The notes under the pieces: model-generated
Database searches by the model: none
Seen by the model: the letters and a program-made list of their open reading frames with translations, nothing else
What the model was told of the DNA's origin: nothing
Source: a virus
Reading direction: 5' to 3' (one strand)
Virus record (IMG/VR): IMGVR_UViG_3300043433_000028
DNA length: 64,000 nucleotides
Translations under genes and position numbers: made by a program
Shown here: piece by piece, positions 1-64,000 of the stretch
Layout of the letters: every line of letters starts with the position of its first letter
Numbering within the stretch: position 1 is the first letter of the stretch

Positions 1-1
1 T

Positions 2-85
2 TTAAAAACAGATAAAGAAAAAGAAGCTTTTTTATCAAAATTAAAAGCAGAATCAGTTGCGAACGAAGAAATCTCTCAAGAATAA
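2..85 (+). CDS. 3' end of an upstream ORF (partial)
   Basis: Open frame LKTDKEKEAFLSKLKAESVANEEISQE ending in TAA at 83-85, read by eye. Confidence 0.5.
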   Translation, partial: LKTDKEKEAFLSKLKAESVANEEISQE

Positions 86-117
86 TTAAAATAATTTGAA
101 TAAATAATACCTGATGT

Positions 118-149
118 TTTACCATGTCAGGTATTTTTATTATATTTAC
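118..149 (+). promoter_or_regulatory. Putative early (host sigma, Bacteroidota-type) promoter TTTACC-N17-TATATTTAC
   Basis: Same motif and spacing at 22669 and 44269; resembles the Bacteroidota TTTG-N19-21-TAnnTTTG consensus. Confidence 0.6.
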
Positions 150-152
150 ACT

Positions 153-1442
153 ATGAAAACAAGAATCCTTAATTTTAATCAATTCATAACTGAAAAGTAC
201 GAAGTTCAATTAAATGAGCAGTTAATATTAGAAGGTGGAGCAGCTGGACATATGTCACATCCATTCGATAATAATAACCTAACATTTGGCGACTTTAAGA
301 ATATGATTATTGGCGGACTTCAAGGAGAACTAAACTTTGAGGAGGAACCTACTGAAAAAACAGATGGTCAAAATGTTTTTGCAACTATTCAAAATGGCGA
401 AGTTAAATTTGCCAGAAATAAAACTGAATTGCAGAGCCCAATGAACCTTAAAGATTTTCAGAATAAATTTGAGGGTCATGCTAGTAAATTAGTGCAAGAT
501 ACTTTCCAATTTGCAGCTGCCGATTTAGCTAACTTACTTATAAAGTTACCTGCAAAAACACAAGAGGAAGTGTTCCAGAATGGTCTGAACTTCATGAACA
601 TGGAGTTGATATATTCTGCAAATCCTAATGTTATTCACTATGATGTTGATGTAATTCAATTCCATGGTGTTAAAAAGACTGATGGCGCTGGAAATATTGT
701 CGGAGACGATAATAGTGCGGCTAAAAGCGTTGCAAGTATATTAAAAGACTTAAATGCTCACATTGGAAGTGTATTTACAATTATTCCCCCACAAGTTATT
801 AAATTACAAAAAGATATAAACTTCGAAGAGAATCAAGCTAAATTTATTGGAAAAATCGAAGCACTTAGAAACAGATATAATCTAACAGATGCTGATTCAG
901 TTGCAAGATACCATGAAATGTGGTGGAGAGAGCAAATTGAATCTATTTTTGGTGATTTGCCTCAGAATATTAAAGAAGGTTTATTACTTAGATGGGCTTA
1001 TGATGATAAGAAAACATTAAATATGCGTTCATTAGACAAAGAATTGACTAAAGCACAATCAGATGCTATTAAGAAATTCGACAAAGAAGACGCTAAAAAG
1101 AAATTTAAAGAAAACATTAGACCATTTGAAGACCTTTTCTTAGAATTGGGAAGTGTTATCTTAAAGAATGCAAGTAATTTTGTTGCTGCTTCTCCAGACA
1201 AAGAAATGCAAAGATTGCATAATGAAATCAGAACAGAAGCTGACAAAATTAAATTAAACGGAGACCTTACTCAAATCGAGAAAGTTGCAAAAGAACTTGA
1301 CAGATTAGAAAGAATTGGAGGAATCCAATCTATTATACCAACTGAGGGTATTGTATTTTCATACAAAGGACATATGTACAAATTAACAGGAACATTTGCT
1401 GCGATTAATCAGCTAATGGGAATTATAAAATACGGAAGATAA
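153..1442 (+). CDS. ATP-dependent ligase-superfamily nucleotidyltransferase (RNA-ligase-like) with N-terminal capsid-targeting-like motif
   Basis: Motif I EKTDG, motif IV EGIV, motif V YKL; EGGAAGHMSHPFD block; start moved to ATG 153 because the ORF-track start lies inside the promoter. Confidence 0.65.
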   Translation: MKTRILNFNQFITEKYEVQLNEQLILEGGAAGHMSHPFDNNNLTFGDFKNMIIGGLQGELNFEEEPTEKTDGQNVFATIQNGEVKFARNKTELQSPMNLKDFQNKFEGHASKLVQDTFQFAAADLANLLIKLPAKTQEEVFQNGLNFMNMELIYSANPNVIHYDVDVIQFHGVKKTDGAGNIVGDDNSAAKSVASILKDLNAHIGSVFTIIPPQVIKLQKDINFEENQAKFIGKIEALRNRYNLTDADSVARYHEMWWREQIESIFGDLPQNIKEGLLLRWAYDDKKTLNMRSLDKELTKAQSDAIKKFDKEDAKKKFKENIRPFEDLFLELGSVILKNASNFVAASPDKEMQRLHNEIRTEADKIKLNGDLTQIEKVAKELDRLERIGGIQSIIPTEGIVFSYKGHMYKLTGTFAAINQLMGIIKYGR

Positions 1443-3316
1443 TGGCATTACAAAAATTAAGAGAGCACTTTAACGAAACGAATAGAGAATCTTTTATTGA
1501 TATGTTAAAGAATAGGATGTTAGTAACTGAAAAAGTTGCAGCACCTACTTTTCTTGTTAGGAGAAAATCAGACGGATTTGAATATTACAAATCTTCTAAT
1601 TCTGACAAATTAAATCTAGTTGACAGAACCGTCATTTCATTATATGAAATTGCTATCAATTACATGCAAAGTTTGCCAAACTCTATTAAAGCTGAAATGC
1701 CAGACGATTGGAGATTTGGATTTGATTATTTACCAGAACTTGGAGCATCTAAAATATCTTACGCAAATACACCAACAAATAATTTAATACTTACGCACAT
1801 CCAACAGATTGGAGAAAATGGTAAGGTTAAAAAAACAATCAATGATCCTGAAATATTAAAGAAATGGTCGAAAGTATTAAATGTACAAGCACCTAATATA
1901 GTATTTGACGGATATTTATCTCAATTACAAAAAGACGAATTATTAGATTTATTATCAATGAGCGATAGAGAATTTTCTGACTCATTTGATTATTTAATAG
2001 AAACTAAAGATAAATCTAGCTTCACAAGCAAAATATTTAAACTATTTAATCCAAGTATTAGTTCAACATCCCTAAACCCGGATCTTGAAAGCGAGATCGA
2101 TGGACTTATTGTTAATTTTATTGACGGTAAATTTATGAACTCATTCAAGCTTGAAGATTTTAATAGAACAATCCCAGCAGAAGACCAAAGTTCAAGTCAC
2201 ATGTACCAAATTGCAGTTACTGACGTTTTAGAATATTTGGCACAATACAATTTAGACGATATTAAATTAGAAGAGGAAAGTGCAGATTACAGATACCTTG
2301 AAACATTATCAGTTATCTTTAATTCTTATATTGATAAAAACTCTTCAAAATATATTGGTGTTAATTTTGAAAGCGCAGAATTTTCATCTGCTGAATCTTT
2401 TAAATTAAATACTAAATACATTAAAAATGAAAAGACATTAAAATTCGTAGCAAACGATGTTTTAGCAGAGCTTTTTAAAATGATTTTAAGTTCTTTCAGA
2501 AAGAAAAGAACAAAAACGACCGATCTTATTGATGAAGATACTATGAAACGTATGAATGAAATCATCGATAAAATCAGCGAAAAAATATTTGTTGAACATA
2601 CTGACGAGAATTCAATATATGACTATCAGAACTTTATGTTACACAATAAAATTAAGGCTTCTGTTGATTTAAATGAGGCTCTTAAAGTAAATCACACTGA
2701 ACAGGGAAAACAACCAGTAAATATGTTTGTTGGTAGATTTCAACCATTTACACTAGGACATGCTAAAGTATTAGAAGCACTTCATAAAGAGAATGGTTTT
2801 CCAGTAGTTGTATTTTTAGTTAAATCAAAAACCAAAAAGAAGGGAGATGAATTTAGCAGACCATACGATGAAAACACTCAAATCGAAATGTTCAATAATG
2901 TTAAAAAACAATACGCATTCTTAAAAGAAATATTTGTTGTTCCAACTGGAGGAATCGATACTATGTTTAATGAAATAAGACCAAAATACGAACCAGTACT
3001 TTGGGGAACAGGAAGTGATAGAATGACAAGTTATGGCTATCAAGTTAATAATGATTCTTATAGAGATCAATTAAATGTAAGAGCTGATTTTGGACTTTTT
3101 GAAATTCCAAGAACAGATGATGATATTTCGGCTACTGCAGTTAGAAATGCATTATTAGCAAATGATGAAAAACAATTCAATAATTTAACTCCAAAAGCAA
3201 TTCATGGAATGTACGCTGAATTAAAATCTAAAATTGAAGATTCAATGGGAGTTGTTGCTGAAAGTGTTTCGACAGAAATCATGACATTTGAACAGTTTAT
3301 TAATAAAGATATATAA
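1442..3316 (+). CDS. Degenerate ligase-fold domain fused to a HIGH-family (cytidylyltransferase-like) nucleotidyltransferase
   Basis: N-terminal TEKVAA, DGLIV, FKL; C-terminal GRFQPFTLGH, GSDR, ISATAVR. Confidence 0.7.
   Translation: MALQKLREHFNETNRESFIDMLKNRMLVTEKVAAPTFLVRRKSDGFEYYKSSNSDKLNLVDRTVISLYEIAINYMQSLPNSIKAEMPDDWRFGFDYLPELGASKISYANTPTNNLILTHIQQIGENGKVKKTINDPEILKKWSKVLNVQAPNIVFDGYLSQLQKDELLDLLSMSDREFSDSFDYLIETKDKSSFTSKIFKLFNPSISSTSLNPDLESEIDGLIVNFIDGKFMNSFKLEDFNRTIPAEDQSSSHMYQIAVTDVLEYLAQYNLDDIKLEEESADYRYLETLSVIFNSYIDKNSSKYIGVNFESAEFSSAESFKLNTKYIKNEKTLKFVANDVLAELFKMILSSFRKKRTKTTDLIDEDTMKRMNEIIDKISEKIFVEHTDENSIYDYQNFMLHNKIKASVDLNEALKVNHTEQGKQPVNMFVGRFQPFTLGHAKVLEALHKENGFPVVVFLVKSKTKKKGDEFSRPYDENTQIEMFNNVKKQYAFLKEIFVVPTGGIDTMFNEIRPKYEPVLWGTGSDRMTSYGYQVNNDSYRDQLNVRADFGLFEIPRTDDDISATAVRNALLANDEKQFNNLTPKAIHGMYAELKSKIEDSMGVVAESVSTEIMTFEQFINKDI
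3308..3316 (+). promoter_or_regulatory. Putative late promoter GATATATAA
   Basis: Recurs upstream of structural genes; analogous to T4 TATAAATA. Confidence 0.65.
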
Positions 3317-3339
3317 AACATAAATAAAATAAAGATACT

Positions 3340-5619
3340 ATGAATTTTAATGAATTCTTAAATGAATCTAGCTTAAAACCAATGGGATTAAGTAAAGATG
3401 AAACTAAAAAAGTAGCAGAAACTTATGCTAAAGCCATTTCAAAATTAGATGGCGGAAAATGTACCGTAAATATGAGAACATTAGAAGAAGATTCTTTTGA
3501 TCTAGATTTTAATGGTGAAGAATTTGATGGTGGTTCATATTCAATTGATTCTGATGGTAATGTTTATAATAATGCTATGGGAGTTGGTATGAAAACACCA
3601 CCAATCTACGGTAAATGGAATGATTCAGTAGATGCTATTATTAAGAACATTAAAAAAATAAGCGAATCAGTAGTTACTGAAGCTAAAGCATTACCTTTAG
3701 ATAAATTAGTAGACATGGTTGGAGATAAACCAACTTGTTATAGCTTAGCTGACTTTGTTTATACAAACTATGACAAAGTAACTGGTCTTAGAAAATCAAT
3801 GAGAAATGATGAGATGGATTTTCCTATGGAAATCATCGATCTAGTAGATCACTATGGATTCGACATTGATGATTTTACTGACAAATACGGAATGGCTGCA
3901 GAATCTGTAGTTACTGAAAGAAACATCACAATCAAAAGACAATATACTGAAAATCATCCAGCTGTTGTAGTTGGTAAAGCTGCTAAAATTAGAAATAAAG
4001 TTTTAGAAGCGATTAAAGATGGCAAGATTTCTCAAGAAGAGTTTGATAACTTGTTAAAAGAAATGACAGCAGATTCTAAAAGATGGACTAAAAACAATAC
4101 ACATTACTTTACAATTTCAGAAGAAGGAGTTTCATTGTCTAAAATTGGACAAAAACTTCTTAAAAGCATTACAGTAAACGAAAGTAAAAATGGCACAGGA
4201 TTAATGGTTATTGGAAGGACAAAAATAGACAATAATAAAATTGGAGAAATTGCCGATGATTTAGGATTACACGCGGAATGGGATTCAAGAGAAGGTTATT
4301 GGTTATTTCCAGAAGAAGAAGATAACTATGATGAATTAGAAATGGAACTTGACAAAGCTTTTACTAAAAAAGGAATTAATGCAAGGTTCGAAGGTATCTT
4401 TGAAGCTACTGAAAAGGCTCCAAAGATTTGGGTTCCTGGCGGATTTGACAAGGCAATTTCAAAATATCCAAATAATAAAATTACAAGAAAAATTGTATTA
4501 GATGCTGCAGTTAAATGGGAAGTAGCTCCAGAAGATGCTATCTCTTATGTTGAATATGGATGGGCAATAGATTTAGATGAAAATAAAAACACAAAAGATA
4601 TGAAAACAAAATTTATTTACGAATCTTTCGCTGAATTCGTTGAAAACAAATTAAACGAAGGTACTTTAAACGAGGCTTTTGCATCAGCAAAACTTGCTAG
4701 TTTATTAATGGGAGCATACGCAATGCCAAAAGATCTTCCACAGGCATTTTACAATATGTCAAAATTAGCCCTTGATAAAATTCAAGACATCGATATTATT
4801 GAAATGACACCTGATCAAGCAAAGAAAGAAAAAAGAGCAAGTGCTGTTTATTTTTACTTTACAACAAATGAAAAAGAAAATCCATATGCTGGTAAAAATT
4901 CATGGAATGCAACAAATGTTCCAGCAAACACATTATTAGCAATTACCGATGGTTCTAACGAATGGATGAATGCTGAATGGAGTAAATATAGCAAACAAGC
5001 TACTGGTAGAACATTAGTAAAAACTAAAAGAGATGATTCTGCTGGATTAAATAAATCAAGTGCTAGCGATCAATATGGTACTGGTATTTCAAGTTTGAAA
5101 CAAGTAGTTGATTTAGCAGATAGAGCATATTGTTTAGATTTAACAGTTCTTGGCGCTAGATATTCAACAACTAATTTAAAAGCAGAAAGAGAAGCTGCAA
5201 GAAAAGGAGCAACTGCCATCATGGATCCTAGAGCATTTAGAGATGAAAACAAGGCTAGATACAATGCAATATTAGCACAAAAAGCTTCTGAATTACCAAT
5301 TGATAAAGTAGTTTTAGATGCTATTGAAGAATTATCAAATCAAATTAAAGACGCTTTAGTTAATGCTGAAAAAGGTAAATACGGAGAACTTATTATGGGT
5401 CTAGATCCTAAAGGTCGCGAAGTTAAATTAAGCGATGCTTCAAACTTAATGAGAGGAATCTTAGATGAGTACCAAAGATATGTTGGAGATATTGCAGCTT
5501 CTGAAAAAGAAGTAGCAGCAGGATATGGAACTTCATATTATGATAGAAGTATTAAAGAACGTTCTAAAAATATCATGGACCGTGTTAAGAAAATCGAAAA
5601 TAAAAATTACGCTTGGTAA
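3340..5619 (+). CDS. Modular putative internal head protein / polyprotein
   Basis: Starts MNFNEFLNES; repeated ESVVTE, VNE, LNE linkers; second targeting-like motif at 4600; late promoter upstream. Confidence 0.5.
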   Translation: MNFNEFLNESSLKPMGLSKDETKKVAETYAKAISKLDGGKCTVNMRTLEEDSFDLDFNGEEFDGGSYSIDSDGNVYNNAMGVGMKTPPIYGKWNDSVDAIIKNIKKISESVVTEAKALPLDKLVDMVGDKPTCYSLADFVYTNYDKVTGLRKSMRNDEMDFPMEIIDLVDHYGFDIDDFTDKYGMAAESVVTERNITIKRQYTENHPAVVVGKAAKIRNKVLEAIKDGKISQEEFDNLLKEMTADSKRWTKNNTHYFTISEEGVSLSKIGQKLLKSITVNESKNGTGLMVIGRTKIDNNKIGEIADDLGLHAEWDSREGYWLFPEEEDNYDELEMELDKAFTKKGINARFEGIFEATEKAPKIWVPGGFDKAISKYPNNKITRKIVLDAAVKWEVAPEDAISYVEYGWAIDLDENKNTKDMKTKFIYESFAEFVENKLNEGTLNEAFASAKLASLLMGAYAMPKDLPQAFYNMSKLALDKIQDIDIIEMTPDQAKKEKRASAVYFYFTTNEKENPYAGKNSWNATNVPANTLLAITDGSNEWMNAEWSKYSKQATGRTLVKTKRDDSAGLNKSSASDQYGTGISSLKQVVDLADRAYCLDLTVLGARYSTTNLKAEREAARKGATAIMDPRAFRDENKARYNAILAQKASELPIDKVVLDAIEELSNQIKDALVNAEKGKYGELIMGLDPKGREVKLSDASNLMRGILDEYQRYVGDIAASEKEVAAGYGTSYYDRSIKERSKNIMDRVKKIENKNYAW

Positions 5620-5636
5620 TTAAAACAATAGAAACT

Positions 5637-6185
5637 ATGAAACATATACAATTATACGAGCAATTCGTAAATGAAAAAGCGTATCAAATGACTGGAATTT
5701 ACGGTGCTAAAGGTATTGCAGGAAAAGTATTATTCGCATTCAAAAAAGAAATCGAAAAAATCCAATACAGTGGAGATGTTGAATCAACATTAGCAGAACT
5801 TAACGATGTTTGGTCAAAATGGGCCGATAAAGAAGGTGCTAAAATTGTTGAAGAACTTGTTTTAAAACAAGTAAAAGACAAAGAAGCTATTGTTTATGTT
5901 CTTGCAACATTAGGAGGATATTTATGGGAAGCTGAAACAGTTAATAGATTAAATTCACCAGGAAACGATGAATTGTTTGTTACTATTCAAGGTGATTTTG
6001 TAATTAACGTTGGTTTTGCCGATGATGTTGATGCTAATAAATTTGGTAGAAAACTTGATGGTATGCAAAATTCTGCAATAGCAAGCAGTAGAGAAACTGC
6101 AGTTATTGGAGCATACGATGGAGCAGTAGGCGAAAACAATATTGAAATCAGAACAGGTTTCTATTTATCAATAGACGCGAAATAA
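5637..6185 (+). CDS. Hypothetical protein with capsid-targeting-like N-terminus
   Basis: Starts MKHIQLYEQFVNE; the ORF-track start at 5613 overlaps the upstream gene. Confidence 0.6.
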   Translation: MKHIQLYEQFVNEKAYQMTGIYGAKGIAGKVLFAFKKEIEKIQYSGDVESTLAELNDVWSKWADKEGAKIVEELVLKQVKDKEAIVYVLATLGGYLWEAETVNRLNSPGNDELFVTIQGDFVINVGFADDVDANKFGRKLDGMQNSAIASSRETAVIGAYDGAVGENNIEIRTGFYLSIDAK

Positions 6186-6186
6186 T

Positions 6187-6849
6187 ATGCCAAGTACTAG
6201 CAAAGCTCAACAGCGACTAATGGGAATGGCATACTCTCTTAAGAAGGGAGAAATGGACCCTAAAGATGCAAGCCAAGAAGTTAAAGATCTAGCAGATTCA
6301 ATGACACTAAAACAGTTAAAAGACTTTGCAAGTACAAAACATGAAGGACTTCCAGAAGTAGCAGAAGGAATTACTGCTGCAAATATTGGAGGTATGGGAG
6401 CTACCCTACTTCCAACAGCAACTCAACCAGGATCTGGTGATGTTTTATCAGGATCTGGAGACGCTGAAGAAGAATATTTAAAAAGAAAAAAAGAACGTAA
6501 GGATTATTTAACAACCCGTAAAAAGTTTAAAACATTCGAGCAATTTGTTAATGAAAGTGTTGAAACAGCAGTTAATACATTTGCAAACGATGAGCAACAG
6601 GAAGGATATGATGCTAAAGTTTTTTTAGGACATTTTGATGGTAGAAGTTTTAAAGCTCAAGTTTGTACGAAATTATGGCCAGACGGAGTACCTGTAACTA
6701 AACACTTTTCAAAATTCCAAGATGTAAAATTAAAAGGAGAATTTCAATTAGTAGATTCAGACCGTGGATGGTGGTATATACAAGGACCGAAAGGAGCTTG
6801 GTATGCTGTTAAACATGCTGACTATGGAACACCTCCATTTGAATATTAA
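6187..6849 (+). CDS. DUF3008-like N-terminal domain plus second module
   Basis: MPSTSKAQQRLMG...LKDFASTKHEGLP matches DUF3008 as recalled; internal FKTFEQFVNE. Confidence 0.55.
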   Translation: MPSTSKAQQRLMGMAYSLKKGEMDPKDASQEVKDLADSMTLKQLKDFASTKHEGLPEVAEGITAANIGGMGATLLPTATQPGSGDVLSGSGDAEEEYLKRKKERKDYLTTRKKFKTFEQFVNESVETAVNTFANDEQQEGYDAKVFLGHFDGRSFKAQVCTKLWPDGVPVTKHFSKFQDVKLKGEFQLVDSDRGWWYIQGPKGAWYAVKHADYGTPPFEY

Positions 6850-6870
6850 TAATTTGAGTATCATCGAATT

Positions 6871-6901
6871 AACCACTCCATGGATAGTCTCCATGGACCG
6901 A
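6871..6901 (+). other. Conserved RNA-like element AACCACT-hairpin-ACCGA (copy 1)
   Basis: Hairpin CCATGGA/TCCATGG; second copy at 23061. Confidence 0.5.
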
Positions 6902-6932
6902 AGACCCTAAGAAATTAGGGTCTTTTCTTTTT
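6901..6932 (+). terminator. Intrinsic terminator
   Basis: AAGACCCTAA-GAAA-TTAGGGTCTT followed by a T-tract. Confidence 0.85.
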
Positions 6933-6934
6933 CT

Positions 6935-6962
6935 GAAACTTTTTAAATACTTCCAATATAAT
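6935..6962 (+). promoter_or_regulatory. Putative middle promoter GAAAC-N17-TATAAT
   Basis: One of nine copies with an exact 17-nt spacer. Confidence 0.7.
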
Positions 6963-6983
6963 ATTCAACTTCAAAAAATAGAT

Positions 6984-7229
6984 ATGAACTACATTTTCCG
7001 ACCAGAAAATTACAAAGATTGGGCAAAATTGGCTATTCAAAAAATAGAGAAGACAATTGATTCATGTACCACTGTAGCTCAAGTAGATGTATCGAAAAGA
7101 ATGATTGATAACTTTGTAATAATAACTGCACTAGAGGAAGATATTAAAGAGGAGGATCTAGAATCAATCATCAGATTATTTTGGTTAAAAATTGATCTAA
7201 AAAAACAAATTATTTTTGAAACAAAATAA
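6984..7229 (+). CDS. Hypothetical protein
   Basis: 81 aa ORF directly after a promoter. Confidence 0.6.
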   Translation: MNYIFRPENYKDWAKLAIQKIEKTIDSCTTVAQVDVSKRMIDNFVIITALEEDIKEEDLESIIRLFWLKIDLKKQIIFETK

Positions 7230-7245
7230 AATTATCCTGTATAAA
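7218..7245 (+). promoter_or_regulatory. Putative middle promoter GAAAC-N17-TATAAA
   Basis: Motif and spacing match; lies upstream of 7269. Confidence 0.65.
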
Positions 7246-7268
7246 CTAAGAACTTAAAAATAAAAACA

Positions 7269-8699
7269 ATGAACTTCGTAGACGCATTAAGACAAGAGGA
7301 CATCACAACAGAAAATGGAATGGCAACAAATTCAACTTCTTTGAATGCTTGTGTTGACCTATTCTTTAACATTGGAGCAATGAGAGGACAAGACAAACAA
7401 CGTTTGATCGCAACCTTTTCAAAAGCATTCAATGAAGATCCTAAACGTGCTATGAAACTTTTGTTTTGGGCAAGAGATGTTCGTGGTGGAGCAGGAGAAC
7501 GTCAAGTTTTCAAAGACATTTTAGTTTACTTAGCAGAAAACCACGATTTGGTTCTAAAACCAAACTTACATTTAATTCCAGAGTATGGTCGCTGGGACGA
7601 TTTATTAGTTCTTGTAGGAACATACTTAGAAAATGCAGCATTCACCCTAATTTCTGATGCAATCATCGCTGAAAATGGGTTATGTGCAAAATGGATGCCA
7701 CGTAAAGGAGTTATTGCTGAAAAATTACGTAAATTTACTGGAATGTCGCCAAAACAATATAGAAAATCTTTAGTAGGTTTAACTAATGTTGTTGAGACTA
7801 AAATGTGTGCTAAAGATTGGGACTCTATCGAATTCGGTAAATTACCATCAGTGGCTTCTGCAAGATACCAAAAAGCATTTGGTAAAAATGCATACGAAAG
7901 TTATTCAGCGTATATCCAATCTTTAGTAAAAGGAGAGGCTAAAATTAATGCAGGTGCTGTATATCCTTATGATGTTGTTAAATCATTAAATCACGGTAAC
8001 TCAACTGTAGCAAACGAGCAATGGAAAGCCCTTCCTAATTATTTAGAAGGAGCAAACGATATGATTTTACCAGTAGTTGACGTTTCTGGTTCTATGGATT
8101 GTTCAGCAGGAGGTAGTAAAAATGTAACATGTATGAACGTTGCAATCTCTTTAGGACTTTATATTTCTGAAAGAAATGAAGGTCCTTTCAAAGATGCTTT
8201 TATTACTTTCTCAGATAACCCGCAATTACAAGTATTAGGTGGTTCATTGAACGATCGCTACGCACAGATGGCATCTTCCGATTGGGGAATGTCTACAAAT
8301 CTCGAGGCAACGTTCAAGCTGATTTTAAATCAGGCCACTAAGCATAAACTATCTCAAGAAGAGATGCCAAATAAAATCCTAATCCTATCAGATATGGAAT
8401 TTAATCATGCAACTAGATCTAACGGATGGAGAAATACTGGATCAGATTGGAATCCAACAGCTCAGCAAATGATTGAGAAAATGTACGAAGATGCAGGTTA
8501 CAAAGTGCCTCAAATTGTTTATTGGAACATTCAATCCAGAAATGGTGGAGTACCAGTATCATTTGACAAACAAGGAACTGCGTTGGTTTCTGGATTCTCT
8601 CCAGCAATTATGACAAGTTTACTTGGAGGAGATATTGAATCTCCACAACAAATAATGGACAAAACAATCTTGAGCGAGAGATACGCTCCAATTGTTTAA
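7269..8699 (+). CDS. DUF2828-family TROVE/Ro60-like protein with C-terminal vWA (MIDAS) domain
   Basis: LFWARDVRGGAGER, YGRWDDL, AKWMPR, DVSGSM (DxSxS), ILSDMEF, IVYWNI, GFS. Confidence 0.8.
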   Translation: MNFVDALRQEDITTENGMATNSTSLNACVDLFFNIGAMRGQDKQRLIATFSKAFNEDPKRAMKLLFWARDVRGGAGERQVFKDILVYLAENHDLVLKPNLHLIPEYGRWDDLLVLVGTYLENAAFTLISDAIIAENGLCAKWMPRKGVIAEKLRKFTGMSPKQYRKSLVGLTNVVETKMCAKDWDSIEFGKLPSVASARYQKAFGKNAYESYSAYIQSLVKGEAKINAGAVYPYDVVKSLNHGNSTVANEQWKALPNYLEGANDMILPVVDVSGSMDCSAGGSKNVTCMNVAISLGLYISERNEGPFKDAFITFSDNPQLQVLGGSLNDRYAQMASSDWGMSTNLEATFKLILNQATKHKLSQEEMPNKILILSDMEFNHATRSNGWRNTGSDWNPTAQQMIEKMYEDAGYKVPQIVYWNIQSRNGGVPVSFDKQGTALVSGFSPAIMTSLLGGDIESPQQIMDKTILSERYAPIV

Positions 8700-8708
8700 G
8701 ATATATAA
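8700..8708 (+). promoter_or_regulatory. Putative late promoter GATATATAA driving a non-coding transcript
   Basis: Motif directly after the DUF2828 stop; no credible ORF before the terminator at 9047. Confidence 0.6.
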
Positions 8709-8715
8709 AGAAATT

Positions 8716-9035
8716 AGGTTCCTTACAGCAAACAATACTCAAGCAATTATTAACTAGCAACGGAACGGAACCTGGCGGATAGGTACAGCAAAAAGTACAC
8801 ACAGCTATGATAGAGTCTAGATAAAAACGTGGAGTTTTAAATCGGGTTCGCCCTCTAAAACAATGAAGCGCTAGACAAGGTGAAGGTTAACACTAGAAAA
8901 TGGATCACAAGTCATACCACCCCAATAGGTGCAAGTAGGATGTAGTCGAAGTTTTAGTAGACTCTCGCGAAAGCTAAGCCGAAGACTATAAAGAGGGTTA
9001 TTCTGCCGAGAAGAAAATTACGAACAACTATCCCG
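8716..9035 (+). ncRNA. Candidate structured ncRNA(s), possibly Y-RNA-like
   Basis: Higher-GC intergenic tract with nested helices AGGTTCC/GGAACCT, GGATAG/CTATCC, TATGA/TCATA, TCTAG/CTAGA, GTTTTA/TAAAAC, TAGTC/GACTA; UUCG and GAAA loops; TACAGCAAA twice. Confidence 0.6.
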
Positions 9036-9046
9036 TATTAGATTAG

Positions 9047-9092
9047 AATCCTGGTAAAAATTGTTAATAACTTTTTTAACCAGGATTTTTTT
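9047..9092 (+). terminator. Intrinsic terminator
   Basis: AATCCTGGT...ACCAGGATT followed by a T-tract. Confidence 0.7.
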
Positions 9093-9109
9093 ATGTCAAA
9101 TGTTTTGAT

Positions 9110-9118
9110 TATATTTAC
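9110..9118 (+). promoter_or_regulatory. Putative early promoter -7 element TATATTTAC
   Basis: TATATTTACATATCAAATT is identical to the copy at 22692. Confidence 0.55.
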
Positions 9119-9142
9119 ATATCAAATTAAAACAAATACATT

Positions 9143-9409
9143 ATGACAACGATTTCAATTCAAGACCAAGAACGTTACAATCAAATTATGAATACTCAAA
9201 CATACTTGACTCAAGAAGAGTATGATTTTTGTTTCAACATTAATCCATCAGAAGTTCGTATAGCAACTTCATATATTGGAAAATATTCAAATTCTGGAGC
9301 TTACCTAAATTGCAATGTTTATTCTGAATATGACCATGAAAAACAACAGTTTGAAATGGAAACAGGAGTTGTTGGAAGTTTTGACGATCCTAATTATTTA
9401 CGTGCATAA
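9143..9409 (+). CDS. Hypothetical early protein
   Basis: 88 aa ORF after an early-type promoter. Confidence 0.6.
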   Translation: MTTISIQDQERYNQIMNTQTYLTQEEYDFCFNINPSEVRIATSYIGKYSNSGAYLNCNVYSEYDHEKQQFEMETGVVGSFDDPNYLRA

Positions 9410-9410
9410 A

Positions 9411-9437
9411 AAACAAAAGCAATATATAACATATAAT
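9411..9437 (+). promoter_or_regulatory. Putative middle promoter AAAC-N17-TATAAT
   Basis: Motif and spacing match. Confidence 0.6.
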
Positions 9438-9453
9438 ACTTAAAATTTATTTT

Positions 9454-9729
9454 ATGAACATTTTAGATGAAGCAAGCGGTATCGTAAATAACCGCTCAGA
9501 AGAAGCAGATAGACAATATGGTCCTTTCTCAGAAGGTATGGACAGAGCTGCTATGATTTTTACTGGTATGACAGGAATTGAAGTTACCGGAGAACACATG
9601 TTTAAGGCATTAGTTGCACTTAAATTTTCTAGAGAATCTTACAATCACAAGCGTGATAACTTATTAGATGCAGTTGCATACATCCAAGGATTGGATAACT
9701 ACATCGAAGAAAAACAAAACAATGGTTAA
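9454..9729 (+). CDS. DUF6378-like small alpha-helical protein (family often near nucleotide-metabolism genes)
   Basis: ILDEA..IVN.R...YG.F...ALKFSRES....DNLLDAVAY pattern. Confidence 0.5.
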   Translation: MNILDEASGIVNNRSEEADRQYGPFSEGMDRAAMIFTGMTGIEVTGEHMFKALVALKFSRESYNHKRDNLLDAVAYIQGLDNYIEEKQNNG

Positions 9730-10771
9730 CATTTACGAAGTTTTAGAATCGTTAAAAGGCAAGAAGATTGCAATTGATGATGTTGTAACAACGTATAGCT
9801 CGAAAAAAGCCAGTCATAAAAGTGCATGGGCTTTTCTACTAGCAAATCAATTAAAATCTTTAGGATTGGAGGCAGAAGTACTCACCAAGTCCGAAGATAT
9901 TCATTCATACGATATTTGGATGGTTGCCCTTCCGATGGAATTTCAAGGGTCTTATAATCTATTTGGTGGAGCAACTGATGAGCCAGCGGAGAGAATTAAA
10001 AGATTCTTAGATTTTAAAGGACAAATCTATTGTTTAAACCGTGAAATGCCAGATGTTGGAGCCTTTGCTCAAAGTCGAATGAGAGCATGCTCAGAATTAT
10101 GGGCAACTCTTGATGTTGAAGCACTTACAAAAAGAAGTAAAGAAACCGAAACAATTGAACTTAAATTAAATTCAGGTACTTTTGTCTTAGGAGATTCTCA
10201 CTCAGTTTCAGTGTATCATCCTGGAGGAAACATCAGCAGAAATGATGGTAAAACATTATTTGGTGTTATGAAAGAGGGAATGCAAACCTACATTCCTGAA
10301 GGGACCACTCATTTGATAACATACTTCGGTAATATCGATGTTAGACATCACTTATGTCGCCAAGAAAAACCAGTTGATGCAACTAAAAAACTTGTAAAGA
10401 ATTATTTTGAACATCTAAAATCTCTTAATATTGAAAAGATTTCAGTTGTTAAATTACTTCCAATTGAGTTTGAAGAACGCAGAATCCCAAAGACTGGATA
10501 TTACAAAGGAACCCCATTTATCGGTTCTCAGCGAGAAAGAACTCAGTTAATGCAGATCTTTAACGAAGAGGTTGTAAATCTCTCGGCTATATATAATATG
10601 AATGTAATCGAATGGCCAAGTAATTGGTACGAGGAAGATCCAAAGTATTTTGCTGATACTTATATGGAGAAACCAGGTTCCGTTCATTTATCTAGAGAGT
10701 TTTATCAATATGATTTCGAGACGTCCGAAAAAAATAAAACATTAAAGAAAACTATTAACAGTCTTTTTTGA
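9722..10771 (+). CDS. T4 beta-glucosyltransferase-like N-terminal domain fused to an SGNH-like domain; putative DNA-modifying transferase
   Basis: KIAI...GLEAEVL...SYD...SYNLFGG...KGQIYCL parallels recalled T4 BGT; C-domain GDSH, GNID, SVHL; start moved to ATG 9722. Confidence 0.5.
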   Translation: MVNIYEVLESLKGKKIAIDDVVTTYSSKKASHKSAWAFLLANQLKSLGLEAEVLTKSEDIHSYDIWMVALPMEFQGSYNLFGGATDEPAERIKRFLDFKGQIYCLNREMPDVGAFAQSRMRACSELWATLDVEALTKRSKETETIELKLNSGTFVLGDSHSVSVYHPGGNISRNDGKTLFGVMKEGMQTYIPEGTTHLITYFGNIDVRHHLCRQEKPVDATKKLVKNYFEHLKSLNIEKISVVKLLPIEFEERRIPKTGYYKGTPFIGSQRERTQLMQIFNEEVVNLSAIYNMNVIEWPSNWYEEDPKYFADTYMEKPGSVHLSREFYQYDFETSEKNKTLKKTINSLF

Positions 10772-10797
10772 AACTTTTTAAATAAAGCAAGTATAAA
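10770..10797 (+). promoter_or_regulatory. Putative middle promoter GAAAC-N17-TATAAA
   Basis: Motif and spacing match; lies upstream of ino1. Confidence 0.7.
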
Positions 10798-10824
10798 TTA
10801 ATATAAAATTAAATTTTTAACAAA

Positions 10825-12021
10825 ATGAACAAAATTAAAGTTGGAATTATTGGCACAGGAAATTGTGCAAAATCATTGGTTGAAGGAGTTCAATTCTATA
10901 CAGAAAATACGAACAACATTACTGGAATGATGAAATCTGATATTGGAGGTTACAAAGCCGAAAATATTGAATTCGTATGTGGATTTGAAATCGACGAACG
11001 TAAAGTTAACCAAACTTTAGGAGTTGCTTTAAAACAAAAACCAAACTGTGCGTATGACATCGTTGATGTTATTACTTCTACAGCTCCGGTTTATGAAGCA
11101 CCTGTTATTGATGGTTATGCTGCATTAATGGATAACTATCCAGAATCAAACAGATTTTTAGTTGATGAGAAATTAAGAAACTCAACTGATAAAAATCGTA
11201 CTGATTGGACTCCTAGAAAATCTAGAGAGTGGAAGGACCAAATCATCGCTAAATTAAAAGAGCATGAAGTTGAAGTATTGGTAAACTATTTACCAGTAGG
11301 TTCTCAAAAAACTACAGAATTTTGGGCTGAAATTTGCTTAGAAACTGGAATCTCTTTCGTAAACTGTATTCCTGTATTTATTGCATCAGACCCAGCATGG
11401 GAGCAAAGATTTATCGACGCTGGAATTCCATTGATCGGTGATGATATGCGTTCTCAATTTGGAGCAAGTATTCTTTCTCAAATGTTGCAAGAACTTGCAT
11501 TTGAAAGAGGTCATCATGTAAAAGCGCACATTCAACGTAATGTTGGAGGTAACACAGATTTCTTGAACATGGAAGATAAATCTCGTTTAGCTTCTAAAAA
11601 GATTTCTAAAGAAAACGTTATCCGTGCTCAAAATGAAATTAGAGGAATCTCAACTGAAGATTCATTTTTACATGCAGGTCCTTCTGAGTATATCTCATTC
11701 TATGGAGATAACAAAGTTGCTAACTTCCGTTTAGAACTTGAAGGATTTGGAGGAGCGCCAGTTCTTTTTGATGCTCAATTAAGTGTGCAAGATTCACCAA
11801 ACTCTGCAGGAGTTGTGATCGATGCTATCCGTTACTTAAAAGTAGCGAGAGAATTAGGAGTTGTAGGAGCATTAAGAGGTCCTTCAGCGTTTACTCAAAA
11901 AACTCCACCAGATCAAATGATGTTTTCTGATGCTGTTTATGAATGTACTGAATTAGCTGCAAGACGCTTAACTGATTCTACAAGAAAGCAATTAGTTGCA
12001 AAAACTAATAAAGCTCTTTAA
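10825..12021 (+). CDS. ino1: myo-inositol-1-phosphate synthase (bacterial type)
   Basis: GIIGTGNCAKSLVEG Rossmann motif, VNYLPVGS, FVNCIPVFIA, GDDMRSQFGA, NVGGNTDFLNM, KKISK, DSPNSAGVVID. Confidence 0.93.
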   Translation: MNKIKVGIIGTGNCAKSLVEGVQFYTENTNNITGMMKSDIGGYKAENIEFVCGFEIDERKVNQTLGVALKQKPNCAYDIVDVITSTAPVYEAPVIDGYAALMDNYPESNRFLVDEKLRNSTDKNRTDWTPRKSREWKDQIIAKLKEHEVEVLVNYLPVGSQKTTEFWAEICLETGISFVNCIPVFIASDPAWEQRFIDAGIPLIGDDMRSQFGASILSQMLQELAFERGHHVKAHIQRNVGGNTDFLNMEDKSRLASKKISKENVIRAQNEIRGISTEDSFLHAGPSEYISFYGDNKVANFRLELEGFGGAPVLFDAQLSVQDSPNSAGVVIDAIRYLKVARELGVVGALRGPSAFTQKTPPDQMMFSDAVYECTELAARRLTDSTRKQLVAKTNKAL

Positions 12022-12036
12022 TTAATTAATCTATGA

Positions 12037-12064
12037 AAAGAGAGCTCAAGGGCTCTCTTTTTTT
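12037..12064 (+). terminator. Intrinsic terminator
   Basis: AAAGAGAGC-TCAAGG-GCTCTCTTT followed by a T-tract. Confidence 0.8.
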
Positions 12065-12081
12065 ATCAAAAAAGTCAGGGA

Positions 12082-12483
12082 ATGTTAAATATTTTTAAAA
12101 AGAAACAAACTAACGTCGATGTTTATGGATATGATTTCGACGGAGTAATTTCAATAGGAATTACACCAAGATCAGAAAGCGACGTTATTATAACAGGAAG
12201 ATGCGTTGATGAACAAGAAGAAATCAAAGCAATCTTAAAAGAACGCGGGATTAAATGCAAAGTTTATTTTAATCCAATGACTCTTGCAGAGCGAGGAAAT
12301 CATACAACAAAAGCAAGGAAATTTTCTGGTTATCACAAAGCTAAAACAATACGAGAACTTTTAAATAACGGAGTTAATATTATTAGATTCTTTGAAGATG
12401 ATCCAATTCAATATCAAATCATCCAAGAAAATCATCCGGAATTACAAATTGTAAGCGTAGTATCTTCATTAGTAAAGAAATAA
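12082..12483 (+). CDS. Small capless HAD-superfamily phosphatase
   Basis: DFDG motif I, ITGR motif II, conserved K, FEDD motif IV. Confidence 0.75.
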   Translation: MLNIFKKKQTNVDVYGYDFDGVISIGITPRSESDVIITGRCVDEQEEIKAILKERGIKCKVYFNPMTLAERGNHTTKARKFSGYHKAKTIRELLNNGVNIIRFFEDDPIQYQIIQENHPELQIVSVVSSLVKK

Positions 12484-12485
12484 AT

Positions 12486-13163
12486 ATGTGGACAGTAGAG
12501 CAAAAGCAATTAAATAAATTAAAACGAGAATACTGCTCATATTTAGATGCTACTGAAAGAATCGATAGAGACATGATTAAAGATTGTCTTAAGCATTATA
12601 TACATGATGATGTTGATTATAGTGGCAAAGTATGTTTAGACTTAGGCGGTAACGTTGGGGGATTTACAAAAATTGCAATCGACGGAGGAGCATCAGCTGT
12701 TTATACAGTAGAATGCGATCCAAGAAATTATGCAAAATTATCAAATAGTTTCGCAGAAGAACCAAAGGCAAATATTATCCATGCTGCTGTTTCTGGGTGT
12801 GATGATGAAACTATTAAGATTTATAAAGGAAATTCAGCAGGATCACATTGTTCAACTTCAATTCTTAAAAGAAGTTCATTTGGAGAATATGATGAGGTTA
12901 GAAATATTCACATCAAAGAATTATTAGAAACATACAAACCAGATATTATCAAAATTGATATTGAAGGAGCAGAGTATGATATAATTCAAGATGTTGCTGA
13001 TTATTATCCGGAAGTTATCTTTGTAGAATTGCATATGGGTAAAGTAAAACAATTCGCACAGCCAACAATTGAATTATTAACTTCGTTATACCCAAAAAAT
13101 CAAGTTAATAGTTTTGAAGTTTTCAAACATATCGGAGGTTACGATTGCTGGTTTAAAAAATAA
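12486..13163 (+). CDS. FkbM-family SAM-dependent methyltransferase
   Basis: LDLGGNVGGF, VECDP, HAAV, IKIDIEGAEY. Confidence 0.85.
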   Translation: MWTVEQKQLNKLKREYCSYLDATERIDRDMIKDCLKHYIHDDVDYSGKVCLDLGGNVGGFTKIAIDGGASAVYTVECDPRNYAKLSNSFAEEPKANIIHAAVSGCDDETIKIYKGNSAGSHCSTSILKRSSFGEYDEVRNIHIKELLETYKPDIIKIDIEGAEYDIIQDVADYYPEVIFVELHMGKVKQFAQPTIELLTSLYPKNQVNSFEVFKHIGGYDCWFKK

Positions 13164-13171
13164 AAATACAA

Positions 13172-14221
13172 ATGGAAAACTTAGCAGAAATTGCAAACAT
13201 GGACATTATTAGAGATGTAGGAAGATTCTTTAATAAAGTTAATGAAAGAGCCCTTTTCAATATGGGTGTTCTTGAAAGTTACGATAGTGGAGGCGATGAA
13301 GCACTTGGAGAAACTGTAGAATATTTCCATCCACAAATTACATTGGATGATCGTATGCGATACATCATGGAGAACATTGTAAATGCTCCAATGTCGATGG
13401 ACAATATTATATGCAATACAATTATTTCTCACTTCTATGGAGCCAGAGGTATTCACCAAGTCTTAACAAGAGACCCAAATCCAAAAACAGCACTAGTCGA
13501 TTTTGAAAGGCTTTTAGTTGATCGAGAATATGAGAATAAAATCCGTAAGAATTTAGAGGATGCTGTTTCTTTAGGTTTACCAATTTATGGATCTACCGAA
13601 TTACGTACCAGTCTTTTTGGGGCTGCAAATAATTATGTTGCTGAATTGAGAAATCAACCAAGAGATGCTCATAAAATTAACATTCTCTTATGGGTTGCCT
13701 CTTTTATACCTCGAGGAATCACTGGAAGAATGGCCCAGGTTAACTCTTTATCTGAGATGTTTAATATACTAACAGAAATTGAAGGTGTAGGGTCTTATTA
13801 CGGATATCACTGTTCGACGTCAAATTCTGTAAATCCAAGAATCAATATAGACCATGATGAAAGATATTGCGTTCCAGGTCCTGGCGCTAGATTTACTTTA
13901 GATTTAATATTTGGAGCAAATTGCACAGTTCCTCATGGTGATAGAGTTATTTGGTTCAGAGAAAACTATAAAGAACTTATTGGAGAAATTCCATTACATG
14001 AATCTACTCATAATATTGTAGTTGATGGAAAAAAGATCTTTAGACACGAACAAGATGAGCTTAAAACCTATGGATGTGAGGTTGGACTTTGTCAATATGG
14101 TGTTTATTACCGACTAAGAAGTAATCCACATTTAATTAGCCGAAGAAAAGTTGCCAGGGTTGATGATAATCTAATGGAATATTTTTTTAATAATAATTTT
14201 GAACAAAACGCTCTTTTTTAA
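13172..14221 (+). CDS. aGPT-Pplase1 / 5-hmdU DNA kinase helical-like protein (HhH fold DNA base-modifying enzyme)
   Basis: LDDRMRYI, IEGVGSYYGYH hairpin, VPGPGARFTLDLIF, EVGLCQYGVY match the family pattern as recalled. Confidence 0.6.
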   Translation: MENLAEIANMDIIRDVGRFFNKVNERALFNMGVLESYDSGGDEALGETVEYFHPQITLDDRMRYIMENIVNAPMSMDNIICNTIISHFYGARGIHQVLTRDPNPKTALVDFERLLVDREYENKIRKNLEDAVSLGLPIYGSTELRTSLFGAANNYVAELRNQPRDAHKINILLWVASFIPRGITGRMAQVNSLSEMFNILTEIEGVGSYYGYHCSTSNSVNPRINIDHDERYCVPGPGARFTLDLIFGANCTVPHGDRVIWFRENYKELIGEIPLHESTHNIVVDGKKIFRHEQDELKTYGCEVGLCQYGVYYRLRSNPHLISRRKVARVDDNLMEYFFNNNFEQNALF

Positions 14222-14227
14222 TATAAC
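14201..14227 (+). promoter_or_regulatory. Putative middle promoter GAAC-N17-TATAAC
   Basis: Variant with the same spacing. Confidence 0.5.
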
Positions 14228-14245
14228 AACTATAAAAAATTAATT

Positions 14246-14713
14246 ATGGCAAATATAGACAATGAATGTAAAGATTTGGAAGTAAAAAACTTTTACGATG
14301 AATCTACAACACACTTAGCCGACATCATGGAAAACCAAAAGAAAATGCAAGAGCAAACTTATGGTTTTAATTTCGAAGAGATGTCAATTAGAGATATTAT
14401 GAACTTTTGGCATGTTAATACACATGCTGTAGTTGATGAAATTCACGAAATGACAGATGCTCTTGGAGGTATTAAAGATGGGAGCGGAAATGCAGTATGG
14501 AAATACTGGAAAAAAGACTTTTCAAAGTTTGAAACAATGAAAATTTCTGATCTTTCAGAAGATGACAAGAAAGAACTTTATATGGAATGGGTAGATATTT
14601 TACACTTCTTTATAAACTATGCATCTTCAATCGGATTAGATGCAAAAACAGCATACAATTATTACTTTGCGAAAGCAGAAGAAAATGTTAACCGTCAAAA
14701 AAGAGGATATTAA
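14246..14713 (+). CDS. gp56: T4 gp56-like dCTPase/dUTPase (all-alpha NTP pyrophosphatase)
   Basis: DEIHEM..ALG...AVWKYWK...EWVDILHFFIN...ENVNRQKRGY closely parallels T4 gp56. Confidence 0.8.
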   Translation: MANIDNECKDLEVKNFYDESTTHLADIMENQKKMQEQTYGFNFEEMSIRDIMNFWHVNTHAVVDEIHEMTDALGGIKDGSGNAVWKYWKKDFSKFETMKISDLSEDDKKELYMEWVDILHFFINYASSIGLDAKTAYNYYFAKAEENVNRQKRGY

Positions 14714-16111
14714 ATGATACTAGACATCGAACAGCGTGAAAAAGATGTAATCATTTCATACTATAATGACAAAGGAGAAGTAGCATTCAAACAATATCCA
14801 GTGGACAAGTTCCAAAACTGGTATGTTTGTGATGATAAAGACAGAGCGGCTAGCCCAGAATATAAAAACTGGGACGGCCGTTCGGTCAAATTAGGATATG
14901 GAAGACAATTTAATAAGTTTTCTATTCTTTATTTCTTAGATAGCCTTTCTGAGAAAGATAAAGCTGACTTAACAGCTTACAATATGCCGAAAACTTATTT
15001 CGTCGATATTGAAACTGAGATTGTTGATGGATTCCCAAAAGCTGAAGAGGCTAAAAGTAGAATTCTTTCATTCTCAATCATTACGCCAGATCGTAAAGCA
15101 ATTGTATTGGGTCTTGAAGATATGGAATCTGATAAAATCCAAAAGATTCAAGATGATACTAATGAGTATTTCAAAGATTTTGATATGGACTGGGAATTTA
15201 AGTACCATAAGTTCAAATCTGAATATGATATGGTGAATACATTCTTAATGAAATTCTTACCTAAATTTCCAATGATGACAGGATGGAACTTTATCAACTA
15301 TGACTGGCAATATATTGTTAATCGTTGTAAAAGACTTCAAATTGATATTAAAGAAGTTGGAATGACAGGAGCTATAGATAATACCGATGGTCGTCCATTA
15401 CATATTGGAATTCTTGACTACATGCAGTTGTATGATAAATATGACCGTTCGGTTAAGGTAAAAGAATCAAACTCTCTTGATTATGTTTCTAGTCAAGTCC
15501 TAAAAGTTAACAAGATTAAATTTACTGGATCTCTTCAAGATTTATATCGAGATAATTTTGTTAAATATATCTACTATAACGTAGTCGATTCAGTCCTGGT
15601 TTATTATATAGACCAGAAATTAAAATCGATGGAGGTACTTTTAACTCTTGCAAACATTACAAACATGCCACTTTATAAGGCAAGTTCTCCAGTGGCAGTT
15701 ACTGAGGCGATTATGGCCAGAAAACTTGCAGAACAGGGAATGAGAATTGGAAGTGAAGAAAAAGCAGATGGTCAAAAAGATGGCCAATATGCTGGAGCAT
15801 TTGTAAAAGAACCAATTCTAGGATTTTATGAAGGAGTAAGTGCATTTGACTTTGCTTCACTATATCCTTCAATTATGCGTCAGTTCAATATATCACCCGA
15901 CGCTTACATTGAAAAGATTTATAAAAGTGAAATTGATGAAAGACGCAAAGACAAGAACGTAATTGTATGTGATAATGGAGTAGTATATAAGACCGAAGAT
16001 TCGATCCTTAGAAAGATATTAAGTGACTTATATGCGCAACGTAAAGATTACAAGAAAACTTCATACGAATACTTTACAAAAGCCGACAGGTTATCTAAAA
16101 GACTTAGATAA
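14714..16111 (+). CDS. gp43A: Family B DNA polymerase, N-terminal half (3'-5' exonuclease + motif A)
   Basis: DIETE, TGWNFINYD, YNVVD, DFASLYPSIMRQFNISP; ends in the first fingers helix. Confidence 0.9.
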   Translation: MILDIEQREKDVIISYYNDKGEVAFKQYPVDKFQNWYVCDDKDRAASPEYKNWDGRSVKLGYGRQFNKFSILYFLDSLSEKDKADLTAYNMPKTYFVDIETEIVDGFPKAEEAKSRILSFSIITPDRKAIVLGLEDMESDKIQKIQDDTNEYFKDFDMDWEFKYHKFKSEYDMVNTFLMKFLPKFPMMTGWNFINYDWQYIVNRCKRLQIDIKEVGMTGAIDNTDGRPLHIGILDYMQLYDKYDRSVKVKESNSLDYVSSQVLKVNKIKFTGSLQDLYRDNFVKYIYYNVVDSVLVYYIDQKLKSMEVLLTLANITNMPLYKASSPVAVTEAIMARKLAEQGMRIGSEEKADGQKDGQYAGAFVKEPILGFYEGVSAFDFASLYPSIMRQFNISPDAYIEKIYKSEIDERRKDKNVIVCDNGVVYKTEDSILRKILSDLYAQRKDYKKTSYEYFTKADRLSKRLR

Positions 16112-16140
16112 ATAATTAACAAAAAAAGAAATTCCAAATC

Positions 16141-17118
16141 ATGAATAACATTTTTGAAAAAAGAGTAAATATTTTACCTTACGAATACCCTTCATTACTA
16201 GCATATAAAGATGCAATCCGACATTCTTATTGGATTCATACAGAATTTAACTTTACTACAGATATCGATGACTTTATGACTAAAGTATCTGATTCTGAGC
16301 GTGAAGTAATCAAAAGAGCAATGCTTGCAATTGCTCAAATCGAAGTTAACGTTAAAACTTTTTGGGCAGATCTTTACAAAAGAATGCCAATCACTGAAAT
16401 TGGAGATGTTGGTATGACATTTGCAGAATCTGAAGTAAGACACAAAGATGCTTACGCACAATTATTAAGAATCTTAGGATTAGAAGACGAATTCCAAAAC
16501 GTAGTAGAAATTCCAGCAATTAAAGATAGAATTGCATACTTAACAAAGTATTTGGATGGTACAAGAAGTAAGGACAATAAAATGTATACGAAATCCGTAT
16601 TGTTATTTTCATTGTTTATTGAACACGTTAGTTTATTTAGTCAATTCTTTATTATGATGTCTTTCAACAAGGAGAGAAACTTATTTAAAGGTATTTCAAA
16701 CGTAGTTGAAGCAACTTCAAAAGAAGAGGAAATCCATGGAAACTTTGGATCTGAATTGATCAACATTATTAAGAGAGAAAATCCAGAATGGTTTGATGAG
16801 GAATTTGAACAACTTATAGATTCTGCTTGTAAAAAAGCATATTTAGCAGAGGTTAAAATTCTTGATTGGATTTTTGAAAAAGGAGAACTTGATTTCCTAT
16901 CAAAAGAAACCATCAAACAATTTATTCAAAACCGTTTCAATAATTCTTTACAAAGAATTGGAATGAAACCAGTATTTGATGTTGATTTTACAGAAGTAGA
17001 AAAAAGCTTATGGTTTGACGTTGAGATTCTTTCAACTAAAGAGGGAGACTTTTTTTACAAGAAAAGTGTCGATTATAATAAAAAATCTAAGGCAATAACT
17101 GAAGACGATTTATTTTAG
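16141..17118 (+). CDS. nrdB: Ribonucleotide reductase small subunit (class Id-like)
   Basis: AIAQIEVNVKTFW, SEVRH..AY, EHVSLFSQF, EEEIH, tail ITEDDLF. Confidence 0.93.
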   Translation: MNNIFEKRVNILPYEYPSLLAYKDAIRHSYWIHTEFNFTTDIDDFMTKVSDSEREVIKRAMLAIAQIEVNVKTFWADLYKRMPITEIGDVGMTFAESEVRHKDAYAQLLRILGLEDEFQNVVEIPAIKDRIAYLTKYLDGTRSKDNKMYTKSVLLFSLFIEHVSLFSQFFIMMSFNKERNLFKGISNVVEATSKEEEIHGNFGSELINIIKRENPEWFDEEFEQLIDSACKKAYLAEVKILDWIFEKGELDFLSKETIKQFIQNRFNNSLQRIGMKPVFDVDFTEVEKSLWFDVEILSTKEGDFFYKKSVDYNKKSKAITEDDLF

Positions 17119-17146
17119 TTTTTGATAAAATAATTCACGTAATTGA

Positions 17147-17155
17147 GATATATAA
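17147..17155 (+). promoter_or_regulatory. Putative late promoter GATATATAA
   Basis: Upstream of the HNH gene. Confidence 0.6.
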
Positions 17156-17177
17156 ACTATAAAAATATCTTAATCAA

Positions 17178-17999
17178 ATGAATTGGACAATCATATATAA
17201 AAACCTAATAGATAATGCAATCCTAGAAAAAAGAACCAAAAGTACTGAAATATATTATGAAAATCATCATATTGTCCCAAAACATATGGGAGGTGATAAT
17301 TCAAATGATAATTTAGTACTTTTGACATTTAGAGAGCATGTATTAGCGCACTATTTATTATGGCGAATTTATAAAAAAGATGGCGATAAAATAATGCGGT
17401 TACTTCGAAGCAATCAAAAAGAAGAGGCTCAACTTCTTCGTTCTAAATTAGCAGTTGCATCAAATAGAAATGGAGGTAAAGGATTTCAAAATTGGAAAGG
17501 AGAAAAGCATCCACTAAAAGATCCATTAAAAGTTAAACAGGCATTAGAAACCAAACGAAAAAATTACGATGGTGAATTAATGTCAAAGGAAGTTAAAGAA
17601 GTATGGCTTCCAAATCTTATAAATAGAATGAAGGAAATGGCAAAGGACCCTGAAATACAAGAAAAAAGGTCTAATACCATTAAACAAATTAATGCAACCC
17701 TAACGCCGGAAGAATTTGCACTAAAATATAATAATGCCGGCGAAAATAATGGAAACTTTGGTTGGATTAAAGGATATTATGAAGTAATCGACCCTAACGG
17801 AAACATTACTAAATATGAAAGCCAAGAAAACATTATAAAAGAGTTAAATGTATCTCAATCTTTTTTAGTTAGAAATAGAAATAAAGGAGTATTGTATACA
17901 AAACCAAAGAAAAATGCCGGACAATGGAACGGATGGACTTTTAATTATTTTAAGCTCCCATGTCCAACTACGGGTAGAATACAAAAAGAACACAAATAA
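17178..17999 (+). mobile_element. Free-standing HNH homing endonuclease gene between nrdB and nrdA (MobE-like position)
   Basis: ENHHIVPKHMGGDNSNDNLVLLTFREHVLAH. Confidence 0.85.
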
Positions 18000-18025
18000 T
18001 AAATTTTAAAAACAAATTAAACTAA

Positions 18026-19651
18026 ATGAGTTACGAGAAAAATTACTGGCTAAATGAGGACAGTAGAACATTTTTATCTAGAGGTTATATTAAAGAATCA
18101 CCAGAACAGCGAATTAAAGATGTAGCAAACACTGCAGAAAAACAATTAAAAATTGAAGGGTTTGCAAAGAAGTTTGAGGACTATATGACAAGAGGTTTTT
18201 ATAGTTTATCAACACCAGTTTGGATTAATTATGGAAAAGACAAAGGACTTCCAGTTAGTTGTTACGGATCAAATGTTGATGATACTTTAGATAGTATCTT
18301 AAACGGTTCTAGAGAAATTGGAATGATGTCGAAATATGGAGGTGGTACTTCAGTATTTTTAGGAAACATCAGAGCAAGAGGAACTAAAATCTCAACAGGA
18401 GGAACAGCAGACGGACCAGTTCATTATGCTAGAATGTACGATACAACAGTTGATGTATGTAAACAATCAGAAGCAAGAAGAGGAGCATGCGCTGCATGGT
18501 TACCAATCGAACATAACGATATTTTAGAATTCTTAGATATTGGAACTGATGGTAATCCAATTCAAAATTTACAATATGGAGTTACTGTTACTGATGCTTG
18601 GTTAAATGATATGAAAGCAGGAGATGCTGATAAACGTAAAGTTTGGGCTAAAGTTATTCAAAGACGAAATGAGTTTGGTTTTCCTTACATCATGTTCAAA
18701 GACAACTCAAATAACAATTCACCATATAAAGAATTAGGACTTGATATTACAGCAAGTAACTTATGTTCAGAAATTCAGTTACCAACTGATTCATTTAATT
18801 CTTTTGTTTGTTGTTTAGGTTCTATTAATTTATTACATTGGGACGAAATTAAAGAAACTGACGCAATCGAAGTTTATACGATGTTCTTAAATGCAGTTAT
18901 GGACGAATTTGTATTAAAGTCTTATAATATGCCTGGAATGAAAAGAGCATGGAGATTTGCAAACGATCATAGAGCATTAGGACTTGGAGTTTTAGGTTAT
19001 CACTCACTATTCCAAGCTAAATTAATTACATTTGATTCTCTTCAAGCAAAACAATTAAATCACGAAATCTTTTCAACAATGAAAGAACGTAGTGAAGAGG
19101 CTTCAAAATGGTTACATGATGAAAAAGGTTACCGTTCTATCCGACCAGGATATGCTAACACTACCCTAATTGCAATTGCTCCAACAAAAAGTAGTTCATT
19201 TATTTTAGGTCAAGTAAGTATGGGAATTGAGCCAATCAAATCTAATTATTTTATTAAGGATTTGGCAAAGTCAAAAACTATTTATAAGAATCCTTTTTTA
19301 ATTAAAGAACTTGAAAAATATGGTTTAAATACGCCAGATGTTTGGGAAGGAATCTTAAAACGTGATGGAAGTGTACAACATTTAGACTTTCCAACAAAAG
19401 AAGTTTTTAAATCATTTGTTGAAATCAGTCCAAAGGAAATTGTATTACAAGCAGCACAAAGACAACATTTTATCGATCAATCACAATCGTTAAATTTAAT
19501 GATTCACCCTTCGGTTTCGGCTAAAGATATTAATACACTTTATCTTTATGCTCACGAAGAAGGAATCAAAACATTATACTATCAATTTAGTCAAAGTTCG
19601 GCACAGTCATTTGCAAGAGATATTCTTGAATGTGCAAGTTGCGAAGCCTAG
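18026..19651 (+). CDS. nrdA: Ribonucleotide reductase large subunit lacking an ATP cone
   Basis: VSCYG, SNLCSE, GLGVLG, IAPTKSSS, DQSQSLN, KTLYY, C-terminal CASC. Confidence 0.95.
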   Translation: MSYEKNYWLNEDSRTFLSRGYIKESPEQRIKDVANTAEKQLKIEGFAKKFEDYMTRGFYSLSTPVWINYGKDKGLPVSCYGSNVDDTLDSILNGSREIGMMSKYGGGTSVFLGNIRARGTKISTGGTADGPVHYARMYDTTVDVCKQSEARRGACAAWLPIEHNDILEFLDIGTDGNPIQNLQYGVTVTDAWLNDMKAGDADKRKVWAKVIQRRNEFGFPYIMFKDNSNNNSPYKELGLDITASNLCSEIQLPTDSFNSFVCCLGSINLLHWDEIKETDAIEVYTMFLNAVMDEFVLKSYNMPGMKRAWRFANDHRALGLGVLGYHSLFQAKLITFDSLQAKQLNHEIFSTMKERSEEASKWLHDEKGYRSIRPGYANTTLIAIAPTKSSSFILGQVSMGIEPIKSNYFIKDLAKSKTIYKNPFLIKELEKYGLNTPDVWEGILKRDGSVQHLDFPTKEVFKSFVEISPKEIVLQAAQRQHFIDQSQSLNLMIHPSVSAKDINTLYLYAHEEGIKTLYYQFSQSSAQSFARDILECASCEA

Positions 19652-19685
19652 ACTACATGCGATGGATAATTTCCAAATTTATATA

Positions 19686-19694
19686 GATATATAA
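19686..19694 (+). promoter_or_regulatory. Putative late promoter GATATATAA
   Basis: Upstream of the HNH gene. Confidence 0.6.
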
Positions 19695-19697
19695 TAT

Positions 19698-20381
19698 ATG
19701 AATTGGAAAAGAGTGCACGATCAAATTATTGAAAGAGCTCAGAATAGAACTTTAGAGGGATATTCTGAGCTTCATCATATATTACCAAAATGCTTAGGCG
19801 GTAATGATGATAAAAATAATTTAATTAAACTTACCGCAAGAGAACATTTTATAATTCATAAGATACTAAATATTTTGCATCCTGAAATAGAGGGTCTTAG
19901 GTATGCTGTATGGATATTTGTAACTTTTAATGACAATAGAGGTATTAGAATAGGTTCAAGAGAATATGAAAGACTTAGAACATTATTTTCAAAAAGTGCC
20001 TCAAAAAGAATGAAGATAAACAATCCATCACATAGCGGATTATCTAAAGAACATAAAGAAAAAATATCAAAGGCTGGAGTTGAAAGATTTAAAGATCCTA
20101 ATGAAAGAATTAAAGCTAATTCCTTTAAAGATTTAACAGACGAAGAACGTAAGAAAAGAATTAAAGTTTGGTCAAATGCATCAATGGGTCCAAAGAATGG
20201 AAGATTTAAATGGGACAAACGCGTTAATCAAATTGATAAAGAATCTGGAGAAATTATAAACGTATATGAATATCCTAGATTAGTTCAAAATGATGGTTTT
20301 AGTTCAAAATATGTTATTAATTGTTGTAATAAAAAGTCAAAGTCTCACGGTGGATTCCTATGGGAATGGCGTGAAGGATAA
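19698..20381 (+). mobile_element. Free-standing HNH homing endonuclease gene with NUMOD-type DNA-binding tail
   Basis: ELHHILPKCLGG...NNLIKLTAREHFIIH; C-terminal CCNKKSKSHGGFLW. Confidence 0.85.
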
Positions 20382-20439
20382 CAATACGGCAATCTGAAAC
20401 ACGATTGCATTTTAGGACCGGGACTAGTTCACGGAAAGT

Positions 20440-20471
20440 AAAGCAGGGAATTCGCTACTCCCTGCTTTTTT
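20440..20471 (+). terminator. Intrinsic terminator
   Basis: AAAGCAGGGA...TCCCTGCTTT followed by a T-tract. Confidence 0.85.
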
Positions 20472-20485
20472 ATGTTTAATAGATG

Positions 20486-20494
20486 GATATATAA
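20486..20494 (+). promoter_or_regulatory. Putative late promoter GATATATAA
   Basis: Upstream of the ATP-grasp gene. Confidence 0.65.
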
Positions 20495-20515
20495 TAGAAA
20501 TATAATACACTACAA

Positions 20516-21595
20516 ATGATTCCAATTAAACTTTTCGAAGAATTCTTGTACGAAGAAAATCTTAAAAATAAATATGCTAAAAAAGTAGCATGGGTAATGA
20601 AAACTCATGACATACATGCAACCTCCGGCGATGTTAATGGCCGAGAGAAGAAATATAATATTGATGCAAAAGGAAATTTATTCCTAAATTATGCAACAAA
20701 GGAAGATTTCGAAAATGATGAAGTTGTAGTACCTGAAAATGTTCCAATCCTTTATTATGGAGGTGCAGTAGATCCTGAGGCAATAGGATTCTTAAAGAAC
20801 AAAAACATTAATAATGACAATCTTTATAATAAAAGAGAGTTACTTCAATTATCTGGAGATAAAGTAAAGTTTGCAAAAGCTGCTTCAGAATTTGAATGGC
20901 TTCCAAAAACAGTTTTTAGTAAAGAAGAGGCTATCGATGGCGCTGTTGGTTTTCCAGTAATTGCGAAAATCAAAGACGGGCATAGTGGATTAGGTATTCA
21001 GAAATTTGATAGTGCTAAAGAATTAGAAGGGAGCGATAAAGAATTTGATCTTTTCTGTCAATTTATAGATTTTGATAGAGAATATAGAGTAATGTTCTGT
21101 AAAGACAAGATATTCGTTATTAACGAAAGAGTACCTAGAATAGAAGATGATCGATCAATTAAGACCAAAAAAGCCGATGAAAAAATAAGTTTTACTTATG
21201 TTTATCAGGACCAAAACAAAGTTGATCCTGAATTTATTGAAAGTGTAATGTCAATTTGTAAAGATGTTAAAACTTTCTTAGACCTAGATTTATGGGCATT
21301 GGACATTGTAGTTGACAAAAAAGGAAAAATGTGGATTATGGAAACTTCATCTGCTACCGGACTTGGAAGTGTTAAAATGTGCGAAGTTTATAAAGCAATG
21401 TATGAAGATTTTTATGGCGAACCACTTGACGAAGAATTCTTAGAAGATATTTATTTAAAATATGTTGTTCCAGGACATCAAAACTATTATCCTAGATTTA
21501 AGAAAGAAATTGAATCTTCAAAATGGCCAATGGATTACACAGTACTGACAAATCCAAAGACTAAAGATGGATATAAATATTTTTTTAATTTATAA
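20516..21595 (+). CDS. RimK-like ATP-grasp ligase with capsid-targeting-like N-terminus
   Basis: LPKTV, FPVIAK..GHSGLGI, QFI...EYRV, ALDIV...WIMETSS; starts MIPIKLFEEFLYEE. Confidence 0.8.
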   Translation: MIPIKLFEEFLYEENLKNKYAKKVAWVMKTHDIHATSGDVNGREKKYNIDAKGNLFLNYATKEDFENDEVVVPENVPILYYGGAVDPEAIGFLKNKNINNDNLYNKRELLQLSGDKVKFAKAASEFEWLPKTVFSKEEAIDGAVGFPVIAKIKDGHSGLGIQKFDSAKELEGSDKEFDLFCQFIDFDREYRVMFCKDKIFVINERVPRIEDDRSIKTKKADEKISFTYVYQDQNKVDPEFIESVMSICKDVKTFLDLDLWALDIVVDKKGKMWIMETSSATGLGSVKMCEVYKAMYEDFYGEPLDEEFLEDIYLKYVVPGHQNYYPRFKKEIESSKWPMDYTVLTNPKTKDGYKYFFNL

Positions 21596-21600
21596 TCAAT

Positions 21601-22650
21601 ATGAAAGTAGGAATATTTAAAACATCGTATAAAGAAAACGAAAAAAGATTACCAATCTATCCTGATCATATCAAGAATATAGATCCATCCTTATTAAAAG
21701 AACTAATCTTCGAACATGGATATGGAGAAGATTATGGATATACTGACTCTGACCTAGAAAGTTGGGGATGTTCTTTAGGGAGTAGAGAATCTCTATATGA
21801 TTGCGATATTATTATACTTCCAAAACCAATCGCTGCTGATCTTGAGCAAATGAAAGAAGGCGGTATATTATGTGGATGGACTCATGCAGTTCAACAACGA
21901 GATATTACAGATCTTGCAATCGATAAAAAACTTACTCTTTTGGCATGGGAAGAGATGAATATTGAAAACAAACACGGAAAGCTACATATTTTCTATCGTA
22001 ATAATGAGTTAGCAGGATATGCTGGAGTATTACACTTTTTAGAATTAAAGGGAATGGATGGACATTATGGTCCAAGAAAAAACGTAGTAATCTTAGGATA
22101 TGGTTCAGTAAGTAGAGGAGCTATTTATGCATTACATGGTCGAGGATTCAACAATATTACTGTATATACTCAAAGAGAATCTCATTTAGTTGCTGATAAA
22201 AATCCAGACGTTTACTATAAATCATTTCAAAATGACGATCTAAATAAAGATCTAGCTGAAGCCGATATAATCTTTAACGGTATTCTACAGAATGTAAATG
22301 CACCCTTAAATTATATTGAAACACAAGAACATTTAGATTCTTTAAAAAATAATACCGCAATAATCGATATTAGTTGTGATAGTGGAATGGGATTCTTTTT
22401 TGCAATTCCAACTTCTTTTGAATCTCCAATCATCGAATTAGAGAGAGGAATCTCATATTATTCAGTCGACCATACACCGACTTATTTATGGAACGCCGCT
22501 TCCCGCGAAATTTCAAGTGCATTACTTCCATATTTAGAGACAATAATAGATCCTAAAAAATGGGAAGATAACCCAGTTGTTAAAAGATCAATCGATATTA
22601 AAAATGGAGAAATCATAAATCAAAACATAAATAAATTTCAAAAAAGATAA
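21601..22650 (+). CDS. N5-(carboxyethyl)ornithine synthase-like NAD(P)H oxidoreductase (AlaDh/PNT family)
   Basis: KENEKRLPIYP, EHGYG, GWTH, NELAGYAGV, GYGSVSRGA, IIDISCD, DHTPT. Confidence 0.8.
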   Translation: MKVGIFKTSYKENEKRLPIYPDHIKNIDPSLLKELIFEHGYGEDYGYTDSDLESWGCSLGSRESLYDCDIIILPKPIAADLEQMKEGGILCGWTHAVQQRDITDLAIDKKLTLLAWEEMNIENKHGKLHIFYRNNELAGYAGVLHFLELKGMDGHYGPRKNVVILGYGSVSRGAIYALHGRGFNNITVYTQRESHLVADKNPDVYYKSFQNDDLNKDLAEADIIFNGILQNVNAPLNYIETQEHLDSLKNNTAIIDISCDSGMGFFFAIPTSFESPIIELERGISYYSVDHTPTYLWNAASREISSALLPYLETIIDPKKWEDNPVVKRSIDIKNGEIINQNINKFQKR

Positions 22651-22668
22651 AAATTTAACATAAAAGAT

Positions 22669-22700
22669 TTTACCAAATCAAATATTATGTTTATATTTAC
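22669..22700 (+). promoter_or_regulatory. Putative early promoter TTTACC-N17-TATATTTAC
   Basis: Same motif and spacing as 118 and 44269. Confidence 0.6.
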
Positions 22701-22716
22701 ATATCAAATTTAAAAA

Positions 22717-22725
22717 GATATATAA
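22717..22725 (+). promoter_or_regulatory. Putative late promoter GATATATAA
   Basis: Tandem with the early promoter for the same gene. Confidence 0.6.
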
Positions 22726-22771
22726 AATAATCTCAAATATATTTTATTTGTATATCAAAAAAATTAAAATT

Positions 22772-23047
22772 ATGAAACACATTAAATTATTCGAAGAGTT
22801 TACTTCAAAATTAAACGAAGGATTTTACTCTTCATCAGACATTAAAAAATTAAAAGATTTCGCAGCAGAAGTTTCTGAAGAAATTATCGATGCTAACGAT
22901 CACAACAAAAAATTTGATGAAGATGAATTCTCTGCCGAAGAAATGTTTAACTATATTTCAGGATGGGGCGAAGACAATGATATGAAAGCAGCTGACGTAA
23001 TCAAAGAATTTGATTGGAGAAGCTTAACATCAGAATTGGGTTTATAA
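22772..23047 (+). CDS. Small acidic putative internal head protein
   Basis: Starts MKHIKLFEEFTSKLNE; start moved to ATG 22772. Confidence 0.6.
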   Translation: MKHIKLFEEFTSKLNEGFYSSSDIKKLKDFAAEVSEEIIDANDHNKKFDEDEFSAEEMFNYISGWGEDNDMKAADVIKEFDWRSLTSELGL

Positions 23048-23060
23048 AATTAGAATAACG

Positions 23061-23092
23061 AACCACTCCTTAGGATAGAATCGAAGGACCGA
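23061..23092 (+). other. Conserved RNA-like element AACCACT-hairpin-ACCGA (copy 2)
   Basis: CCTT/AAGG stem covaries with CCAT/ATGG in copy 1. Confidence 0.5.
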
Positions 23093-23106
23093 CTCATATG
23101 AGTTTC

Positions 23107-23133
23107 AGCCTGTCAGTAATGACGGGCTTTTTT
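23107..23133 (+). terminator. Intrinsic terminator
   Basis: AGCCTGTCA-GTAA-TGACGGGCT followed by a T-tract. Confidence 0.85.
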
Positions 23134-23135
23134 AT

Positions 23136-23163
23136 GAAACAAAATGATTGTTTTCATTATAAT
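23136..23163 (+). promoter_or_regulatory. Putative middle promoter GAAAC-N17-TATAAT
   Basis: Motif and spacing match; heads the replication operon. Confidence 0.75.
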
Positions 23164-23194
23164 GCTTAAATAATTTAATTTAAACACAAAAAAC

Positions 23195-23944
23195 ATGAAA
23201 GTAGTTATCAACAAAGTAGATCAGAACAACTTTGTAGCATTCATTAATCGTTTGAGAGTTATTGATTCCTTTGTCTATTTTAAGATTAAAGACGAACAAA
23301 TCATCTCTTCAGCTTATTTGCCACAACGTGACGCTGTAAAACACCACAGACTTCCAATTTCAGAAGTATTCCAAATTGATGCAAGTCAATTAACAACAGA
23401 CAAAGACCTTAAAGTGGCTTTCTTTGACGCTGGAAAAATCATCGAAGCATTCAAACAATTTGAATACGATTCTATTCAAGCAGAAATTGAATTCGTAGAA
23501 AACGATGAAGACTGTGTAGCTTCTACATTTAAAATCTTTAATGACGAGTTAGAAATCGTTTTAGCTTGTTCAGAACCATCTTTAGGTTACAAAGATTTGA
23601 CAGAATCTCAATTACAAAATATCTTCATGACAGAAGGCGCTGAAGTTAATTTTGATTTATCATACACTGATACTTCTAAAATTAAATCTCTTTTCAACTT
23701 AGATAAAGATGAAACTTTTGCAATCTCAACTTCTAAAGAAGGTGTTCGTATCAAAGGTAAATCTTACAACAAGTTAATCAATTCAGCTAGCGTTTCTAAG
23801 GCTAATGTGACTGTTTACAAAAAGTATTTGAACTTATTTGACAAAGAAGATTATTCTACTTATGTCTTTAACAATAGAGTAGTTTTACGCTCTAAAGATT
23901 CAAACACTCTTTTAACAATCGCAACTTGCCAAAGCACTGATTAA
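23195..23944 (+). CDS. gp45: Probable sliding clamp (gp45-like)
   Basis: 249 aa acidic alpha/beta protein translationally coupled to the polymerase half; assignment mostly from size and context. Confidence 0.6.
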   Translation: MKVVINKVDQNNFVAFINRLRVIDSFVYFKIKDEQIISSAYLPQRDAVKHHRLPISEVFQIDASQLTTDKDLKVAFFDAGKIIEAFKQFEYDSIQAEIEFVENDEDCVASTFKIFNDELEIVLACSEPSLGYKDLTESQLQNIFMTEGAEVNFDLSYTDTSKIKSLFNLDKDETFAISTSKEGVRIKGKSYNKLINSASVSKANVTVYKKYLNLFDKEDYSTYVFNNRVVLRSKDSNTLLTIATCQSTD

Positions 23945-25140
23945 TGACTATTGAAAAACTACTTAATAAACCAGAAGACCAACTAACATTGGCCGAGCTT
24001 AAATCCTTAGCAGACTTTTATTCAAATGAGTCTGCTAAGTTTACAGCATATGAACAAGCAGTTAAGTTAACTCTTAACTCGATCTACGGAGCCTTTGGTA
24101 ATAAGTGGTTTCACTTCTTTAACATCGACATTGCCGAATCTATTACTTTGCAAGGTCAAAATGCAATCTTATATTCTGAAAAGATACTTAACAAGTACTT
24201 TCAAGAATTCTTTGTCAAAGATACTAAAATTCATGAAGAATTAAATATCAAAGTTAAAAGAGCTTGCGTTAAACCTGCAGTAATTTACATCGATACTGAC
24301 TCAAACTATGTTCAGTTTCAAGAGATGTATGAATCTATCGAATGGTTAGGTGAAAAACTAGATATTGTAACGTTTATCCTTAAGATTTACAACTTACGTA
24401 TCAAAGATTACATCGTTAAATCATTAGACAAATACGCTGAAAATAGAAACACAGAATCGTTCTTGGTTTTCGAATTAGAATCTATTGCATACTCAGGTAT
24501 TTGGATGGCTAAAAAGAAATACTTACAGAATTTAGCATGGGACGATAAACTAGGTGAAAGCGAAAGACATGCAATGTTAAAGAAGATCAAAACTATTGGT
24601 TACGATACTATTCAATCTTCAACACCGATGTTTGCTCGTAAGAAACTATCAGAAGCCCTACAAATTCTTTTTGAAAAGAAGCCAACACCAGAAACTCTAA
24701 CAACTATCGTTTCGTTTCTTAAGAAGGCAAAGAAAGAATTTAAGTTAGCTCCAACTGATGAGATCTCTTTTAATAAGAGAACAAACAACTTAGAGAAGTA
24801 TATCGTTGACGATCACGTTGAGTTTCAATATGGATTAAAATGTCCACCTAATGTTAAAGCAGCTGGATTTTACAATTACTTGATGAATAATAATCCCAAG
24901 TATAAAAACAAATACAGAATGATTGGTAATGGTGAAAAGCTAAGATTATATCATTGCGAGCATAAAACTTGTGAGATCTTTGCATATTTACCAGGTGATC
25001 ATCCTTATGAATTTGCACCGGCAATTGATTATGAAACTCAATTTGAAAAATCTGTAATTGATCCATTGAATAGAGTTTTAGACTGTATAGGTTTACAGAC
25101 ATTAAATAGAAATTTAATTTATTCAACATCATTATTTTAA
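23944..25140 (+). CDS. gp43B: Family B DNA polymerase, C-terminal half (motifs B, C, thumb)
   Basis: KLTLNSIYGAFG, YIDTDS, KKKY, IGYDTIQSSTP. Confidence 0.9.
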   Translation: MTIEKLLNKPEDQLTLAELKSLADFYSNESAKFTAYEQAVKLTLNSIYGAFGNKWFHFFNIDIAESITLQGQNAILYSEKILNKYFQEFFVKDTKIHEELNIKVKRACVKPAVIYIDTDSNYVQFQEMYESIEWLGEKLDIVTFILKIYNLRIKDYIVKSLDKYAENRNTESFLVFELESIAYSGIWMAKKKYLQNLAWDDKLGESERHAMLKKIKTIGYDTIQSSTPMFARKKLSEALQILFEKKPTPETLTTIVSFLKKAKKEFKLAPTDEISFNKRTNNLEKYIVDDHVEFQYGLKCPPNVKAAGFYNYLMNNNPKYKNKYRMIGNGEKLRLYHCEHKTCEIFAYLPGDHPYEFAPAIDYETQFEKSVIDPLNRVLDCIGLQTLNRNLIYSTSLF

Positions 25141-25141
25141 T

Positions 25142-25324
25142 ATGGATCTTTTAAAAAATTACACAGAAGAGCAAATCAATTTTGTTGAGAAATACACGGA
25201 TTTGTATCATAGAATTGAAACTCTACAAACTAGAATGTCATTAGTTGAAACAGATTTGAATAATGCACTAGAAGAACTAGAACAATTACGAGAATTAGAA
25301 AAAAAACAAATACAAAATGGCTAA
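25142..25324 (+). CDS. Small coiled-coil protein
   Basis: 60 aa heptad-rich ORF packed between pol and uvsX. Confidence 0.55.
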   Translation: MDLLKNYTEEQINFVEKYTDLYHRIETLQTRMSLVETDLNNALEELEQLRELEKKQIQNG

Positions 25325-26429
25325 AAGCAACAAAACATTCACGTTCGATGATTTGAACAATGAATTAGCAAATTTAAACCCAATGGGTTCTGTGATGGAA
25401 ATGTCAGATTTCAGCGAGATTACAGAATACCTAGACACTGGAAACTATCACTTAAACGCGTGTGTTTCTGGATCTCTTTTTAAAGGATGGCCAAATAATA
25501 GAGCATGCTCGGTTGCTGGACCATCAGGAACTGGTAAAACTTTCTTAATGTTAAACACAGTAAGAGAGGCTATCGAAAAAGGCTATAGCGTCATTTATTA
25601 TGATTCAGAAGCTGCTATTGATAAAGAACTTATGAAAAAGTTTGGCATTGATATTTCCAAAGTCAATTACCAACCAGTTAATACTGTACAAGAATTTAGA
25701 ACTTCTGTAACTACGATTACAAAGAAGATGCAAGAAGCTAAACGAAATGGCGCAGAATTACCCAAGGTGATGATATTATTGGATTCTGCAGGTAACTTAG
25801 CTACCCAAAAAGAAATCGACGATGCAGCTTCAGGCTCTGATAAAGCAGATATGACTCGTTCTAAAGTTTTAAAATCAATCTTTAGAATTATCATGACACC
25901 TTTAGCTGATTTAAAGATTCCTTTCTTATTTACAAACCACACATACCTATCACAAGATTTTATGCCAACGCATACAGTTGGTGGTGGAACTGGACCAGAA
26001 TATGCTGCTTCTATTGTATTAATCTTAACAAAGGCACAATTAAAAGACGGAGCAGAAAGAGTTGGTATTATTGTAACTGCAAAACCTGCCAAAAACAGAT
26101 TTGCAAAACCACACCCTGTTAAATTCCATTTGGATTTTAGTAAAGGTATGAACAGATTTGTTGGTTTAGAACAATATGCAACTTGGGATATTTGTGGAAT
26201 TACAAGAGGTACAATCGATCCTAAAACCAAAGAAAAACTACCAAAAGATAGTGCTAGAACATGGATCGCAAAACATTTAGATCACACGGTTTCTAATGCA
26301 GAATTCTTTAGTGAAAAAATGTTTACTGAAGACGTGTTAAAACAAATCGATGCACACATTCAACCTATTTTTAATTACAATTCAGATACTACTGGATTTA
26401 CAATTGATGATATTATAGACGAAGATTAA
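25317..26429 (+). CDS. uvsX: RecA-like recombinase UvsX
   Basis: GPSGTGKT, YYDSEAA, LLDSAGNL, NHTY, GGGTG. Confidence 0.92.
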   Translation: MAKSNKTFTFDDLNNELANLNPMGSVMEMSDFSEITEYLDTGNYHLNACVSGSLFKGWPNNRACSVAGPSGTGKTFLMLNTVREAIEKGYSVIYYDSEAAIDKELMKKFGIDISKVNYQPVNTVQEFRTSVTTITKKMQEAKRNGAELPKVMILLDSAGNLATQKEIDDAASGSDKADMTRSKVLKSIFRIIMTPLADLKIPFLFTNHTYLSQDFMPTHTVGGGTGPEYAASIVLILTKAQLKDGAERVGIIVTAKPAKNRFAKPHPVKFHLDFSKGMNRFVGLEQYATWDICGITRGTIDPKTKEKLPKDSARTWIAKHLDHTVSNAEFFSEKMFTEDVLKQIDAHIQPIFNYNSDTTGFTIDDIIDED

Positions 26430-26430
26430 T

Positions 26431-26745
26431 ATGAGTACAGAATTACAAGAACTAGTTGAAGATAAATTACCAATCAAATACATCTTGGGTATTGAGAGTG
26501 AATTCGAAACATATCCAGATGCATTTGATATAGTTTATCAATATCTTTTAAAGGTTAAAAAGAACCCAGAAAGATACAAAGGTACATTTACCAAGTATGC
26601 TCTTGTGACTTATGAATTTCCAACTGCGCCTATAGAAAATATAGACAATGCATTGAAAAGAGGATTAGAACTTGGTTTATTAGAATACACCAATGAAACA
26701 GAAGAGAAAGAAGCTTATAGAATAATTTTAAACCCATTTTCATAA
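26431..26745 (+). CDS. Hypothetical protein
   Basis: 104 aa ORF coupled to the helicase gene. Confidence 0.6.
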   Translation: MSTELQELVEDKLPIKYILGIESEFETYPDAFDIVYQYLLKVKKNPERYKGTFTKYALVTYEFPTAPIENIDNALKRGLELGLLEYTNETEEKEAYRIILNPFS

Positions 26746-28052
26746 TGAAGTTCGGACAAGATTTCGAGAAAGTATTTTTTAAGCTTTCATTACAAAAACC
26801 TAAATATTTAGAAGCCATCAAAAAAGGCTTTTACACGAGTGAAGAAATAGATGCAATGCACTATTTAGCTACTAAGTTTTATGAAAAGTTTCATGAAGCT
26901 CCATCAAAAGAGCAAATGAAATTGTTAATTCAACGAGGTAAAAAAGAAGTTGATGAAGATTTAATAGACATTGTTTATGCTTCAGATCTTACACAATATG
27001 ATGAAGAGTGGATGAATTCTACTGCAGAATCATGGATCAAGTGGAGAAACTTCGACACAACATTAATCGATACCATTGAATATATCAAAACAACACAGGT
27101 TAATCCTGACAATGTTGATGATATTATCTCAAAGGTTAAAGGACTTATTAATGATAGAAATTCACTTACATTTAATTCAGATTTAGGTTTAGATTTCTTT
27201 AATCCAACAGATCACTTTCAAGAAGGTGTTACTAAATTCTCAACTGGTTATAATTTCCTAGATAGAGCTTTAGGTGGTGGATATGACAAAGACGGTACTT
27301 TAGTTGTTTACGTAGGTGAGCAAAATATCGGTAAGTCAATCTATTTAGCTAATGATGCTTCTAACTTTGTAAAAATGGGTGTTAACACTGCAGTAATTAC
27401 AGCAGAGATGTCAGCTCATAAATTTATGAAGCGTATTGGTTCTAATGTTCTTTCTATTCCAATGACAGAATACGATGACAAAGCCAAAAACGTAGACTAT
27501 CTTAGAAGAAAGTTAGAAACTGTAGGAGATGGTTTGACTCCACCAGGTCAATTATTCGTTAAGCAATTTCCAACTTCTCAAGCTACAGTACCAGATATTG
27601 AAGCATACTTAAAACAAATCGAAGAAGAACGTAAGATCAAATTAGGCGTTGTGGTTATCGACTACATTAACATCTTGTCAAATTACAGAAATCCAAACTC
27701 TGAAAACACATACTTAAAAATCAAGCAAATTGCTGAAGATTTAAGAGCCATGGGAGTTAGAAACAAATGGTTAATTGTAACAGCAACGCAGATTACTCGC
27801 TCAGGATATAATTCAAGTGACATATCTATGACAGACGTTGCAGAATCTGCAGGTCTTTCACACACAGCTGACGTTATGTTAGGTATTATTCAAGACGATA
27901 TTATGAGAGCCAGTTATGAATACTGGTTAAAGATTTTAAAAATTAGAGATGGTGAAGGTCGTGGAGTTAAATGTAAATTAGCTATTAACTATCAATACAT
28001 GAGACTAACAGAGACCGACGATATTTCAAATTCAAACATACATTCAATATAA
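26745..28052 (+). CDS. gp41: Replicative DnaB-like helicase
   Basis: GEQNIGKS, ITAEMS, VVIDYIN, TATQITR, ESAGL...AD. Confidence 0.92.
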   Translation: MKFGQDFEKVFFKLSLQKPKYLEAIKKGFYTSEEIDAMHYLATKFYEKFHEAPSKEQMKLLIQRGKKEVDEDLIDIVYASDLTQYDEEWMNSTAESWIKWRNFDTTLIDTIEYIKTTQVNPDNVDDIISKVKGLINDRNSLTFNSDLGLDFFNPTDHFQEGVTKFSTGYNFLDRALGGGYDKDGTLVVYVGEQNIGKSIYLANDASNFVKMGVNTAVITAEMSAHKFMKRIGSNVLSIPMTEYDDKAKNVDYLRRKLETVGDGLTPPGQLFVKQFPTSQATVPDIEAYLKQIEEERKIKLGVVVIDYINILSNYRNPNSENTYLKIKQIAEDLRAMGVRNKWLIVTATQITRSGYNSSDISMTDVAESAGLSHTADVMLGIIQDDIMRASYEYWLKILKIRDGEGRGVKCKLAINYQYMRLTETDDISNSNIHSI

Positions 28053-28056
28053 AACT

Positions 28057-28515
28057 ATGGAACAAACTCCAAATCCAATTAAAAGAGACAAAATATTTGA
28101 CAATACGTTTGAAGAACAAGATTTTCAATTAGATTCAAGTATTTCATTTCAGATCTCACCGCAATATAGTGACGATAGAGATGAAGAAGATAAAATTCAA
28201 TTAGAGATGATTAGACGTGATATTCATGGTCTAATAGATAAATCTAGATTTAGATCATTCAATGACTTAGATGATTTATCTCAAGCTAAAAAGCTTAAAA
28301 AGATGGATATTAATGAAATCTATGAATTTATCGTCTCTGAATTAAATTTAAAGTATTCACAGATAGAATTATTTTCTGAAACTTCAGATTATTTCAATAT
28401 CAATCCAACTAAATTCTATGCCTCTTTAAGTAACAAGTTCAAAGAAGAATTAATACAAGAGTTAGACATTAGAACTAAGATTTTAAAAAAGAAAAAGATT
28501 AATCGTTTATTTTAA
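28057..28515 (+). CDS. Possible gp33-like late transcription coactivator with N-terminal extension
   Basis: C-terminal helical block resembles T4-like gp33; ends KKINRLF. Confidence 0.35.
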   Translation: MEQTPNPIKRDKIFDNTFEEQDFQLDSSISFQISPQYSDDRDEEDKIQLEMIRRDIHGLIDKSRFRSFNDLDDLSQAKKLKKMDINEIYEFIVSELNLKYSQIELFSETSDYFNINPTKFYASLSNKFKEELIQELDIRTKILKKKKINRLF

Positions 28516-29630
28516 TGATAGAAGATAAAACATTAAAGCAACCAGTCAAAAGAGTGTGGGTCCTTGGGGATCTGCACTTTGGCGTTAGATCTAATTCGAT
28601 CGAGTGGCTTGAAATTCAGCAAGATTTTTTTGAAAACGTATTTATTCCTACCTTAAAAAAGCACGTTAAGCCAGGCGATGTTTTAGTACAGGTTGGTGAT
28701 GTCTTTGACAATAGACAAAGCATAAACCTTAAAGTATTACACTACGCGATAGATTTATTCGAGAGACTTGGTAAGATATTGCCAACACATGTTATTTGCG
28801 GTAATCATGATATTTGGGCTAAAAAATCAAATGAGGTAACTTCAATTGATACTTTAAAATGGATTCCTAACGTTAACATCTATAAAAAACCAAAGGCATT
28901 AAATTGGAATGGTAAAGAAATTCTAATGATGCCTTGGAGAAGAGATGAAGATCATGAGATCGAAACGTTACTTAAGTTTCCAAAAACAAATATAGTTTTC
29001 TGTCACTCTGAAGTTGCAGGCGTAGCCTTAAATGCTAAAGTTAGAAACTTACACGGAACAGACAGCGAATCATATAAAGGATATGACGCAGTTTACTCAG
29101 GTCACATTCATTACAGACAGACTAAAGGTAAACTTAGATTAGTAGGAACACCATACGAGTTAACCAGATCAGATTCTGGTAATGCTAAAGGATTTGACTT
29201 GGTAGATTTAGAAACTATGGAAGAAACGTTCTTTCACAATGACAAATCACCTAAGTTTTTAAAATTCAACTTAAAGAGTCTTTATATGGTTCAATTGGGT
29301 GAATTTAAAAAACAAATTGAAAATAATTTTGTAGATCTTTACGTTCCATCTAAAATTGCAACGTCAAGCGCTCTTTCTAAATTAATCAATAGAGTACAGA
29401 AAATATCTAGAAAAATAGAACCAAACATCTACGAAGATGATGATCTATTAGACAAAGATTTGTATGACATGGATCAAATAGAAGATCTTTACAAAAATTA
29501 CAATATTTTGCACTTATGTAATATGTATGTTGACGGTACACATCACGATGATGATGTGAAACAAAAGCTTAAACAAACATTAAAACAACTACACGATAGA
29601 AGTGCATACAACTACGATCTTGACATATGA
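28515..29630 (+). CDS. gp47: Mre11/SbcD-like nuclease
   Basis: GDLHFG, GDVFD, GNHD, CHSE, SGHIH. Confidence 0.92.
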   Translation: MIEDKTLKQPVKRVWVLGDLHFGVRSNSIEWLEIQQDFFENVFIPTLKKHVKPGDVLVQVGDVFDNRQSINLKVLHYAIDLFERLGKILPTHVICGNHDIWAKKSNEVTSIDTLKWIPNVNIYKKPKALNWNGKEILMMPWRRDEDHEIETLLKFPKTNIVFCHSEVAGVALNAKVRNLHGTDSESYKGYDAVYSGHIHYRQTKGKLRLVGTPYELTRSDSGNAKGFDLVDLETMEETFFHNDKSPKFLKFNLKSLYMVQLGEFKKQIENNFVDLYVPSKIATSSALSKLINRVQKISRKIEPNIYEDDDLLDKDLYDMDQIEDLYKNYNILHLCNMYVDGTHHDDDVKQKLKQTLKQLHDRSAYNYDLDI

Positions 29631-31300
29631 GAATAAAATCTATTGAATTTAAAAACTTTGCATCTTATGGTAATAAAGCTCAAACTTTAAGCTTTGAAGA
29701 TGATAAAGCAGAATTGTTTTTAACGACTGGTAAAAATGGCGATGGTAAAACTACTATCGCCAATGCCATTGTGTTTGGGCTTTATGGTAAATTAGAAGGT
29801 GTAAAATTACAAGACTTACCTAATAGAATCAATAAAAGCTTAATGGTAAAGTTAAAGGTTCAATGTAAAAATATCGAAGTTGATATTGAACGAGGACTTG
29901 CACCTAACCATTTTAAAGTAATGCTTAATGGAATTGAATTCGATAAAGCCGGTAAAAAATCTGTTCAAGAATATTTAGAAGAAGAGGTTTACGGCATTCC
30001 TTACCATGTATTTAAAAACATTATTATTTTATCAGTTAATGACTTTAAGTCATTTTTAACCATGTCTAATAATGACAAGAAGCAAATCATCGATAGATTG
30101 TTTGGTTTCTCTATTTTAAATGATATGGCTAAATCTATTAAAGAAGAACGTAGAAATCTTAAAGTTGATTTAGATTCATTTGATAGAGAATTAAAACAGA
30201 TCAATGAAAATATGACTTCAGTACAAATGAAGTTAAATCAATTATTGGCTGAATCAAAGACTAAGAACAAAGAAAAAATCAAAGAATTAAAAGAAAAACT
30301 AATTCAATTTGATGACAATAAAAAGAAATTAGAAGAAGCTAAAGACAAGATCAAAGAAACTTTAGGCAAACAAGCAAAAGACTTAGATTCTAAAAAATCA
30401 GAATACAGCAAGTTAAAACACGAACATGATGAGCTTAAAAAGAAATTAGCTCTTTATGAAAAGAATGCGTGTCCAACTTGCGAAGCGCCTTTAACTGGTG
30501 ATTTTCACACAGACAGAAAAAATGAAATGGAACATAAATGTGAAGGCATGCCAGATCTTTTATCTACTTGCGAAACTGGAATTAGAGAACTTTCAACTGA
30601 GATCAATGCATTAAAAGCTAAAGAAACTCAGGTTTTAGAAAAGGTGTCTATGTTAAACACTAACATTAGAAACTTTAAAAATGAGCTATTAAGCATCAAA
30701 GACTCTATTGATAATAATGGCCAATTTGATCATTTAAAACAAATCATCGAAGACTTTGAGAAAAAAGAAGCTGAGAAGGCAATCAACAAGGATAAAACAA
30801 ATGTAGATTATTTATTTTTAGAAGCTGTTGAAGAAATCTTAGGTGAAGGTGGAGTTAAAAATCTAGCCATTAAAACCATTTTACCAGGATTAAATGCAAA
30901 CATTGCAGCTTTAAGCCAAACAATGCACTTAAGCTTTCAATTAAAATTCAATGAAAAGTTTGATTGTGTTATTACACATTTAGGGCAAGAGATTAATGCA
31001 ATGACTCTTTCAACAGGTGAACGTAAAAAAGCAGATTTCGTTATTATTATTTCAATCATTAAGATTCTTAAATTAAGATTTCCACAGTTAAATCTTTTAT
31101 TCTTAGATGAATTATTAAGTTCAGTTGATCAAGATGGTATTTACAACATCTTAAAAATATTGAGCCAGGTTATAAAAGAAAGTAAGATAAATACATTTGT
31201 AATCAATCATACTCCGCTTCCACACGAGATCTTTGATAAAAAGTTACACATATTTAAAGAAAACGGATTCTCTAAGTTTGAAATAGAGGCAATTGAATAA
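29627..31300 (+). CDS. gp46: Rad50/SbcC-like ATPase
   Basis: GKNGDGKTT, zinc hook CPTC, LSTGE, LFLDE, INH. Confidence 0.93.
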   Translation: MRIKSIEFKNFASYGNKAQTLSFEDDKAELFLTTGKNGDGKTTIANAIVFGLYGKLEGVKLQDLPNRINKSLMVKLKVQCKNIEVDIERGLAPNHFKVMLNGIEFDKAGKKSVQEYLEEEVYGIPYHVFKNIIILSVNDFKSFLTMSNNDKKQIIDRLFGFSILNDMAKSIKEERRNLKVDLDSFDRELKQINENMTSVQMKLNQLLAESKTKNKEKIKELKEKLIQFDDNKKKLEEAKDKIKETLGKQAKDLDSKKSEYSKLKHEHDELKKKLALYEKNACPTCEAPLTGDFHTDRKNEMEHKCEGMPDLLSTCETGIRELSTEINALKAKETQVLEKVSMLNTNIRNFKNELLSIKDSIDNNGQFDHLKQIIEDFEKKEAEKAINKDKTNVDYLFLEAVEEILGEGGVKNLAIKTILPGLNANIAALSQTMHLSFQLKFNEKFDCVITHLGQEINAMTLSTGERKKADFVIIISIIKILKLRFPQLNLLFLDELLSSVDQDGIYNILKILSQVIKESKINTFVINHTPLPHEIFDKKLHIFKENGFSKFEIEAIE

Positions 31301-31325
31301 ATGACAAGTTACAATCTTATATACA

Positions 31326-31334
31326 GATATATAA
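31326..31334 (+). promoter_or_regulatory. Putative late promoter GATATATAA
   Basis: Upstream of the GIY-YIG gene. Confidence 0.6.
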
Positions 31335-31338
31335 GTAT

Positions 31339-32133
31339 ATGAAACAGTATCATTACACATATCAAATAATTAATTTACTAAATAAAATATCTTATATAGG
31401 TTTAAGAACTTCTAATATAGAACCTGAGAAAGATTTAGGTCATAAGTATTTTTCTAGCAGTACTGATAGTCTCTTTATGAAAGAGCAAATTGAATATCCT
31501 CTAAATTTTAAATATGAAATATTAAATGTATTTGATAATAGATTAGAAGCTATTAATGACGAAATGCGATTACATGAGATGTATGACGTCGGATCTAATC
31601 CAATGTTTTATAATAAACAAAAACAAGGCTCTCATGTAATAGATTTTACAGGAAAAAATCACACTGAAGATTCTAAAATTAAAATAGGCGTTGCTAGCAA
31701 AGAAAGAGGTATTAGCGATAAAGCTCGTGAAAATTTACAATGGCATGGTAAAAATAGAAAGAGAACTGAAGAAGAAAAAAAGAAAATGGCAAATGCCAAA
31801 TTAGGCAATACCAATGCTTCAGGAAAAAGATCGGAAGAAGTAAAAAGAAAAATATCAGAAGCAAAGAAAGGTAAAGAATCTTCATTTAAAGGTAAAACAC
31901 ATTCTATTGAATCAAAGAAAAAAATGTCAAATGCTAAATCAGGCGATAATAATCCAAAATATTGGAAAGGCAAAAATAGATTAGATGAAACTAAACGTAA
32001 AATATCTGAAAATAGAAAAGGAAAAGGAACAGGACCAGCTATTAAAACAAAATGTCCGCATTGTAAAAAAGAAGGCGGTTATTCTGCAATGATGAGGTGG
32101 CATTTTAATAACTGTAGTAAAAAGAATATATAA
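31339..32133 (+). mobile_element. Free-standing GIY-YIG (Seg-like) homing endonuclease gene with NUMOD3 repeats
   Basis: YTYQI...SYIG, HTEDSKIKI / EEKKKMAN / HSIESKKKMS repeats, C-terminal CPHC. Confidence 0.85.
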
Positions 32134-32137
32134 AAAT

Positions 32138-32938
32138 ATGAGCACGTATAATTCGCGATTTAACGCAGATGACAGTATAATAAGACATATTATTATAGGC
32201 CTAATTTCAGACCTTAATAATAAAATTTACTTTTACAGACAAAAGGACAATGATACTAGAGTAGTTGTAGATGTTCCATTTTATTACTCAATCACAGGAG
32301 ATGATCAATTCTTAAGAGATAATTTCTTATTTACTACACCAGATGGCTTAGATTGTGTACCTGATAAAATGTTTGCCGATGGAAATTATGACTCTATACC
32401 AAGAGGCGTTGCAAATTTAACATCTTTATCAATAGATTCAAGTAAATTAGTCAATAAAGGCGTTAGAGGATCTTACACTAAATTAAATAGCGAAGGTGCC
32501 ATGGAAGGTTACAACGCTGAATTTACAATGATTCCAGTGACTCTTGGCTTTTCAATTGAGGTTTTAGTTGGTTCACAATTAGACTCATTAAAAATCACCG
32601 AAATGATTATCAAAAGACTTTACAAGTCTAATTATTTCAACGTTGACGTTGGACACTTAAATGAAGGTACATATAGAATCGCTTCATATTATGCCATGCC
32701 AGATGATTATGAGAACGAAAGACCTATAGAATTTACGTTTGATGACAAAGATAAATACAAAATTACATTCTCAGTTGAAGTAAATTCATTCATACCAGCT
32801 TTTGAATTTGACACAGAAATACATTCAGGTAACAGAATGTTTGAAATACTTTCAACAGTAACAGATCAAAAAATTGAAAGCTTTACAAGAGGATCTAATA
32901 CAGATGACGTGAATATTATAGATAAAAACGACATATAA
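32138..32938 (+). CDS. gp15: Tail sheath stabiliser / tail terminator (gp15-like)
   Basis: IRHIIIG..., VDVPFYY, PRG..LTSLSID, PVTLGFSI pattern. Confidence 0.6.
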   Translation: MSTYNSRFNADDSIIRHIIIGLISDLNNKIYFYRQKDNDTRVVVDVPFYYSITGDDQFLRDNFLFTTPDGLDCVPDKMFADGNYDSIPRGVANLTSLSIDSSKLVNKGVRGSYTKLNSEGAMEGYNAEFTMIPVTLGFSIEVLVGSQLDSLKITEMIIKRLYKSNYFNVDVGHLNEGTYRIASYYAMPDDYENERPIEFTFDDKDKYKITFSVEVNSFIPAFEFDTEIHSGNRMFEILSTVTDQKIESFTRGSNTDDVNIIDKNDI

Positions 32939-32944
32939 TATTAG

Positions 32945-32953
32945 GATATATAA
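32945..32953 (+). promoter_or_regulatory. Putative late promoter GATATATAA
   Basis: Motif match. Confidence 0.65.
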
Positions 32954-32978
32954 TAAAAGATAAAAAAATTAACAAAAA

Positions 32979-33740
32979 ATGAGAACAAATATTCTTGCTC
33001 CTTTAGTACAATCAGAGACTTCTGCTACATTTTATTTAAATGGTAGAATCTTTGAAATGTCAGGTGATTCAGTTTCTGTAGTAGAAACTTCAAACAATGC
33101 TAATTTAAATTCTGCAATTGCAGCTTTTGAAACTTTTGAATTTAGCGAAAACAATGTTAGATGGTATTTAGGTACTTCTAGATTTAACTATAACATTGCA
33201 GAAAACAAATTTACATGGGGTAATTCAGAGATTTTATCTGAAAGTTTCTCTAAGCATATTTTTGCAGGTGGTGCAATTAGATATGAAAACTTAAAAACTG
33301 CTGAATTATTCGAAGCTATTCCAGCAATGTTGGAATCTTATATCGTTTTAGATATGGTTGCATGTTTTGAAGGAAATAACATTACAGTTGATTTAATCAA
33401 AGCTGATGAAAAACTTTATGTTTCTAGAAACAACAAAGGAAATCACATCTATAAATTCTTTGAAGCTAAAAACGCAAATGAAGCTTTAGAATATGTTAAA
33501 GAACAAACAGGTGAAGATGCATCTGCATTCTTAATTGAATCTTTAGAAGGTGAAGCTGCAACTTTAGCAGATGTACAAGCACAAATTAGTGAGTGTCAAG
33601 AAACTATCGCTTTCTTAAAAGATCAAAGAAATGTATTAGCTGAAGCTGATAGAAATTTACCAGAAATTAAAGAAGCTAATAACTTTCTTTTAGCTGAAAT
33701 TAAATCATGGGAATCTAAGATTGCTGAATTACAAGCATAA
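32979..33740 (+). CDS. Hypothetical late (probably virion) protein
   Basis: Late promoter upstream, terminator downstream, C-terminal coiled coil. Confidence 0.55.
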   Translation: MRTNILAPLVQSETSATFYLNGRIFEMSGDSVSVVETSNNANLNSAIAAFETFEFSENNVRWYLGTSRFNYNIAENKFTWGNSEILSESFSKHIFAGGAIRYENLKTAELFEAIPAMLESYIVLDMVACFEGNNITVDLIKADEKLYVSRNNKGNHIYKFFEAKNANEALEYVKEQTGEDASAFLIESLEGEAATLADVQAQISECQETIAFLKDQRNVLAEADRNLPEIKEANNFLLAEIKSWESKIAELQA

Positions 33741-33758
33741 CATTCTACACAAATATTT

Positions 33759-33787
33759 AAAAGGGGTCGCTAATGCGTCCCCTTTTT
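33759..33787 (+). terminator. Intrinsic terminator
   Basis: AAAAGGGG.CGC-TAAT-GCG.CCCCTTTTT. Confidence 0.8.
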
Positions 33788-33793
33788 AGTTTA

Positions 33794-33821
33794 TAAACAA
33801 AATCAAATACTTACGTATAAT
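33794..33821 (+). promoter_or_regulatory. Putative middle promoter TAAAC-N17-TATAAT
   Basis: Motif and spacing match; upstream of gp55. Confidence 0.65.
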
Positions 33822-33841
33822 AAACTAAAAACAGACATACA

Positions 33842-34294
33842 TTGGCAACAAACACTAAAATTACAGAACAAAAGCCCGCAGTTGTTGAAACTCCAACGCC
33901 GGTTAAGAAACCAGCCAGAAAGAAAAACTATTTAAACAATAGGGATTTATACGATCAAATCGTGCTTTCAAAAGAGCAAGAAAAATTAACTAAAGAAGCT
34001 GAGAAGATGCTTATTCTCTTGGCAGAAAAAGCAATCAATAGAATGAGATATGTTGATGAAAAAGACAGAGAAGACTGTTTATCATTTGCTATTTTAGATT
34101 TATTAAAATATTGGAAAGGCTTTAACCCAAAGTACACCAATGCATTTGCATACTTTACAGAAATCGCAAAAAGAGGTTATGCTAAAGGTTGGAATGCAAT
34201 TCACCCAGAAAAATACAAAGGCACTATATCATTGAACAAAGCTAATTCTCACAATGGAGAAGACAGCGATATGGGTGGAATTTACACAATCTAA
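33842..34294 (+). CDS. gp55: Late-transcription sigma factor (gp55-like)
   Basis: NYLNNRDL, EDCLSFAI..LLKY..GFNP...NAFAYFTEI; TTG start. Confidence 0.88.
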   Translation: MATNTKITEQKPAVVETPTPVKKPARKKNYLNNRDLYDQIVLSKEQEKLTKEAEKMLILLAEKAINRMRYVDEKDREDCLSFAILDLLKYWKGFNPKYTNAFAYFTEIAKRGYAKGWNAIHPEKYKGTISLNKANSHNGEDSDMGGIYTI

Positions 34295-34297
34295 CAA

Positions 34298-34783
34298 ATG
34301 TCAATAAAAAACGTAAGACCTACAAAAAAGTCAGGATTCAATCAAGGTTATTATATACCTAATGATCCGACTAAATATGTTGGTCCTTCGCCGATCATAT
34401 ATAGATCTTCATGGGAAAGAAAGTTTATGATGTGGTGTGATAATAATGACAAGGTTTTATTGTGGTCCAGCGAACCCGTAGAAGTGGAATACATATCTAG
34501 ACAAGATAATAGAAAACATAAATATTATCCAGATTTTTATATGAAAGTTCTTCAAGAAGATAATAATCTTAAAGAATTTCTAGTAGAAATCAAACCAAAA
34601 CAGCAATTGATTAAACCTGAGCCTCCAAAAAAAGCTTCTAAAAAAGCGTTGAGCTCATATCAATTTTTAGCAGAACAGTATATTAAAAATTTAGACAAAT
34701 ATACGTATGCAAAAGAATATTGTAAAAACAGAAATTGGAGCTTTATAGTTCTAACAGAAGATTCTATTAATGGATTACGTTAA
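34298..34783 (+). CDS. gp4: Head completion nuclease (gp4, TnsA-like)
   Basis: KYVG, YRSSWE, WSSE, YYPDF, VEIKP. Confidence 0.88.
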   Translation: MSIKNVRPTKKSGFNQGYYIPNDPTKYVGPSPIIYRSSWERKFMMWCDNNDKVLLWSSEPVEVEYISRQDNRKHKYYPDFYMKVLQEDNNLKEFLVEIKPKQQLIKPEPPKKASKKALSSYQFLAEQYIKNLDKYTYAKEYCKNRNWSFIVLTEDSINGLR

Positions 34784-35387
34784 GAAAGAAATATTGAAAA
34801 TGATTAAAGAAAATAAGAGCAAAAAAGAAGCTCGAAATGTTTCTGAAAAATGGTTTTCAGATGCTCTTAAGAGTAGAAAAGATAAATCTGTTGAAAGAAC
34901 ACCCAAACCATTTGAACCTGGTAAAATATATGTATTCGATTATATTAACCCAGTAACAAAGGAAACCTTAGAATGGTGGGATATGAATCCAGTTGTTTTA
35001 GCACTATTACCAATTGACAAAACAACAGAGTGTGGTATTAATTTAAATTTGCTGCCTGTTAAATTTAAAGAAGAGTTTTTAGATAATTTTTATAAAATAT
35101 ATCACTCTCAGATTGCAGCTCAATCTACAGGCATTAAGAAAAACAGCGCAGCAATACAAGGACCTTTAAGATCTTTAAGATACGAAGTTGTTAAGAAATA
35201 CTTAGATAACTTTGGCTTTGGCTTTGCAATTAGAAGATATAAAACACATCTCAAAAAGAATCAAGCTGTAGTATCTTACGAAAGCTGGGCAAAAATAGCA
35301 TTGTGTGATTTCATAAAGCTAAATGGAGCTAGCCCGTGGAAAATCAAGAGACTTTTCACAGAGTACTATAGAAATATGAATATATAA
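34770..35387 (+). CDS. gp2: DNA end protector (gp2-like)
   Basis: PGKIYVFDY, WDMNP, GINLNLLP, AIRRY. Confidence 0.8.
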   Translation: MDYVKKEILKMIKENKSKKEARNVSEKWFSDALKSRKDKSVERTPKPFEPGKIYVFDYINPVTKETLEWWDMNPVVLALLPIDKTTECGINLNLLPVKFKEEFLDNFYKIYHSQIAAQSTGIKKNSAAIQGPLRSLRYEVVKKYLDNFGFGFAIRRYKTHLKKNQAVVSYESWAKIALCDFIKLNGASPWKIKRLFTEYYRNMNI

Positions 35388-35419
35388 TTAAATAAGTAAA
35401 AAACTAAATACAAAATATA

Positions 35420-37042
35420 ATGGCAGGATTCGTAGACAGAAACGGACCGTTTAGTACAGGTAAAAGACCCTTTAGATTAAGCGATACACTTAAAAAGTTA
35501 TCGTCTTTTGGTATGTATTACGACGATTTAGTGTTAAGACAATCGCAAGCGATCGGTCCAATGGAAGATCAATTTGGCTATGGTCAAATGAACTTAATGG
35601 GCGTAGATTCAGATGACATTTATGGTGCATTTGCTGCATTGTCTATGGCAGATACTAACATGAGAAAGAACCTTCCGTTCTTTGACATGAATTATAAATC
35701 TAAAAGAGATGAATTAAGACAATTTTCTCTTTATGATGAAATCGAAGACATTCTAGATATTCTTTGCGATGAATCTATTGTATTTGATGAGAAAAACTTT
35801 ATAGCAACACCAACTTTAATCGGTATGGAAGTTTCTGAAGAAGTTACATCTTATATGCATAAATCATTTAGAAACATTTATCAGTATTTTGGTTTTGCTG
35901 GAGATCAATCAGCATGGTTTTACTTTAGAAAATGGTTAATTGACGGTTATTTAGCATTTGAGATCGTTTATAATCCTGAAATGACAGAGATTATTGGTTT
36001 TAAAGAAATTGATCCAACCACATTAGTTCCAGGTTACAACAAAGAAGATGGTAAAAAAGTTTGGGTTCAGTTTAAAGACGATCCAATTAAAGAGCGCAAA
36101 TTATATGATGCGCAAATTATTTACATCTCATACTCTTCTATTACTACAGCATCGCGTATTTCTTACGTAGAAAGATTAATCAGAGCATTTAACTTATTGA
36201 GAGTTATGGAACATACCAGAGTTATTTGGGCTGTTACAAATGCTTCATATAGAATGAAATTTATTATCCCAGTTGGTGGTAAATCTAAAACAAGAGCAAA
36301 ACAATCTTTGGCTCAGTTGATGAATAACTATAAAGAAGTAGTTGATTTTGATTGGGATTCAGGCGTTTTACAAACTAATGGTAAACCAATGCTTCAATTT
36401 AATAAAGAATATTGGTTACCTTCAAAAGACGGTGAACAACCAGAAATTGAAACTTTAGGTGGTGAAGGTCCAGAAATTAATGACGTTGAGTCTTTAAAAT
36501 ACTTCTCAGATAAATTAAAGCACGTTTCTAAGATTCCATATAGTAGATTTATGTACGAAGATGGTGGCGGTGAAAACAACATGGCAGCTGACGGTATGAT
36601 TAGAGATGAGATTAAATTCGCTAAATTCGTTAACCGTTTAAGATCTTCATTCCAAGAAATTTTAGTTAAACCTTTATGGTTGCAAATGTGTATTAAGTTC
36701 CCTGAATTCAAAGAGGATCCAATGTTTAGAACACAAATCGCATTAAGATATAATGAAGAAAACATGTTTGCTGAAATGAAAAACATGGAAATCATGGAAA
36801 AACGTTTAGATTTTATTGGCAATATGCGTAATAACTTAATGACGACAAATCCAATGACGATGGAAGAAGAACATTACTTCGATTTAGATTTCTTAGTAGA
36901 TAAATACTTAAAGCTAAATAACGATGATAAAACAGCTAATGAAGCTGCTAAAGCAAGAGCAGAAGCTAAAAAGGCTGCAGAACCAGAAGATCCTAATGCA
37001 ATGGCTATGATGGGCGGATTGCCAGGTGCTGGTGGATTCTAA
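35420..37042 (+). CDS. gp20: Portal protein
   Basis: FRKWLIDG, YVERLIRAFNLLRVME, EYWLP, EIETLGG, KIPYSR, RDEIKFAKFV.RLR. Confidence 0.95.
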   Translation: MAGFVDRNGPFSTGKRPFRLSDTLKKLSSFGMYYDDLVLRQSQAIGPMEDQFGYGQMNLMGVDSDDIYGAFAALSMADTNMRKNLPFFDMNYKSKRDELRQFSLYDEIEDILDILCDESIVFDEKNFIATPTLIGMEVSEEVTSYMHKSFRNIYQYFGFAGDQSAWFYFRKWLIDGYLAFEIVYNPEMTEIIGFKEIDPTTLVPGYNKEDGKKVWVQFKDDPIKERKLYDAQIIYISYSSITTASRISYVERLIRAFNLLRVMEHTRVIWAVTNASYRMKFIIPVGGKSKTRAKQSLAQLMNNYKEVVDFDWDSGVLQTNGKPMLQFNKEYWLPSKDGEQPEIETLGGEGPEINDVESLKYFSDKLKHVSKIPYSRFMYEDGGGENNMAADGMIRDEIKFAKFVNRLRSSFQEILVKPLWLQMCIKFPEFKEDPMFRTQIALRYNEENMFAEMKNMEIMEKRLDFIGNMRNNLMTTNPMTMEEEHYFDLDFLVDKYLKLNNDDKTANEAAKARAEAKKAAEPEDPNAMAMMGGLPGAGGF

Positions 37043-37066
37043 CAAAATAAATTGAATACATATAAT

Positions 37067-37447
37067 ATGAAAAAATTAATTAAAACATTCGAACAATTTA
37101 TATTTGAAGCAGAAGCTGTTAAGGCCGAAGATTCAGATGTTTATATCGATGATGTGTCTGCGGACGGATCAGATACTGTAATCAAAGGTGTTGAAATTTT
37201 AGGAGCTATTAAAGCATCTGCTACAGAAAAAGAATTTAAAGACTATTTCTTTCAACAATACGGTCAAACTACTTTAACACCAGAAGATATGGCTAAATTA
37301 TGTACATATTACAATGAGTATAAAGAAGAAGAGAACAAAGAAAAAGCAGATTCAGAAAAAGAAGGAGAAGACGATGCAGCTTCTACTGAAGAAGATCCAT
37401 TAGCAGGTTTAGACACCGATTTACCAACAGGCGAAGACGGAAAATAA
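37067..37447 (+). CDS. Acidic prohead core / internal protein (gp67/68 position)
   Basis: Starts MKKLIKTFEQFIFE; lies between portal and protease. Confidence 0.6.
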   Translation: MKKLIKTFEQFIFEAEAVKAEDSDVYIDDVSADGSDTVIKGVEILGAIKASATEKEFKDYFFQQYGQTTLTPEDMAKLCTYYNEYKEEENKEKADSEKEGEDDAASTEEDPLAGLDTDLPTGEDGK

Positions 37448-37475
37448 TAATAATAATTTTTGCATTTTAAACAAG

Positions 37476-37484
37476 GATATATAA
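37476..37484 (+). promoter_or_regulatory. Putative late promoter GATATATAA
   Basis: Motif match. Confidence 0.7.
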
Positions 37485-37507
37485 TCCAAAATATACTATA
37501 AAAATAT

Positions 37508-39307
37508 ATGAATACAAATTCAAAACTTTTGATTCTTGAAAGAAGTGGTTCTACATTAGCTTTCGCTCAAGATAATTCAGGTGCTTATGTTCTTGAAGGC
37601 GTGTTCGGTGAAATCGACAAGTTAAACAGAAACAATCGTATTTACACTGAAGACGAATATTTACCACAAGTTGAAAGCCTTCAAGCTAAAATCAAATCAT
37701 CTAAATTATTAGGTGAATTAGACCACCCACAAAACTTTGACATTTCTTTAAAGAATGTTTCACACATTATCGAAGAATTAAGATATGACAAAGACAAGAA
37801 ACAAATTCTTGGTAAAATTAGATTATTAGATACTGATGCTGGTAAACAAGCTAAAGCGTTAGTTGATGCTGGTGTTCCTTTACATATTTCTTCTAGAGCA
37901 GCAGGTACAGTAGAATCTAATGGAAAAGTTAAAATCAAACAATTATTTACTTATGATTTAGTTGCAGATCCTGGATTTGCTAATGCTGAATTAAAAAGAG
38001 TTAATGAAGCTTATGGTTTTGAAGACAACCAAGATCTTTTGATATATGAAATCAACCCAACTGATAATAAACAAACACAAATAAAAGAAGAACAAAACAT
38101 GGAAAACGCAAGATTCGTTAGTACTGATGACTTCAATAGTTATTCAAAATACTTAGCTGAAGAAATCAAAGCTTTAAAAGAATCTCTTACAGCATTAAAT
38201 AGCTCTGAGTCTACTAACGAAGAGGTTAAAAATCTAAAAGAGTATTCTTCTTATTTAGCTGAAAAATTAAACCAAGCAATTGCTTATTCTGAGCACGTTG
38301 CAGAAAAAGCTGATCAAGGAATTCAGTTCGCTGATACTTTGGCAGAAAAATTAGATCAATCAATTCAATATTCTGAGCATATCGCTGAAGGTGTTGAAGC
38401 TATTAAAGGTTACACTAACTATTTAGCTGAGTCTTATAACGAAGGAGTTATGACACACGAAAACGTAGTTAAATATGTAAACTATTTAAAAGAAAACTTA
38501 GAGAAAGTTACTGAATATGCAGAATACGTTGCAGAAACTGTAAACTCTAACTTATTAATGGAAGATGATACCGATGCAGGTAAAGAATTAACTGAAGAGC
38601 CAAATGATAAAACTCCAGAAGTTATCGATGCAGAAGGTAAAAAATATCCAAAAGCAGAAGATGCAGCTGAAGATATCGAAGACGAATTAGAAAAAGATAT
38701 GGAAGATTCAAAAGCTGGCGGTGAAGATACTGGTAAAGAAGTTACTGAAGCTGAAGAAACAGAAGAAGTTACTGAAACAGAAGATAAAATGGATGCTTAC
38801 AAAAAAGAAGTAGCTGAGAAATTAGCTTCATTAGTTGAAAGCGCTAAAGCAAAATCAGTAGCAGAACCACATTTCTTTAAATTCATCGCTGAATCTAAAA
38901 AAGAAGAATTCAATACTTTAACACTTGAAGAAAAAACTACAGTTGCAAAGGCAATCGAAGGTAAAGGTTTCTTAACTGAATCACAAATCTACGCTTTGTG
39001 GAATAACGCTTTAGCTCCAATTCAACAAGCAGAGCCTTTAGTAATTTCTGCAATGCCATCTGAATATAAAGAAACATGGAATTCTTTATCAGAAGGTAAG
39101 AAAAATCAATTGTTAGCTCAATCTAAATATCACAGATTAGAAACAGAATATCAAGTAAGAAATTTCTGGCAAACAAGAGACTTAAGAGAAGTTACTCAAG
39201 TTATTGAAAAAGTAGAAATGATTAAAGAATCTACAGAAGAAGCAAAACAATTACCATACGATATGACTGGTGTTGCTGAATCTTTAAACAAAAGATTTAA
39301 AAAATAA
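37508..39307 (+). CDS. gp21: Prohead protease (gp21) fused in frame to scaffold (gp22-like)
   Basis: NRNNRIY, LGELDHP, SSRAAG, DLVADPG; acidic 14-aa repeat region follows. Confidence 0.9.
   Translation: MNTNSKLLILERSGSTLAFAQDNSGAYVLEGVFGEIDKLNRNNRIYTEDEYLPQVESLQAKIKSSKLLGELDHPQNFDISLKNVSHIIEELRYDKDKKQILGKIRLLDTDAGKQAKALVDAGVPLHISSRAAGTVESNGKVKIKQLFTYDLVADPGFANAELKRVNEAYGFEDNQDLLIYEINPTDNKQTQIKEEQNMENARFVSTDDFNSYSKYLAEEIKALKESLTALNSSESTNEEVKNLKEYSSYLAEKLNQAIAYSEHVAEKADQGIQFADTLAEKLDQSIQYSEHIAEGVEAIKGYTNYLAESYNEGVMTHENVVKYVNYLKENLEKVTEYAEYVAETVNSNLLMEDDTDAGKELTEEPNDKTPEVIDAEGKKYPKAEDAAEDIEDELEKDMEDSKAGGEDTGKEVTEAEETEEVTETEDKMDAYKKEVAEKLASLVESAKAKSVAEPHFFKFIAESKKEEFNTLTLEEKTTVAKAIEGKGFLTESQIYALWNNALAPIQQAEPLVISAMPSEYKETWNSLSEGKKNQLLAQSKYHRLETEYQVRNFWQTRDLREVTQVIEKVEMIKESTEEAKQLPYDMTGVAESLNKRFKK
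38243..38452 (+). repeat. Five 14-aa scaffold repeats (Y/F)Sx(Y/H)(L/V/I)AE
   Basis: YSSYLAEKLNQAIA / YSEHVAEKADQGIQ / FADTLAEKLDQSIQ / YSEHIAEGVEAIKG / YTNYLAESYNEGVM. Confidence 0.75.
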
Positions 39308-39345
39308 GAATTTTTAAAAAATTAAAAAATTCACTTTTTTAAGTA

Positions 39346-39354
39346 GATATATAA
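39346..39354 (+). promoter_or_regulatory. Putative late promoter GATATATAA (major capsid)
   Basis: Motif match; followed by a structured leader. Confidence 0.75.
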
Positions 39355-39469
39355 TCTAATAACACAAGAATAAAATATTCGACTCTCAGTTAAGAAGCAA
39401 AAAACTGAATTATGTCGAGCCGTAGATGCAATCTACACAAACTAAACATAAAAAGAACATTTAAACAAA

Positions 39470-40900
39470 ATGGCACAATTAATTAACGAAGCAGAGATCA
39501 GAGAAACATGGTCTCCAATTATCGAGGCTGCTACAGGTATCAATGACGCTAGCAAATTAGCGTGGATGTCAGAGTACTGCCACAATCACAAGTTGTATGA
39601 AGATGCAACTGCTCACATGAGCTTAGACCCAACTATGAACTTAAGAGGTATGGGTGTAGTATCATTTCCTTCAGGATTTGGTTCAAATCCTACAACTTTA
39701 GGATCAGGTGACAAAGCTCCAACTTTATTGCCTTTAGCAATGCAAGTTGCTGCCCAAACAATCGCTTTAGATTTAGTACCAGTTATTCCAATGGCAGGTC
39801 CAATGGGATTATTATCTTACTTAGACTTCGTTTACGAAGGTGGTAGATTAGATAACGGTGTAGCTCCAACATTTATCAAAACTGCTGATGCAGCTGCTGG
39901 TAATGATGAGTTAGCTGGTAAATCAAGAATCGATGGTAAAAACATCATCAAAATTGTTGATGCTTTAGATCCTGCTACTGAAAATTCAATCGCTGACAGA
40001 TATGCTGGTGCTGAATTAGTAAAAGGTTTAGAAGATCATATCCCAGGATTCTCTGCTAAATCTAACACTGAAGCTTTTACAAGAGAAGAAGGTGAAAGAA
40101 CTAATGAGAAATTAATGGGTCTTTCTTTATTCAGTAAAGCTGTTGAAGCTAAAACTATTCAAGTAGCTGCTGCTGTAACTAGAGAGCAAGTTCAAGATTT
40201 AAAACAATTCGGTGTTGATGCTGTTGCTCAAGTTGAAGCTGTTTTAGTTAACGAATTAACTCAAACTATTAATGATTTAATCATCAATAACATCGCTACT
40301 TTAGGTGTGTCTAACATCTCTAAAGCTACTGCTGCTGGTGAAATTTCTGCAACTTCATTGAACGTAAACTTATATGCTGCTGCTGATTTCCAAGGTGGTA
40401 AAACTGAAGGTTCTGAGCACAGAAAAATCTTAACTGGTATCTTAGCTGCTGCTAACTTAATTGCTAACAGAGGTAGAAGAGGTGCAGGTAACTTCGCGGT
40501 TGTAGGACCACAAGTTGCTACAGCATTACAATCAGTTGCTGGTTACGTACCAAACCCATTCGCTAATACAGTATCTCAAGCTGCAGGTGCAATCTACCCA
40601 GTAGGTTCTGTAGCAGGTGTACAAGTTTACACTAACCCTAAATGGAAGTGGAATAACTTTGACGTATTAGTTGGTAGAAAAGGTGACGGTAACGGTCCTG
40701 GTTTAGTATTCATGCCTTACTTAATGGCTGAATCAGTTCAAACTATCGCAGAAGCTACAATGGCACCAAAAATTGCTGTTAAATCTAGATTCGCATTAGT
40801 TGAAGCAGGTTTCCACCCAGAAACACAATACGTGAAATTCACAATCGGTCAAGTTGCTGGCGCTGCTCACACTTGGTCTAACTTGATCTCTTTAGCATAA
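39470..40900 (+). CDS. gp23: Major capsid protein
   Basis: KWSP-like start (ETWSPI), VPVIPMAGPMG, EQVQDLK, NELTQTIN, RGRRGAGNF, FMPY, KSRFAL. Confidence 0.95.
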   Translation: MAQLINEAEIRETWSPIIEAATGINDASKLAWMSEYCHNHKLYEDATAHMSLDPTMNLRGMGVVSFPSGFGSNPTTLGSGDKAPTLLPLAMQVAAQTIALDLVPVIPMAGPMGLLSYLDFVYEGGRLDNGVAPTFIKTADAAAGNDELAGKSRIDGKNIIKIVDALDPATENSIADRYAGAELVKGLEDHIPGFSAKSNTEAFTREEGERTNEKLMGLSLFSKAVEAKTIQVAAAVTREQVQDLKQFGVDAVAQVEAVLVNELTQTINDLIINNIATLGVSNISKATAAGEISATSLNVNLYAAADFQGGKTEGSEHRKILTGILAAANLIANRGRRGAGNFAVVGPQVATALQSVAGYVPNPFANTVSQAAGAIYPVGSVAGVQVYTNPKWKWNNFDVLVGRKGDGNGPGLVFMPYLMAESVQTIAEATMAPKIAVKSRFALVEAGFHPETQYVKFTIGQVAGAAHTWSNLISLA

Positions 40901-40933
40901 TCTCTGATTAACTAAAAGATTTTAGTACATATT

Positions 40934-40965
40934 AAAAGGCTTCCAAATTTGGAAGCCTTTTTTTT
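40934..40965 (+). terminator. Intrinsic terminator
   Basis: AAAAGGCTTCCA-AATT-TGGAAGCCTTTT followed by a T-tract. Confidence 0.9.
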
Positions 40966-40980
40966 GCTCAGAATTTAAAA

Positions 40981-40989
40981 GATATATAA
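40981..40989 (+). promoter_or_regulatory. Putative late promoter GATATATAA
   Basis: Motif match. Confidence 0.7.
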
Positions 40990-41008
40990 TGTATATAAAA
41001 ACAACAAT

Positions 41009-42745
41009 ATGAATATGAATTTCGAAAATTGGTATAATAAAATGTTAAATGAAGAAGCTGCTGCAGCACCTTCACAAGCAACTGTTGATGTTAAACCTAG
41101 TATAAGTGGACAAGTTGTTAATGTACAAAGCAAAGAAGATATAATAAACGATGTCGATTCTATAATGGCTCAATTAGATCAATTATCTGCACAGGTTAAA
41201 GAAGATTTTAATGTTGAAATATTAGATGAATCACTCGTATTAGAAGGTGCATGGGACGATACTAAAGATAATTTTGGATCATTGTTTTCAGATCCTGTAT
41301 TTCAATTAGTTGGATTAGGAATTGCAGGTATTATAGGAGCTTTAGGATTAAGCGTTAAAGCTGTAAAAGATACTAAAAGAAATGGTGCTATTGGTAAAAT
41401 GGTTATGGGTGATTATGCTAAGCTTAAACAACTTAAATTACAAGGAGTTAAGTTAGAAGCTATTCAACACCAATTAGAAGAAAAGAAAGATGATATTGAA
41501 GCAGAGGGTGGAGCTAAGAAAAATCCATACGAATCGATTGTTAATGAAGCTGAACCAAAAGTTATCTCAGCTACTCAACAATTAGCACAAAGAAATGCTG
41601 AAAAAGAAAAAGCTAATAAAGCAAAAGAAGCTGAACTTAAAAAAGCAGCGGCAGCAGCAAAAAAATCGCAAACAGATAAAGAAAATAAGCCATCTGATAG
41701 AACAACTTCAGATGATGAGAATGCAGCAAAGCAAAAAATGGCTGAAAAAATAGATGCTCAAATTCAAGCAGTTGCTAAAAAAAGAGATGTGTTGGACAAT
41801 TCTATTAAATCATTCGAAGAAGCGTTAGACGCAAAATACGCCGAAGAAAAAATTACTGGATTTGGTTCTAAAAAAGTACATACTTTAATAGCATCGGCTA
41901 AAGATGGTGTAGCACAAGAAATTGCAGAAGCAAGATTAAAATTCTTTAGTGAAAACATGCCAGACGAAGCTAGAAAGGAATTAGAAGATAGTCTTAAAGG
42001 TATTATTAAAAGACAAGCTGAAAGAACAGCAGAAATTAATAAAGAAGCTAAAGAAAATGCTGAAAAGGCAAAAGAAGTCGCAGACAATGACGAAGAAGTT
42101 AGAAAAGCACTAGATGACATGAAGAAGGGCAAAAACCCAGAAACTGAAAAAGAGCCAACATCTGATAATGAAGATGGTAAATCTGACAAAGGAGATGGAG
42201 AATCTGACGCAATGAAAAAGGTTTTGAAATCGCAAAAAGATGATTCAGAAGAAGCCAAAAAGAAAAGAGAAGAAAGAGCGGCTAACAAAGAAGACGACAC
42301 TAAAAATGCTGAAAAAGAAACTACTAAGAATACCAAAGATGGTAAATTAGATAGAGTCGAAGATATGATTAAAAAAGAAACTGAAAAGATTCAAAATAAT
42401 CCAGAAGCTAAAAAGATCAAAGATAAAATTACAGAATTAGAAGGCGCAATTGAAGAGCTTAAAAACAAAGAAAATAAATCTAAAGAAGATGCTGATAAAA
42501 TTAGCATGATTCAAAAAGGTATAGAAGCTCAAAAGAAACAATTAGACAAAATTTCTTCATCTGATAAATTAGATAAATTAAAAGGTTTAAAAGATCAAAT
42601 TGCAGCCAAAGAAAACTGGCAATTAGAAGGAACTGAATTGGGCAGATTATTTGAAATGGAAATTTCTAAGCTTGAAAAAGAATACATGATCAATGAATCA
42701 TCTTCTTTAAGTATATCTGATAAATTTAAATTATTAATGGGTTAA
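41009..42745 (+). CDS. Highly charged coiled-coil late protein with one hydrophobic helix; putative internal virion protein
   Basis: NFENWYNKMLNEE start, LVGLGIAGIIGALGLSV segment, K/E-rich body. Confidence 0.55.
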   Translation: MNMNFENWYNKMLNEEAAAAPSQATVDVKPSISGQVVNVQSKEDIINDVDSIMAQLDQLSAQVKEDFNVEILDESLVLEGAWDDTKDNFGSLFSDPVFQLVGLGIAGIIGALGLSVKAVKDTKRNGAIGKMVMGDYAKLKQLKLQGVKLEAIQHQLEEKKDDIEAEGGAKKNPYESIVNEAEPKVISATQQLAQRNAEKEKANKAKEAELKKAAAAAKKSQTDKENKPSDRTTSDDENAAKQKMAEKIDAQIQAVAKKRDVLDNSIKSFEEALDAKYAEEKITGFGSKKVHTLIASAKDGVAQEIAEARLKFFSENMPDEARKELEDSLKGIIKRQAERTAEINKEAKENAEKAKEVADNDEEVRKALDDMKKGKNPETEKEPTSDNEDGKSDKGDGESDAMKKVLKSQKDDSEEAKKKREERAANKEDDTKNAEKETTKNTKDGKLDRVEDMIKKETEKIQNNPEAKKIKDKITELEGAIEELKNKENKSKEDADKISMIQKGIEAQKKQLDKISSSDKLDKLKGLKDQIAAKENWQLEGTELGRLFEMEISKLEKEYMINESSSLSISDKFKLLMG

Positions 42746-43248
42746 GATTTCTTACCCTTCTTAACTAAATTAAGGAACTCTTGTTGTTGATTCAGCAAGA
42801 GTTCTTTGCATTTCTTGCGAAACTCAACTGAAGATTTTAAAATACGACTATCAACCATTGGAGCCTTTAATGCGTCATGATAATCCGGGTGAACAAAGTT
42901 TTCTAGCGAAAAATCACTCATTTTAGCTTTGATTGGATTGCCTGACAAAGCACAGATCCAATCGATAGTGTTGTAGTTTTCTATAAGATCTTCTTTTTGT
43001 ATAATTTCACCAGTAGACCAATCATAGAATAATTTATTAGTAGAACTTAATCTACTAACAGAATATGAGTTTTGTTCAAACAATATAAGAGCAAACGCAT
43101 CAGATTGACATCGTTCTTTAAGCAATGGATTTTCTATCAATAATCTCTTTTGGGACTTTGACAATGTAGTAAACCTTATACCAAATCTATTAGTCGGGTA
43201 CGGTCCACTAGTTCTTTCTATCTTTGGATGTTTCTTTTTTGCTGACAT
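42742..43248 (-). CDS. Hypothetical basic protein; only credible minus-strand gene
   Basis: Fills an otherwise ORF-free 500 bp; shares a TTAA stop overlap; GATAAATA upstream on the minus strand. Confidence 0.7.
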   Translation of the reverse strand: MSAKKKHPKIERTSGPYPTNRFGIRFTTLSKSQKRLLIENPLLKERCQSDAFALILFEQNSYSVSRLSSTNKLFYDWSTGEIIQKEDLIENYNTIDWICALSGNPIKAKMSDFSLENFVHPDYHDALKAPMVDSRILKSSVEFRKKCKELLLNQQQEFLNLVKKGKKS

Positions 43249-43251
43249 ACT

Positions 43252-43279
43252 GAAACTTATTTATCATGCTTAATATAAT
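43252..43279 (+). promoter_or_regulatory. Putative middle promoter GAAAC-N17-TATAAT
   Basis: Motif and spacing match. Confidence 0.7.
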
Positions 43280-43297
43280 ATGCATAAACATAAAGAT

Positions 43298-44248
43298 ATG
43301 ATTCGAGCACTATTTACAGAAAAATACAGACCTAAGAATTTAGAGGACTTAATTTTACCAGACAGAGTAATGAATAAGTTCAAAGATGGCTTAACACAAA
43401 ACATGCTTTTAGCTGGAAGTCCAGGCACAGGCAAAACTTCAACAGCCAAAGCTATTGTTAATCAGTTTAATTTACCATATTTGTACATTAATGCTTCGAC
43501 AGATACTTCGGTTGAGGTAATTAGAACTAGAATTACAGATTTTTGTTCAACGATGTCAGTCCTAGATGATCAAGGCAAATTCAAAGTAGTTTTATTAGAT
43601 GAGGTTGACGGTGTATCAGATCAATTCTTTAAAGCTCTTAGAGCAACTATGGAACAATTCGCAGCTAATTGTAGATTTATTGCAACATGTAATTACGTTA
43701 ATAAAATTCCAGATCCAATTCTTTCTCGTTTTGAAGTTATTAATTTTGACTTCGACAAATCAGAAGAAACTGAATTGACTAAAAAATACATCAAACGTGT
43801 TTATGAAATTTGCGGCAAAGAAGAAATGACAATAGATAAACCAGCTTTGGTAGAATTTGTCAAAAGAAACTTTCCAGATTTAAGAAGCACATTAAATAAG
43901 TTACAAGGTTATAAAACAAGCGGCACTACTAATATTACAGTAGAAGACGTTAAGAAATTTAACTCGGTTTACAAAGATCTATTTGAATTGATCTTTAACG
44001 AAACTGACCCGGTTAAAAACTATAAATTATTAGTTAGTGAATACTCAAATAGAGTAGACGATGTTTTACAGTCACTTGGCAGTGATTTTGTAGAATATAT
44101 CCAAACAGAAAGACCGAATAACGTAAAATCTATTCCACAAATTATAATTTCTGTAGCAGAACACCAAGCGCAAAGAGTACATGTTATTGATCCAATCATC
44201 ACCATGTTATCGTGTGTTTACAAATTACAAGAAATTGTAAGATCTTAA
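43298..44248 (+). CDS. gp44: Clamp loader AAA+ subunit
   Basis: EKYRP, GSPGTGKT, INAS, LLDEVD, SRF, DLR; start moved to ATG 43298. Confidence 0.93.
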   Translation: MIRALFTEKYRPKNLEDLILPDRVMNKFKDGLTQNMLLAGSPGTGKTSTAKAIVNQFNLPYLYINASTDTSVEVIRTRITDFCSTMSVLDDQGKFKVVLLDEVDGVSDQFFKALRATMEQFAANCRFIATCNYVNKIPDPILSRFEVINFDFDKSEETELTKKYIKRVYEICGKEEMTIDKPALVEFVKRNFPDLRSTLNKLQGYKTSGTTNITVEDVKKFNSVYKDLFELIFNETDPVKNYKLLVSEYSNRVDDVLQSLGSDFVEYIQTERPNNVKSIPQIIISVAEHQAQRVHVIDPIITMLSCVYKLQEIVRS

Positions 44249-44268
44249 TAAAAAACATCTAAAAATAT

Positions 44269-44300
44269 TTTACCATATCGTGGAAAATAGTTATATTTAC
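44269..44300 (+). promoter_or_regulatory. Putative early promoter TTTACC-N17-TATATTTAC
   Basis: Motif and spacing match. Confidence 0.6.
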
Positions 44301-44321
44301 AGTAACAATAACGAAGAAGAA

Positions 44322-45530
44322 ATGAGACTAGGCAAACATACATTATTAATTGACGGAAACTACTTCATATACAGTAGACTTTTTGTCATGCCTAAGCCTT
44401 CTAGTGGAAAACTACTAGAGGACGATAAAAGCAAAGGTCAATTCATGAGAAAATTGGCAATAGATTTTGCATCTGAAATTAGAAAAATGCAACCATTTGT
44501 GGATCGTATTGTCTTGGCAATAGATTCTAAGTCATGGCGCAAAGACCTTTTTCCAGACGCTGAATACAAAGGCACAAGGGTGCAGAATGAGACAGTTTGT
44601 TGGGAAGGTGTATACCAAATCTATGAAGAGTTTAAGACTGTTCTGGCTAAACAAGGTGTGATTGTAGAGCAAATTCCAGGTGCTGAAGCCGATGACATTT
44701 TATTTGCATGGTCAACTTACTTAAATGCTAACGGTAAAAACTGTATTGTTTGGACTGGTGATAGAGATTTAATTCAATTAGTGGATTACTCTAAAGCAAC
44801 TGACGGTTACACTTTATGGTACTATAACACTAAAAAGAAATTAATGGTGTTTGAAGGCTTTAATAAAATGATAGCCTCTGATATTGATGACAGAACTGAA
44901 GACGATGATGATTTACTTTTTAATCTTTCTAGTAAAACAGCATTCTTAGAAAAAATGAGAATGGATGTTATGGATTGGATTAAAAAGAATGGCATTGACG
45001 TTGAAGAAATTAACTGTGATCATTTTATCTTCCAAAAAATTTTAACAGGTGATAAATCAGACAATATCAAGTCTGTTGTTTCATGGATTAAAGGTGGAAG
45101 AACTTATAGCATTACACAAAAACAAGCTGATAAAATTTTAGATCAGTATTTAAAAGAAGAAGAAACATTCGTTATCGATCATATGTTTAGTGATGCTCAA
45201 GTAGATAAAATCGTAGATATTATTTACAGAGTAGTTAATAACTCTTCTAAGTCTCAGATTAAAACAAGATTTAATCAAAACTTAGACATTATGTTATTAC
45301 ACCATAATACAATTCCAGAGCCTATTCAAGAGCAAATGCAATCTGCTATAGAAAAGGATGCTATTATAGAACCTACTCTTAACAAGTTGACTCAAATGGA
45401 AAGAATTCTAGAAGGTAATAAATGGATGGCTACCAAAGCTGAGAATGCACCTAAAAGTTATGATGCCTTTTCAGATTTAGATACTTCTAATGAAAAACCA
45501 TTGACTAAAAATTTAAACGAATTGTTTTAA
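44322..45530 (+). CDS. rnh: T4 RNase H-like 5'-3' exonuclease (FEN/PIN fold)
   Basis: LIDGN, DSKSWRK, YKGTR, EADD, TGDRD..QL, GDKSDNI; start moved to ATG 44322. Confidence 0.88.
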   Translation: MRLGKHTLLIDGNYFIYSRLFVMPKPSSGKLLEDDKSKGQFMRKLAIDFASEIRKMQPFVDRIVLAIDSKSWRKDLFPDAEYKGTRVQNETVCWEGVYQIYEEFKTVLAKQGVIVEQIPGAEADDILFAWSTYLNANGKNCIVWTGDRDLIQLVDYSKATDGYTLWYYNTKKKLMVFEGFNKMIASDIDDRTEDDDDLLFNLSSKTAFLEKMRMDVMDWIKKNGIDVEEINCDHFIFQKILTGDKSDNIKSVVSWIKGGRTYSITQKQADKILDQYLKEEETFVIDHMFSDAQVDKIVDIIYRVVNNSSKSQIKTRFNQNLDIMLLHHNTIPEPIQEQMQSAIEKDAIIEPTLNKLTQMERILEGNKWMATKAENAPKSYDAFSDLDTSNEKPLTKNLNELF

Positions 45531-45531
45531 T

Positions 45532-45699
45532 ATGGCACACATTTCACAAGAAGAACAAATCCACATAGATTTGATACTTTTAGAAGCTAATGCATATAAT
45601 TTAAGATGGGAAGTAGCAGATTCTGCAGAAAAAGAAATGGCTAATGGTACAGCTCCGTTGGATGCATACCAAATAGCCTTTAATGAATGGATTAAATAA
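45532..45699 (+). CDS. Small hypothetical protein (55 aa, missing from the ORF track)
   Basis: Hand-translated MAHISQEEQIHIDLILLEANAYNLRWEV...AFNEWIK*; tightly packed between neighbours. Confidence 0.6.
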   Translation: MAHISQEEQIHIDLILLEANAYNLRWEVADSAEKEMANGTAPLDAYQIAFNEWIK

Positions 45700-45705
45700 A
45701 CCAAT

Positions 45706-46128
45706 ATGCAATTAGACGATACTAAATTATTTGACTTTGTAAAAATCATGTTTACAAAGAAAGCTGATTACGCAAATATAAAAGAGCAAACAAAACGAAG
45801 ACATCACTTTATGATTAATCGTTTTTTTGCTATTAAGTTTCCAGCCAATGCACAGATGTTCAATAAAAATGGTATCAATGGAGCTTCTGTTATTGATAGT
45901 TGGAGCTTAGTTGCTCAAAGATTTACATCAGTCCCGATGTGGATTTACACAAAGACTAAAAAAGCAGCACCTAAAAAGGACGAATACATACCTAACGACG
46001 ATGCTTTAGAATTGTTTATGAAGATTCATGAGATTGGTAAAAGAGAATATAATGAATTAAAGAAATTCTCACCAGATGAATTAGAAAAAGAATTGCGTAA
46101 ATTAGAAACAACAATCAAAGTTTATTAA
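45706..46128 (+). CDS. gp62: Clamp loader small subunit (gp62-like)
   Basis: LFDFV, FMINRFFA, PMWIYTK pattern. Confidence 0.6.
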   Translation: MQLDDTKLFDFVKIMFTKKADYANIKEQTKRRHHFMINRFFAIKFPANAQMFNKNGINGASVIDSWSLVAQRFTSVPMWIYTKTKKAAPKKDEYIPNDDALELFMKIHEIGKREYNELKKFSPDELEKELRKLETTIKVY

Positions 46129-46778
46129 TGACAAATTTCTCTATTTTAGATGCGACTGACATCATAGATGTAATGTTATTTAAGTATAACTATTACGATT
46201 TTAAAATTTGGACTGGAACTAAAAACAAATTGAATTACATTGAAGTAAATGATCAATCGATTTTAGTTTCACCTAAAGATTTAAAGAAATATATCGAAAG
46301 CACATATCCAAATGAATTAAATAAATTTAAATCTATTGGCTCAGAATTCTTACACAAAGATGCCAATTCGATTTATTTTTTTAATACGATGCTTAAAGAA
46401 ATGTCACGTTTAAAATGGATCAAATTAACTCTTGATAAAAGCAAAAACTATTCTAGAATGATTGATGATAAATCAACTGGACCTAGAATTACATTTTCTT
46501 TTAAAGTACTACACGTTACTTACAAATTATTTGAAATGTTCGATGAAGATGAGCTTAAAACTTTTAATAACACATTAATAAGTTTGAACATTTTAGAACC
46601 TAATAAGCCATATCAACGTCACAAACTCAACTACATTTTGTCAAGGCTCGATGCTTTTGTAGAAAAATCAGTTGTAAACCATACTTCAGACGTTGAACCA
46701 GTACTTATTTTTTTAGATTCAATTGAAGAAAAACTAGAAGGAGATAATCCTGAAGTTTTATTAGTTACGGACTATTAG
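46128..46778 (+). CDS. Hypothetical protein
   Basis: 216 aa coupled ORF. Confidence 0.6.
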   Translation: MTNFSILDATDIIDVMLFKYNYYDFKIWTGTKNKLNYIEVNDQSILVSPKDLKKYIESTYPNELNKFKSIGSEFLHKDANSIYFFNTMLKEMSRLKWIKLTLDKSKNYSRMIDDKSTGPRITFSFKVLHVTYKLFEMFDEDELKTFNNTLISLNILEPNKPYQRHKLNYILSRLDAFVEKSVVNHTSDVEPVLIFLDSIEEKLEGDNPEVLLVTDY

Positions 46779-46823
46779 ATTTATTTCTTGAATATATAGT
46801 TCAGGAAAAAAGTCTAACGTTTA

Positions 46824-47270
46824 ATGAGTTTAAAATTTAAGTTACCCAAGTTTAATAGACCTGCATTTTTACGAAATTTTGGTAAAAGAGAAGGTCTAGT
46901 ATACATAATCATACTATTTTGGATAGGACTAGGTATTCTAGGAGCCTTTAAAAAAGCTGATTTTACACAATTAGCAGTTTATTTTGGTTCTTTGACTGCT
47001 TATGTTGCTACATATATTTGGGCAGAATCTAAAAGGCCAAGCTCAAAATCAGGTATAGTTTTGCCTGGCCCTAGTTCTAGAAGAGAAATTATGATTTATG
47101 TCGTAGTTGTTTTATGGGCTATAGCTGGAGTTTTAGGTATTTTAAATAGCATAAATCTATCTGATTTATCAATTTATTTTGTATCATTAACGGGATTTGT
47201 TGCCTCTTGGATTGCTGGTGAAGTTTATAAGCCGCAAGATGAAATTAAAATAGATAATACAAATGGTTAA
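46824..47270 (+). CDS. Four-TM membrane protein built from a duplicated two-helix unit (possible holin)
   Basis: Two homologous halves ...LAVYFGSLTAYVATYIWAE..KP / ...LSIYFVSLTGFVASWIAGE..KP; GAATATATAG upstream. Confidence 0.55.
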   Translation: MSLKFKLPKFNRPAFLRNFGKREGLVYIIILFWIGLGILGAFKKADFTQLAVYFGSLTAYVATYIWAESKRPSSKSGIVLPGPSSRREIMIYVVVVLWAIAGVLGILNSINLSDLSIYFVSLTGFVASWIAGEVYKPQDEIKIDNTNG

Positions 47271-49212
47271 AGGATATACAGCAAACGAATACGGTGATTT
47301 TTTAATAGCTTCTATTAAAGATCCATATACTGATGTAGAAAAAGTATTAGATTGGAATATTCTAGTAGGACTTTCTGATTTAAATACAATTGGTAGAATA
47401 TCATTAGACGTAGATTCTGTTAATGTATACGGTTCACAGACTAATTTTTCAGGTTATCAATCTGGAGATAAAATCATAGTCGGTAATAATATTCTAACAA
47501 TAGACTCGGTTGTTAATGCAAACCATATGGTTTTAGTTGATCCTTCACCTATTACAGCAGCAAACGTAGTTTTTTACAAAGAACCAAGCCAATATTCTTA
47601 TTTTGAATACGAATACAGATTTTCTCAAATTCAAGGTGGCGGAACTTACTCAGAATTTAGACCTTTAACAAAGGATAATAATTTTGGAGATCTATTTTAT
47701 TTAGACTTTGATCCAAGAAAACCATTATACATTGACGTTAAATGCGAAGTTGCAGCTCTTTTACCTGCAAACTCATTAACTATATTGTCAATCACGTATA
47801 CTTTACAAAGAGATAATGGTATTATAGAATCATGCCCTCAGTTTTGTACAGATTGTTTAGATCCATATTTATATAATGGATGTGCAAATATCAGAGTTAA
47901 CTGCGATGATGCAAATCAATTTCAACCATATAATTTAGGTAAATCTCAACAGGTTTATTTACAATTATCTAATATGGTGTCAGACATATTTGGTCACCAA
48001 GTTAAATACTTTAGAACTGAACCAGATCAAAGATCTAAAGACGTTATCTTAATGGAATATTCTTTATTCCATGTTGTAGATGAACAAACAGTTAAAATTT
48101 TAGTACCAGATAATGAATTCCCACAAGAATCTTCAATATCTTATGATATGTTTGGTATGGATTTTGAAGAATTTGAAATTCACATTGTTAAGAAAGAGTT
48201 TGAGCAGGCATTCGGATACGGTAAACAGCCTAGAAATAAAGACTATATGTTTATTCCTATTATTAATAAGATGTATACAGTAAGCTCAGTGTCATTAGGT
48301 GATCGTTTTAATGCAGCTATATCTTATTGGAAACTTAAATTAACAAAATACAGTACTTCTAGTGCAGTTGAAACCGATGGATTTACAGAATTAACAGATA
48401 TGATAGTTACAGGAATTGATGAAGTATTTGGTGCAGAAATTAAAGATGTACAAGAACAAGTTACAAAACCAGAACAATATCAAACGGTTTCTACATCATA
48501 TAGAGACGGTATTAGACAATTTCAATCCAAAGACATTAAAATCGTCGATTACGATCTAAAAAATAGATGGACTGTAGTTTCTAAAAACTATTATGATTTA
48601 ACGCAAGTTGATAAAACAAATGTTGCATTAGAGTACGTTAAGAAGAGTAATTTAAAAGCTACTGATGATTTTGCTTTAACAGCATGGATTTCTCCTCAGT
48701 TTGAAACCGCAAATAACACTGAAGATTATTTTGTCTTTGGTGATTATGCATTGTCTAATGGTTTTAGATTAATGGTAAGTCCGTTTGCATTTACTGTCAT
48801 TATCAATGGTATTCCATACACATATGCACACAATATGATTTTTGCAAAAGATAAATGGTATGCATTTATTTTAAATGCAAGTAACACATACAGACAATTG
48901 TCGCTTCATGTATATGCATTAGACGCAAATAGTAATGAAGGACTTCCACAATTACAAAACAATGATTTAATTCCAGCGTTCCACGAAACTAAAGAATTAA
49001 ATAATGCTATGATGTGGAATTCAGATACTTATTATCATTTAAATGGTGCAAAATTACACATAACTAACATCAGAATGTTTGAAAAACCAATAGAATTAGA
49101 GCAACATCATAATGTATTGAATCAATATGTTGTTAGAGATAATCAATTGGCTCTTATCATCGACAACGCTATACCTTCTATTGGATTCCAGAAATTCAAG
49201 AACGCTAGATAA
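47263..49212 (+). CDS. Neck protein (gp14-like core) with N-terminal beta domains and C-terminal LamG-like domain
   Basis: IFGHQVKYF...FEIHIVKKEFEQAFG...PRNKDYMFIP core; C-terminal AWISP...WYAFILN...ITNIRMF. Confidence 0.55.
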   Translation: MVKGYTANEYGDFLIASIKDPYTDVEKVLDWNILVGLSDLNTIGRISLDVDSVNVYGSQTNFSGYQSGDKIIVGNNILTIDSVVNANHMVLVDPSPITAANVVFYKEPSQYSYFEYEYRFSQIQGGGTYSEFRPLTKDNNFGDLFYLDFDPRKPLYIDVKCEVAALLPANSLTILSITYTLQRDNGIIESCPQFCTDCLDPYLYNGCANIRVNCDDANQFQPYNLGKSQQVYLQLSNMVSDIFGHQVKYFRTEPDQRSKDVILMEYSLFHVVDEQTVKILVPDNEFPQESSISYDMFGMDFEEFEIHIVKKEFEQAFGYGKQPRNKDYMFIPIINKMYTVSSVSLGDRFNAAISYWKLKLTKYSTSSAVETDGFTELTDMIVTGIDEVFGAEIKDVQEQVTKPEQYQTVSTSYRDGIRQFQSKDIKIVDYDLKNRWTVVSKNYYDLTQVDKTNVALEYVKKSNLKATDDFALTAWISPQFETANNTEDYFVFGDYALSNGFRLMVSPFAFTVIINGIPYTYAHNMIFAKDKWYAFILNASNTYRQLSLHVYALDANSNEGLPQLQNNDLIPAFHETKELNNAMMWNSDTYYHLNGAKLHITNIRMFEKPIELEQHHNVLNQYVVRDNQLALIIDNAIPSIGFQKFKNAR

Positions 49213-49245
49213 ATTAGATACATATCTAGTAAATAATATAATATT

Positions 49246-49908
49246 ATGTCAGAAGAAAAGAAAAGAAGCATCAGCGAACAAGCTGATGATATACGTAGAG
49301 AATTAGACGAATTGATAGGTAATGATGATTCTATAACAGATGTTGTAGAAAAAGATCCAGTTTTACCCCCAGCTAGAATCAGACCAAATATTAGTTTTGC
49401 TGAAATGAAAGGCGCTGCTACTAAACAAGCAGAAAAAACTATAACAGCTTTAATGAAATTCTATTTAGACGAAGACATCATTACCAAAGATGAGTACGTC
49501 ATGGCTAAAAAGAAGATGGATGAAATGACAATGAGCTCATTAGTTTATCAATTACAAGCTGGTGAAAGAGCACTTACGCTTCTATTAGAAACTATCGAAG
49601 ATGGCGAACTAGCCCCTAGAATGTTTGAAGTTTTAGCAACATTACAAAAATCTATGTTAGATGTTATCAAATCGCAAACAATGTATTTGATGGCAACAGA
49701 AGAATCTACTAAGCGTATTGCTAGAGATATTGAAATGTATAGAAAAAATGTAGATAAAACAGAAATTCAAGCTTCAGGTGGTTCTATAGAAAATGGAAAT
49801 GTTCAAAGAGGTACAAAAGATCTTATGCGTCTTATTAGACAAAGTGAAGGTATGACAGAAGATGCAGAATCAATCGATATCGAAGACACTGAAATAACAG
49901 AAGATTAA
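49246..49908 (+). CDS. gp16: Terminase small subunit (gp16-like)
   Basis: PRMFEVLATLQKS, GTKDLMRLI; directly upstream of the large subunit. Confidence 0.7.
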   Translation: MSEEKKRSISEQADDIRRELDELIGNDDSITDVVEKDPVLPPARIRPNISFAEMKGAATKQAEKTITALMKFYLDEDIITKDEYVMAKKKMDEMTMSSLVYQLQAGERALTLLLETIEDGELAPRMFEVLATLQKSMLDVIKSQTMYLMATEESTKRIARDIEMYRKNVDKTEIQASGGSIENGNVQRGTKDLMRLIRQSEGMTEDAESIDIEDTEITED

Positions 49909-49909
49909 T

Positions 49910-51739
49910 ATGGCAGAAAATGTAAGCGATAATAAATGGATCCCTAATGAATCAGCTGATGTTCAAACTGCAAAATTAGTATGGTCCACAAAAAACGTTA
50001 ATGATTATATTTTAGCGTTAGATAAAGGTTATAAACCCAATGTTAGTTCACCTTTCTATGAAGGTAAACAACATCTTAAAAAGGGAAACATTGTATTTGA
50101 GTATACTGATGCTGAAATACAAGAAATTGCTAAGTGTGCTAAAGACATTGTTTATTTCGCTGAGAAATATGCGGTAGTAATGACAGATGATGGTATTCAA
50201 AAAGTAAAACTTAGAGAATATCAAAAAGTTATGTTACGTAACTTACAAGACAATAGATTTAATATTGTACTTGCTTCTCGACAAATGGGTAAAACAGTTA
50301 CAGCATCTATCTTTAATGCATGGTACATTATTTTCAACTACGACAAAAACACACTACTTTTAGCCAATAAAGCCGATTCAACCAAAGAAATTATTGATAA
50401 AGCCAAAGTTGTAATCGAACACGTTCCATTTTATATGAAACCTGGAATTATTAAGTATGACGTAATGAACGTTAGAGCTGATAATGGTTGCCGTTTGGTT
50501 GGACAAGCAACTACTGCGAAAGCGGGTATTGGTTTTACCATCCATAACTTATATCTAGATGAGTTTGCCCACGTTCAATCTAATATCGTAGATTCATTCT
50601 ACGAAAACGTTTACCCTACTTTATCAGCCTCTAAAATTTCAAGGATCAATATTACTTCTACACCAAATGGATTTAATAAGTTTTATGAGATTTGGTCAGC
50701 TGCTGAAAAAGGCGATAACGCATATACACCTTTAAGAATTGACTGGTGGCAACACCCAGACAGAGATGACGCTTGGTATCAAAGAGAACTTAAAAACTTA
50801 GGTTCAGATCATGCCTTTAATAGACAGTATGGAAATGAATTCGTTTCCTCTTCTACTTTATTATTATCTCCAGGCTCGATGGCATCAATGCGAAAAAAGG
50901 CAAAGAAATTTATTCATCATGAATTAGAAGACTTTGAAAATATTCACATCGATACAAATGGTTATTTAATGTGGAATCCTGATTTTGATTTAGATACAAC
51001 TATTTTAGAAGACAAACGATGGTTATTTTCGGTAGATATTGCCGAAGGTAATGGTGGAGATTATTCTATTATTAATATTTTTGAAGTAGAACCTATGAGC
51101 AAAAAACACATAGACAAAATTTCAAATCCAGGTGCAATGTATGATTTTTTTAGACTTAATCAAGTTGCAGTTTTTAAATCAAATGAACACGTTATTGAAG
51201 ACTTTGCAAAAATTCTATATACATTAGGTTGTGAAGTGTTCAATCCCGAAAACGTTAAAATGGTTATTGAATATAACACTTACGGTAGTATTTTGTTACA
51301 ATATTTAAGAACTATCTTTCCGCAAAGAAACGAATTTGAGGATGAAATGATCTTAAGATTCAAACACAGACATGATTCTAAAACTCTAAAAGCAGGTTTA
51401 AGATTAAAAGCAGATAATAAAGCTGTTTTTTGTCAAAATTTTAAAAAATTAATTGAAGCTAATAGAATTTTTCTTAACGATATAGATACTGTTAATGAAG
51501 CTTCTCTTTTTGGAACTTTAAAAAATGGTAGTTATGGAGCTCAAATGGGTCACGATGACGCTATTATGACAGCTATTAATGCAACAGAATTCTACGGAAC
51601 TACAGATTATGCAGATTTTGTTGAAGAATTATTAGACGTTATTGATGAAAATCTACACGATTATATGGAACAAACGCTGTTTAAAGATACAGATTCGCAG
51701 GGAGATTTGCAATACGATATTTATGATTTATTAAAATAA
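49910..51739 (+). CDS. gp17: Terminase large subunit
   Basis: LREYQ, SRQMGKT, YLDEFA, TSTPNG, VDIAEG, GHDD. Confidence 0.95.
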   Translation: MAENVSDNKWIPNESADVQTAKLVWSTKNVNDYILALDKGYKPNVSSPFYEGKQHLKKGNIVFEYTDAEIQEIAKCAKDIVYFAEKYAVVMTDDGIQKVKLREYQKVMLRNLQDNRFNIVLASRQMGKTVTASIFNAWYIIFNYDKNTLLLANKADSTKEIIDKAKVVIEHVPFYMKPGIIKYDVMNVRADNGCRLVGQATTAKAGIGFTIHNLYLDEFAHVQSNIVDSFYENVYPTLSASKISRINITSTPNGFNKFYEIWSAAEKGDNAYTPLRIDWWQHPDRDDAWYQRELKNLGSDHAFNRQYGNEFVSSSTLLLSPGSMASMRKKAKKFIHHELEDFENIHIDTNGYLMWNPDFDLDTTILEDKRWLFSVDIAEGNGGDYSIINIFEVEPMSKKHIDKISNPGAMYDFFRLNQVAVFKSNEHVIEDFAKILYTLGCEVFNPENVKMVIEYNTYGSILLQYLRTIFPQRNEFEDEMILRFKHRHDSKTLKAGLRLKADNKAVFCQNFKKLIEANRIFLNDIDTVNEASLFGTLKNGSYGAQMGHDDAIMTAINATEFYGTTDYADFVEELLDVIDENLHDYMEQTLFKDTDSQGDLQYDIYDLLK

Positions 51740-51759
51740 TAAATTGCAAATATTGCATT

Positions 51760-51768
51760 GATATATAG
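51760..51768 (+). promoter_or_regulatory. Putative late promoter GATATATAG
   Basis: Motif match. Confidence 0.65.
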
Positions 51769-51797
51769 TCTAAAGATAAAAAAATACTTATAAAATT

Positions 51798-54056
51798 ATG
51801 GCACTTAGTCCTCAATTATTGAACTTTAAAAGTTCTGGTGTTTACAGACTTGAATTTGACAAGTCTCAAACAACTAACAACAACGTTCAAACAATCAGAT
51901 TAGTAGTTGGACATTCTAAAAAAGGTCCTTACAACACTCCAGTTTTTGTACAAACAGCTGAAGAATTCAATGCTATTTTCGGTTCAATCGATACGAATTT
52001 AGAAAAATTAGGTATGTTCTTTCATAGATCAGCATTAGCTGCTTTAGGTAGAGGTCCAATTTTAGCTTTGAATATTGCAAACATTGACGAAAATGACACT
52101 ATTGCTTTTCAATCTCCAGTAACTAATGGTTCTGTTGATTCTATTTCGGCATTAGATGGAGCTAACGAATTAGCTAGCTATTTTAACATTGATAAATTCT
52201 GGTTCCCAGAAGATAAAGCAGTTTTAGATACTATTGGAAATCTTGACGAAGATAGAGTTTTAAACTTTATCAACATCAAACAAGAACCTATTACAGTTAT
52301 TGTAAGAAAAGCTCAAGATGTTACATCTTTTGAAATTTCTGCAAGAGAATGGTATGGTGAAGGTAATGTTCCTGCATTCTTAAATGATTTTGATTTAGTT
52401 TCAGATTTCATGGTAGACGTATTCGTTTTCAAAGGTAAATTTAACCCAGCTGATATGAATACAGATCCAATCTATGGTGAATTCTTTGACGCAAATGGTT
52501 TAATCAAAGGAAAATTAAATGAATTTTCAGCATTAAGACAAGTTACATTGTTAGCGCAATATACTGGTTCATTAATTCCAAATTTCAAAGATTTAGAAGG
52601 AAGAAACTTATACATCGAAGCTGGTATTAACCAAGAAGCTAGAAGAACAGGTTTATTCTGTGCAGTTAACGAAGATTTAGTAACTGATGAGAATGGAACT
52701 AAAGTTGATTTAGTTGGTCACATCTATGATGAAACTTTAGATTATGAAGTATTATCATATGTTGTAGCTAACGATGCTAATCCTAAAGCTATTGCATACG
52801 CAGGTGATGTTTATGCTAATTCAGCATCTTCATTTACTATGACTTTTGCCGATGCTTTAGATGCAGATGCATTCCCAATCAAAAAAGGTCACTATGTAGA
52901 TGCATTAGCTTCTAATAGATTGGCAAAAGTACAAAGAGTACAAAGAACTGGAAATGTATGGACTGTAACATGTAGCCAACCAGTTGCAACAGCTTGGTCT
53001 GGATTCTATAACACTTCATTTGAAGAAGCTACAGTTTCTTACAAACCATTAGTTTTAGAAAAAGCTACAGTTGCTAGCAAAACAATCGCTGGATCATTAT
53101 CTCAATTAACAGGAACTGGTTTATTCGCAGCTTTAGTTGACAAAGATGTTATTGATTTTAGATATATTGTAGATACTTTCGCATCTTACGAAGACGGTTC
53201 TATTTTAAACAAAAAAGAATTAGCTTTCTTAGCACACGAAAGACAAAACGCAGCAGCTATTTTAAATGCTCCTATGGTTTCAGATTTCAAAAAATCAACT
53301 GATCCATCTTTCAAAAATGACAACAATGAATTCAATGTTGCTTACATTAAAGATGGTGGTAACTTAGATAAAAACCCAAGTGCATTATATGCTTTACCTT
53401 CTATCAACGATGGAGCTAATTACGCATTCTATTATGGACCAGGTTTATTAGTAAGAGAAAATGGTAAAGACACTATTGTTCCGCCAGCAGCTTACGTATC
53501 TAATAACTTTATTGACAAATATTTCAACGCTTTACCATGGTCAATCGTTGCAGGACCTAGAAGAGGCGTTGTATCAGGAGCTAATGTAGTAGGTGTAGAG
53601 TATGCGTTTGATAAAGCTGACAGAGATATTTTAGAACCATTTGGTATTAACCCAATCGTCTTCCAAAGAGGCGCAGGATTAACTATCTTAGGTAATAAGA
53701 CAGCTCAACAATCAGTTAAGTCTGCATTATCTTCAGCTCACGTAAGAGAGGTATTAATCTATATCCAAGACGGTATGGCTAACATCCTTAAAAACTACGT
53801 ATTTGAATTTAATACAGCTCAAACAAGATTAGAAATCAAAACTTTAGCAGACGCATTTATGCAATCTGTAAAAGCTGACACTGGTATTTACGATTTCCAA
53901 AATATTATGGATCAAACAAACAACACAGATGACGTGATTGACCACAATATGGGTATTATTGATACTTTTGTTGAACCAGTTAAAGGTTTAGAAGTTGTTG
54001 TTCACAGAACTACTATTTTAAACACAGGAGAAATCAAAACTGGAAACTTTTCTTAA
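51798..54056 (+). CDS. gp18: Tail sheath protein
   Basis: SSGVYRLEFD start, VAGPRRG, GINPI, GNKT, VFEFN. Confidence 0.93.
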   Translation: MALSPQLLNFKSSGVYRLEFDKSQTTNNNVQTIRLVVGHSKKGPYNTPVFVQTAEEFNAIFGSIDTNLEKLGMFFHRSALAALGRGPILALNIANIDENDTIAFQSPVTNGSVDSISALDGANELASYFNIDKFWFPEDKAVLDTIGNLDEDRVLNFINIKQEPITVIVRKAQDVTSFEISAREWYGEGNVPAFLNDFDLVSDFMVDVFVFKGKFNPADMNTDPIYGEFFDANGLIKGKLNEFSALRQVTLLAQYTGSLIPNFKDLEGRNLYIEAGINQEARRTGLFCAVNEDLVTDENGTKVDLVGHIYDETLDYEVLSYVVANDANPKAIAYAGDVYANSASSFTMTFADALDADAFPIKKGHYVDALASNRLAKVQRVQRTGNVWTVTCSQPVATAWSGFYNTSFEEATVSYKPLVLEKATVASKTIAGSLSQLTGTGLFAALVDKDVIDFRYIVDTFASYEDGSILNKKELAFLAHERQNAAAILNAPMVSDFKKSTDPSFKNDNNEFNVAYIKDGGNLDKNPSALYALPSINDGANYAFYYGPGLLVRENGKDTIVPPAAYVSNNFIDKYFNALPWSIVAGPRRGVVSGANVVGVEYAFDKADRDILEPFGINPIVFQRGAGLTILGNKTAQQSVKSALSSAHVREVLIYIQDGMANILKNYVFEFNTAQTRLEIKTLADAFMQSVKADTGIYDFQNIMDQTNNTDDVIDHNMGIIDTFVEPVKGLEVVVHRTTILNTGEIKTGNFS

Positions 54057-54058
54057 TT

Positions 54059-54067
54059 GATATATAA
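54059..54067 (+). promoter_or_regulatory. Putative late promoter GATATATAA
   Basis: Motif match. Confidence 0.7.
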
Positions 54068-54096
54068 AACATAAGATAAAAATAATATAAAGTAAA

Positions 54097-54651
54097 ATGG
54101 CTTTACCACACTATTCGCAAGACCAGACTGCAAAGAAAGGTCAACAATATGAACCAGTACAAAAGAATTTATTCGAAGTTACTGTATTGCCTCCGACTGG
54201 AGTAGCAGATGCTCCTTTGTTAATTCAACACGTAAATTCTATCTCAGGATTGGAATTATACAAAGGAATTGAAGCGGTTGCACAAAAATTTAAGTTCTCT
54301 ACAAGATCTTTCGCAGGTATGCCTACTGAAACTTCTTTAGACGTAACTATTAATTTTTCATTAAACTTAAACAATGCTAACCAAGCATATTTGTATAAAA
54401 CAATGAGACAATGGTATAACAAACAGTTTGATCCTCAAACGGGTGTTATGGGTCTTAAAAAAGACTACGTTGGTACAATCGTTGTAGTACAATTTAATAG
54501 AGCTGGTGATATTTACAGAACAATTACATTAGAAGATTGTTTTATCACTTCTGCTTTAGGATTTACTGCTGAATTGTCATATGACGACGCAGAACCAGAA
54601 GCTTTAGAAGTTGTTTGGAGATGTGATACTTGGAAAGAAGTATTAGCGTAA
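54097..54651 (+). CDS. gp19: Tail tube protein
   Basis: Follows the sheath; NLFEV, WYNK, KKDY, LEDCF pattern. Confidence 0.85.
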   Translation: MALPHYSQDQTAKKGQQYEPVQKNLFEVTVLPPTGVADAPLLIQHVNSISGLELYKGIEAVAQKFKFSTRSFAGMPTETSLDVTINFSLNLNNANQAYLYKTMRQWYNKQFDPQTGVMGLKKDYVGTIVVVQFNRAGDIYRTITLEDCFITSALGFTAELSYDDAEPEALEVVWRCDTWKEVLA

Positions 54652-54660
54652 TAATATTAA

Positions 54661-54696
54661 TAAGGATGGAATATTTACGTTCCATCCTTATTTTTT
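54661..54696 (+). terminator. Intrinsic terminator
   Basis: TAAGGATGGAA...TTCCATCCTTA followed by a T-tract. Confidence 0.88.
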
Positions 54697-54732
54697 GATT
54701 TAAATATATAATATAATATCAACATAATCTAC

Positions 54733-54957
54733 ATGTCTAAAGATAAATTAACAAAAAAATTGCAAGTGCTTTTAAGTGAAGACGAAGTCTTTATTCTTAA
54801 TCGCATCATATTAAACGACGCAATTGAACGAGAAGAAAGACCCATTTCCATTTCAGCCTTTATTAGAGAGTTGATACGTATTGAAATAGAAAGTCGCTCT
54901 GATGAGAGTAAGACTTGGGACAAGAATAAAATTAATAAACTTAAATCCAAAAAGTAA
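54733..54957 (+). CDS. Small ribbon-helix-helix-like DNA-binding protein
   Basis: KLQVLLSEDE...SISAFIRELI. Confidence 0.5.
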   Translation: MSKDKLTKKLQVLLSEDEVFILNRIILNDAIEREERPISISAFIRELIRIEIESRSDESKTWDKNKINKLKSKK

Positions 54958-55925
54958 TGCAAAACAACGAGAATGAAAGCTTAGATCTTGAAAAACAATA
55001 TGAAAATGTTGTTAAACAAAGAGAAGAGTTACCACTTACAGAAACTGTTGCTGAAGAACCTGTTAATTTAGGTAAAGTTCAGATGGACAGATTCGCAACA
55101 CAAAAAGCAGAGGATGCTGATTTCCACTTAGGTTATCACCCGATTCCAGTTATTAATTTACCATCAGGTGGAATGTTTTACCCAGAAGGAACAGAAATTT
55201 CTATTCGTTCAGCAAAGGTTGCAGAAATCAGACACTTTTCAACTATTGACGAAACTAATATTCTAGACGTTGACGATAAATTAAATAATATCGTAGAGTC
55301 TTGTACAAGAGTTTTATCAGGAACTAAAAAAATGTCTTACAAAGATCTTTGTGAAGAAGACAGATTTTATGTAATTCTTTCTATTAGAGATTTAACATTT
55401 CCAGAACCTGAATCTAAATTGACAGTAGATCACTTAGATAAAACAGGTGAAAAGCACACAATTGAAATTAAAAAGGAATACTTTCAGTATTTCAAAATTC
55501 CAGAAACATTAGACAAGTACTATGATATGGAATCTAAATCATTTTTAATTGAAACCAAATCGTTTGGTACAATTGAAATGAAACCACCAACGATCGGTGT
55601 TATGCAAAAAATGACTGCATATATCAGAGAGAAGCAAAAAACAGGAGGTAAAGTTGATCAATCTGTATTACAAATAATGCCTTATTTAGTTACAGAATGG
55701 AGAGGATTTACTGACAATGACATCTTCAGATTTGAAGTTGACATGAATGGATGGTCAAACAAAAAATACAGTTTGATTTATAAATTAGCAGAACAGATGA
55801 AGATGGGAATTCAACCTAACATGTTAGTGGAGATCGGGGACGACGAGGAGGTGGTCCCAATCAGCTTTCGCGACGGAATCAAATCTCTTTTCATTGTTCA
55901 AGATTTCGCTGGAGAACTTCTTTAA
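54957..55925 (+). CDS. Baseplate hub / tail assembly chaperone (gp26/gp51-family)
   Basis: NLPSGG.FY, DLCEEDRFYVILSIR; lies before the tape measure gene. Confidence 0.7.
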   Translation: MQNNENESLDLEKQYENVVKQREELPLTETVAEEPVNLGKVQMDRFATQKAEDADFHLGYHPIPVINLPSGGMFYPEGTEISIRSAKVAEIRHFSTIDETNILDVDDKLNNIVESCTRVLSGTKKMSYKDLCEEDRFYVILSIRDLTFPEPESKLTVDHLDKTGEKHTIEIKKEYFQYFKIPETLDKYYDMESKSFLIETKSFGTIEMKPPTIGVMQKMTAYIREKQKTGGKVDQSVLQIMPYLVTEWRGFTDNDIFRFEVDMNGWSNKKYSLIYKLAEQMKMGIQPNMLVEIGDDEEVVPISFRDGIKSLFIVQDFAGELL

Positions 55926-56145
55926 AACAAAGTTTTATGTGTATTTACACTTACACTTACAACCTTCTGAACTTGAGAAAATGGAATTCTATGAATACCA
56001 TTACTTACTCAGAGATCTTACAGATCATTTAAAGAAAGAACAAGAGGCAAACAAAGGCCAGCAAGATTCAACATCAGAAATGATGAGCGGTATGAAAATA
56101 CCAAATATTAAAATGCCAACTATGAGAACACCGTCACTTAAGTGA
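55894..56145 (+). CDS. Chaperone C-terminal extension, probably reached by a +1 frameshift
   Basis: NFFKTKFY...LQPSELEKM.FYEY pattern; only a TTG start; overlaps the upstream stop at CTT-TAA. Confidence 0.55.
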   Translation: MFKISLENFFKTKFYVYLHLHLQPSELEKMEFYEYHYLLRDLTDHLKKEQEANKGQQDSTSEMMSGMKIPNIKMPTMRTPSLK

Positions 56146-56155
56146 TGGTGTTTTT
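56127..56155 (+). terminator. Intrinsic terminator
   Basis: AACACCGTCAC-TTAA-GTGATGGTGTT followed by a T-tract. Confidence 0.75.
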
Positions 56156-56194
56156 AATATATAGAATAAGCTATATAAAAGATAACAGATATAA

Positions 56195-58789
56195 ATGAAA
56201 TTTAATCCAGTACAGGCAATCCAGTCATTATTCTCACCGTTAGATAAATTAAGTGCAGTTTCAGAGGCAGAATTTATCTTGACACAAGATATTCATAAAG
56301 TTTTAACAGTAGATTTAAAAGGTGCTGCTAATGATATGGCTTCTGAATTATCTACACAAACTTCTATATTAAAAGATATTAGATCCCTAATCAAAGATCA
56401 AATTAAAGAATCTAAAAGAAGTAATGATAATAATTCTGGAAGAAATCAAGGAGTTGAAAGCTCTGGTGGATTTCAACCAATGTCTATGAAAGATACTGGC
56501 TTAACTGCTGTAATGATCATAGGTGTTGCGGCTGCGTTAGTTTCTGCTGCGGCTATATTCATGTTTATGCCAGTTTTAAATCCTTTACAGTTGCTATCTG
56601 CGCTTGCAGTAGCAGCAACTATAGCTTTAGTGGCTCCGGTGTTTGTTAAAATAGCAGACGTTCTTGGAAAAAATCAAGGTCTTATAAGCGCAAGTTATGG
56701 CGGTTTCTCAGGTTCAAAACCAGATACTAGCAATATGTTCTCTATAATGGGTGCAACTTTATTGACTATGGTTGGAATTTCAGTTTCATTAGTTATATCC
56801 GGTGCTATATTATCTATGATGCCAGTTATTGGTGCTGGACAATTTTTAACAGCCTTAGCTATTGGTCTTATTATGATTCCTTCAGCTTATGCATTTGTTT
56901 TATTTGCAAAAACAATCAAAGACAACGAGTTAAAACCTAAAGATATGGGCATGGTTGTCCTTTCATTTCTTGGCGTAGCTGCAGGTATTGTTGGAACTGC
57001 ATTAATATTTCAAATGTTGCCAGATACTTATAAAGCGCCAGATTTATTATGGTCGCTTCAGGTTGGTTTTGCAGTTGCATTATTTTCAGTTTCATTCTTT
57101 TTAATTATGAAAGCTGTAAAAGGAGCTACTATAAAACAAATCGCATTTGGTTCATTGGCTATTGGAGCAATCGCATTAGGCATCGTAGGATTATCTTATG
57201 CTTTTCAATATTTACCAGATGGCAAATATAAAGCCCCAGATATGACATGGTCGTTAATCGCTGGAACTGCCGTTGCATTATTCGCAGTTTCATTCTATTT
57301 TGTAATGAAAGCGGTTAAAGGTGCTAGTCCACAAGAATTACTTTACGGTGCTATAGCCATTCCATTAATAGCAATCGCAATTGCAGGTGTTGCTTGGGTA
57401 TTTTCACAAGCTGCTAAAACTTTAGATGGATTAAAAGGCCCAGATCCAGTTGAAACCTTAAAGGCAGGTTTAGCTATTTTAGTTTTTGCAATTCCATTTG
57501 CTTTATTAGCCATTGTATTCCAAAAATTTGGAGTAGGTGCTAAAGAAGCTTTAATAGGTATTTTAGGAACTGTGGCAGTAGCTGTTGCAATTTTAGCAGT
57601 TTCTCACATATTTTCAGTTTTACCAGACACGTTTAAATCACCACCTTTAGAATGGGCTGCAAAAACAGCTGCAGCTATTGGTATATTTGCAATTCCAGTT
57701 GGAATTATAGGCGCAATCATCGCTGCTTCTGGTGGTACAGGTGCATTAGCTCTTTTAGCCGGTGTGGTCGGTGTTATATTAATTGCAGGTGGTATTTGGG
57801 CTGTATCTTGGATTTTAAGTAAAGTACCAACTGACTTTGTTGGCGGTATGGACTCATTAACACAGGGATTAATGAAGCCATTAAATGGTATGATCGACGT
57901 ATTTTCAAGATTAAAAACAGAAATAGGTATTGAAAATATGCCAGCTTTAGCAGGTGGTATTGTTTTACTTGCAGGTGCATGGTTAACATTAGTTGGAGCA
58001 TTAGCTGGTCAAGCAATTGGAGGCTTAGGCGCTTCTATTGCTAATCTAGGTAAATCTATTATAGATGGTATAAGTTCATTTTTTGGCGGTGAAAAGACAA
58101 AATCACCAATAGATTTGCTTGACATGATTTTAAATAGAGCAAACGCAATCACAACTATATCAAAACCTATGGAAACTGTAGCCAATTCATTTGGTAAAAT
58201 TGCAGGTTATACAGGAGGAGTAGTCAAAGGATTGGGTGCATGGGGTACATTCATTGAAGAAAAAAATGCTGAAAATTTAGAACGTAGTGCGGATGCTTCT
58301 AAAAAAATAGCAGATTCATATACTAAATTTGCCAAAGCTGCAAATGGTTTAAATATTAAAGCTGTTCAAGCTTCTACTGCAATGTTTACATCTATTGCTA
58401 ATTTAGCTAAGCCAGACGCGCAGAACGCAATGAAAATTTTAACACAAGATCTTTTAAAGGCAGTAACTGAATTAAGTAAAACTGTAGTTAATTTAGAAAC
58501 AGCTGTTGAAAAACAAGGTGATAATACAGCTGGAATCATGGAAGAAACTGGTAAAGCTATCGGCGGATTTGTTAAAAAGGTAACAGACGTTGTTACTAAC
58601 ACTGACACTAAAGTTGCAAAATCTATTCCAAAAACACCAGAACAAGTTAAAGCAGAACAAGCTAAAGCAGCAGATACAACAGCGTTATCTAAAGATATTG
58701 CAACATTAACTCAAGCTTTAAATATGTTGGTTCAAAAATTCAACGACAGTTCAGGACAAAATGCACCATTCGTAAGACTTGCACAGTAA
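56195..58789 (+). CDS. Tape measure protein-like, with many hydrophobic helices
   Basis: Position after the chaperone; Ala/Gly-rich helices; 65-70 aa internal repeats. Confidence 0.75.
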   Translation: MKFNPVQAIQSLFSPLDKLSAVSEAEFILTQDIHKVLTVDLKGAANDMASELSTQTSILKDIRSLIKDQIKESKRSNDNNSGRNQGVESSGGFQPMSMKDTGLTAVMIIGVAAALVSAAAIFMFMPVLNPLQLLSALAVAATIALVAPVFVKIADVLGKNQGLISASYGGFSGSKPDTSNMFSIMGATLLTMVGISVSLVISGAILSMMPVIGAGQFLTALAIGLIMIPSAYAFVLFAKTIKDNELKPKDMGMVVLSFLGVAAGIVGTALIFQMLPDTYKAPDLLWSLQVGFAVALFSVSFFLIMKAVKGATIKQIAFGSLAIGAIALGIVGLSYAFQYLPDGKYKAPDMTWSLIAGTAVALFAVSFYFVMKAVKGASPQELLYGAIAIPLIAIAIAGVAWVFSQAAKTLDGLKGPDPVETLKAGLAILVFAIPFALLAIVFQKFGVGAKEALIGILGTVAVAVAILAVSHIFSVLPDTFKSPPLEWAAKTAAAIGIFAIPVGIIGAIIAASGGTGALALLAGVVGVILIAGGIWAVSWILSKVPTDFVGGMDSLTQGLMKPLNGMIDVFSRLKTEIGIENMPALAGGIVLLAGAWLTLVGALAGQAIGGLGASIANLGKSIIDGISSFFGGEKTKSPIDLLDMILNRANAITTISKPMETVANSFGKIAGYTGGVVKGLGAWGTFIEEKNAENLERSADASKKIADSYTKFAKAANGLNIKAVQASTAMFTSIANLAKPDAQNAMKILTQDLLKAVTELSKTVVNLETAVEKQGDNTAGIMEETGKAIGGFVKKVTDVVTNTDTKVAKSIPKTPEQVKAEQAKAADTTALSKDIATLTQALNMLVQKFNDSSGQNAPFVRLAQ

Positions 58790-59712
58790 TGATTACACAT
58801 ATACATATTTGCCAACAATTAGACAAACCGTTTAAGATTTGGAAAAGCGAGCTTTATTGTACAATAGCTCAATGTTTATTGTGGAAGAAATTATATCATT
58901 GGCCTACAAAGTTATATTGCGATAATGCAACTTATGAAATATTTAAATCTTTAGATATTTTAGAAATATGGGATGAAATCGACACAGATTTATTAAATCA
59001 ACAAACTTCAATTAACAAAACAAGATTTTGGTCTTCTGGCAAACTTCTTGTTATGAATTCTCAAACTGAACCATATATGATGAGTGACTTGGATTTTGTT
59101 AACTTCACAGATATGTTCAGATTTAATTTTTTTAATGGCTATGATCTTGGCGTTTATCATAAAGAGCTTTGGTTTATGAATTCGGCCTATGCAAAACCAA
59201 AAGAAAAATTAAAAGAAGTTGATCTTAAGCCCAAACAAAAACTTAATTTTTGGGCCAATCCTTTTAACATGGGTTCTTTTTACATGGGAGACATGAATCT
59301 AAACAAAGAATACACTGAACTTTCATTAGAATATATCAATAGAGCTAGTCAATTAGAAACACCTAAATTTAGAAATAATGATTACACTGTTTTTGCAGAG
59401 CAATATCTTTTAGCTGCTCTAGTTTCTAAAAGTAATTACAAATACACGTGTATGTTAGGCGCTAATTTTAAAGATGGCGGTAAATGGCTTAAAAGTAACT
59501 CTGGCTTTTGGAGTTTAAAAGAAAGTTATGATTATGCAATACATTTATGGCTTGACAAATACAGTTTCAAACATGATCCTTCAAAACAAGAATGGTACAT
59601 TGAACTAATTTTAAATAAATTAGAAGACATCTCACCGGAAATAAAGGGCTTTATCTTAAACAAACTCACTGACCTTAATTTAGAAAATAATAAACAATTT
59701 CTCGTTTCTTAA
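58789..59712 (+). CDS. DUF6734-like putative GT-A glycosyltransferase (paralog A1)
   Basis: KLYCD, FWSSGKL...QTEPYMMSDLD. Confidence 0.6.
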   Translation: MITHIHICQQLDKPFKIWKSELYCTIAQCLLWKKLYHWPTKLYCDNATYEIFKSLDILEIWDEIDTDLLNQQTSINKTRFWSSGKLLVMNSQTEPYMMSDLDFVNFTDMFRFNFFNGYDLGVYHKELWFMNSAYAKPKEKLKEVDLKPKQKLNFWANPFNMGSFYMGDMNLNKEYTELSLEYINRASQLETPKFRNNDYTVFAEQYLLAALVSKSNYKYTCMLGANFKDGGKWLKSNSGFWSLKESYDYAIHLWLDKYSFKHDPSKQEWYIELILNKLEDISPEIKGFILNKLTDLNLENNKQFLVS

Positions 59713-59718
59713 TATAAT
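59691..59718 (+). promoter_or_regulatory. Putative middle promoter TAAAC-N17-TATAAT
   Basis: Motif and spacing match. Confidence 0.6.
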
Positions 59719-59735
59719 TCAGATAACACTGAGTA

Positions 59736-60524
59736 ATGAAGATAATTAGAGCATTTTGGGGAAATCAAGAAAGTCTATGGGACGAAGTTCCATTTAAGCC
59801 TTTGTTTGACAACGAAGTTGTTTATGTATACGGTACAGAAAATTATGATCGTTTTGTGTCTATGGGATATGAAGCTGTTTTAGTTCATTATGATTCAACT
59901 GAATTGGCGTATAGTACAGTGTATAAACACTTTGTACATAAATTAGATTGTTTAAAAAGAGCAGAACATGCTTACTTGGAATATCTTTTTTTAGACTGGG
60001 ACGTTAAAGTAGTTAAACCGCTTGATGATAACTTCTGGAATTTAATTAGAACTAGAGCAAGCTTACAATGTCCTTTATATGCGTACCCTTCTGATTATGA
60101 AAATAAAGTCTTAGCTAAAATTGAACAAAATCCAGAAGAACAATGGGTTAAAGACTTAGATCCTAATATATTTCCATGGTTAACAGTACAGAATGAAATG
60201 TTAATGGCAAATAGTTGGGAATGGGAAGATATAAGAGTCGTACCTAATTTTTGCTTTTTCTATTCTTCTTATACCAAAACAGCCTCTAGATTATTTGAAA
60301 TATATGAAACTGATGGAATTTTAACATGTATTGAAGAATTCTGCATGTATAAATATGCATCTTGTTCTATAGATGAATATTTAGAAAAATACGAGCCTTT
60401 AGTTATTAGAGGTAGAGAAGACGATTGTTTTCATTTTGACTTAACAAAAGACAATGCAATAGAAAGAATAAATAATTATATTGCTACAAAGATTAATAAG
60501 GATATTTATTTAATACACGAATAA
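59736..60524 (+). CDS. Putative GT-A-fold transferase (paralog B1)
   Basis: IIRAFWG, HKL, FLDWD (DxD), PLY, PNF, IEE. Confidence 0.5.
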   Translation: MKIIRAFWGNQESLWDEVPFKPLFDNEVVYVYGTENYDRFVSMGYEAVLVHYDSTELAYSTVYKHFVHKLDCLKRAEHAYLEYLFLDWDVKVVKPLDDNFWNLIRTRASLQCPLYAYPSDYENKVLAKIEQNPEEQWVKDLDPNIFPWLTVQNEMLMANSWEWEDIRVVPNFCFFYSSYTKTASRLFEIYETDGILTCIEEFCMYKYASCSIDEYLEKYEPLVIRGREDDCFHFDLTKDNAIERINNYIATKINKDIYLIHE

Positions 60525-61426
60525 TGAGAGATTTTATAGTTGCACGATCATGGAGAACGTTTGATAAACAACAAGTTGTTGCTTTAGCTGAAATATGTAG
60601 ATTGATTTCTTTTCACAGGAAAGAAATGAATAAGGCTGAAATTCACATCAATGTGAATAATCCTAATCCTGAAATGCAGGAATTAGCTAGAAAGATAGTA
60701 CCTGAAAACATAAAGCTTTTCTTCTATGATAATGAATTTTTAGAAGATTATGTTAGAAACTTTGGTATAGAACCAGACGTAAAAGCGTTTAAAGAATGGG
60801 AATGGATTTATCATATTCTATTATACCACTACTTATATCATGCTAAAAATGTAAATTACTTATTGACATACGACGATGATATTTTATTTAATGGCTTAGA
60901 ATTTAAAGACATTATACACTTTGTTTGTTCTAAGATTCCATTTTCAATAGCTGATCAATACCACGATGCTGATAAACCAATGATGGGTAAATTAGTAGAA
61001 CGTTTCGGTAATGAAGTATTTGAAAACTATTACAGATGCTTTGGTAATAATAAAGCTGGAAATTCTGGTTTTATGGGCTTTAATAACTCGATAATGAGCA
61101 TGTTTTTTTCAACAAGCGATATGCAATGGTTAATAGATGCTTTTATTTATAGCAGATGGGACCACAAAACAATGCAAGGTACTAGTTGGGATGAATATAA
61201 AATTTTATTGCAAGAGCAATCCTTTTTATCTATATTAAATAGAGCATATTCTCAACAAAAACATATTTTGTTAGTCGATACAGATGGTTATATTTTAAGT
61301 CAAGACTTAGAACGCATGAAACAAAGTAGAGTAATGCATTTTATTTCAACTACAAAATACGACGAATATTATTTAAATCAAATAGAAGAGCGTTACAATA
61401 AACTAAAACAATTATACGCACTTTAA
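60524..61426 (+). CDS. Putative GT-A glycosyltransferase (GT8-like layout)
   Basis: LTYDDDILF, NSGFMG, EQSFL, VMHF. Confidence 0.55.
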   Translation: MRDFIVARSWRTFDKQQVVALAEICRLISFHRKEMNKAEIHINVNNPNPEMQELARKIVPENIKLFFYDNEFLEDYVRNFGIEPDVKAFKEWEWIYHILLYHYLYHAKNVNYLLTYDDDILFNGLEFKDIIHFVCSKIPFSIADQYHDADKPMMGKLVERFGNEVFENYYRCFGNNKAGNSGFMGFNNSIMSMFFSTSDMQWLIDAFIYSRWDHKTMQGTSWDEYKILLQEQSFLSILNRAYSQQKHILLVDTDGYILSQDLERMKQSRVMHFISTTKYDEYYLNQIEERYNKLKQLYAL

Positions 61427-61436
61427 ACAGTATCAT

Positions 61437-62423
61437 ATGAAAGCAATACACGTAAATTGGACAGCTCCATTTTTTCATAAAGATCGTTTAAGAGGTCATG
61501 GTTTTTCAATTACAAAAAACATTAATTCAAAAACATATGAACTTCCAAACTATCAGATACTTTACACTATTTTATCTGCTCTTAGGTGGAAGAAACACAA
61601 TGGACCTATAAAATTATACACAGATTCAGTTGGTTTAAGTTATTACCAACAAATAGGTATAACCAAACTATATGATGAAATAGACACTGAATTTTTAGAT
61701 AATTTACAAGACGTAGATCCTGCATATTATTGGACTTCTGGTAAAATACAATCTCTTCGCAATGAACAGCAACCATTTGTATTTTTAGACCAAGATTTTA
61801 TAGTTAGAGGCACTATCCCAGAATCATTTTATAATGCTGATATTGGCATTGGTCACTGGGAAATACCAAGAGGTAGTTATTATTTTACAAGAAAACAGTG
61901 GGAATCTGAGATTAAACACGTAGAAATACCTGAAAATTATAACTGCAATGCATATTCGCCAAATACATCATTTGTTTATTTTGGATCTAATTCTGCAGTA
62001 GATGAATATGTCAATGCACATAAGAAGTTGATAAATTCAGGTGATAATGAAGTACCTGAGTGGTTTTGGTTAGCAACTGATCAAGGTATTTTAGGACACG
62101 TTATCAGAGAACATGAATATTACACAGATACTTTAACTGATAGAATATTTTTAGCTGATAGTGATTATGCTAAAGCAGAAGATAGAAAGTTTGGATATTC
62201 TGAGCAATGGTATTATCCAATGTCATTTGATCCTAGTAAAAATCAATTAGAATGGGAACATGTTTGGTTAGCTAAAGTTGTTTTTGCAAATGATCCAGAA
62301 TTTATGGAAAGAGAATGTCAAAGATATTATGATGAAATTTGGGATTTAGGTGGACAAGATTATCTGTATTATTTTAATTTAAACAAATATTGGAATAAAG
62401 AAAAGCATGGCCATCAACAATAA
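61437..62423 (+). CDS. DUF6734-like putative GT-A glycosyltransferase (paralog A2)
   Basis: KLYTD, YWTSGKI...QQPFVFLDQD. Confidence 0.65.
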   Translation: MKAIHVNWTAPFFHKDRLRGHGFSITKNINSKTYELPNYQILYTILSALRWKKHNGPIKLYTDSVGLSYYQQIGITKLYDEIDTEFLDNLQDVDPAYYWTSGKIQSLRNEQQPFVFLDQDFIVRGTIPESFYNADIGIGHWEIPRGSYYFTRKQWESEIKHVEIPENYNCNAYSPNTSFVYFGSNSAVDEYVNAHKKLINSGDNEVPEWFWLATDQGILGHVIREHEYYTDTLTDRIFLADSDYAKAEDRKFGYSEQWYYPMSFDPSKNQLEWEHVWLAKVVFANDPEFMERECQRYYDEIWDLGGQDYLYYFNLNKYWNKEKHGHQQ

Positions 62424-63228
62424 AATACCAGTTATTAGAGCTTTATGGGGAGAAACTGATCGCACTAAAAACGAAGTGTTTCAAAATCCTATTTTTGCTG
62501 ATGAGATTGTAATTACTTGGGGTGTTGAGAATGAATCCTTTCTAAAATCATTGGGTTATAAAGTTGTTTGTTTATCAGAATTTTCTTCTGATGCAAATTA
62601 TTCTACCATACATTCTCATTTCATGCATAAATTATTGGCTGTTCAACACGCTGGTAAAATCTTCGATGAATTTATATTTTTAGATTGGGATTGTTATTTA
62701 GCAAAACCAATGGATGATAATTTTTATGAAGAGCTAAGAAATGGTAATGAAATTCAAATACCATTATATGCGTATCATGATTCTGAAGGAATTGGTATTG
62801 TCGACATCATGACGCATTCAGCTCAAGAAAGATATAATAACGAAGTATCGCCTGTGCTAATATCATATATTGAATCTAACGAAGCTCAATTAAGAAAATA
62901 CTGTTGGACTTTTGAAAATACGCTAGTAACACCAAACTTTAGTTTTGTTTACACTAGAAATCCTAATTTAGGCACTGAATTAATCAAAATCGCAACAGAT
63001 AATGATATTTTAAATTGTATTGAAGAACACGCATTTTATTTGTTCGCTGACTGTAGTTTAGATGAATATATTTTAAGATTTGAACCAACTGTAACATACG
63101 GAACTCACAACGATACTAGAATGCACATGGAAAGAAAAGGCTATGACTTGTCAAGTGATCCTGTAATTAAAATTAATAAATATATTGATACTAAAGTTAA
63201 TAAAAATATCTACTTTAAACACATTTAA
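62407..63228 (+). CDS. Putative GT-A-fold transferase (paralog B2)
   Basis: VIRALWG, HKL, FLDWD, PLY, PNF, IEE; clearly paralogous to 59736. Confidence 0.5.
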   Translation: MAINNKIPVIRALWGETDRTKNEVFQNPIFADEIVITWGVENESFLKSLGYKVVCLSEFSSDANYSTIHSHFMHKLLAVQHAGKIFDEFIFLDWDCYLAKPMDDNFYEELRNGNEIQIPLYAYHDSEGIGIVDIMTHSAQERYNNEVSPVLISYIESNEAQLRKYCWTFENTLVTPNFSFVYTRNPNLGTELIKIATDNDILNCIEEHAFYLFADCSLDEYILRFEPTVTYGTHNDTRMHMERKGYDLSSDPVIKINKYIDTKVNKNIYFKHI

Positions 63229-63233
63229 CAATT

Positions 63234-63959
63234 ATGTACTTTAATAAACCCTTAATAGATACGAATATTCCAGATATTAAATATTTGGCGCCAATTCCAG
63301 TTTACCAACATCAGTTCGAAGATCATGAATTTCATGATAGACTTTTTCAAATGGGATTCACACACTTAGATGAGTTACAAAGAAGAATGGGCCAAGAGTT
63401 ACCTGGTCAATTTGACAAAGACAGATATGACGGTTATTCAGATTGGTATGGAAATCAAGATGCTTGGGTTGAAGATGGTTTTCCACCGATTGGCTCAAGA
63501 TTTTCAGTTCCACCGAATGACTTTTTAGAAATAGACAATGTTGATGTTAAAGAAATGCGTCAGCGTATTATCGAAGCTTTCACACATACTATTAAAGCAA
63601 TTGGAGCGGTACCTTCAGATGCTGAATTAGATCCTAAGATTACTGAAAGCTGGGCACAGTGGTATGAACCACATGATGGTCGAGGACACAATAAACACAA
63701 TCACTGCAGATGGGATCCAAACGAAGCCCCATTCATAGGCTTTTCTGGAGGTTATTACTTATCAGACGGAGAACCTTTCGCTGACCACACATACTCGGGT
63801 GCGTTCTGTTTTCATGTTAGGGACTACGACTACTACATAAGACCCAAAAAAGGCATGTTAGTTTTATGGCCTTATGATATTGTACACTCAGTTACACCAT
63901 TTTATGGCAAATCTCACAGATGTGTTGTTAATTTTAACATTCAAGTTGATAAGCCATGA
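63234..63959 (+). CDS. 2OG-Fe(II) oxygenase (TIGR02466-like)
   Basis: HNKHNH, SGGYYL, GMLVLWP...HSV.P, RCVVNFN. Confidence 0.8.
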   Translation: MYFNKPLIDTNIPDIKYLAPIPVYQHQFEDHEFHDRLFQMGFTHLDELQRRMGQELPGQFDKDRYDGYSDWYGNQDAWVEDGFPPIGSRFSVPPNDFLEIDNVDVKEMRQRIIEAFTHTIKAIGAVPSDAELDPKITESWAQWYEPHDGRGHNKHNHCRWDPNEAPFIGFSGGYYLSDGEPFADHTYSGAFCFHVRDYDYYIRPKKGMLVLWPYDIVHSVTPFYGKSHRCVVNFNIQVDKP

Positions 63960-64000
63960 TGATAATAGCAGTTATACAATCTGTTTTAATGTACATTATT
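63956..64000 (+). CDS. 5' end of a hydrophobic ORF (partial)
   Basis: ATGA overlap with the upstream stop; MMIIAVIQSVLMYII. Confidence 0.4.
   Translation, partial: MMIIAVIQSVLMYII

Follow-up and report, generated by a model that had tools for sequence, protein, structure and literature searches.

Why does a T4-like phage carry genes for making inositol among genes related to enzymes that act on DNA? The question was raised by positions 9454 to 16111 of an uncultured T4-like water phage (IMG/VR record IMGVR_UViG_3300043433_000028), of which a 64,000-nt stretch (the window) was analysed. All eight ORFs of this cluster lay on the plus strand in an ORF check, and every gene that a first-pass annotation had named there was found. 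The first encoded a small helical DUF6378 protein (9454..9729; PF19905, E 1.1e-8) that opened a conserved module, followed by ORF3; between ORF3 and ORF7 lay genes for a full-length inositol-phosphate synthase homologue (Ino1), a minimal HAD phosphatase and an FkbM methyltransferase; a gp56 homologue and the N-terminal half of PolB came after ORF7. The polymerase gene (14714..16111; exonuclease domain and start of the polymerase domain, PF03104 and PF00136), whose C-terminal half was situated at 23944-25140, flanked the module and stood outside it. An inositol-making gene pair between two enzymes of the type acting on hydroxymethylcytosine (hmC) in DNA points to a so far undescribed, putative cyclitol-bearing DNA base. 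A literature search found no paper describing an inositol modification of DNA, and it is from the genes and their arrangement that we infer attachment of inositol to DNA.

ORF3 and ORF7

ORF3 was listed with a start at 9668, but because its homologues are about 349 aa long we placed the start at the ATG at 9722 (9722..10771), overlapping the end of the DUF6378 gene, stop codon included, by 8 nt. No Pfam family matched ORF3 at E values up to 10, PF09198 included. Alignment of profile against profile (hhalign) set residues 32-126 opposite residues 1-100 of T4 beta-glucosyltransferase (BGT), the N-terminal domain that accepts hmC in DNA (95.5% probability, E 1.6e-8, 89 columns). An NxFGG motif was common to both proteins, with N70, G73 and G74 of BGT opposite N97, G100 and G101 of ORF3, and in 33 of the 43 sequences compared an acidic residue (Glu or Asp) occupied position 126, opposite the catalytic Asp100 of BGT. 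The alignment ended at BGT residue 100, and the C-terminal half of ORF3 had an SGNH fold, not a UDP-glucose domain. With neither a PF09198 match nor a UDP-glucose-binding domain, ORF3 was ruled out as a member of the BGT family. In a structure search with the AF2 model (pLDDT 88), residues 167-350 matched 4rsh (Z 12.5), along with over 40 further SGNH entries, and the modelled domain can be assigned to the SGNH/GDSL hydrolase-acyltransferase superfamily. The Ser of block I, Gly of block II, Asn of block III and His of block V were all present, with Ser replacing the usual Asp of block V; G175-D-S177-H, G194, G221-N222-x-D224 and S338-x-H340 were invariant in 43 sequences.

In phages M6, PaMx11, ViI and PhiW-14, thymidine hypermodification uses a 5-hmdU DNA kinase and an amino acid:DNA transferase (formerly aGPT-Pplase2). 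ORF7 (13172..14221) matched the sister family PF18723 (aGPT-Pplase clade 1, HMUDK_hel) with 50.4 bits against a gathering cut-off of 25. M6 gp55, which scored 190 bits to the same family and is its only studied protein, is dispensable in vitro. The AF2 model of ORF7 (pLDDT 92) had an HhH glycosylase-type fold; its nearest solved structure was the 5-PmdU glycinyltransferase PaMx11 gp46 (8z2m, Z 9.4). Behind it in the ranking came 20 DNA glycosylases and two DUF2419 chains of queuine salvage, all 22 of them HhH-glycosylase-type entries. E303 and C307 of its E303-x3-C307 motif were invariant in 44 sequences, and a single E-x3-C motif was also found in M6 gp51, M6 gp55, the Cr30 transferase, PaMx11 gp46 and RP13 ORF120. 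Both the Cys and the Glu of this motif are required in the M6 gp51 and PaMx11 gp46 type of enzyme (PMC8989533), where Cys247 attacks C6 (PMC11472151), and an oxygen nucleophile, the serine hydroxyl, works in the same chemistry in ViI gp247 (PMC8989533). Judging by the modelled fold, ORF7 may work like the amino acid:DNA transferase family, PF18724, without being a member: membership was rejected, as a search allowing E values of up to 10 gave no PF18724 match, an hhalign comparison with the transferase of Cr30 returned a probability of 0.2%, and fold and catalytic motif alone were in common. One homologue with 51% identity was encoded on a bacterial chromosome, where none of the cluster partners accompanied it. 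The first-pass calls of a BGT-N/SGNH fusion and an aGPT-Pplase1-like enzyme thus passed explicit profile and fold tests.

Pyrimidine supply and the target base

Downstream of ORF7, the T4 gp56-type dCTPase/dUTPase homologue (14246..14713) shared 31% identity with T4 gene 56 over residues 48-155 (E 9.2e-17; T4 16273-16602, within gene 56) and 32% with its counterpart in Aeromonas phage 31, and matched phrog_173 at 1.5e-12, so the earlier gp56-like label held. Within the 64-kb window we found no thymidylate-synthase-family gene, hydroxymethylase included, as the first-pass annotation had reported for hydroxymethylase. It had suggested looking for hydroxymethylase and dCMP deaminase in the rest of the genome; both turned up in relatives: long related genomes encoded a gp42-like hydroxymethylase, ThyA and dCMP deaminase. 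The gp42-like gene was found in relatives 83-94% identical in Ino1 and co-occurred with ORF3/ORF7 in every sufficiently complete relative. In two related uncultured genomes (L088 and L040) and in Aeromonas phage 31 its best PDB match was 1b49 (8e-15), and Cys148 and the cytosine-specifying Asp179 of T4 gp42 were aligned; at the Asp position, Asn is found in ThyA and in the dUMP hydroxymethylase of M6. Neither a glucosyltransferase nor a 5-hmdU kinase or amino acid:DNA transferase was found in the long related genomes; five genomes lacked the P-loop 5-hmdU kinase PF18748, relatives lacked a PF18724 gene, and PF09198 had no match in any genome tested. Because relatives combine the gp42-like Asp with ThyA and dCMP deaminase, and lack both the 5-hmdU kinase and the amino acid:DNA transferase, hmC is more likely than hmU to be the target base, which narrows the earlier proposal of either hydroxymethyl-pyrimidine to the former. 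As those two enzymes are not present, the M6/ViI pathway is not simply copied here.

The gene set resembles that for T4 hmC glucosylation in the gp56 homologue, in the gp42-like enzyme, dCMP deaminase and ThyA of relatives, and in the N-terminal domain of ORF3. However, the donor half is an SGNH domain in place of a UDP-glucose domain, and a cyclitol synthase is encoded here whereas T4 draws on host UDP-glucose. With M6, PaMx11, ViI and PhiW-14 it shares an enzyme of the M6 gp55 family that has the PaMx11 gp46 fold and E-x3-C motif; in contrast to those phages, PF18748 and PF18724 are missing from relatives, the pyrimidine is probably cytosine and not uracil, tailoring enzymes of the PLP, radical SAM or flavin kind are absent, and the partner is a BGT-N/SGNH protein.

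Alternatively, there may be no DNA hypermodification at all, the cluster consisting of nucleotide-pool genes and unrelated metabolic genes in a phage with plain cytosine or plain hmC in its DNA. The absence of a hydroxymethylase from the window would fit, as would the fact that PF18723 has no proven activity. We nevertheless consider this very unlikely given the co-occurrence with gp42-like genes and the conservation, down to 35-45% identity, of the sites of both proteins: a BGT acceptor domain joined to an invariant SGNH site in ORF3, and an invariant E-x3-C in ORF7.

The Ino1-HAD pair and its genomic linkage

The inositol-3-phosphate (myo-inositol-1-phosphate) synthase homologue (10825..12021) matched PF01658 at 7.5e-23 (81.2 bits, cut-off 27) and phrog_33138 at 1.9e-146. 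It aligned with Ino1 of Mycobacterium tuberculosis (1gr0) at 2e-79 over residues 3-366, in two stretches (3-99 and 140-366). Like the bacterial enzyme, with which most of its length aligned, it kept the NAD-binding N-terminus and the SKKISK region; it differed in about 40 residues inserted after position 100, in an Arg for the Lys of GDDxK, in being a viral gene in a DNA-modification context, and in having a HAD-type partner in place of the classical inositol monophosphatase. The enzymes of M. tuberculosis and A. fulgidus have the GDDxK Lys, as does the Ps15 copy; the window, Cr30 and RP13 all have Arg there. The second-best solved relative (1.8e-41), 6k96, which makes a five-membered cyclitol phosphate, has Ala. 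The match to TIGR03450 (3.4e-87, 292.9 bits) fell below the NCBIfam equivalog cut-off of 638. Because of the Arg, and with this sub-equivalog score, it is not certain that the product is myo-inositol phosphate.

The synthase might make another cyclitol phosphate, for example a five-membered carbocycle of the aristeromycin-enzyme type, or its product might be used at the nucleotide level before replication, for example by being coupled to hydroxymethyl-dCMP, in which case ORF3 and ORF7 would trim or finish the group on DNA. The loss of the Lys in both 6k96 and the phage enzyme and the score far under the equivalog cut-off would agree with this reading, as would the setting of the cluster among nucleotide-pool genes (gp56, ribonucleotide reductase, polymerase). 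Yet true bacterial Ino1 is a much nearer relative of the phage enzyme, which aligns with it end to end and keeps the other hallmark motifs, the Menderavirus copy retains the Lys, and the DNA-binding, base-flipping folds of ORF3 and ORF7 argue for post-replicative chemistry. Either variant is unlikely in our view.

ORF5 (12082..12483), a minimal cap-less HAD-type phosphatase, had no sequence match in Pfam, NCBIfam or the PDB and a weak one to the PNK phosphatase phrog_415 (4.4e-4). Its HAD motifs D18-x-D20-G-V, T38-G-R, K86 and D106-D107 (EDD) were invariant in 11 homologues. Homologues with 40-46% identity lay just 3' of Ino1 in Ps15, Cr30 and RP13, making the pair constant. The FkbM-family SAM-dependent methyltransferase (12486..13163; PF05050 3.8e-17, TIGR01444 9e-18) was a variable accessory gene, with 44-50% identity in many close relatives and missing from the L040 lineage.

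The order DUF6378-ORF3-Ino1-HAD-(FkbM)-ORF7 was kept in 80 IMG/VR loci, with DUF6378 directly 5' of ORF3 in nearly all of them and in the distant L040 lineage. In this second lineage, with a polymerase only 24% identical, the cluster order was kept and a hydroxymethylase-like gene and a dUTPase adjoined the cluster. ORF3 and ORF7 were fused into one 795-aa protein in Aeromonas phages 31 and 44RR, whose genomes include gp42, gp56, alc and denB and lack a glucosyltransferase (PMC2993671). ORF3/ORF7 occurred without Ino1 in 38 Aeromonas phage records, and in Aeromonas phages the ORF3 module adjoined other sugar-supply genes, for a vSGLT-like symporter or a UDP-galactopyranose mutase. Conversely, Ino1 and HAD occurred without ORF3/ORF7 in Stenotrophomonas Menderavirus, within FolE-QueC-DpdA-QueE, and in Caulobacter phage Cr30, adjoining a TET/JBP dioxygenase, an amino acid:DNA transferase (PF18724, 1.3e-52) and a protein whose weak match to TAGT fell below threshold (E 8.5e-4, 19.7 bits, cut-off 27.5); in Ralstonia phage RP13 they lay 3 kb from a PF18723 gene. 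As each occurs without the other, ORF3/ORF7 and Ino1-HAD are two separable halves. The first-pass reading, that the phage modifies its DNA with inositol, was partly supported. A link between inositol and DNA-acting genes is backed along four comparative lines: the 80 loci, the L040 lineage, the Aeromonas fusion, and the placement of Ino1 and HAD in DNA-modification clusters of three cultured phage groups. The target base, the M6/ViI analogy and the promoter placement called for revision.

On that last point, the annotation had the whole run driven by a GAAAC-N17-TATAA promoter class. A motif scan placed this promoter-like motif directly 5' of Ino1 on the plus strand (10770..10796), so that it heads Ino1 onward only. 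The class itself was enriched: GAAAC-N16-18-TATAA occurred 8 times in the window, where 1.54 occurrences were expected, a count that 0 of 100 shuffles reached, and the motif also lay directly 5' of the clamp loader gene at 43280. Reading of the sequence revealed a plus-strand terminator-like hairpin between Ino1 and the HAD gene (12038..12068) with a 7-bp G+C-containing stem, a short loop and a T-run, which a simple terminator scan did not list; the Ps15 record has a terminator annotated right after Ino1.

Possible separate control, with a promoter-like motif in front of Ino1 and a terminator-like hairpin behind it, would suit a division of labour in which ORF3 and ORF7 modify hmC with a non-inositol group (acyl or a host-derived sugar), and Ino1 and HAD form an auxiliary metabolic pair. 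The pair would then provide free inositol as an osmolyte, supply host lipids or the cell envelope, or interfere with a host pathway, and its position would reflect no more than a permissive early or middle region. The separate occurrence of the two halves, in the 38 Aeromonas records and in Menderavirus, speaks for this, as does the usual handling of acyl groups, not cyclitols, by SGNH enzymes. Against it, four separate lineages have Ino1 and HAD within or next to genes for DNA base modification, and the partner enzyme differs from one lineage to the next; in our cluster the pair interrupts two genes that elsewhere form a fusion. Stenotrophomonas, Caulobacter and Ralstonia, the hosts of the cultured carriers, are not known, to our knowledge, for inositol lipids, and a lipid-supply role therefore does not generalise. 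We regard this explanation as a serious one, though on the unlikely side.

A possible route to a cyclitol-bearing base

The best explanation, in which our confidence is evenly balanced, is a post-replicative hmC-modification module for phage DNA with its own cyclitol supply. Several of the findings above count against it: the lack of a hydroxymethylase in the window, the dispensability of M6 gp55, the separate occurrence of the two halves, the Arg and the low equivalog score of the synthase, the hairpin after Ino1, and the ORF7 homologue on a bacterial chromosome. As in T4, hmC would be incorporated for dC at replication through the gp42-like dCMP hydroxymethylase, gp56 homologue, dCMP deaminase and ThyA, as the gene content of relatives suggests. 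From homology and fold, the BGT-type acceptor domain of ORF3 would bind hmC in DNA and present its hydroxymethyl group to the SGNH site, where the hydroxyl may be esterified, replacing the role of the 5-hmdU DNA kinase in M6 and ViI. This activation step is conjecture, since neither an acyl donor nor a gene for acyl activation was identified. ORF7 would flip the base in the manner of an amino acid:DNA transferase and use its Glu and Cys for attack at C6, expelling the leaving group from the 5-methylene, and could exchange it for a hydroxyl of myo-inositol, which Ino1 and the HAD phosphatase would produce from glucose-6-phosphate. Alternatively, inositol phosphate might be attached first and then dephosphorylated on the DNA by the cap-less HAD enzyme. 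In some lineages the ring may be O-methylated by the FkbM enzyme.

A T4-like phage with its own group supply has a parallel in RB69 and DLP3, for which a pathway to arabinosylated 5-hydroxycytosine has been reported; these phages likewise lack T4-type glucosyltransferases and encode a small PNK-type HAD phosphatase, but work through a nucleotide sugar and GT-B glycosyltransferases (PMC13326640). No sugar-1-kinase, nucleotidyltransferase or complete glycosyltransferase was seen in the 9454-16111 cluster. The product of the proposed module would shield the phage DNA against restriction enzymes and similar defences.

Organization and conservation of the module

The window was A+T-rich (about 31-35% G+C), carried nearly every gene on the + strand, and coded for T4-type replication and late-transcription genes, including ribonucleotide reductase, a clamp loader (43280-44248), a gp55-like late sigma factor (33842-34294) and a family B polymerase split into two parts (14714-16111 and 23944-25140). 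The interval between the polymerase halves held nrdB and nrdA together with a pair of genes resembling homing endonucleases (phrog_655; 17178-17999 and 19698-20381); several relatives lacked the first member of this pair. No DNA-level match to the window was found among deposited phages, and genome-wide statements on the hydroxymethylase, thymidylate synthase (ThyA), the deaminase and absence of the kinase rest on the genomes of relatives. All the ORFs that the first-pass annotation had claimed for the run at 9454-16111 (+) were present and tightly packed, with successive gaps of -8, 53, 60, 2, 8, 24 and 0 nt. Just upstream lay a gene for a DUF2828/DUF7788 (TROVE/Ro60-like) protein (7269-8699), preceded by a GAAAC-N17-TATAA motif at 7218-7244.

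The motif GAAAC-N16-18-TATAA was enriched in the window, with 8 matches where 1.5 were expected; all but one lay on the + strand, most of these just 5' of genes. One preceded the inositol-phosphate synthase homologue Ino1 (motif at 10770-10796, +) and another the clamp loader. Directly after Ino1 was a stem-loop with a T-run (12038-12068) that the consensus terminator scan did not list; annotation of the Menderavirus record Ps15 likewise places a terminator after Ino1. Flanked by this motif and hairpin, Ino1 may be expressed above the level of the downstream genes.

Co-occurrence in related phages, a check proposed in the first-pass annotation, was found in 80 of 121 confirmed IMG/VR loci, which kept the order DUF6378 (9454-9729 in the window), ORF3 (9722-10771), Ino1 (10825-12021), HAD phosphatase (ORF5, 12082-12483), FkbM methyltransferase (12486-13163; clearly assigned, variable among relatives) and ORF7 (13172-14221) as far as the contigs extended. 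The same order occurred in a second, distant lineage (L040), where the polymerase was only 24% identical, ORF3 about 38% and ORF7 about 47%, and where an Asp-type hydroxymethylase-like gene and a trimeric dUTPase were added directly upstream of the module. When window positions 12486-14221 were compared with close relatives (loci L002-L037), FkbM was only 44-50% identical (Ino1 91-98%, ORF3 74-96%), and the PF18723 copies, corresponding to ORF7, were 26-36% identical in some and 73-77% in others. FkbM and the PF18723 gene are exchanged together as one cassette, a pattern expected of a trait under defence pressure.

Architecture of the two DNA-acting enzymes

ORF3 had no match in Pfam, NCBIfam or Atlas. 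Its structure model (pLDDT 88, from a 43-sequence alignment) placed an SGNH fold at residues 167-350 (VIA Z up to 12.5; Foldseek probability 1.0), and Ser177 of the GDSH motif, Gly194, Asn222 and His340 were invariant in the alignment. Against the single sequence of T4 beta-glucosyltransferase (BGT), hhalign gave a probability of only 30%; with a profile built from 26 BGT family sequences this rose to 95.5% (E 1.6e-8), bearing out the T4-BGT-like N terminus that the first-pass annotation had named. The match spanned ORF3 residues 32-126 and BGT 1-100, pairing the invariant BGT loop N70/G73/G74 with invariant N97/G100/G101 of ORF3, and the catalytic Asp100 of BGT with ORF3 position 126, which was Glu or Asp in 33 of the 43 sequences. 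Since the BGT N-terminal region was matched and the UDP-glucose domain was missing, we read ORF3 from these comparisons as a protein in which the 5-hydroxymethylcytosine (hmC)-binding half of BGT is fused to another kind of catalytic module.

ORF7 matched PF18723 (formerly aGPT-Pplase clade 1) at 50.4 bits; gp55 of phage M6 scores 190 bits on the same family, while the M6 kinase gp54 belongs to PF18748 (5-hmdU DNA kinase) and the M6 glycine:DNA transferase gp51 to PF18724 (amino acid:DNA transferase). The closest structure to the ORF7 model (pLDDT 92) was PaMx11 gp46, a 5-PmdU glycinyltransferase (first in Foldseek at probability 0.97; VIA Z 9.4 across 230 residues), followed by 22 HhH-glycosylase-type folds (DNA glycosylases in 20 cases, queuine-salvage DUF2419 chains in two), after which Z dropped to 3.9. 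A single E-x3-C motif (E303, C307) was invariant in 44 sequences, and recurred in a divergent paralogue that close relatives carry, the L040 lineage, an ORF3-ORF7 fusion of Aeromonas phages, RP13 ORF120, M6 gp55, M6 gp51 (E243, C247) and the Cr30 transferase. In PaMx11 gp46, Glu243 holds a metal at O4 and Cys247 attacks C6 (PMC11472151); Cys or Glu mutants of M6 gp51 and ViI gp247 lose all activity, and the ViI gp247 nucleophile is a serine hydroxyl (PMC8989533). The ORF7 family profile had no match among PDB sequences, nor did hhalign match ORF7 to the Cr30 transferase, and it is only structure search and the motif that tie the family to Cr30/PaMx11-type transferases. The model points to a Glu/Cys transferase fold for ORF7, and these results establish how both DNA-acting enzymes are built. 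A chromosomal ORF7 homologue (51% identical) in Crocinitomix algicola (LYPF02000017.1; L111:9599-12212) was flanked by an HTH gene and an integrase, with Schlafen/AlbA, NUDIX and a PLD-helicase restriction-like gene nearby and neither Ino1 nor ORF3; here the same base-flipping fold may serve defence or a mobile element.

Target base and supply genes

No thymidylate-synthase-family gene was found within the window. We searched five related IMG/VR genomes (145-236 kb; Ino1 94% identical) for hydroxymethylase and ThyA. The four longest (200-236 kb) encoded canonical ThyA, and all five a divergent 284-aa homologue whose best solved relatives were T4 dCMP hydroxymethylase (gp42) and the CMP hydroxymethylase MilA. 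This homologue kept Cys148 and had Asp at the position of T4 Asp179, where ThyA and the M6 dUMP hydroxymethylase have Asn. In two shorter contigs both genes were less than 10 kb from the cluster. ThyA of related large genomes (L087:1483-2730 and L084:1222-2496) was 415-424 aa long, with large insertions relative to ordinary ThyA. A dCMP deaminase was encoded in all three long related genomes tested, so that both genes the first-pass annotation had proposed to look for were found in relatives, the hydroxymethylase being of the Asp type. T4 BGT, the 5-hmdU kinase and PF18724 had no match in any related genome searched.

With gp42-like, ThyA and deaminase genes present and glucosyltransferase, kinase and PF18724 absent, this gene content amounts to the T4 gene set for hmC, except that ORF3 and ORF7 take the place of the glucosyltransferases. 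Hydroxymethyluracil is the less likely target, since the specificity position holds Asp and ThyA is present. The interpretation in the first-pass annotation gains partial support and a sharper form, with hmC as the more likely target and with both enzyme architectures in hand; a kinase route is excluded, and the classical M6/ViI pathway is ruled out as a model, as relatives lack PF18748 and PF18724. The gp42 homologues of RB69 and DLP3 have been assigned 5-hydroxy-dCMP synthesis (PMC13326640), so the exact C5 substituent here is one that we infer.

Most of the Ino1 sequence aligned with its M. tuberculosis counterpart (E 2e-79); a five-membered cyclitol phosphate synthase (1.8e-41) and the synthases of archaea and eukaryotes were more distant. 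It scored 293 bits on the mycothiol Ino1 model, short of the equivalog cut-off of 638, and the Lys position of GDDxK was Arg in the window phage, Cr30 and RP13; Menderavirus retained the Lys, and the five-membered-ring enzyme has Ala there. Given strong homology, a low equivalog score and the Lys-to-Arg change, we take Ino1 to be, very probably, a synthase of inositol phosphate, its product being somewhat in doubt. In ORF5 all four HAD motifs were invariant and there was no cap domain; its profile had no match in the PDB. A 155-aa protein was a homologue of T4 gp56 (dCTPase/dUTPase).

Cultured phages and a possible cyclitol hypermodification

Ino1 was present in 19 records among deposited phages. 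In Menderavirus it lay between FolE and QueC-DpdA-QueE, adjoined by the HAD homologue. Cr30 had, in order, a TET/JBP dioxygenase (PF12851, 8.7e-23; annotated as the repair protein "SNF2"), an amino acid:DNA transferase (PF18724, 1.3e-52), a protein with weak similarity to TAGT (under the Pfam cut-off), Ino1 and the HAD gene; in this stretch (L082:2706-10257) a cultured phage thus carries a hypermodification cluster not annotated as such, the genes after the dioxygenase lying within 7.5 kb. RP13 had a strong PF18723 gene (161 bits, L083:3915-4889) 3 kb upstream of Ino1. Elsewhere in RP13 (L097), a divergent 346-aa thymidylate-synthase-family protein lacked the loop bearing the Asn/Asp specificity residue. 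Chance adjacency of Ino1 with DNA-modification genes is unlikely because it recurs in four lineages with four different partner chemistries, though this is association and not proof. The alternative in the first-pass annotation, inositol supply for lipids of Bacteroidota hosts, fails as a general explanation, as cultured Ino1 carriers infect Proteobacteria.

ORF3 homologues among deposited phages came from 38 Aeromonas, two IME13 and three Tenacibaculum records. In Aeromonas phages 31 and 44RR, ORF3 and ORF7 formed a single 795-aa protein (phrog_17781). In phage 31 (L092:7184-11164, equal to NC_007022 160183-164163) this was ORF233c, with ORF3-like (BGT-N/SGNH) and ORF7-like (PF18723, E749-x3-C753) parts, adjoined by ORF234c, a vSGLT-like Na+/sugar symporter (2xq2, 9e-104). 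Exactly 44RR, 31 and 25 were reported by Petrov et al. 2010 to carry genes 42, 56, alc and denB without a glucosyltransferase, with a further modification of unidentified nature (PMC2993671). We confirmed gp42 (Asp type) and ThyA in two of these phage groups, and the fusion and symporter are candidates for hmC modification in the glucosyltransferase-less 44RR and 31. In phage-25-like genomes a UDP-galactopyranose mutase neighbours the region of the ORF3 homologue; thus each lineage has a different sugar or polyol supply gene beside the ORF3 module. Aeromonas phage 50AhydR13PP, whose genome has gp42, carried the mutase, an unassigned 358-aa protein and an ORF3 homologue in series (L093:4673-7942), which hints at a galactofuranose-related DNA modification.

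By homology, the module combines a putative hmC-binding domain, joined to a Ser/His site that is intact, with a Glu/Cys transferase fold and with synthase (cyclitol-phosphate), phosphatase and methyltransferase enzymes; inositol as the attached group is a prediction. ORF3 would esterify the hmC hydroxyl from a putative acyl donor, the ester serving as leaving group in the role of phosphate in M6/ViI. ORF7, by the catalysis predicted for PF18723, would form a C6 adduct and expel the leaving group, whereupon an inositol hydroxyl would add, and FkbM would act last, methylating the inositol ring. Alternatively, inositol phosphate already bound to DNA could be the substrate of the cap-less HAD enzyme. 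The putative acyl donor and the predicted PF18723 activity are the weakest points of the scheme. The joint reading, comprising a cyclitol on a DNA base, the two-enzyme route, the PF18723 function and the Aeromonas explanation, is tentative and, as a whole, rather doubtful. On this reading, myo-inositol, in some cases O-methylated, would be joined through an ether bond to the hydroxymethylcytosine 5-methylene in T4-like phages that are widespread in aquatic settings and, independently, in Cr30, RP13 and possibly Menderavirus, with a BGT-N/SGNH ester replacing phosphate activation and a PF18723 Glu/Cys transferase swapping in the cyclitol.

No inositol-bearing DNA base was found in the literature searched, and to our knowledge phage DNA hypermodifications are sugars, amino acids or polyamines. 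If the joint reading is true, a cyclitol would be a new class of appended group, which could already have been misread as glucosylation because its mass equals that of a hexose (+162.05 Da). It would imply a new enzyme logic, in which the acceptor domain of BGT has been refitted with an SGNH site and PF18723 acts catalytically, the first function for this family. Parts of the system are carried by cultured phages (Cr30, RP13, Menderavirus and 44RR/31), and ORF3/ORF7-type enzymes are candidates for labelling hmC in DNA. The fused ORF3-ORF7 would also explain how Aeromonas phages 44RR, 31 and 25 protect hmC DNA without glucosyltransferases.

Follow-up and report, generated by a model that had tools for sequence, protein, structure and literature searches.

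Hypermodification of thymidine in phage DNA has been characterized in M6 and ViI, where a P-loop kinase turns a hydroxymethyl group into a leaving group (PMC8989533), which is then exchanged for an amine or a serine hydroxyl by an aGPT-Pplase enzyme whose activity requires a Cys and a Glu (PMC8989533). For example, gp247 of phage ViI establishes that such transferases accept an oxygen nucleophile (PMC8989533). The characterized pathways of M6, ViI, PaMx11 and SH-Ab 15599 use phosphate activation and the T-even phages use transfer from a nucleotide sugar, with the protein family described below pointing to a third route. Members of this family join a domain related to T4 beta-glucosyltransferase (BGT) to a domain of the SGNH fold, an architecture that appears to be undescribed. 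Literature searches yielded no paper that deals with the family, with SGNH enzymes that act on DNA bases, with phage DNA modified by inositol or with the DNA chemistry of Aeromonas phage 44RR2.8t, with a prior computational mention being possible.

The target gene and its operon

The target gene lies in a 64-kb stretch of viral DNA (64,000 nucleotides, IMG/VR record IMGVR_UViG_3300043433_000028), hereafter the window, which has a GC content of 32% and genes that are nearly all on one strand. From inspection of translations the window seems to come from a large T4-like phage, with portal, capsid, terminase, sheath, UvsX, helicase and split family-B polymerase genes recognizable; among these hallmark genes the HMM test covered the N-terminal half of the polymerase only. 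The target and its neighbors are as follows.

9454..9729, + strand: DUF6378 gene for a small protein; 68 of 79 loci have it near the target, upstream in the maps inspected
9722..10771, + strand: target gene, 349 aa, BGT-like N-terminal domain fused to an SGNH-fold domain (folding, structure and profile matches)
10770..10796, + strand: GAAAC-N17-TATAA site resembling a promoter, upstream of the inositol synthase gene (motif scan)
10825..12021, + strand: myo-inositol-1-phosphate synthase (PF01658, E 7.5e-23; TIGR03450, E 3e-87, below its cut-off)
12082..12483, + strand: small HAD-type phosphatase, putative inositol-phosphate phosphatase (weak PHROG 415 match, E 4e-4; Asp-x-Asp-Gly motif by inspection of the sequence; located after the synthase in gene maps)
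12486..13163, + strand: FkbM-family O-methyltransferase (PF05050, E 3.8e-17; fused to partner and target in P0132)
13172..14221, + strand: aGPT-Pplase-superfamily helical protein of clade H, with no kinase domain (PF18723 match; invariant Glu303-x3-Cys307)
14246..14713, + strand: all-alpha NTP pyrophosphohydrolase, dCTPase/dUTPase-like (PHROG 173, E 1.5e-12)
14714..16111, + strand: N-terminal half of a split family-B DNA polymerase (HMM matches)

This operon, running from the DUF6378 gene through the target, inositol-phosphate synthase, HAD phosphatase, FkbM, PF18723 protein and dCTPase to the polymerase, is conserved in many viral contigs. The GAAAC-N17-TATAA motif has 9 matches against 2.4 expected, a number reached by 1 of 100 shuffles, and a scan for sigma-70 promoters remained at chance level. 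The target ATG overlaps the stop codon of the DUF6378 gene. Translation is unlikely to begin at an in-frame ATG at 9668, since 104 of 117 aligned homologs have their start within one residue of 9722.

The target family comprises 1163 homologous clusters, with 672 representatives at 50% identity, and is spread across T4-like myoviruses and smaller phages. Searches of Pfam, NCBIfam and PDB sequences with the full-length target or the corresponding profile returned nothing meaningful, including no Pfam GDSL match; matches to uS15/S13 were centered on the Asp-Ser-His motif and were dismissed as chance. The target also matches PHROG 13881 and the N-terminal part of PHROG 17781, both of unknown function, one of which is a 795-aa fusion.

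The two domains of the target protein

The original prediction, made from the letters and translations of the window, read the target as a BGT acceptor domain joined to an SGNH domain that could transfer an acyl or cyclitol group to a modified base. All eight of the motifs it quoted are present in the target, at residues 14, 44, 60, 77, 95, 157, 203 and 320. The AlphaFold model is confident and has two domains (pLDDT 92, pTM 0.90). A fold search with the whole protein showed the SGNH half only, and therefore the N-terminal domain was folded alone (pLDDT 96.8). Its features are listed here.

9761..10165, + strand: N-terminal domain, residues 14-148, homologous to T4 BGT residues 1-138, the acceptor/DNA side of the GT-B fold (structure and profile matches)
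9812..9817, + strand: Ser31-His32 pair, family-specific, 94-97% conserved, not a BGT feature (family alignment)
9956..9970, + strand: Asn79-Leu-Phe81-Gly-Gly83 loop, equivalent to BGT Asn70-Phe-Phe72-Gly-Gly74 (hhalign alignment)

Both kinds of search lead to BGT, as had been proposed. Among 48,161 PDB chains the best match of the N-domain model is T4 BGT (Z 6.9, rmsd 3.0, 105 aligned residues, model residues 14-148 on BGT 1-138); upon re-alignment BGT entries occupy the first four places (Z 7.8, 7.7, 6.9 and 6.9) and T4 alpha-glucosyltransferase comes fifth (Z 6.1). In Foldseek, BGT has the highest query TM-score among the 50 matches listed (0.55), with a weak E of 8.7e-3, and an Atlas search returns a PF09198 cluster at TM 0.56. 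Comparison of the N-domain alignment with a BGT alignment by hhalign gave a probability of 97.1, a pairwise E of 6e-11 and a score of 72.8, with the profile match ending at target residue 106 and BGT residue 98. A local repeat scored 69.3; the highest score of the 100 block shuffles was 26.4, and the reversed control scored 15.6. Additionally, a search with 148 N-domains put PF09198 first among Pfam families, with 9 members matching it at a best E of 3e-4; the two that were inspected fell below the cut-off. A Z below 8 is inconclusive when taken alone, and it is the agreement of sequence and structure methods that leads us to regard the N-domain as homologous to BGT.

The target and T4 BGT (PF09198; PDB 1qkj, 1c3j) share the N-terminal Rossmann domain at approximately 20% identity. 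In BGT, the loop from Asn70 to Gly74 and Arg115 contact DNA. The equivalent loop is well kept in the target family, with Asn79 94% and Gly83 92% conserved among divergent representatives, and from this Asn-x-Phe-Gly-Gly loop we infer that the N-domain may bind DNA and flip a base. Target Arg119, which is 83% conserved, may be the counterpart of BGT Arg115 by register only. Other BGT features are absent. BGT Glu22 is replaced by Trp36 in the target, and the position of Asp100, the catalytic base of BGT (10.1101/2023.12.21.572611), is unconserved in the target family in either register (position 106, an Asn in the target, is Asp in 40% and position 108 is Asp in 16%). Furthermore, BGT has a second Rossmann domain that binds UDP-glucose through invariant Arg191, Arg195, Arg269 and Glu272, whereas the target has an SGNH fold in its place. 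As it has neither the UDP-glucose domain nor a conserved counterpart of the catalytic Asp100, the target is not a glycosyltransferase.

The SGNH assignment is likewise borne out by the fold search, in which the best match has a Z of 12.6 (rmsd 3.3, 164 aligned residues) and nearly all of the best 50 rows are SGNH proteins.

10166..10735, + strand: SGNH-fold domain, residues 149-338 (fold search)
10190..10201, + strand: block I, Gly-Asp-Ser159-His, containing the predicted nucleophile, 99-100% conserved
10328..10339, + strand: block III variant, Gly-Asn204-Ile-Asp206 (conservation; register against the G-x-N-D consensus)
10667..10687, + strand: block V variant, Glu316 (100%) to His322 (98%) (family conservation)

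The target shares with SGNH superfamily members such as TesA, PAF-AH, OatA-C, PatB and AlgX the fold (Z 10-12.6), the block I Ser, the block II Gly-x-Thr and the block V His. It differs from them in a shifted block III Asn, in Glu316 as the candidate acid in place of the block V Asp, in a conserved set rich in Arg and His, and in its predicted substrate, which is DNA. To our knowledge, no SGNH enzyme acts on a DNA base. In block II, Gly176 is 70% and Thr178 98% conserved in a register taken from the sequence only; a P-loop reading of this block was rejected as its Lys is only 44% conserved. The consensus of SGNH block III is G-x-N-D, and in the target Ile occupies the canonical position of the oxyanion Asn, with Asn204 (86% conserved, Ser in 10%) immediately preceding it. 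The Asp of the block V D-x-x-H is missing, with position 319 being variable (Gln, Arg, Lys or Gly) and Glu316 invariant.

Ser159 is 99% conserved, and Ser159, His322 and Glu316 together are conserved at 98-100% across the 50%-identity representatives. Among divergent representatives this level of conservation (98-100%) is exhibited by Gly157, Asp158, Ser159, His160, Thr178, Asp206, Arg208, His210, Arg253, Glu316 and His322, and the domain has many invariant Arg and His residues (173, 208, 210, 253 and 273). Active SGNH members with an altered block III, as well as members with a dyad, exist (PMC9487903), and a hydrophobic block III has been discussed as favoring transfer over hydrolysis (PMC9487903). 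The SGNH site of the target looks catalytic but non-canonical. Of the chemistries that we weighed, acyl transfer, one of the two originally proposed, would appear the likeliest given the modeled SGNH fold and the conserved Ser159, His322 and Glu316.

A hydrolytic role has to be considered here, as most of the top structural matches are hydrolases. An esterase or deacylase could serve in maturation, proofreading or unmasking by cleaving an acyl group off a precursor, off a modified base or off an adduct made by the host, and no MBOAT/AT3 membrane acyl-donor partner was seen in the operon, which would suit such a role. However, no acylating enzyme whose product could be removed is recognized in the cassette, and the target is conserved across cassettes with unrelated payloads, so that we consider deacylation distinctly unlikely.

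The modified base, helical partners and payload genes

A signature of hydroxymethyl-dCMP synthases has been published that involves the residues at ThyA positions 177, 143 and 169 (PMC13326640). No thymidylate synthase (TS)-like gene is present in the 64-kb window, and for this reason the assignment of the base relies on relatives. Related genomes, including an 86%-identical relative, contain a second TS homolog besides ThyA. Homologs with Asp at position 177, Asp or Glu at position 143 and a retained Asp169 occur in 44RR2.8t, in phage 25, in four IMG/VR genomes, in a fifth contig and among several neighboring genes; the dUMP-type Asn at position 177 is absent, with the second TS homologs all having Asp. 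Additionally, 44RR2.8t has gene 42, but neither alpha-gt nor beta-gt is annotated where these genes are usually found, and it gave no match to BGT. The original prediction had left the substrate as either 5-hydroxymethylcytosine (hmC) or its uracil equivalent (hmU). Because the TS homologs carry the dCMP-type signature, hmC is the more likely of the two and the hmU idea was discarded. To judge from these relatives, hmC-DNA, which is the acceptor of BGT itself, is the likely substrate of the target.

The neighborhood of the target was analyzed in 63 loci with enough flanking sequence, a partner being defined as a gene within 6 kb. In 58 of these loci a helical partner adjoins the target or is fused to it, belonging to clade H in 36 and to clade X in 22, with neither nearby in 5; these counts overstate independence as the loci form 14 clusters overall, one of which, at 60% identity, contains 29 of the 36 H loci. 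For one of the five partnerless loci, the genome has an X gene at another site. The link of clade X to the aGPT-Pplase superfamily consists only of Atlas look-alikes (11-36% of members with PF18723) and of a Glu-x3-Cys motif, which is common to H, X, M6 gp51 and M6 gp55. The hhalign comparison of clade X with clade H was not significant, nor was direct alignment of H or X to M6 gp51.

Fusions of target and partner are found in 21 proteins, the partner being X in 19 and H in 2, and all 15 of the longer homologs are such fusions. For example, ORF233c of Aeromonas phage 44RR2.8t is the target fused to clade H, and P0132 is a triple fusion of FkbM, H and target. The frequency of fusion would suit a target that is a non-catalytic subunit delivering the helical enzyme to DNA, or one whose role is unrelated to DNA bases, and inactive SGNH folds do exist, an example being the Oskar OSK domain among our matches. 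Against this, the catalytic Ser, His and Glu hardly vary even among homologs at about 25-30% identity, and the target stands alone in phage 25 and PTm1. We regard this explanation as improbable.

The payload genes segregate with the partner clade and not with the target, and the target is the constant component. An inositol synthase accompanies H in 35 of 36 loci and X in none, and a PALP (PLP) enzyme accompanies X in 20 of 22 loci and H in none; at the cluster level the synthase is found in 3 of 4 H clusters and PALP in 4 of 6 X clusters. The sole H locus without a synthase is that of 44RR2.8t, which has no synthase in its genome and instead has an adjacent sugar symporter of the vSGLT clade, a clade that includes inositol transporters. 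This distribution speaks against the part of the original prediction in which the target itself places a cyclitol on the flipped base. The target gene directly precedes the inositol-phosphate synthase gene in most H-type loci, which favors the idea, but the synthase accompanies only the clade H partner and is lacking nearby in all 27 of the other target loci. The target furthermore has no nucleotide-sugar domain and no inositol-activating enzyme was recognized. Direct cyclitol transfer by the target is consequently highly improbable.

Aeromonas phage 25 and Tenacibaculum phage PTm1 contain the target gene without a detectable H or X partner, with phage 25 also lacking an ADDT match. The targets of 44RR2.8t and phage 25 are 50% identical. 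In phage 25 the gene follows one for UDP-galactopyranose mutase and one for a protein that is GT-B-like by eye, the latter finding no support in Pfam or PDB. This gene order suits either an acyl-hmC end product or a finishing O-acetyltransferase, which would act last to acetylate a hydroxyl of a sugar or cyclitol already present on hmC, much as OatA-, PatB- and AlgX-type SGNH enzymes do on glycans. Several further observations fit a finishing enzyme. The polysaccharide O-acetyltransferases OatA-C and PatB are among the SGNH fold matches, some loci add a true BGT or TAGT glycosyltransferase, PaMx11 gp48 (a GNAT enzyme) caps a modified base, and the hydrophobic block III is of the type discussed as favoring transfer (PMC9487903). 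It is harder to reconcile with a target that stays conserved as payloads change among inositol, amino acid and galactofuranose, and with an N-domain derived from an enzyme whose acceptor is bare hmC. It would also leave the helical partner without a leaving group because no kinase was found. A finishing role is overall unlikely, albeit the most credible of the alternatives.

Proposed activation without a kinase

The BGT-type acceptor domain, the hmC-type relatives and the surrounding modification cassette uphold a role in DNA base modification, and the target very probably participates in modifying hmC-DNA. Our tentative model for how it does so, which we hold at somewhat less than an even chance, is that the target substitutes for a kinase by O-acylating hmC in DNA, with the helical partner then swapping the ester for a payload that is here probably inositol or methylinositol. 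The phage would first make hmC-DNA by means of a dCMP hydroxymethylase, as expected from its relatives, and the dCTPase. The BGT-derived N-domain, the homology of which is observed, would then bind duplex DNA and present hmC as T4 BGT does. The SGNH domain would load an acyl group, for which acetyl-CoA is the simplest donor, onto Ser159 with the aid of His322 and probably Glu316, and the acyl group would pass from Ser159 to the 5-hydroxymethyl oxygen. The resulting acyloxymethyl would serve as the leaving group, the role that the phosphate added by 5-HMUDK has in the thymidine pathways, and the Glu-x3-Cys site of the helical partner would replace it with a small nucleophile by analogy to M6 gp51 and ViI gp247. 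In the phage of the window the nucleophile would probably be myo-inositol, which the synthase and HAD phosphatase would supply and FkbM would perhaps O-methylate. In clade X cassettes it would probably be an amino acid that is later processed by the PLP enzyme, and in partnerless phages acyl-hmC could be the end product.

The model draws on a comparison with thymidine hypermodification (M6, ViI, PaMx11, PhiW-14 and SH-Ab 15599), which involves 5-HMUDK, aGPT-Pplase/AADT and a PLP enzyme. The target system shares with it a TS-family hydroxymethylase, an NTP pyrophosphatase, a helical Glu-x3-Cys protein, a PALP enzyme in one cassette type and the proposed logic of activation followed by substitution. 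The target, X protein, PALP enzyme and TS homolog of the X cassette mirror the AADT gp51, PALP gp52, kinase gp54 and TS homolog of M6 with the target in the place of the kinase; the PALP neighbors match M6 gp52 weakly (E 0.05 or worse). Unlike in the M6-type pathways, the predicted base is cytosine and not uracil, the partner belongs to PF18723-like clades and not to PF18724 (none in five genomes searched), and the payload genes include inositol synthesis or import. They also differ in that no PF18748 5-HMUDK kinase was found in any of four genomes (three complete and one 77% complete relative) with the M6 control being positive, and phmmer detected none in the loci or the window. The PF18748 search could overlook a divergent kinase; in locus L119 a P-loop kinase gene adjoins the fusion, and this kinase is probably a dNMP kinase. 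The target system would seem, from its gene content, to work like the kinase/AADT pathways but without their kinase and uracil specificity. A different likeness is to PaMx11 gp48, a DNA base acetyltransferase that, as in our model, transfers an acyl group to a modified pyrimidine in DNA. It differs in being a GNAT-fold N-acetyltransferase that acts last on 5-aminomethyl-dU, whereas the target has an SGNH fold and probably O-acylates early.

Several observations weigh against acyl activation. The main counter-evidence is provided by phage 25 and PTm1, where the absence of a partner means that the activation step would have no follow-up. The non-canonical blocks III and V also count against it, and the many invariant Arg and His residues could equally serve phosphate chemistry. 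The latter features favor a repurposed SGNH scaffold that attaches an anionic group such as a phosphoryl to the hydroxymethyl, an activator with the same positional and co-occurrence evidence behind it as the acyl model and one that would account for the cluster of invariant Arg, His, Asp and Glu residues. Nevertheless, Ser, His and an acid are all kept in the SGNH frame, the block II Lys conservation of 44% indicates that this block is not a P-loop, and the fact that we know of no SGNH phosphotransferase counts against non-acyl activation as well. We judge it to be quite unlikely.

A broader form of the acyl model, which we advance still more cautiously than the model itself, holds that an SGNH serine acyltransferase, aimed by a BGT domain, esterifies duplex hmC in replacement of a kinase and that a glycosylase-fold partner then installs inositol or methylinositol. 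The product would be an inositol-ether cytosine of a kind not described before, and the pathway a second general activation chemistry in DNA hypermodification. As cultured phages with the gene exist (Aeromonas phages 44RR2.8t and 31, which combine a target-H fusion with a symporter, and Aeromonas phage 25), the question is directly testable. If true, an enzyme that acylates hmC would constitute a new handle for labeling or sequencing hmC as an epigenetic base. The route proposed for this family would, in addition, account for the way in which 44RR2.8t and 31 may protect their hmC, as both phages possess a dCMP hydroxymethylase but no recognizable glucosyltransferase.

Probable regulatory sites and other features of the window

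The motif GAAAC-N17-TATAA is recurrent in the window, with 9 matches against 2.4 expected when spacers of 15-19 are scanned, and it probably represents a phage promoter class. Five sites are intergenic and lie ahead of genes:

window 6935, 7218, 10770, 23136 and 43252, + strand: GAAAC-N17-TATAA sites

window 7269-8699: DUF2828/DUF7788 gene (PHROG 850, RNA-binding)

The DUF2828/DUF7788 gene is followed by a gap of ~440 bp (window 8700-9142) that is without long ORFs and contains repeated ACAGCAAA words, making it a candidate non-coding RNA partner. An Rfam search of the gap gave no match and its folding z-score is only -0.43.

Several additional genes were recorded elsewhere in the window:

window 14714-16111 and 23944-25140: two halves of a family-B DNA polymerase gene (the second by inspection only)

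window 17178-17999, 19698-20381 and 31339-32133: homing-endonuclease-like ORFs (by inspection)

window 20516-22650: ATP-grasp-like gene (by eye) adjoining an alanine-dehydrogenase/transhydrogenase-like gene

window 58789-63959: row of uncharacterised proteins of ~260-330 aa, with DUF6734 and a gene resembling 2OG-Fe(II) oxygenases among them

The polymerase appears to be split into two genes with 8 kb between them. The homing-endonuclease-like ORFs are sited around nrdA and after a gp46-like gene, as judged by inspection, and the dehydrogenase-like gene matches TIGR00518 with an E of 1e-18, a hit that falls far short of the family cut-off. The gene run at the end of the window is possibly a further modification cluster.

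Relatives and look-alikes of the target and its operon

A search of the ESM Atlas with target residues 149-340 returned, at a score of 0.96, a large cluster (1,557 members, 218 aa, 91% viral) of proteins that resemble the SGNH domain standing by itself. Some copies of the target operon carry additional glycosyltransferase genes, and one cassette that pairs the target with the helical protein X has also been enlarged:

L015:3404-4441, L032:3353-4375 and L026:10797-11642: BGT homologue or TET-associated glycosyltransferase genes

L058:9183-9980 and 11198-12304: insert and second X paralogue

The former include a full-length BGT homologue (E 9e-10 against PDB 1bgt) and a TET-associated glycosyltransferase (PF20691), with the extra gene either replacing the FkbM-family methyltransferase gene or sitting beside it. 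The L058 insert is a CitG-like triphosphoribosyl transferase, and the second X paralogue is divergent (hhalign probability 74).

Predicted base modifications in two phages

L002:5671-7852 (Aeromonas phage 25): UDP-galactopyranose mutase and GT-B-looking gene

L094:1444-2121 (Tenacibaculum phage PTm1): second thymidylate synthase homologue

The mutase together with the putative GT-B-looking transferase suggests galactofuranosyl-hmC DNA in Aeromonas phage 25. PTm1, which also encodes a divergent target homologue, has Asn in its second synthase homologue where ThyA has Asp169, and Asn at this position is the published signature of 5-hydroxy-dCMP synthase (PMC13326640). The DNA of PTm1 may contain 5-hydroxycytosine.
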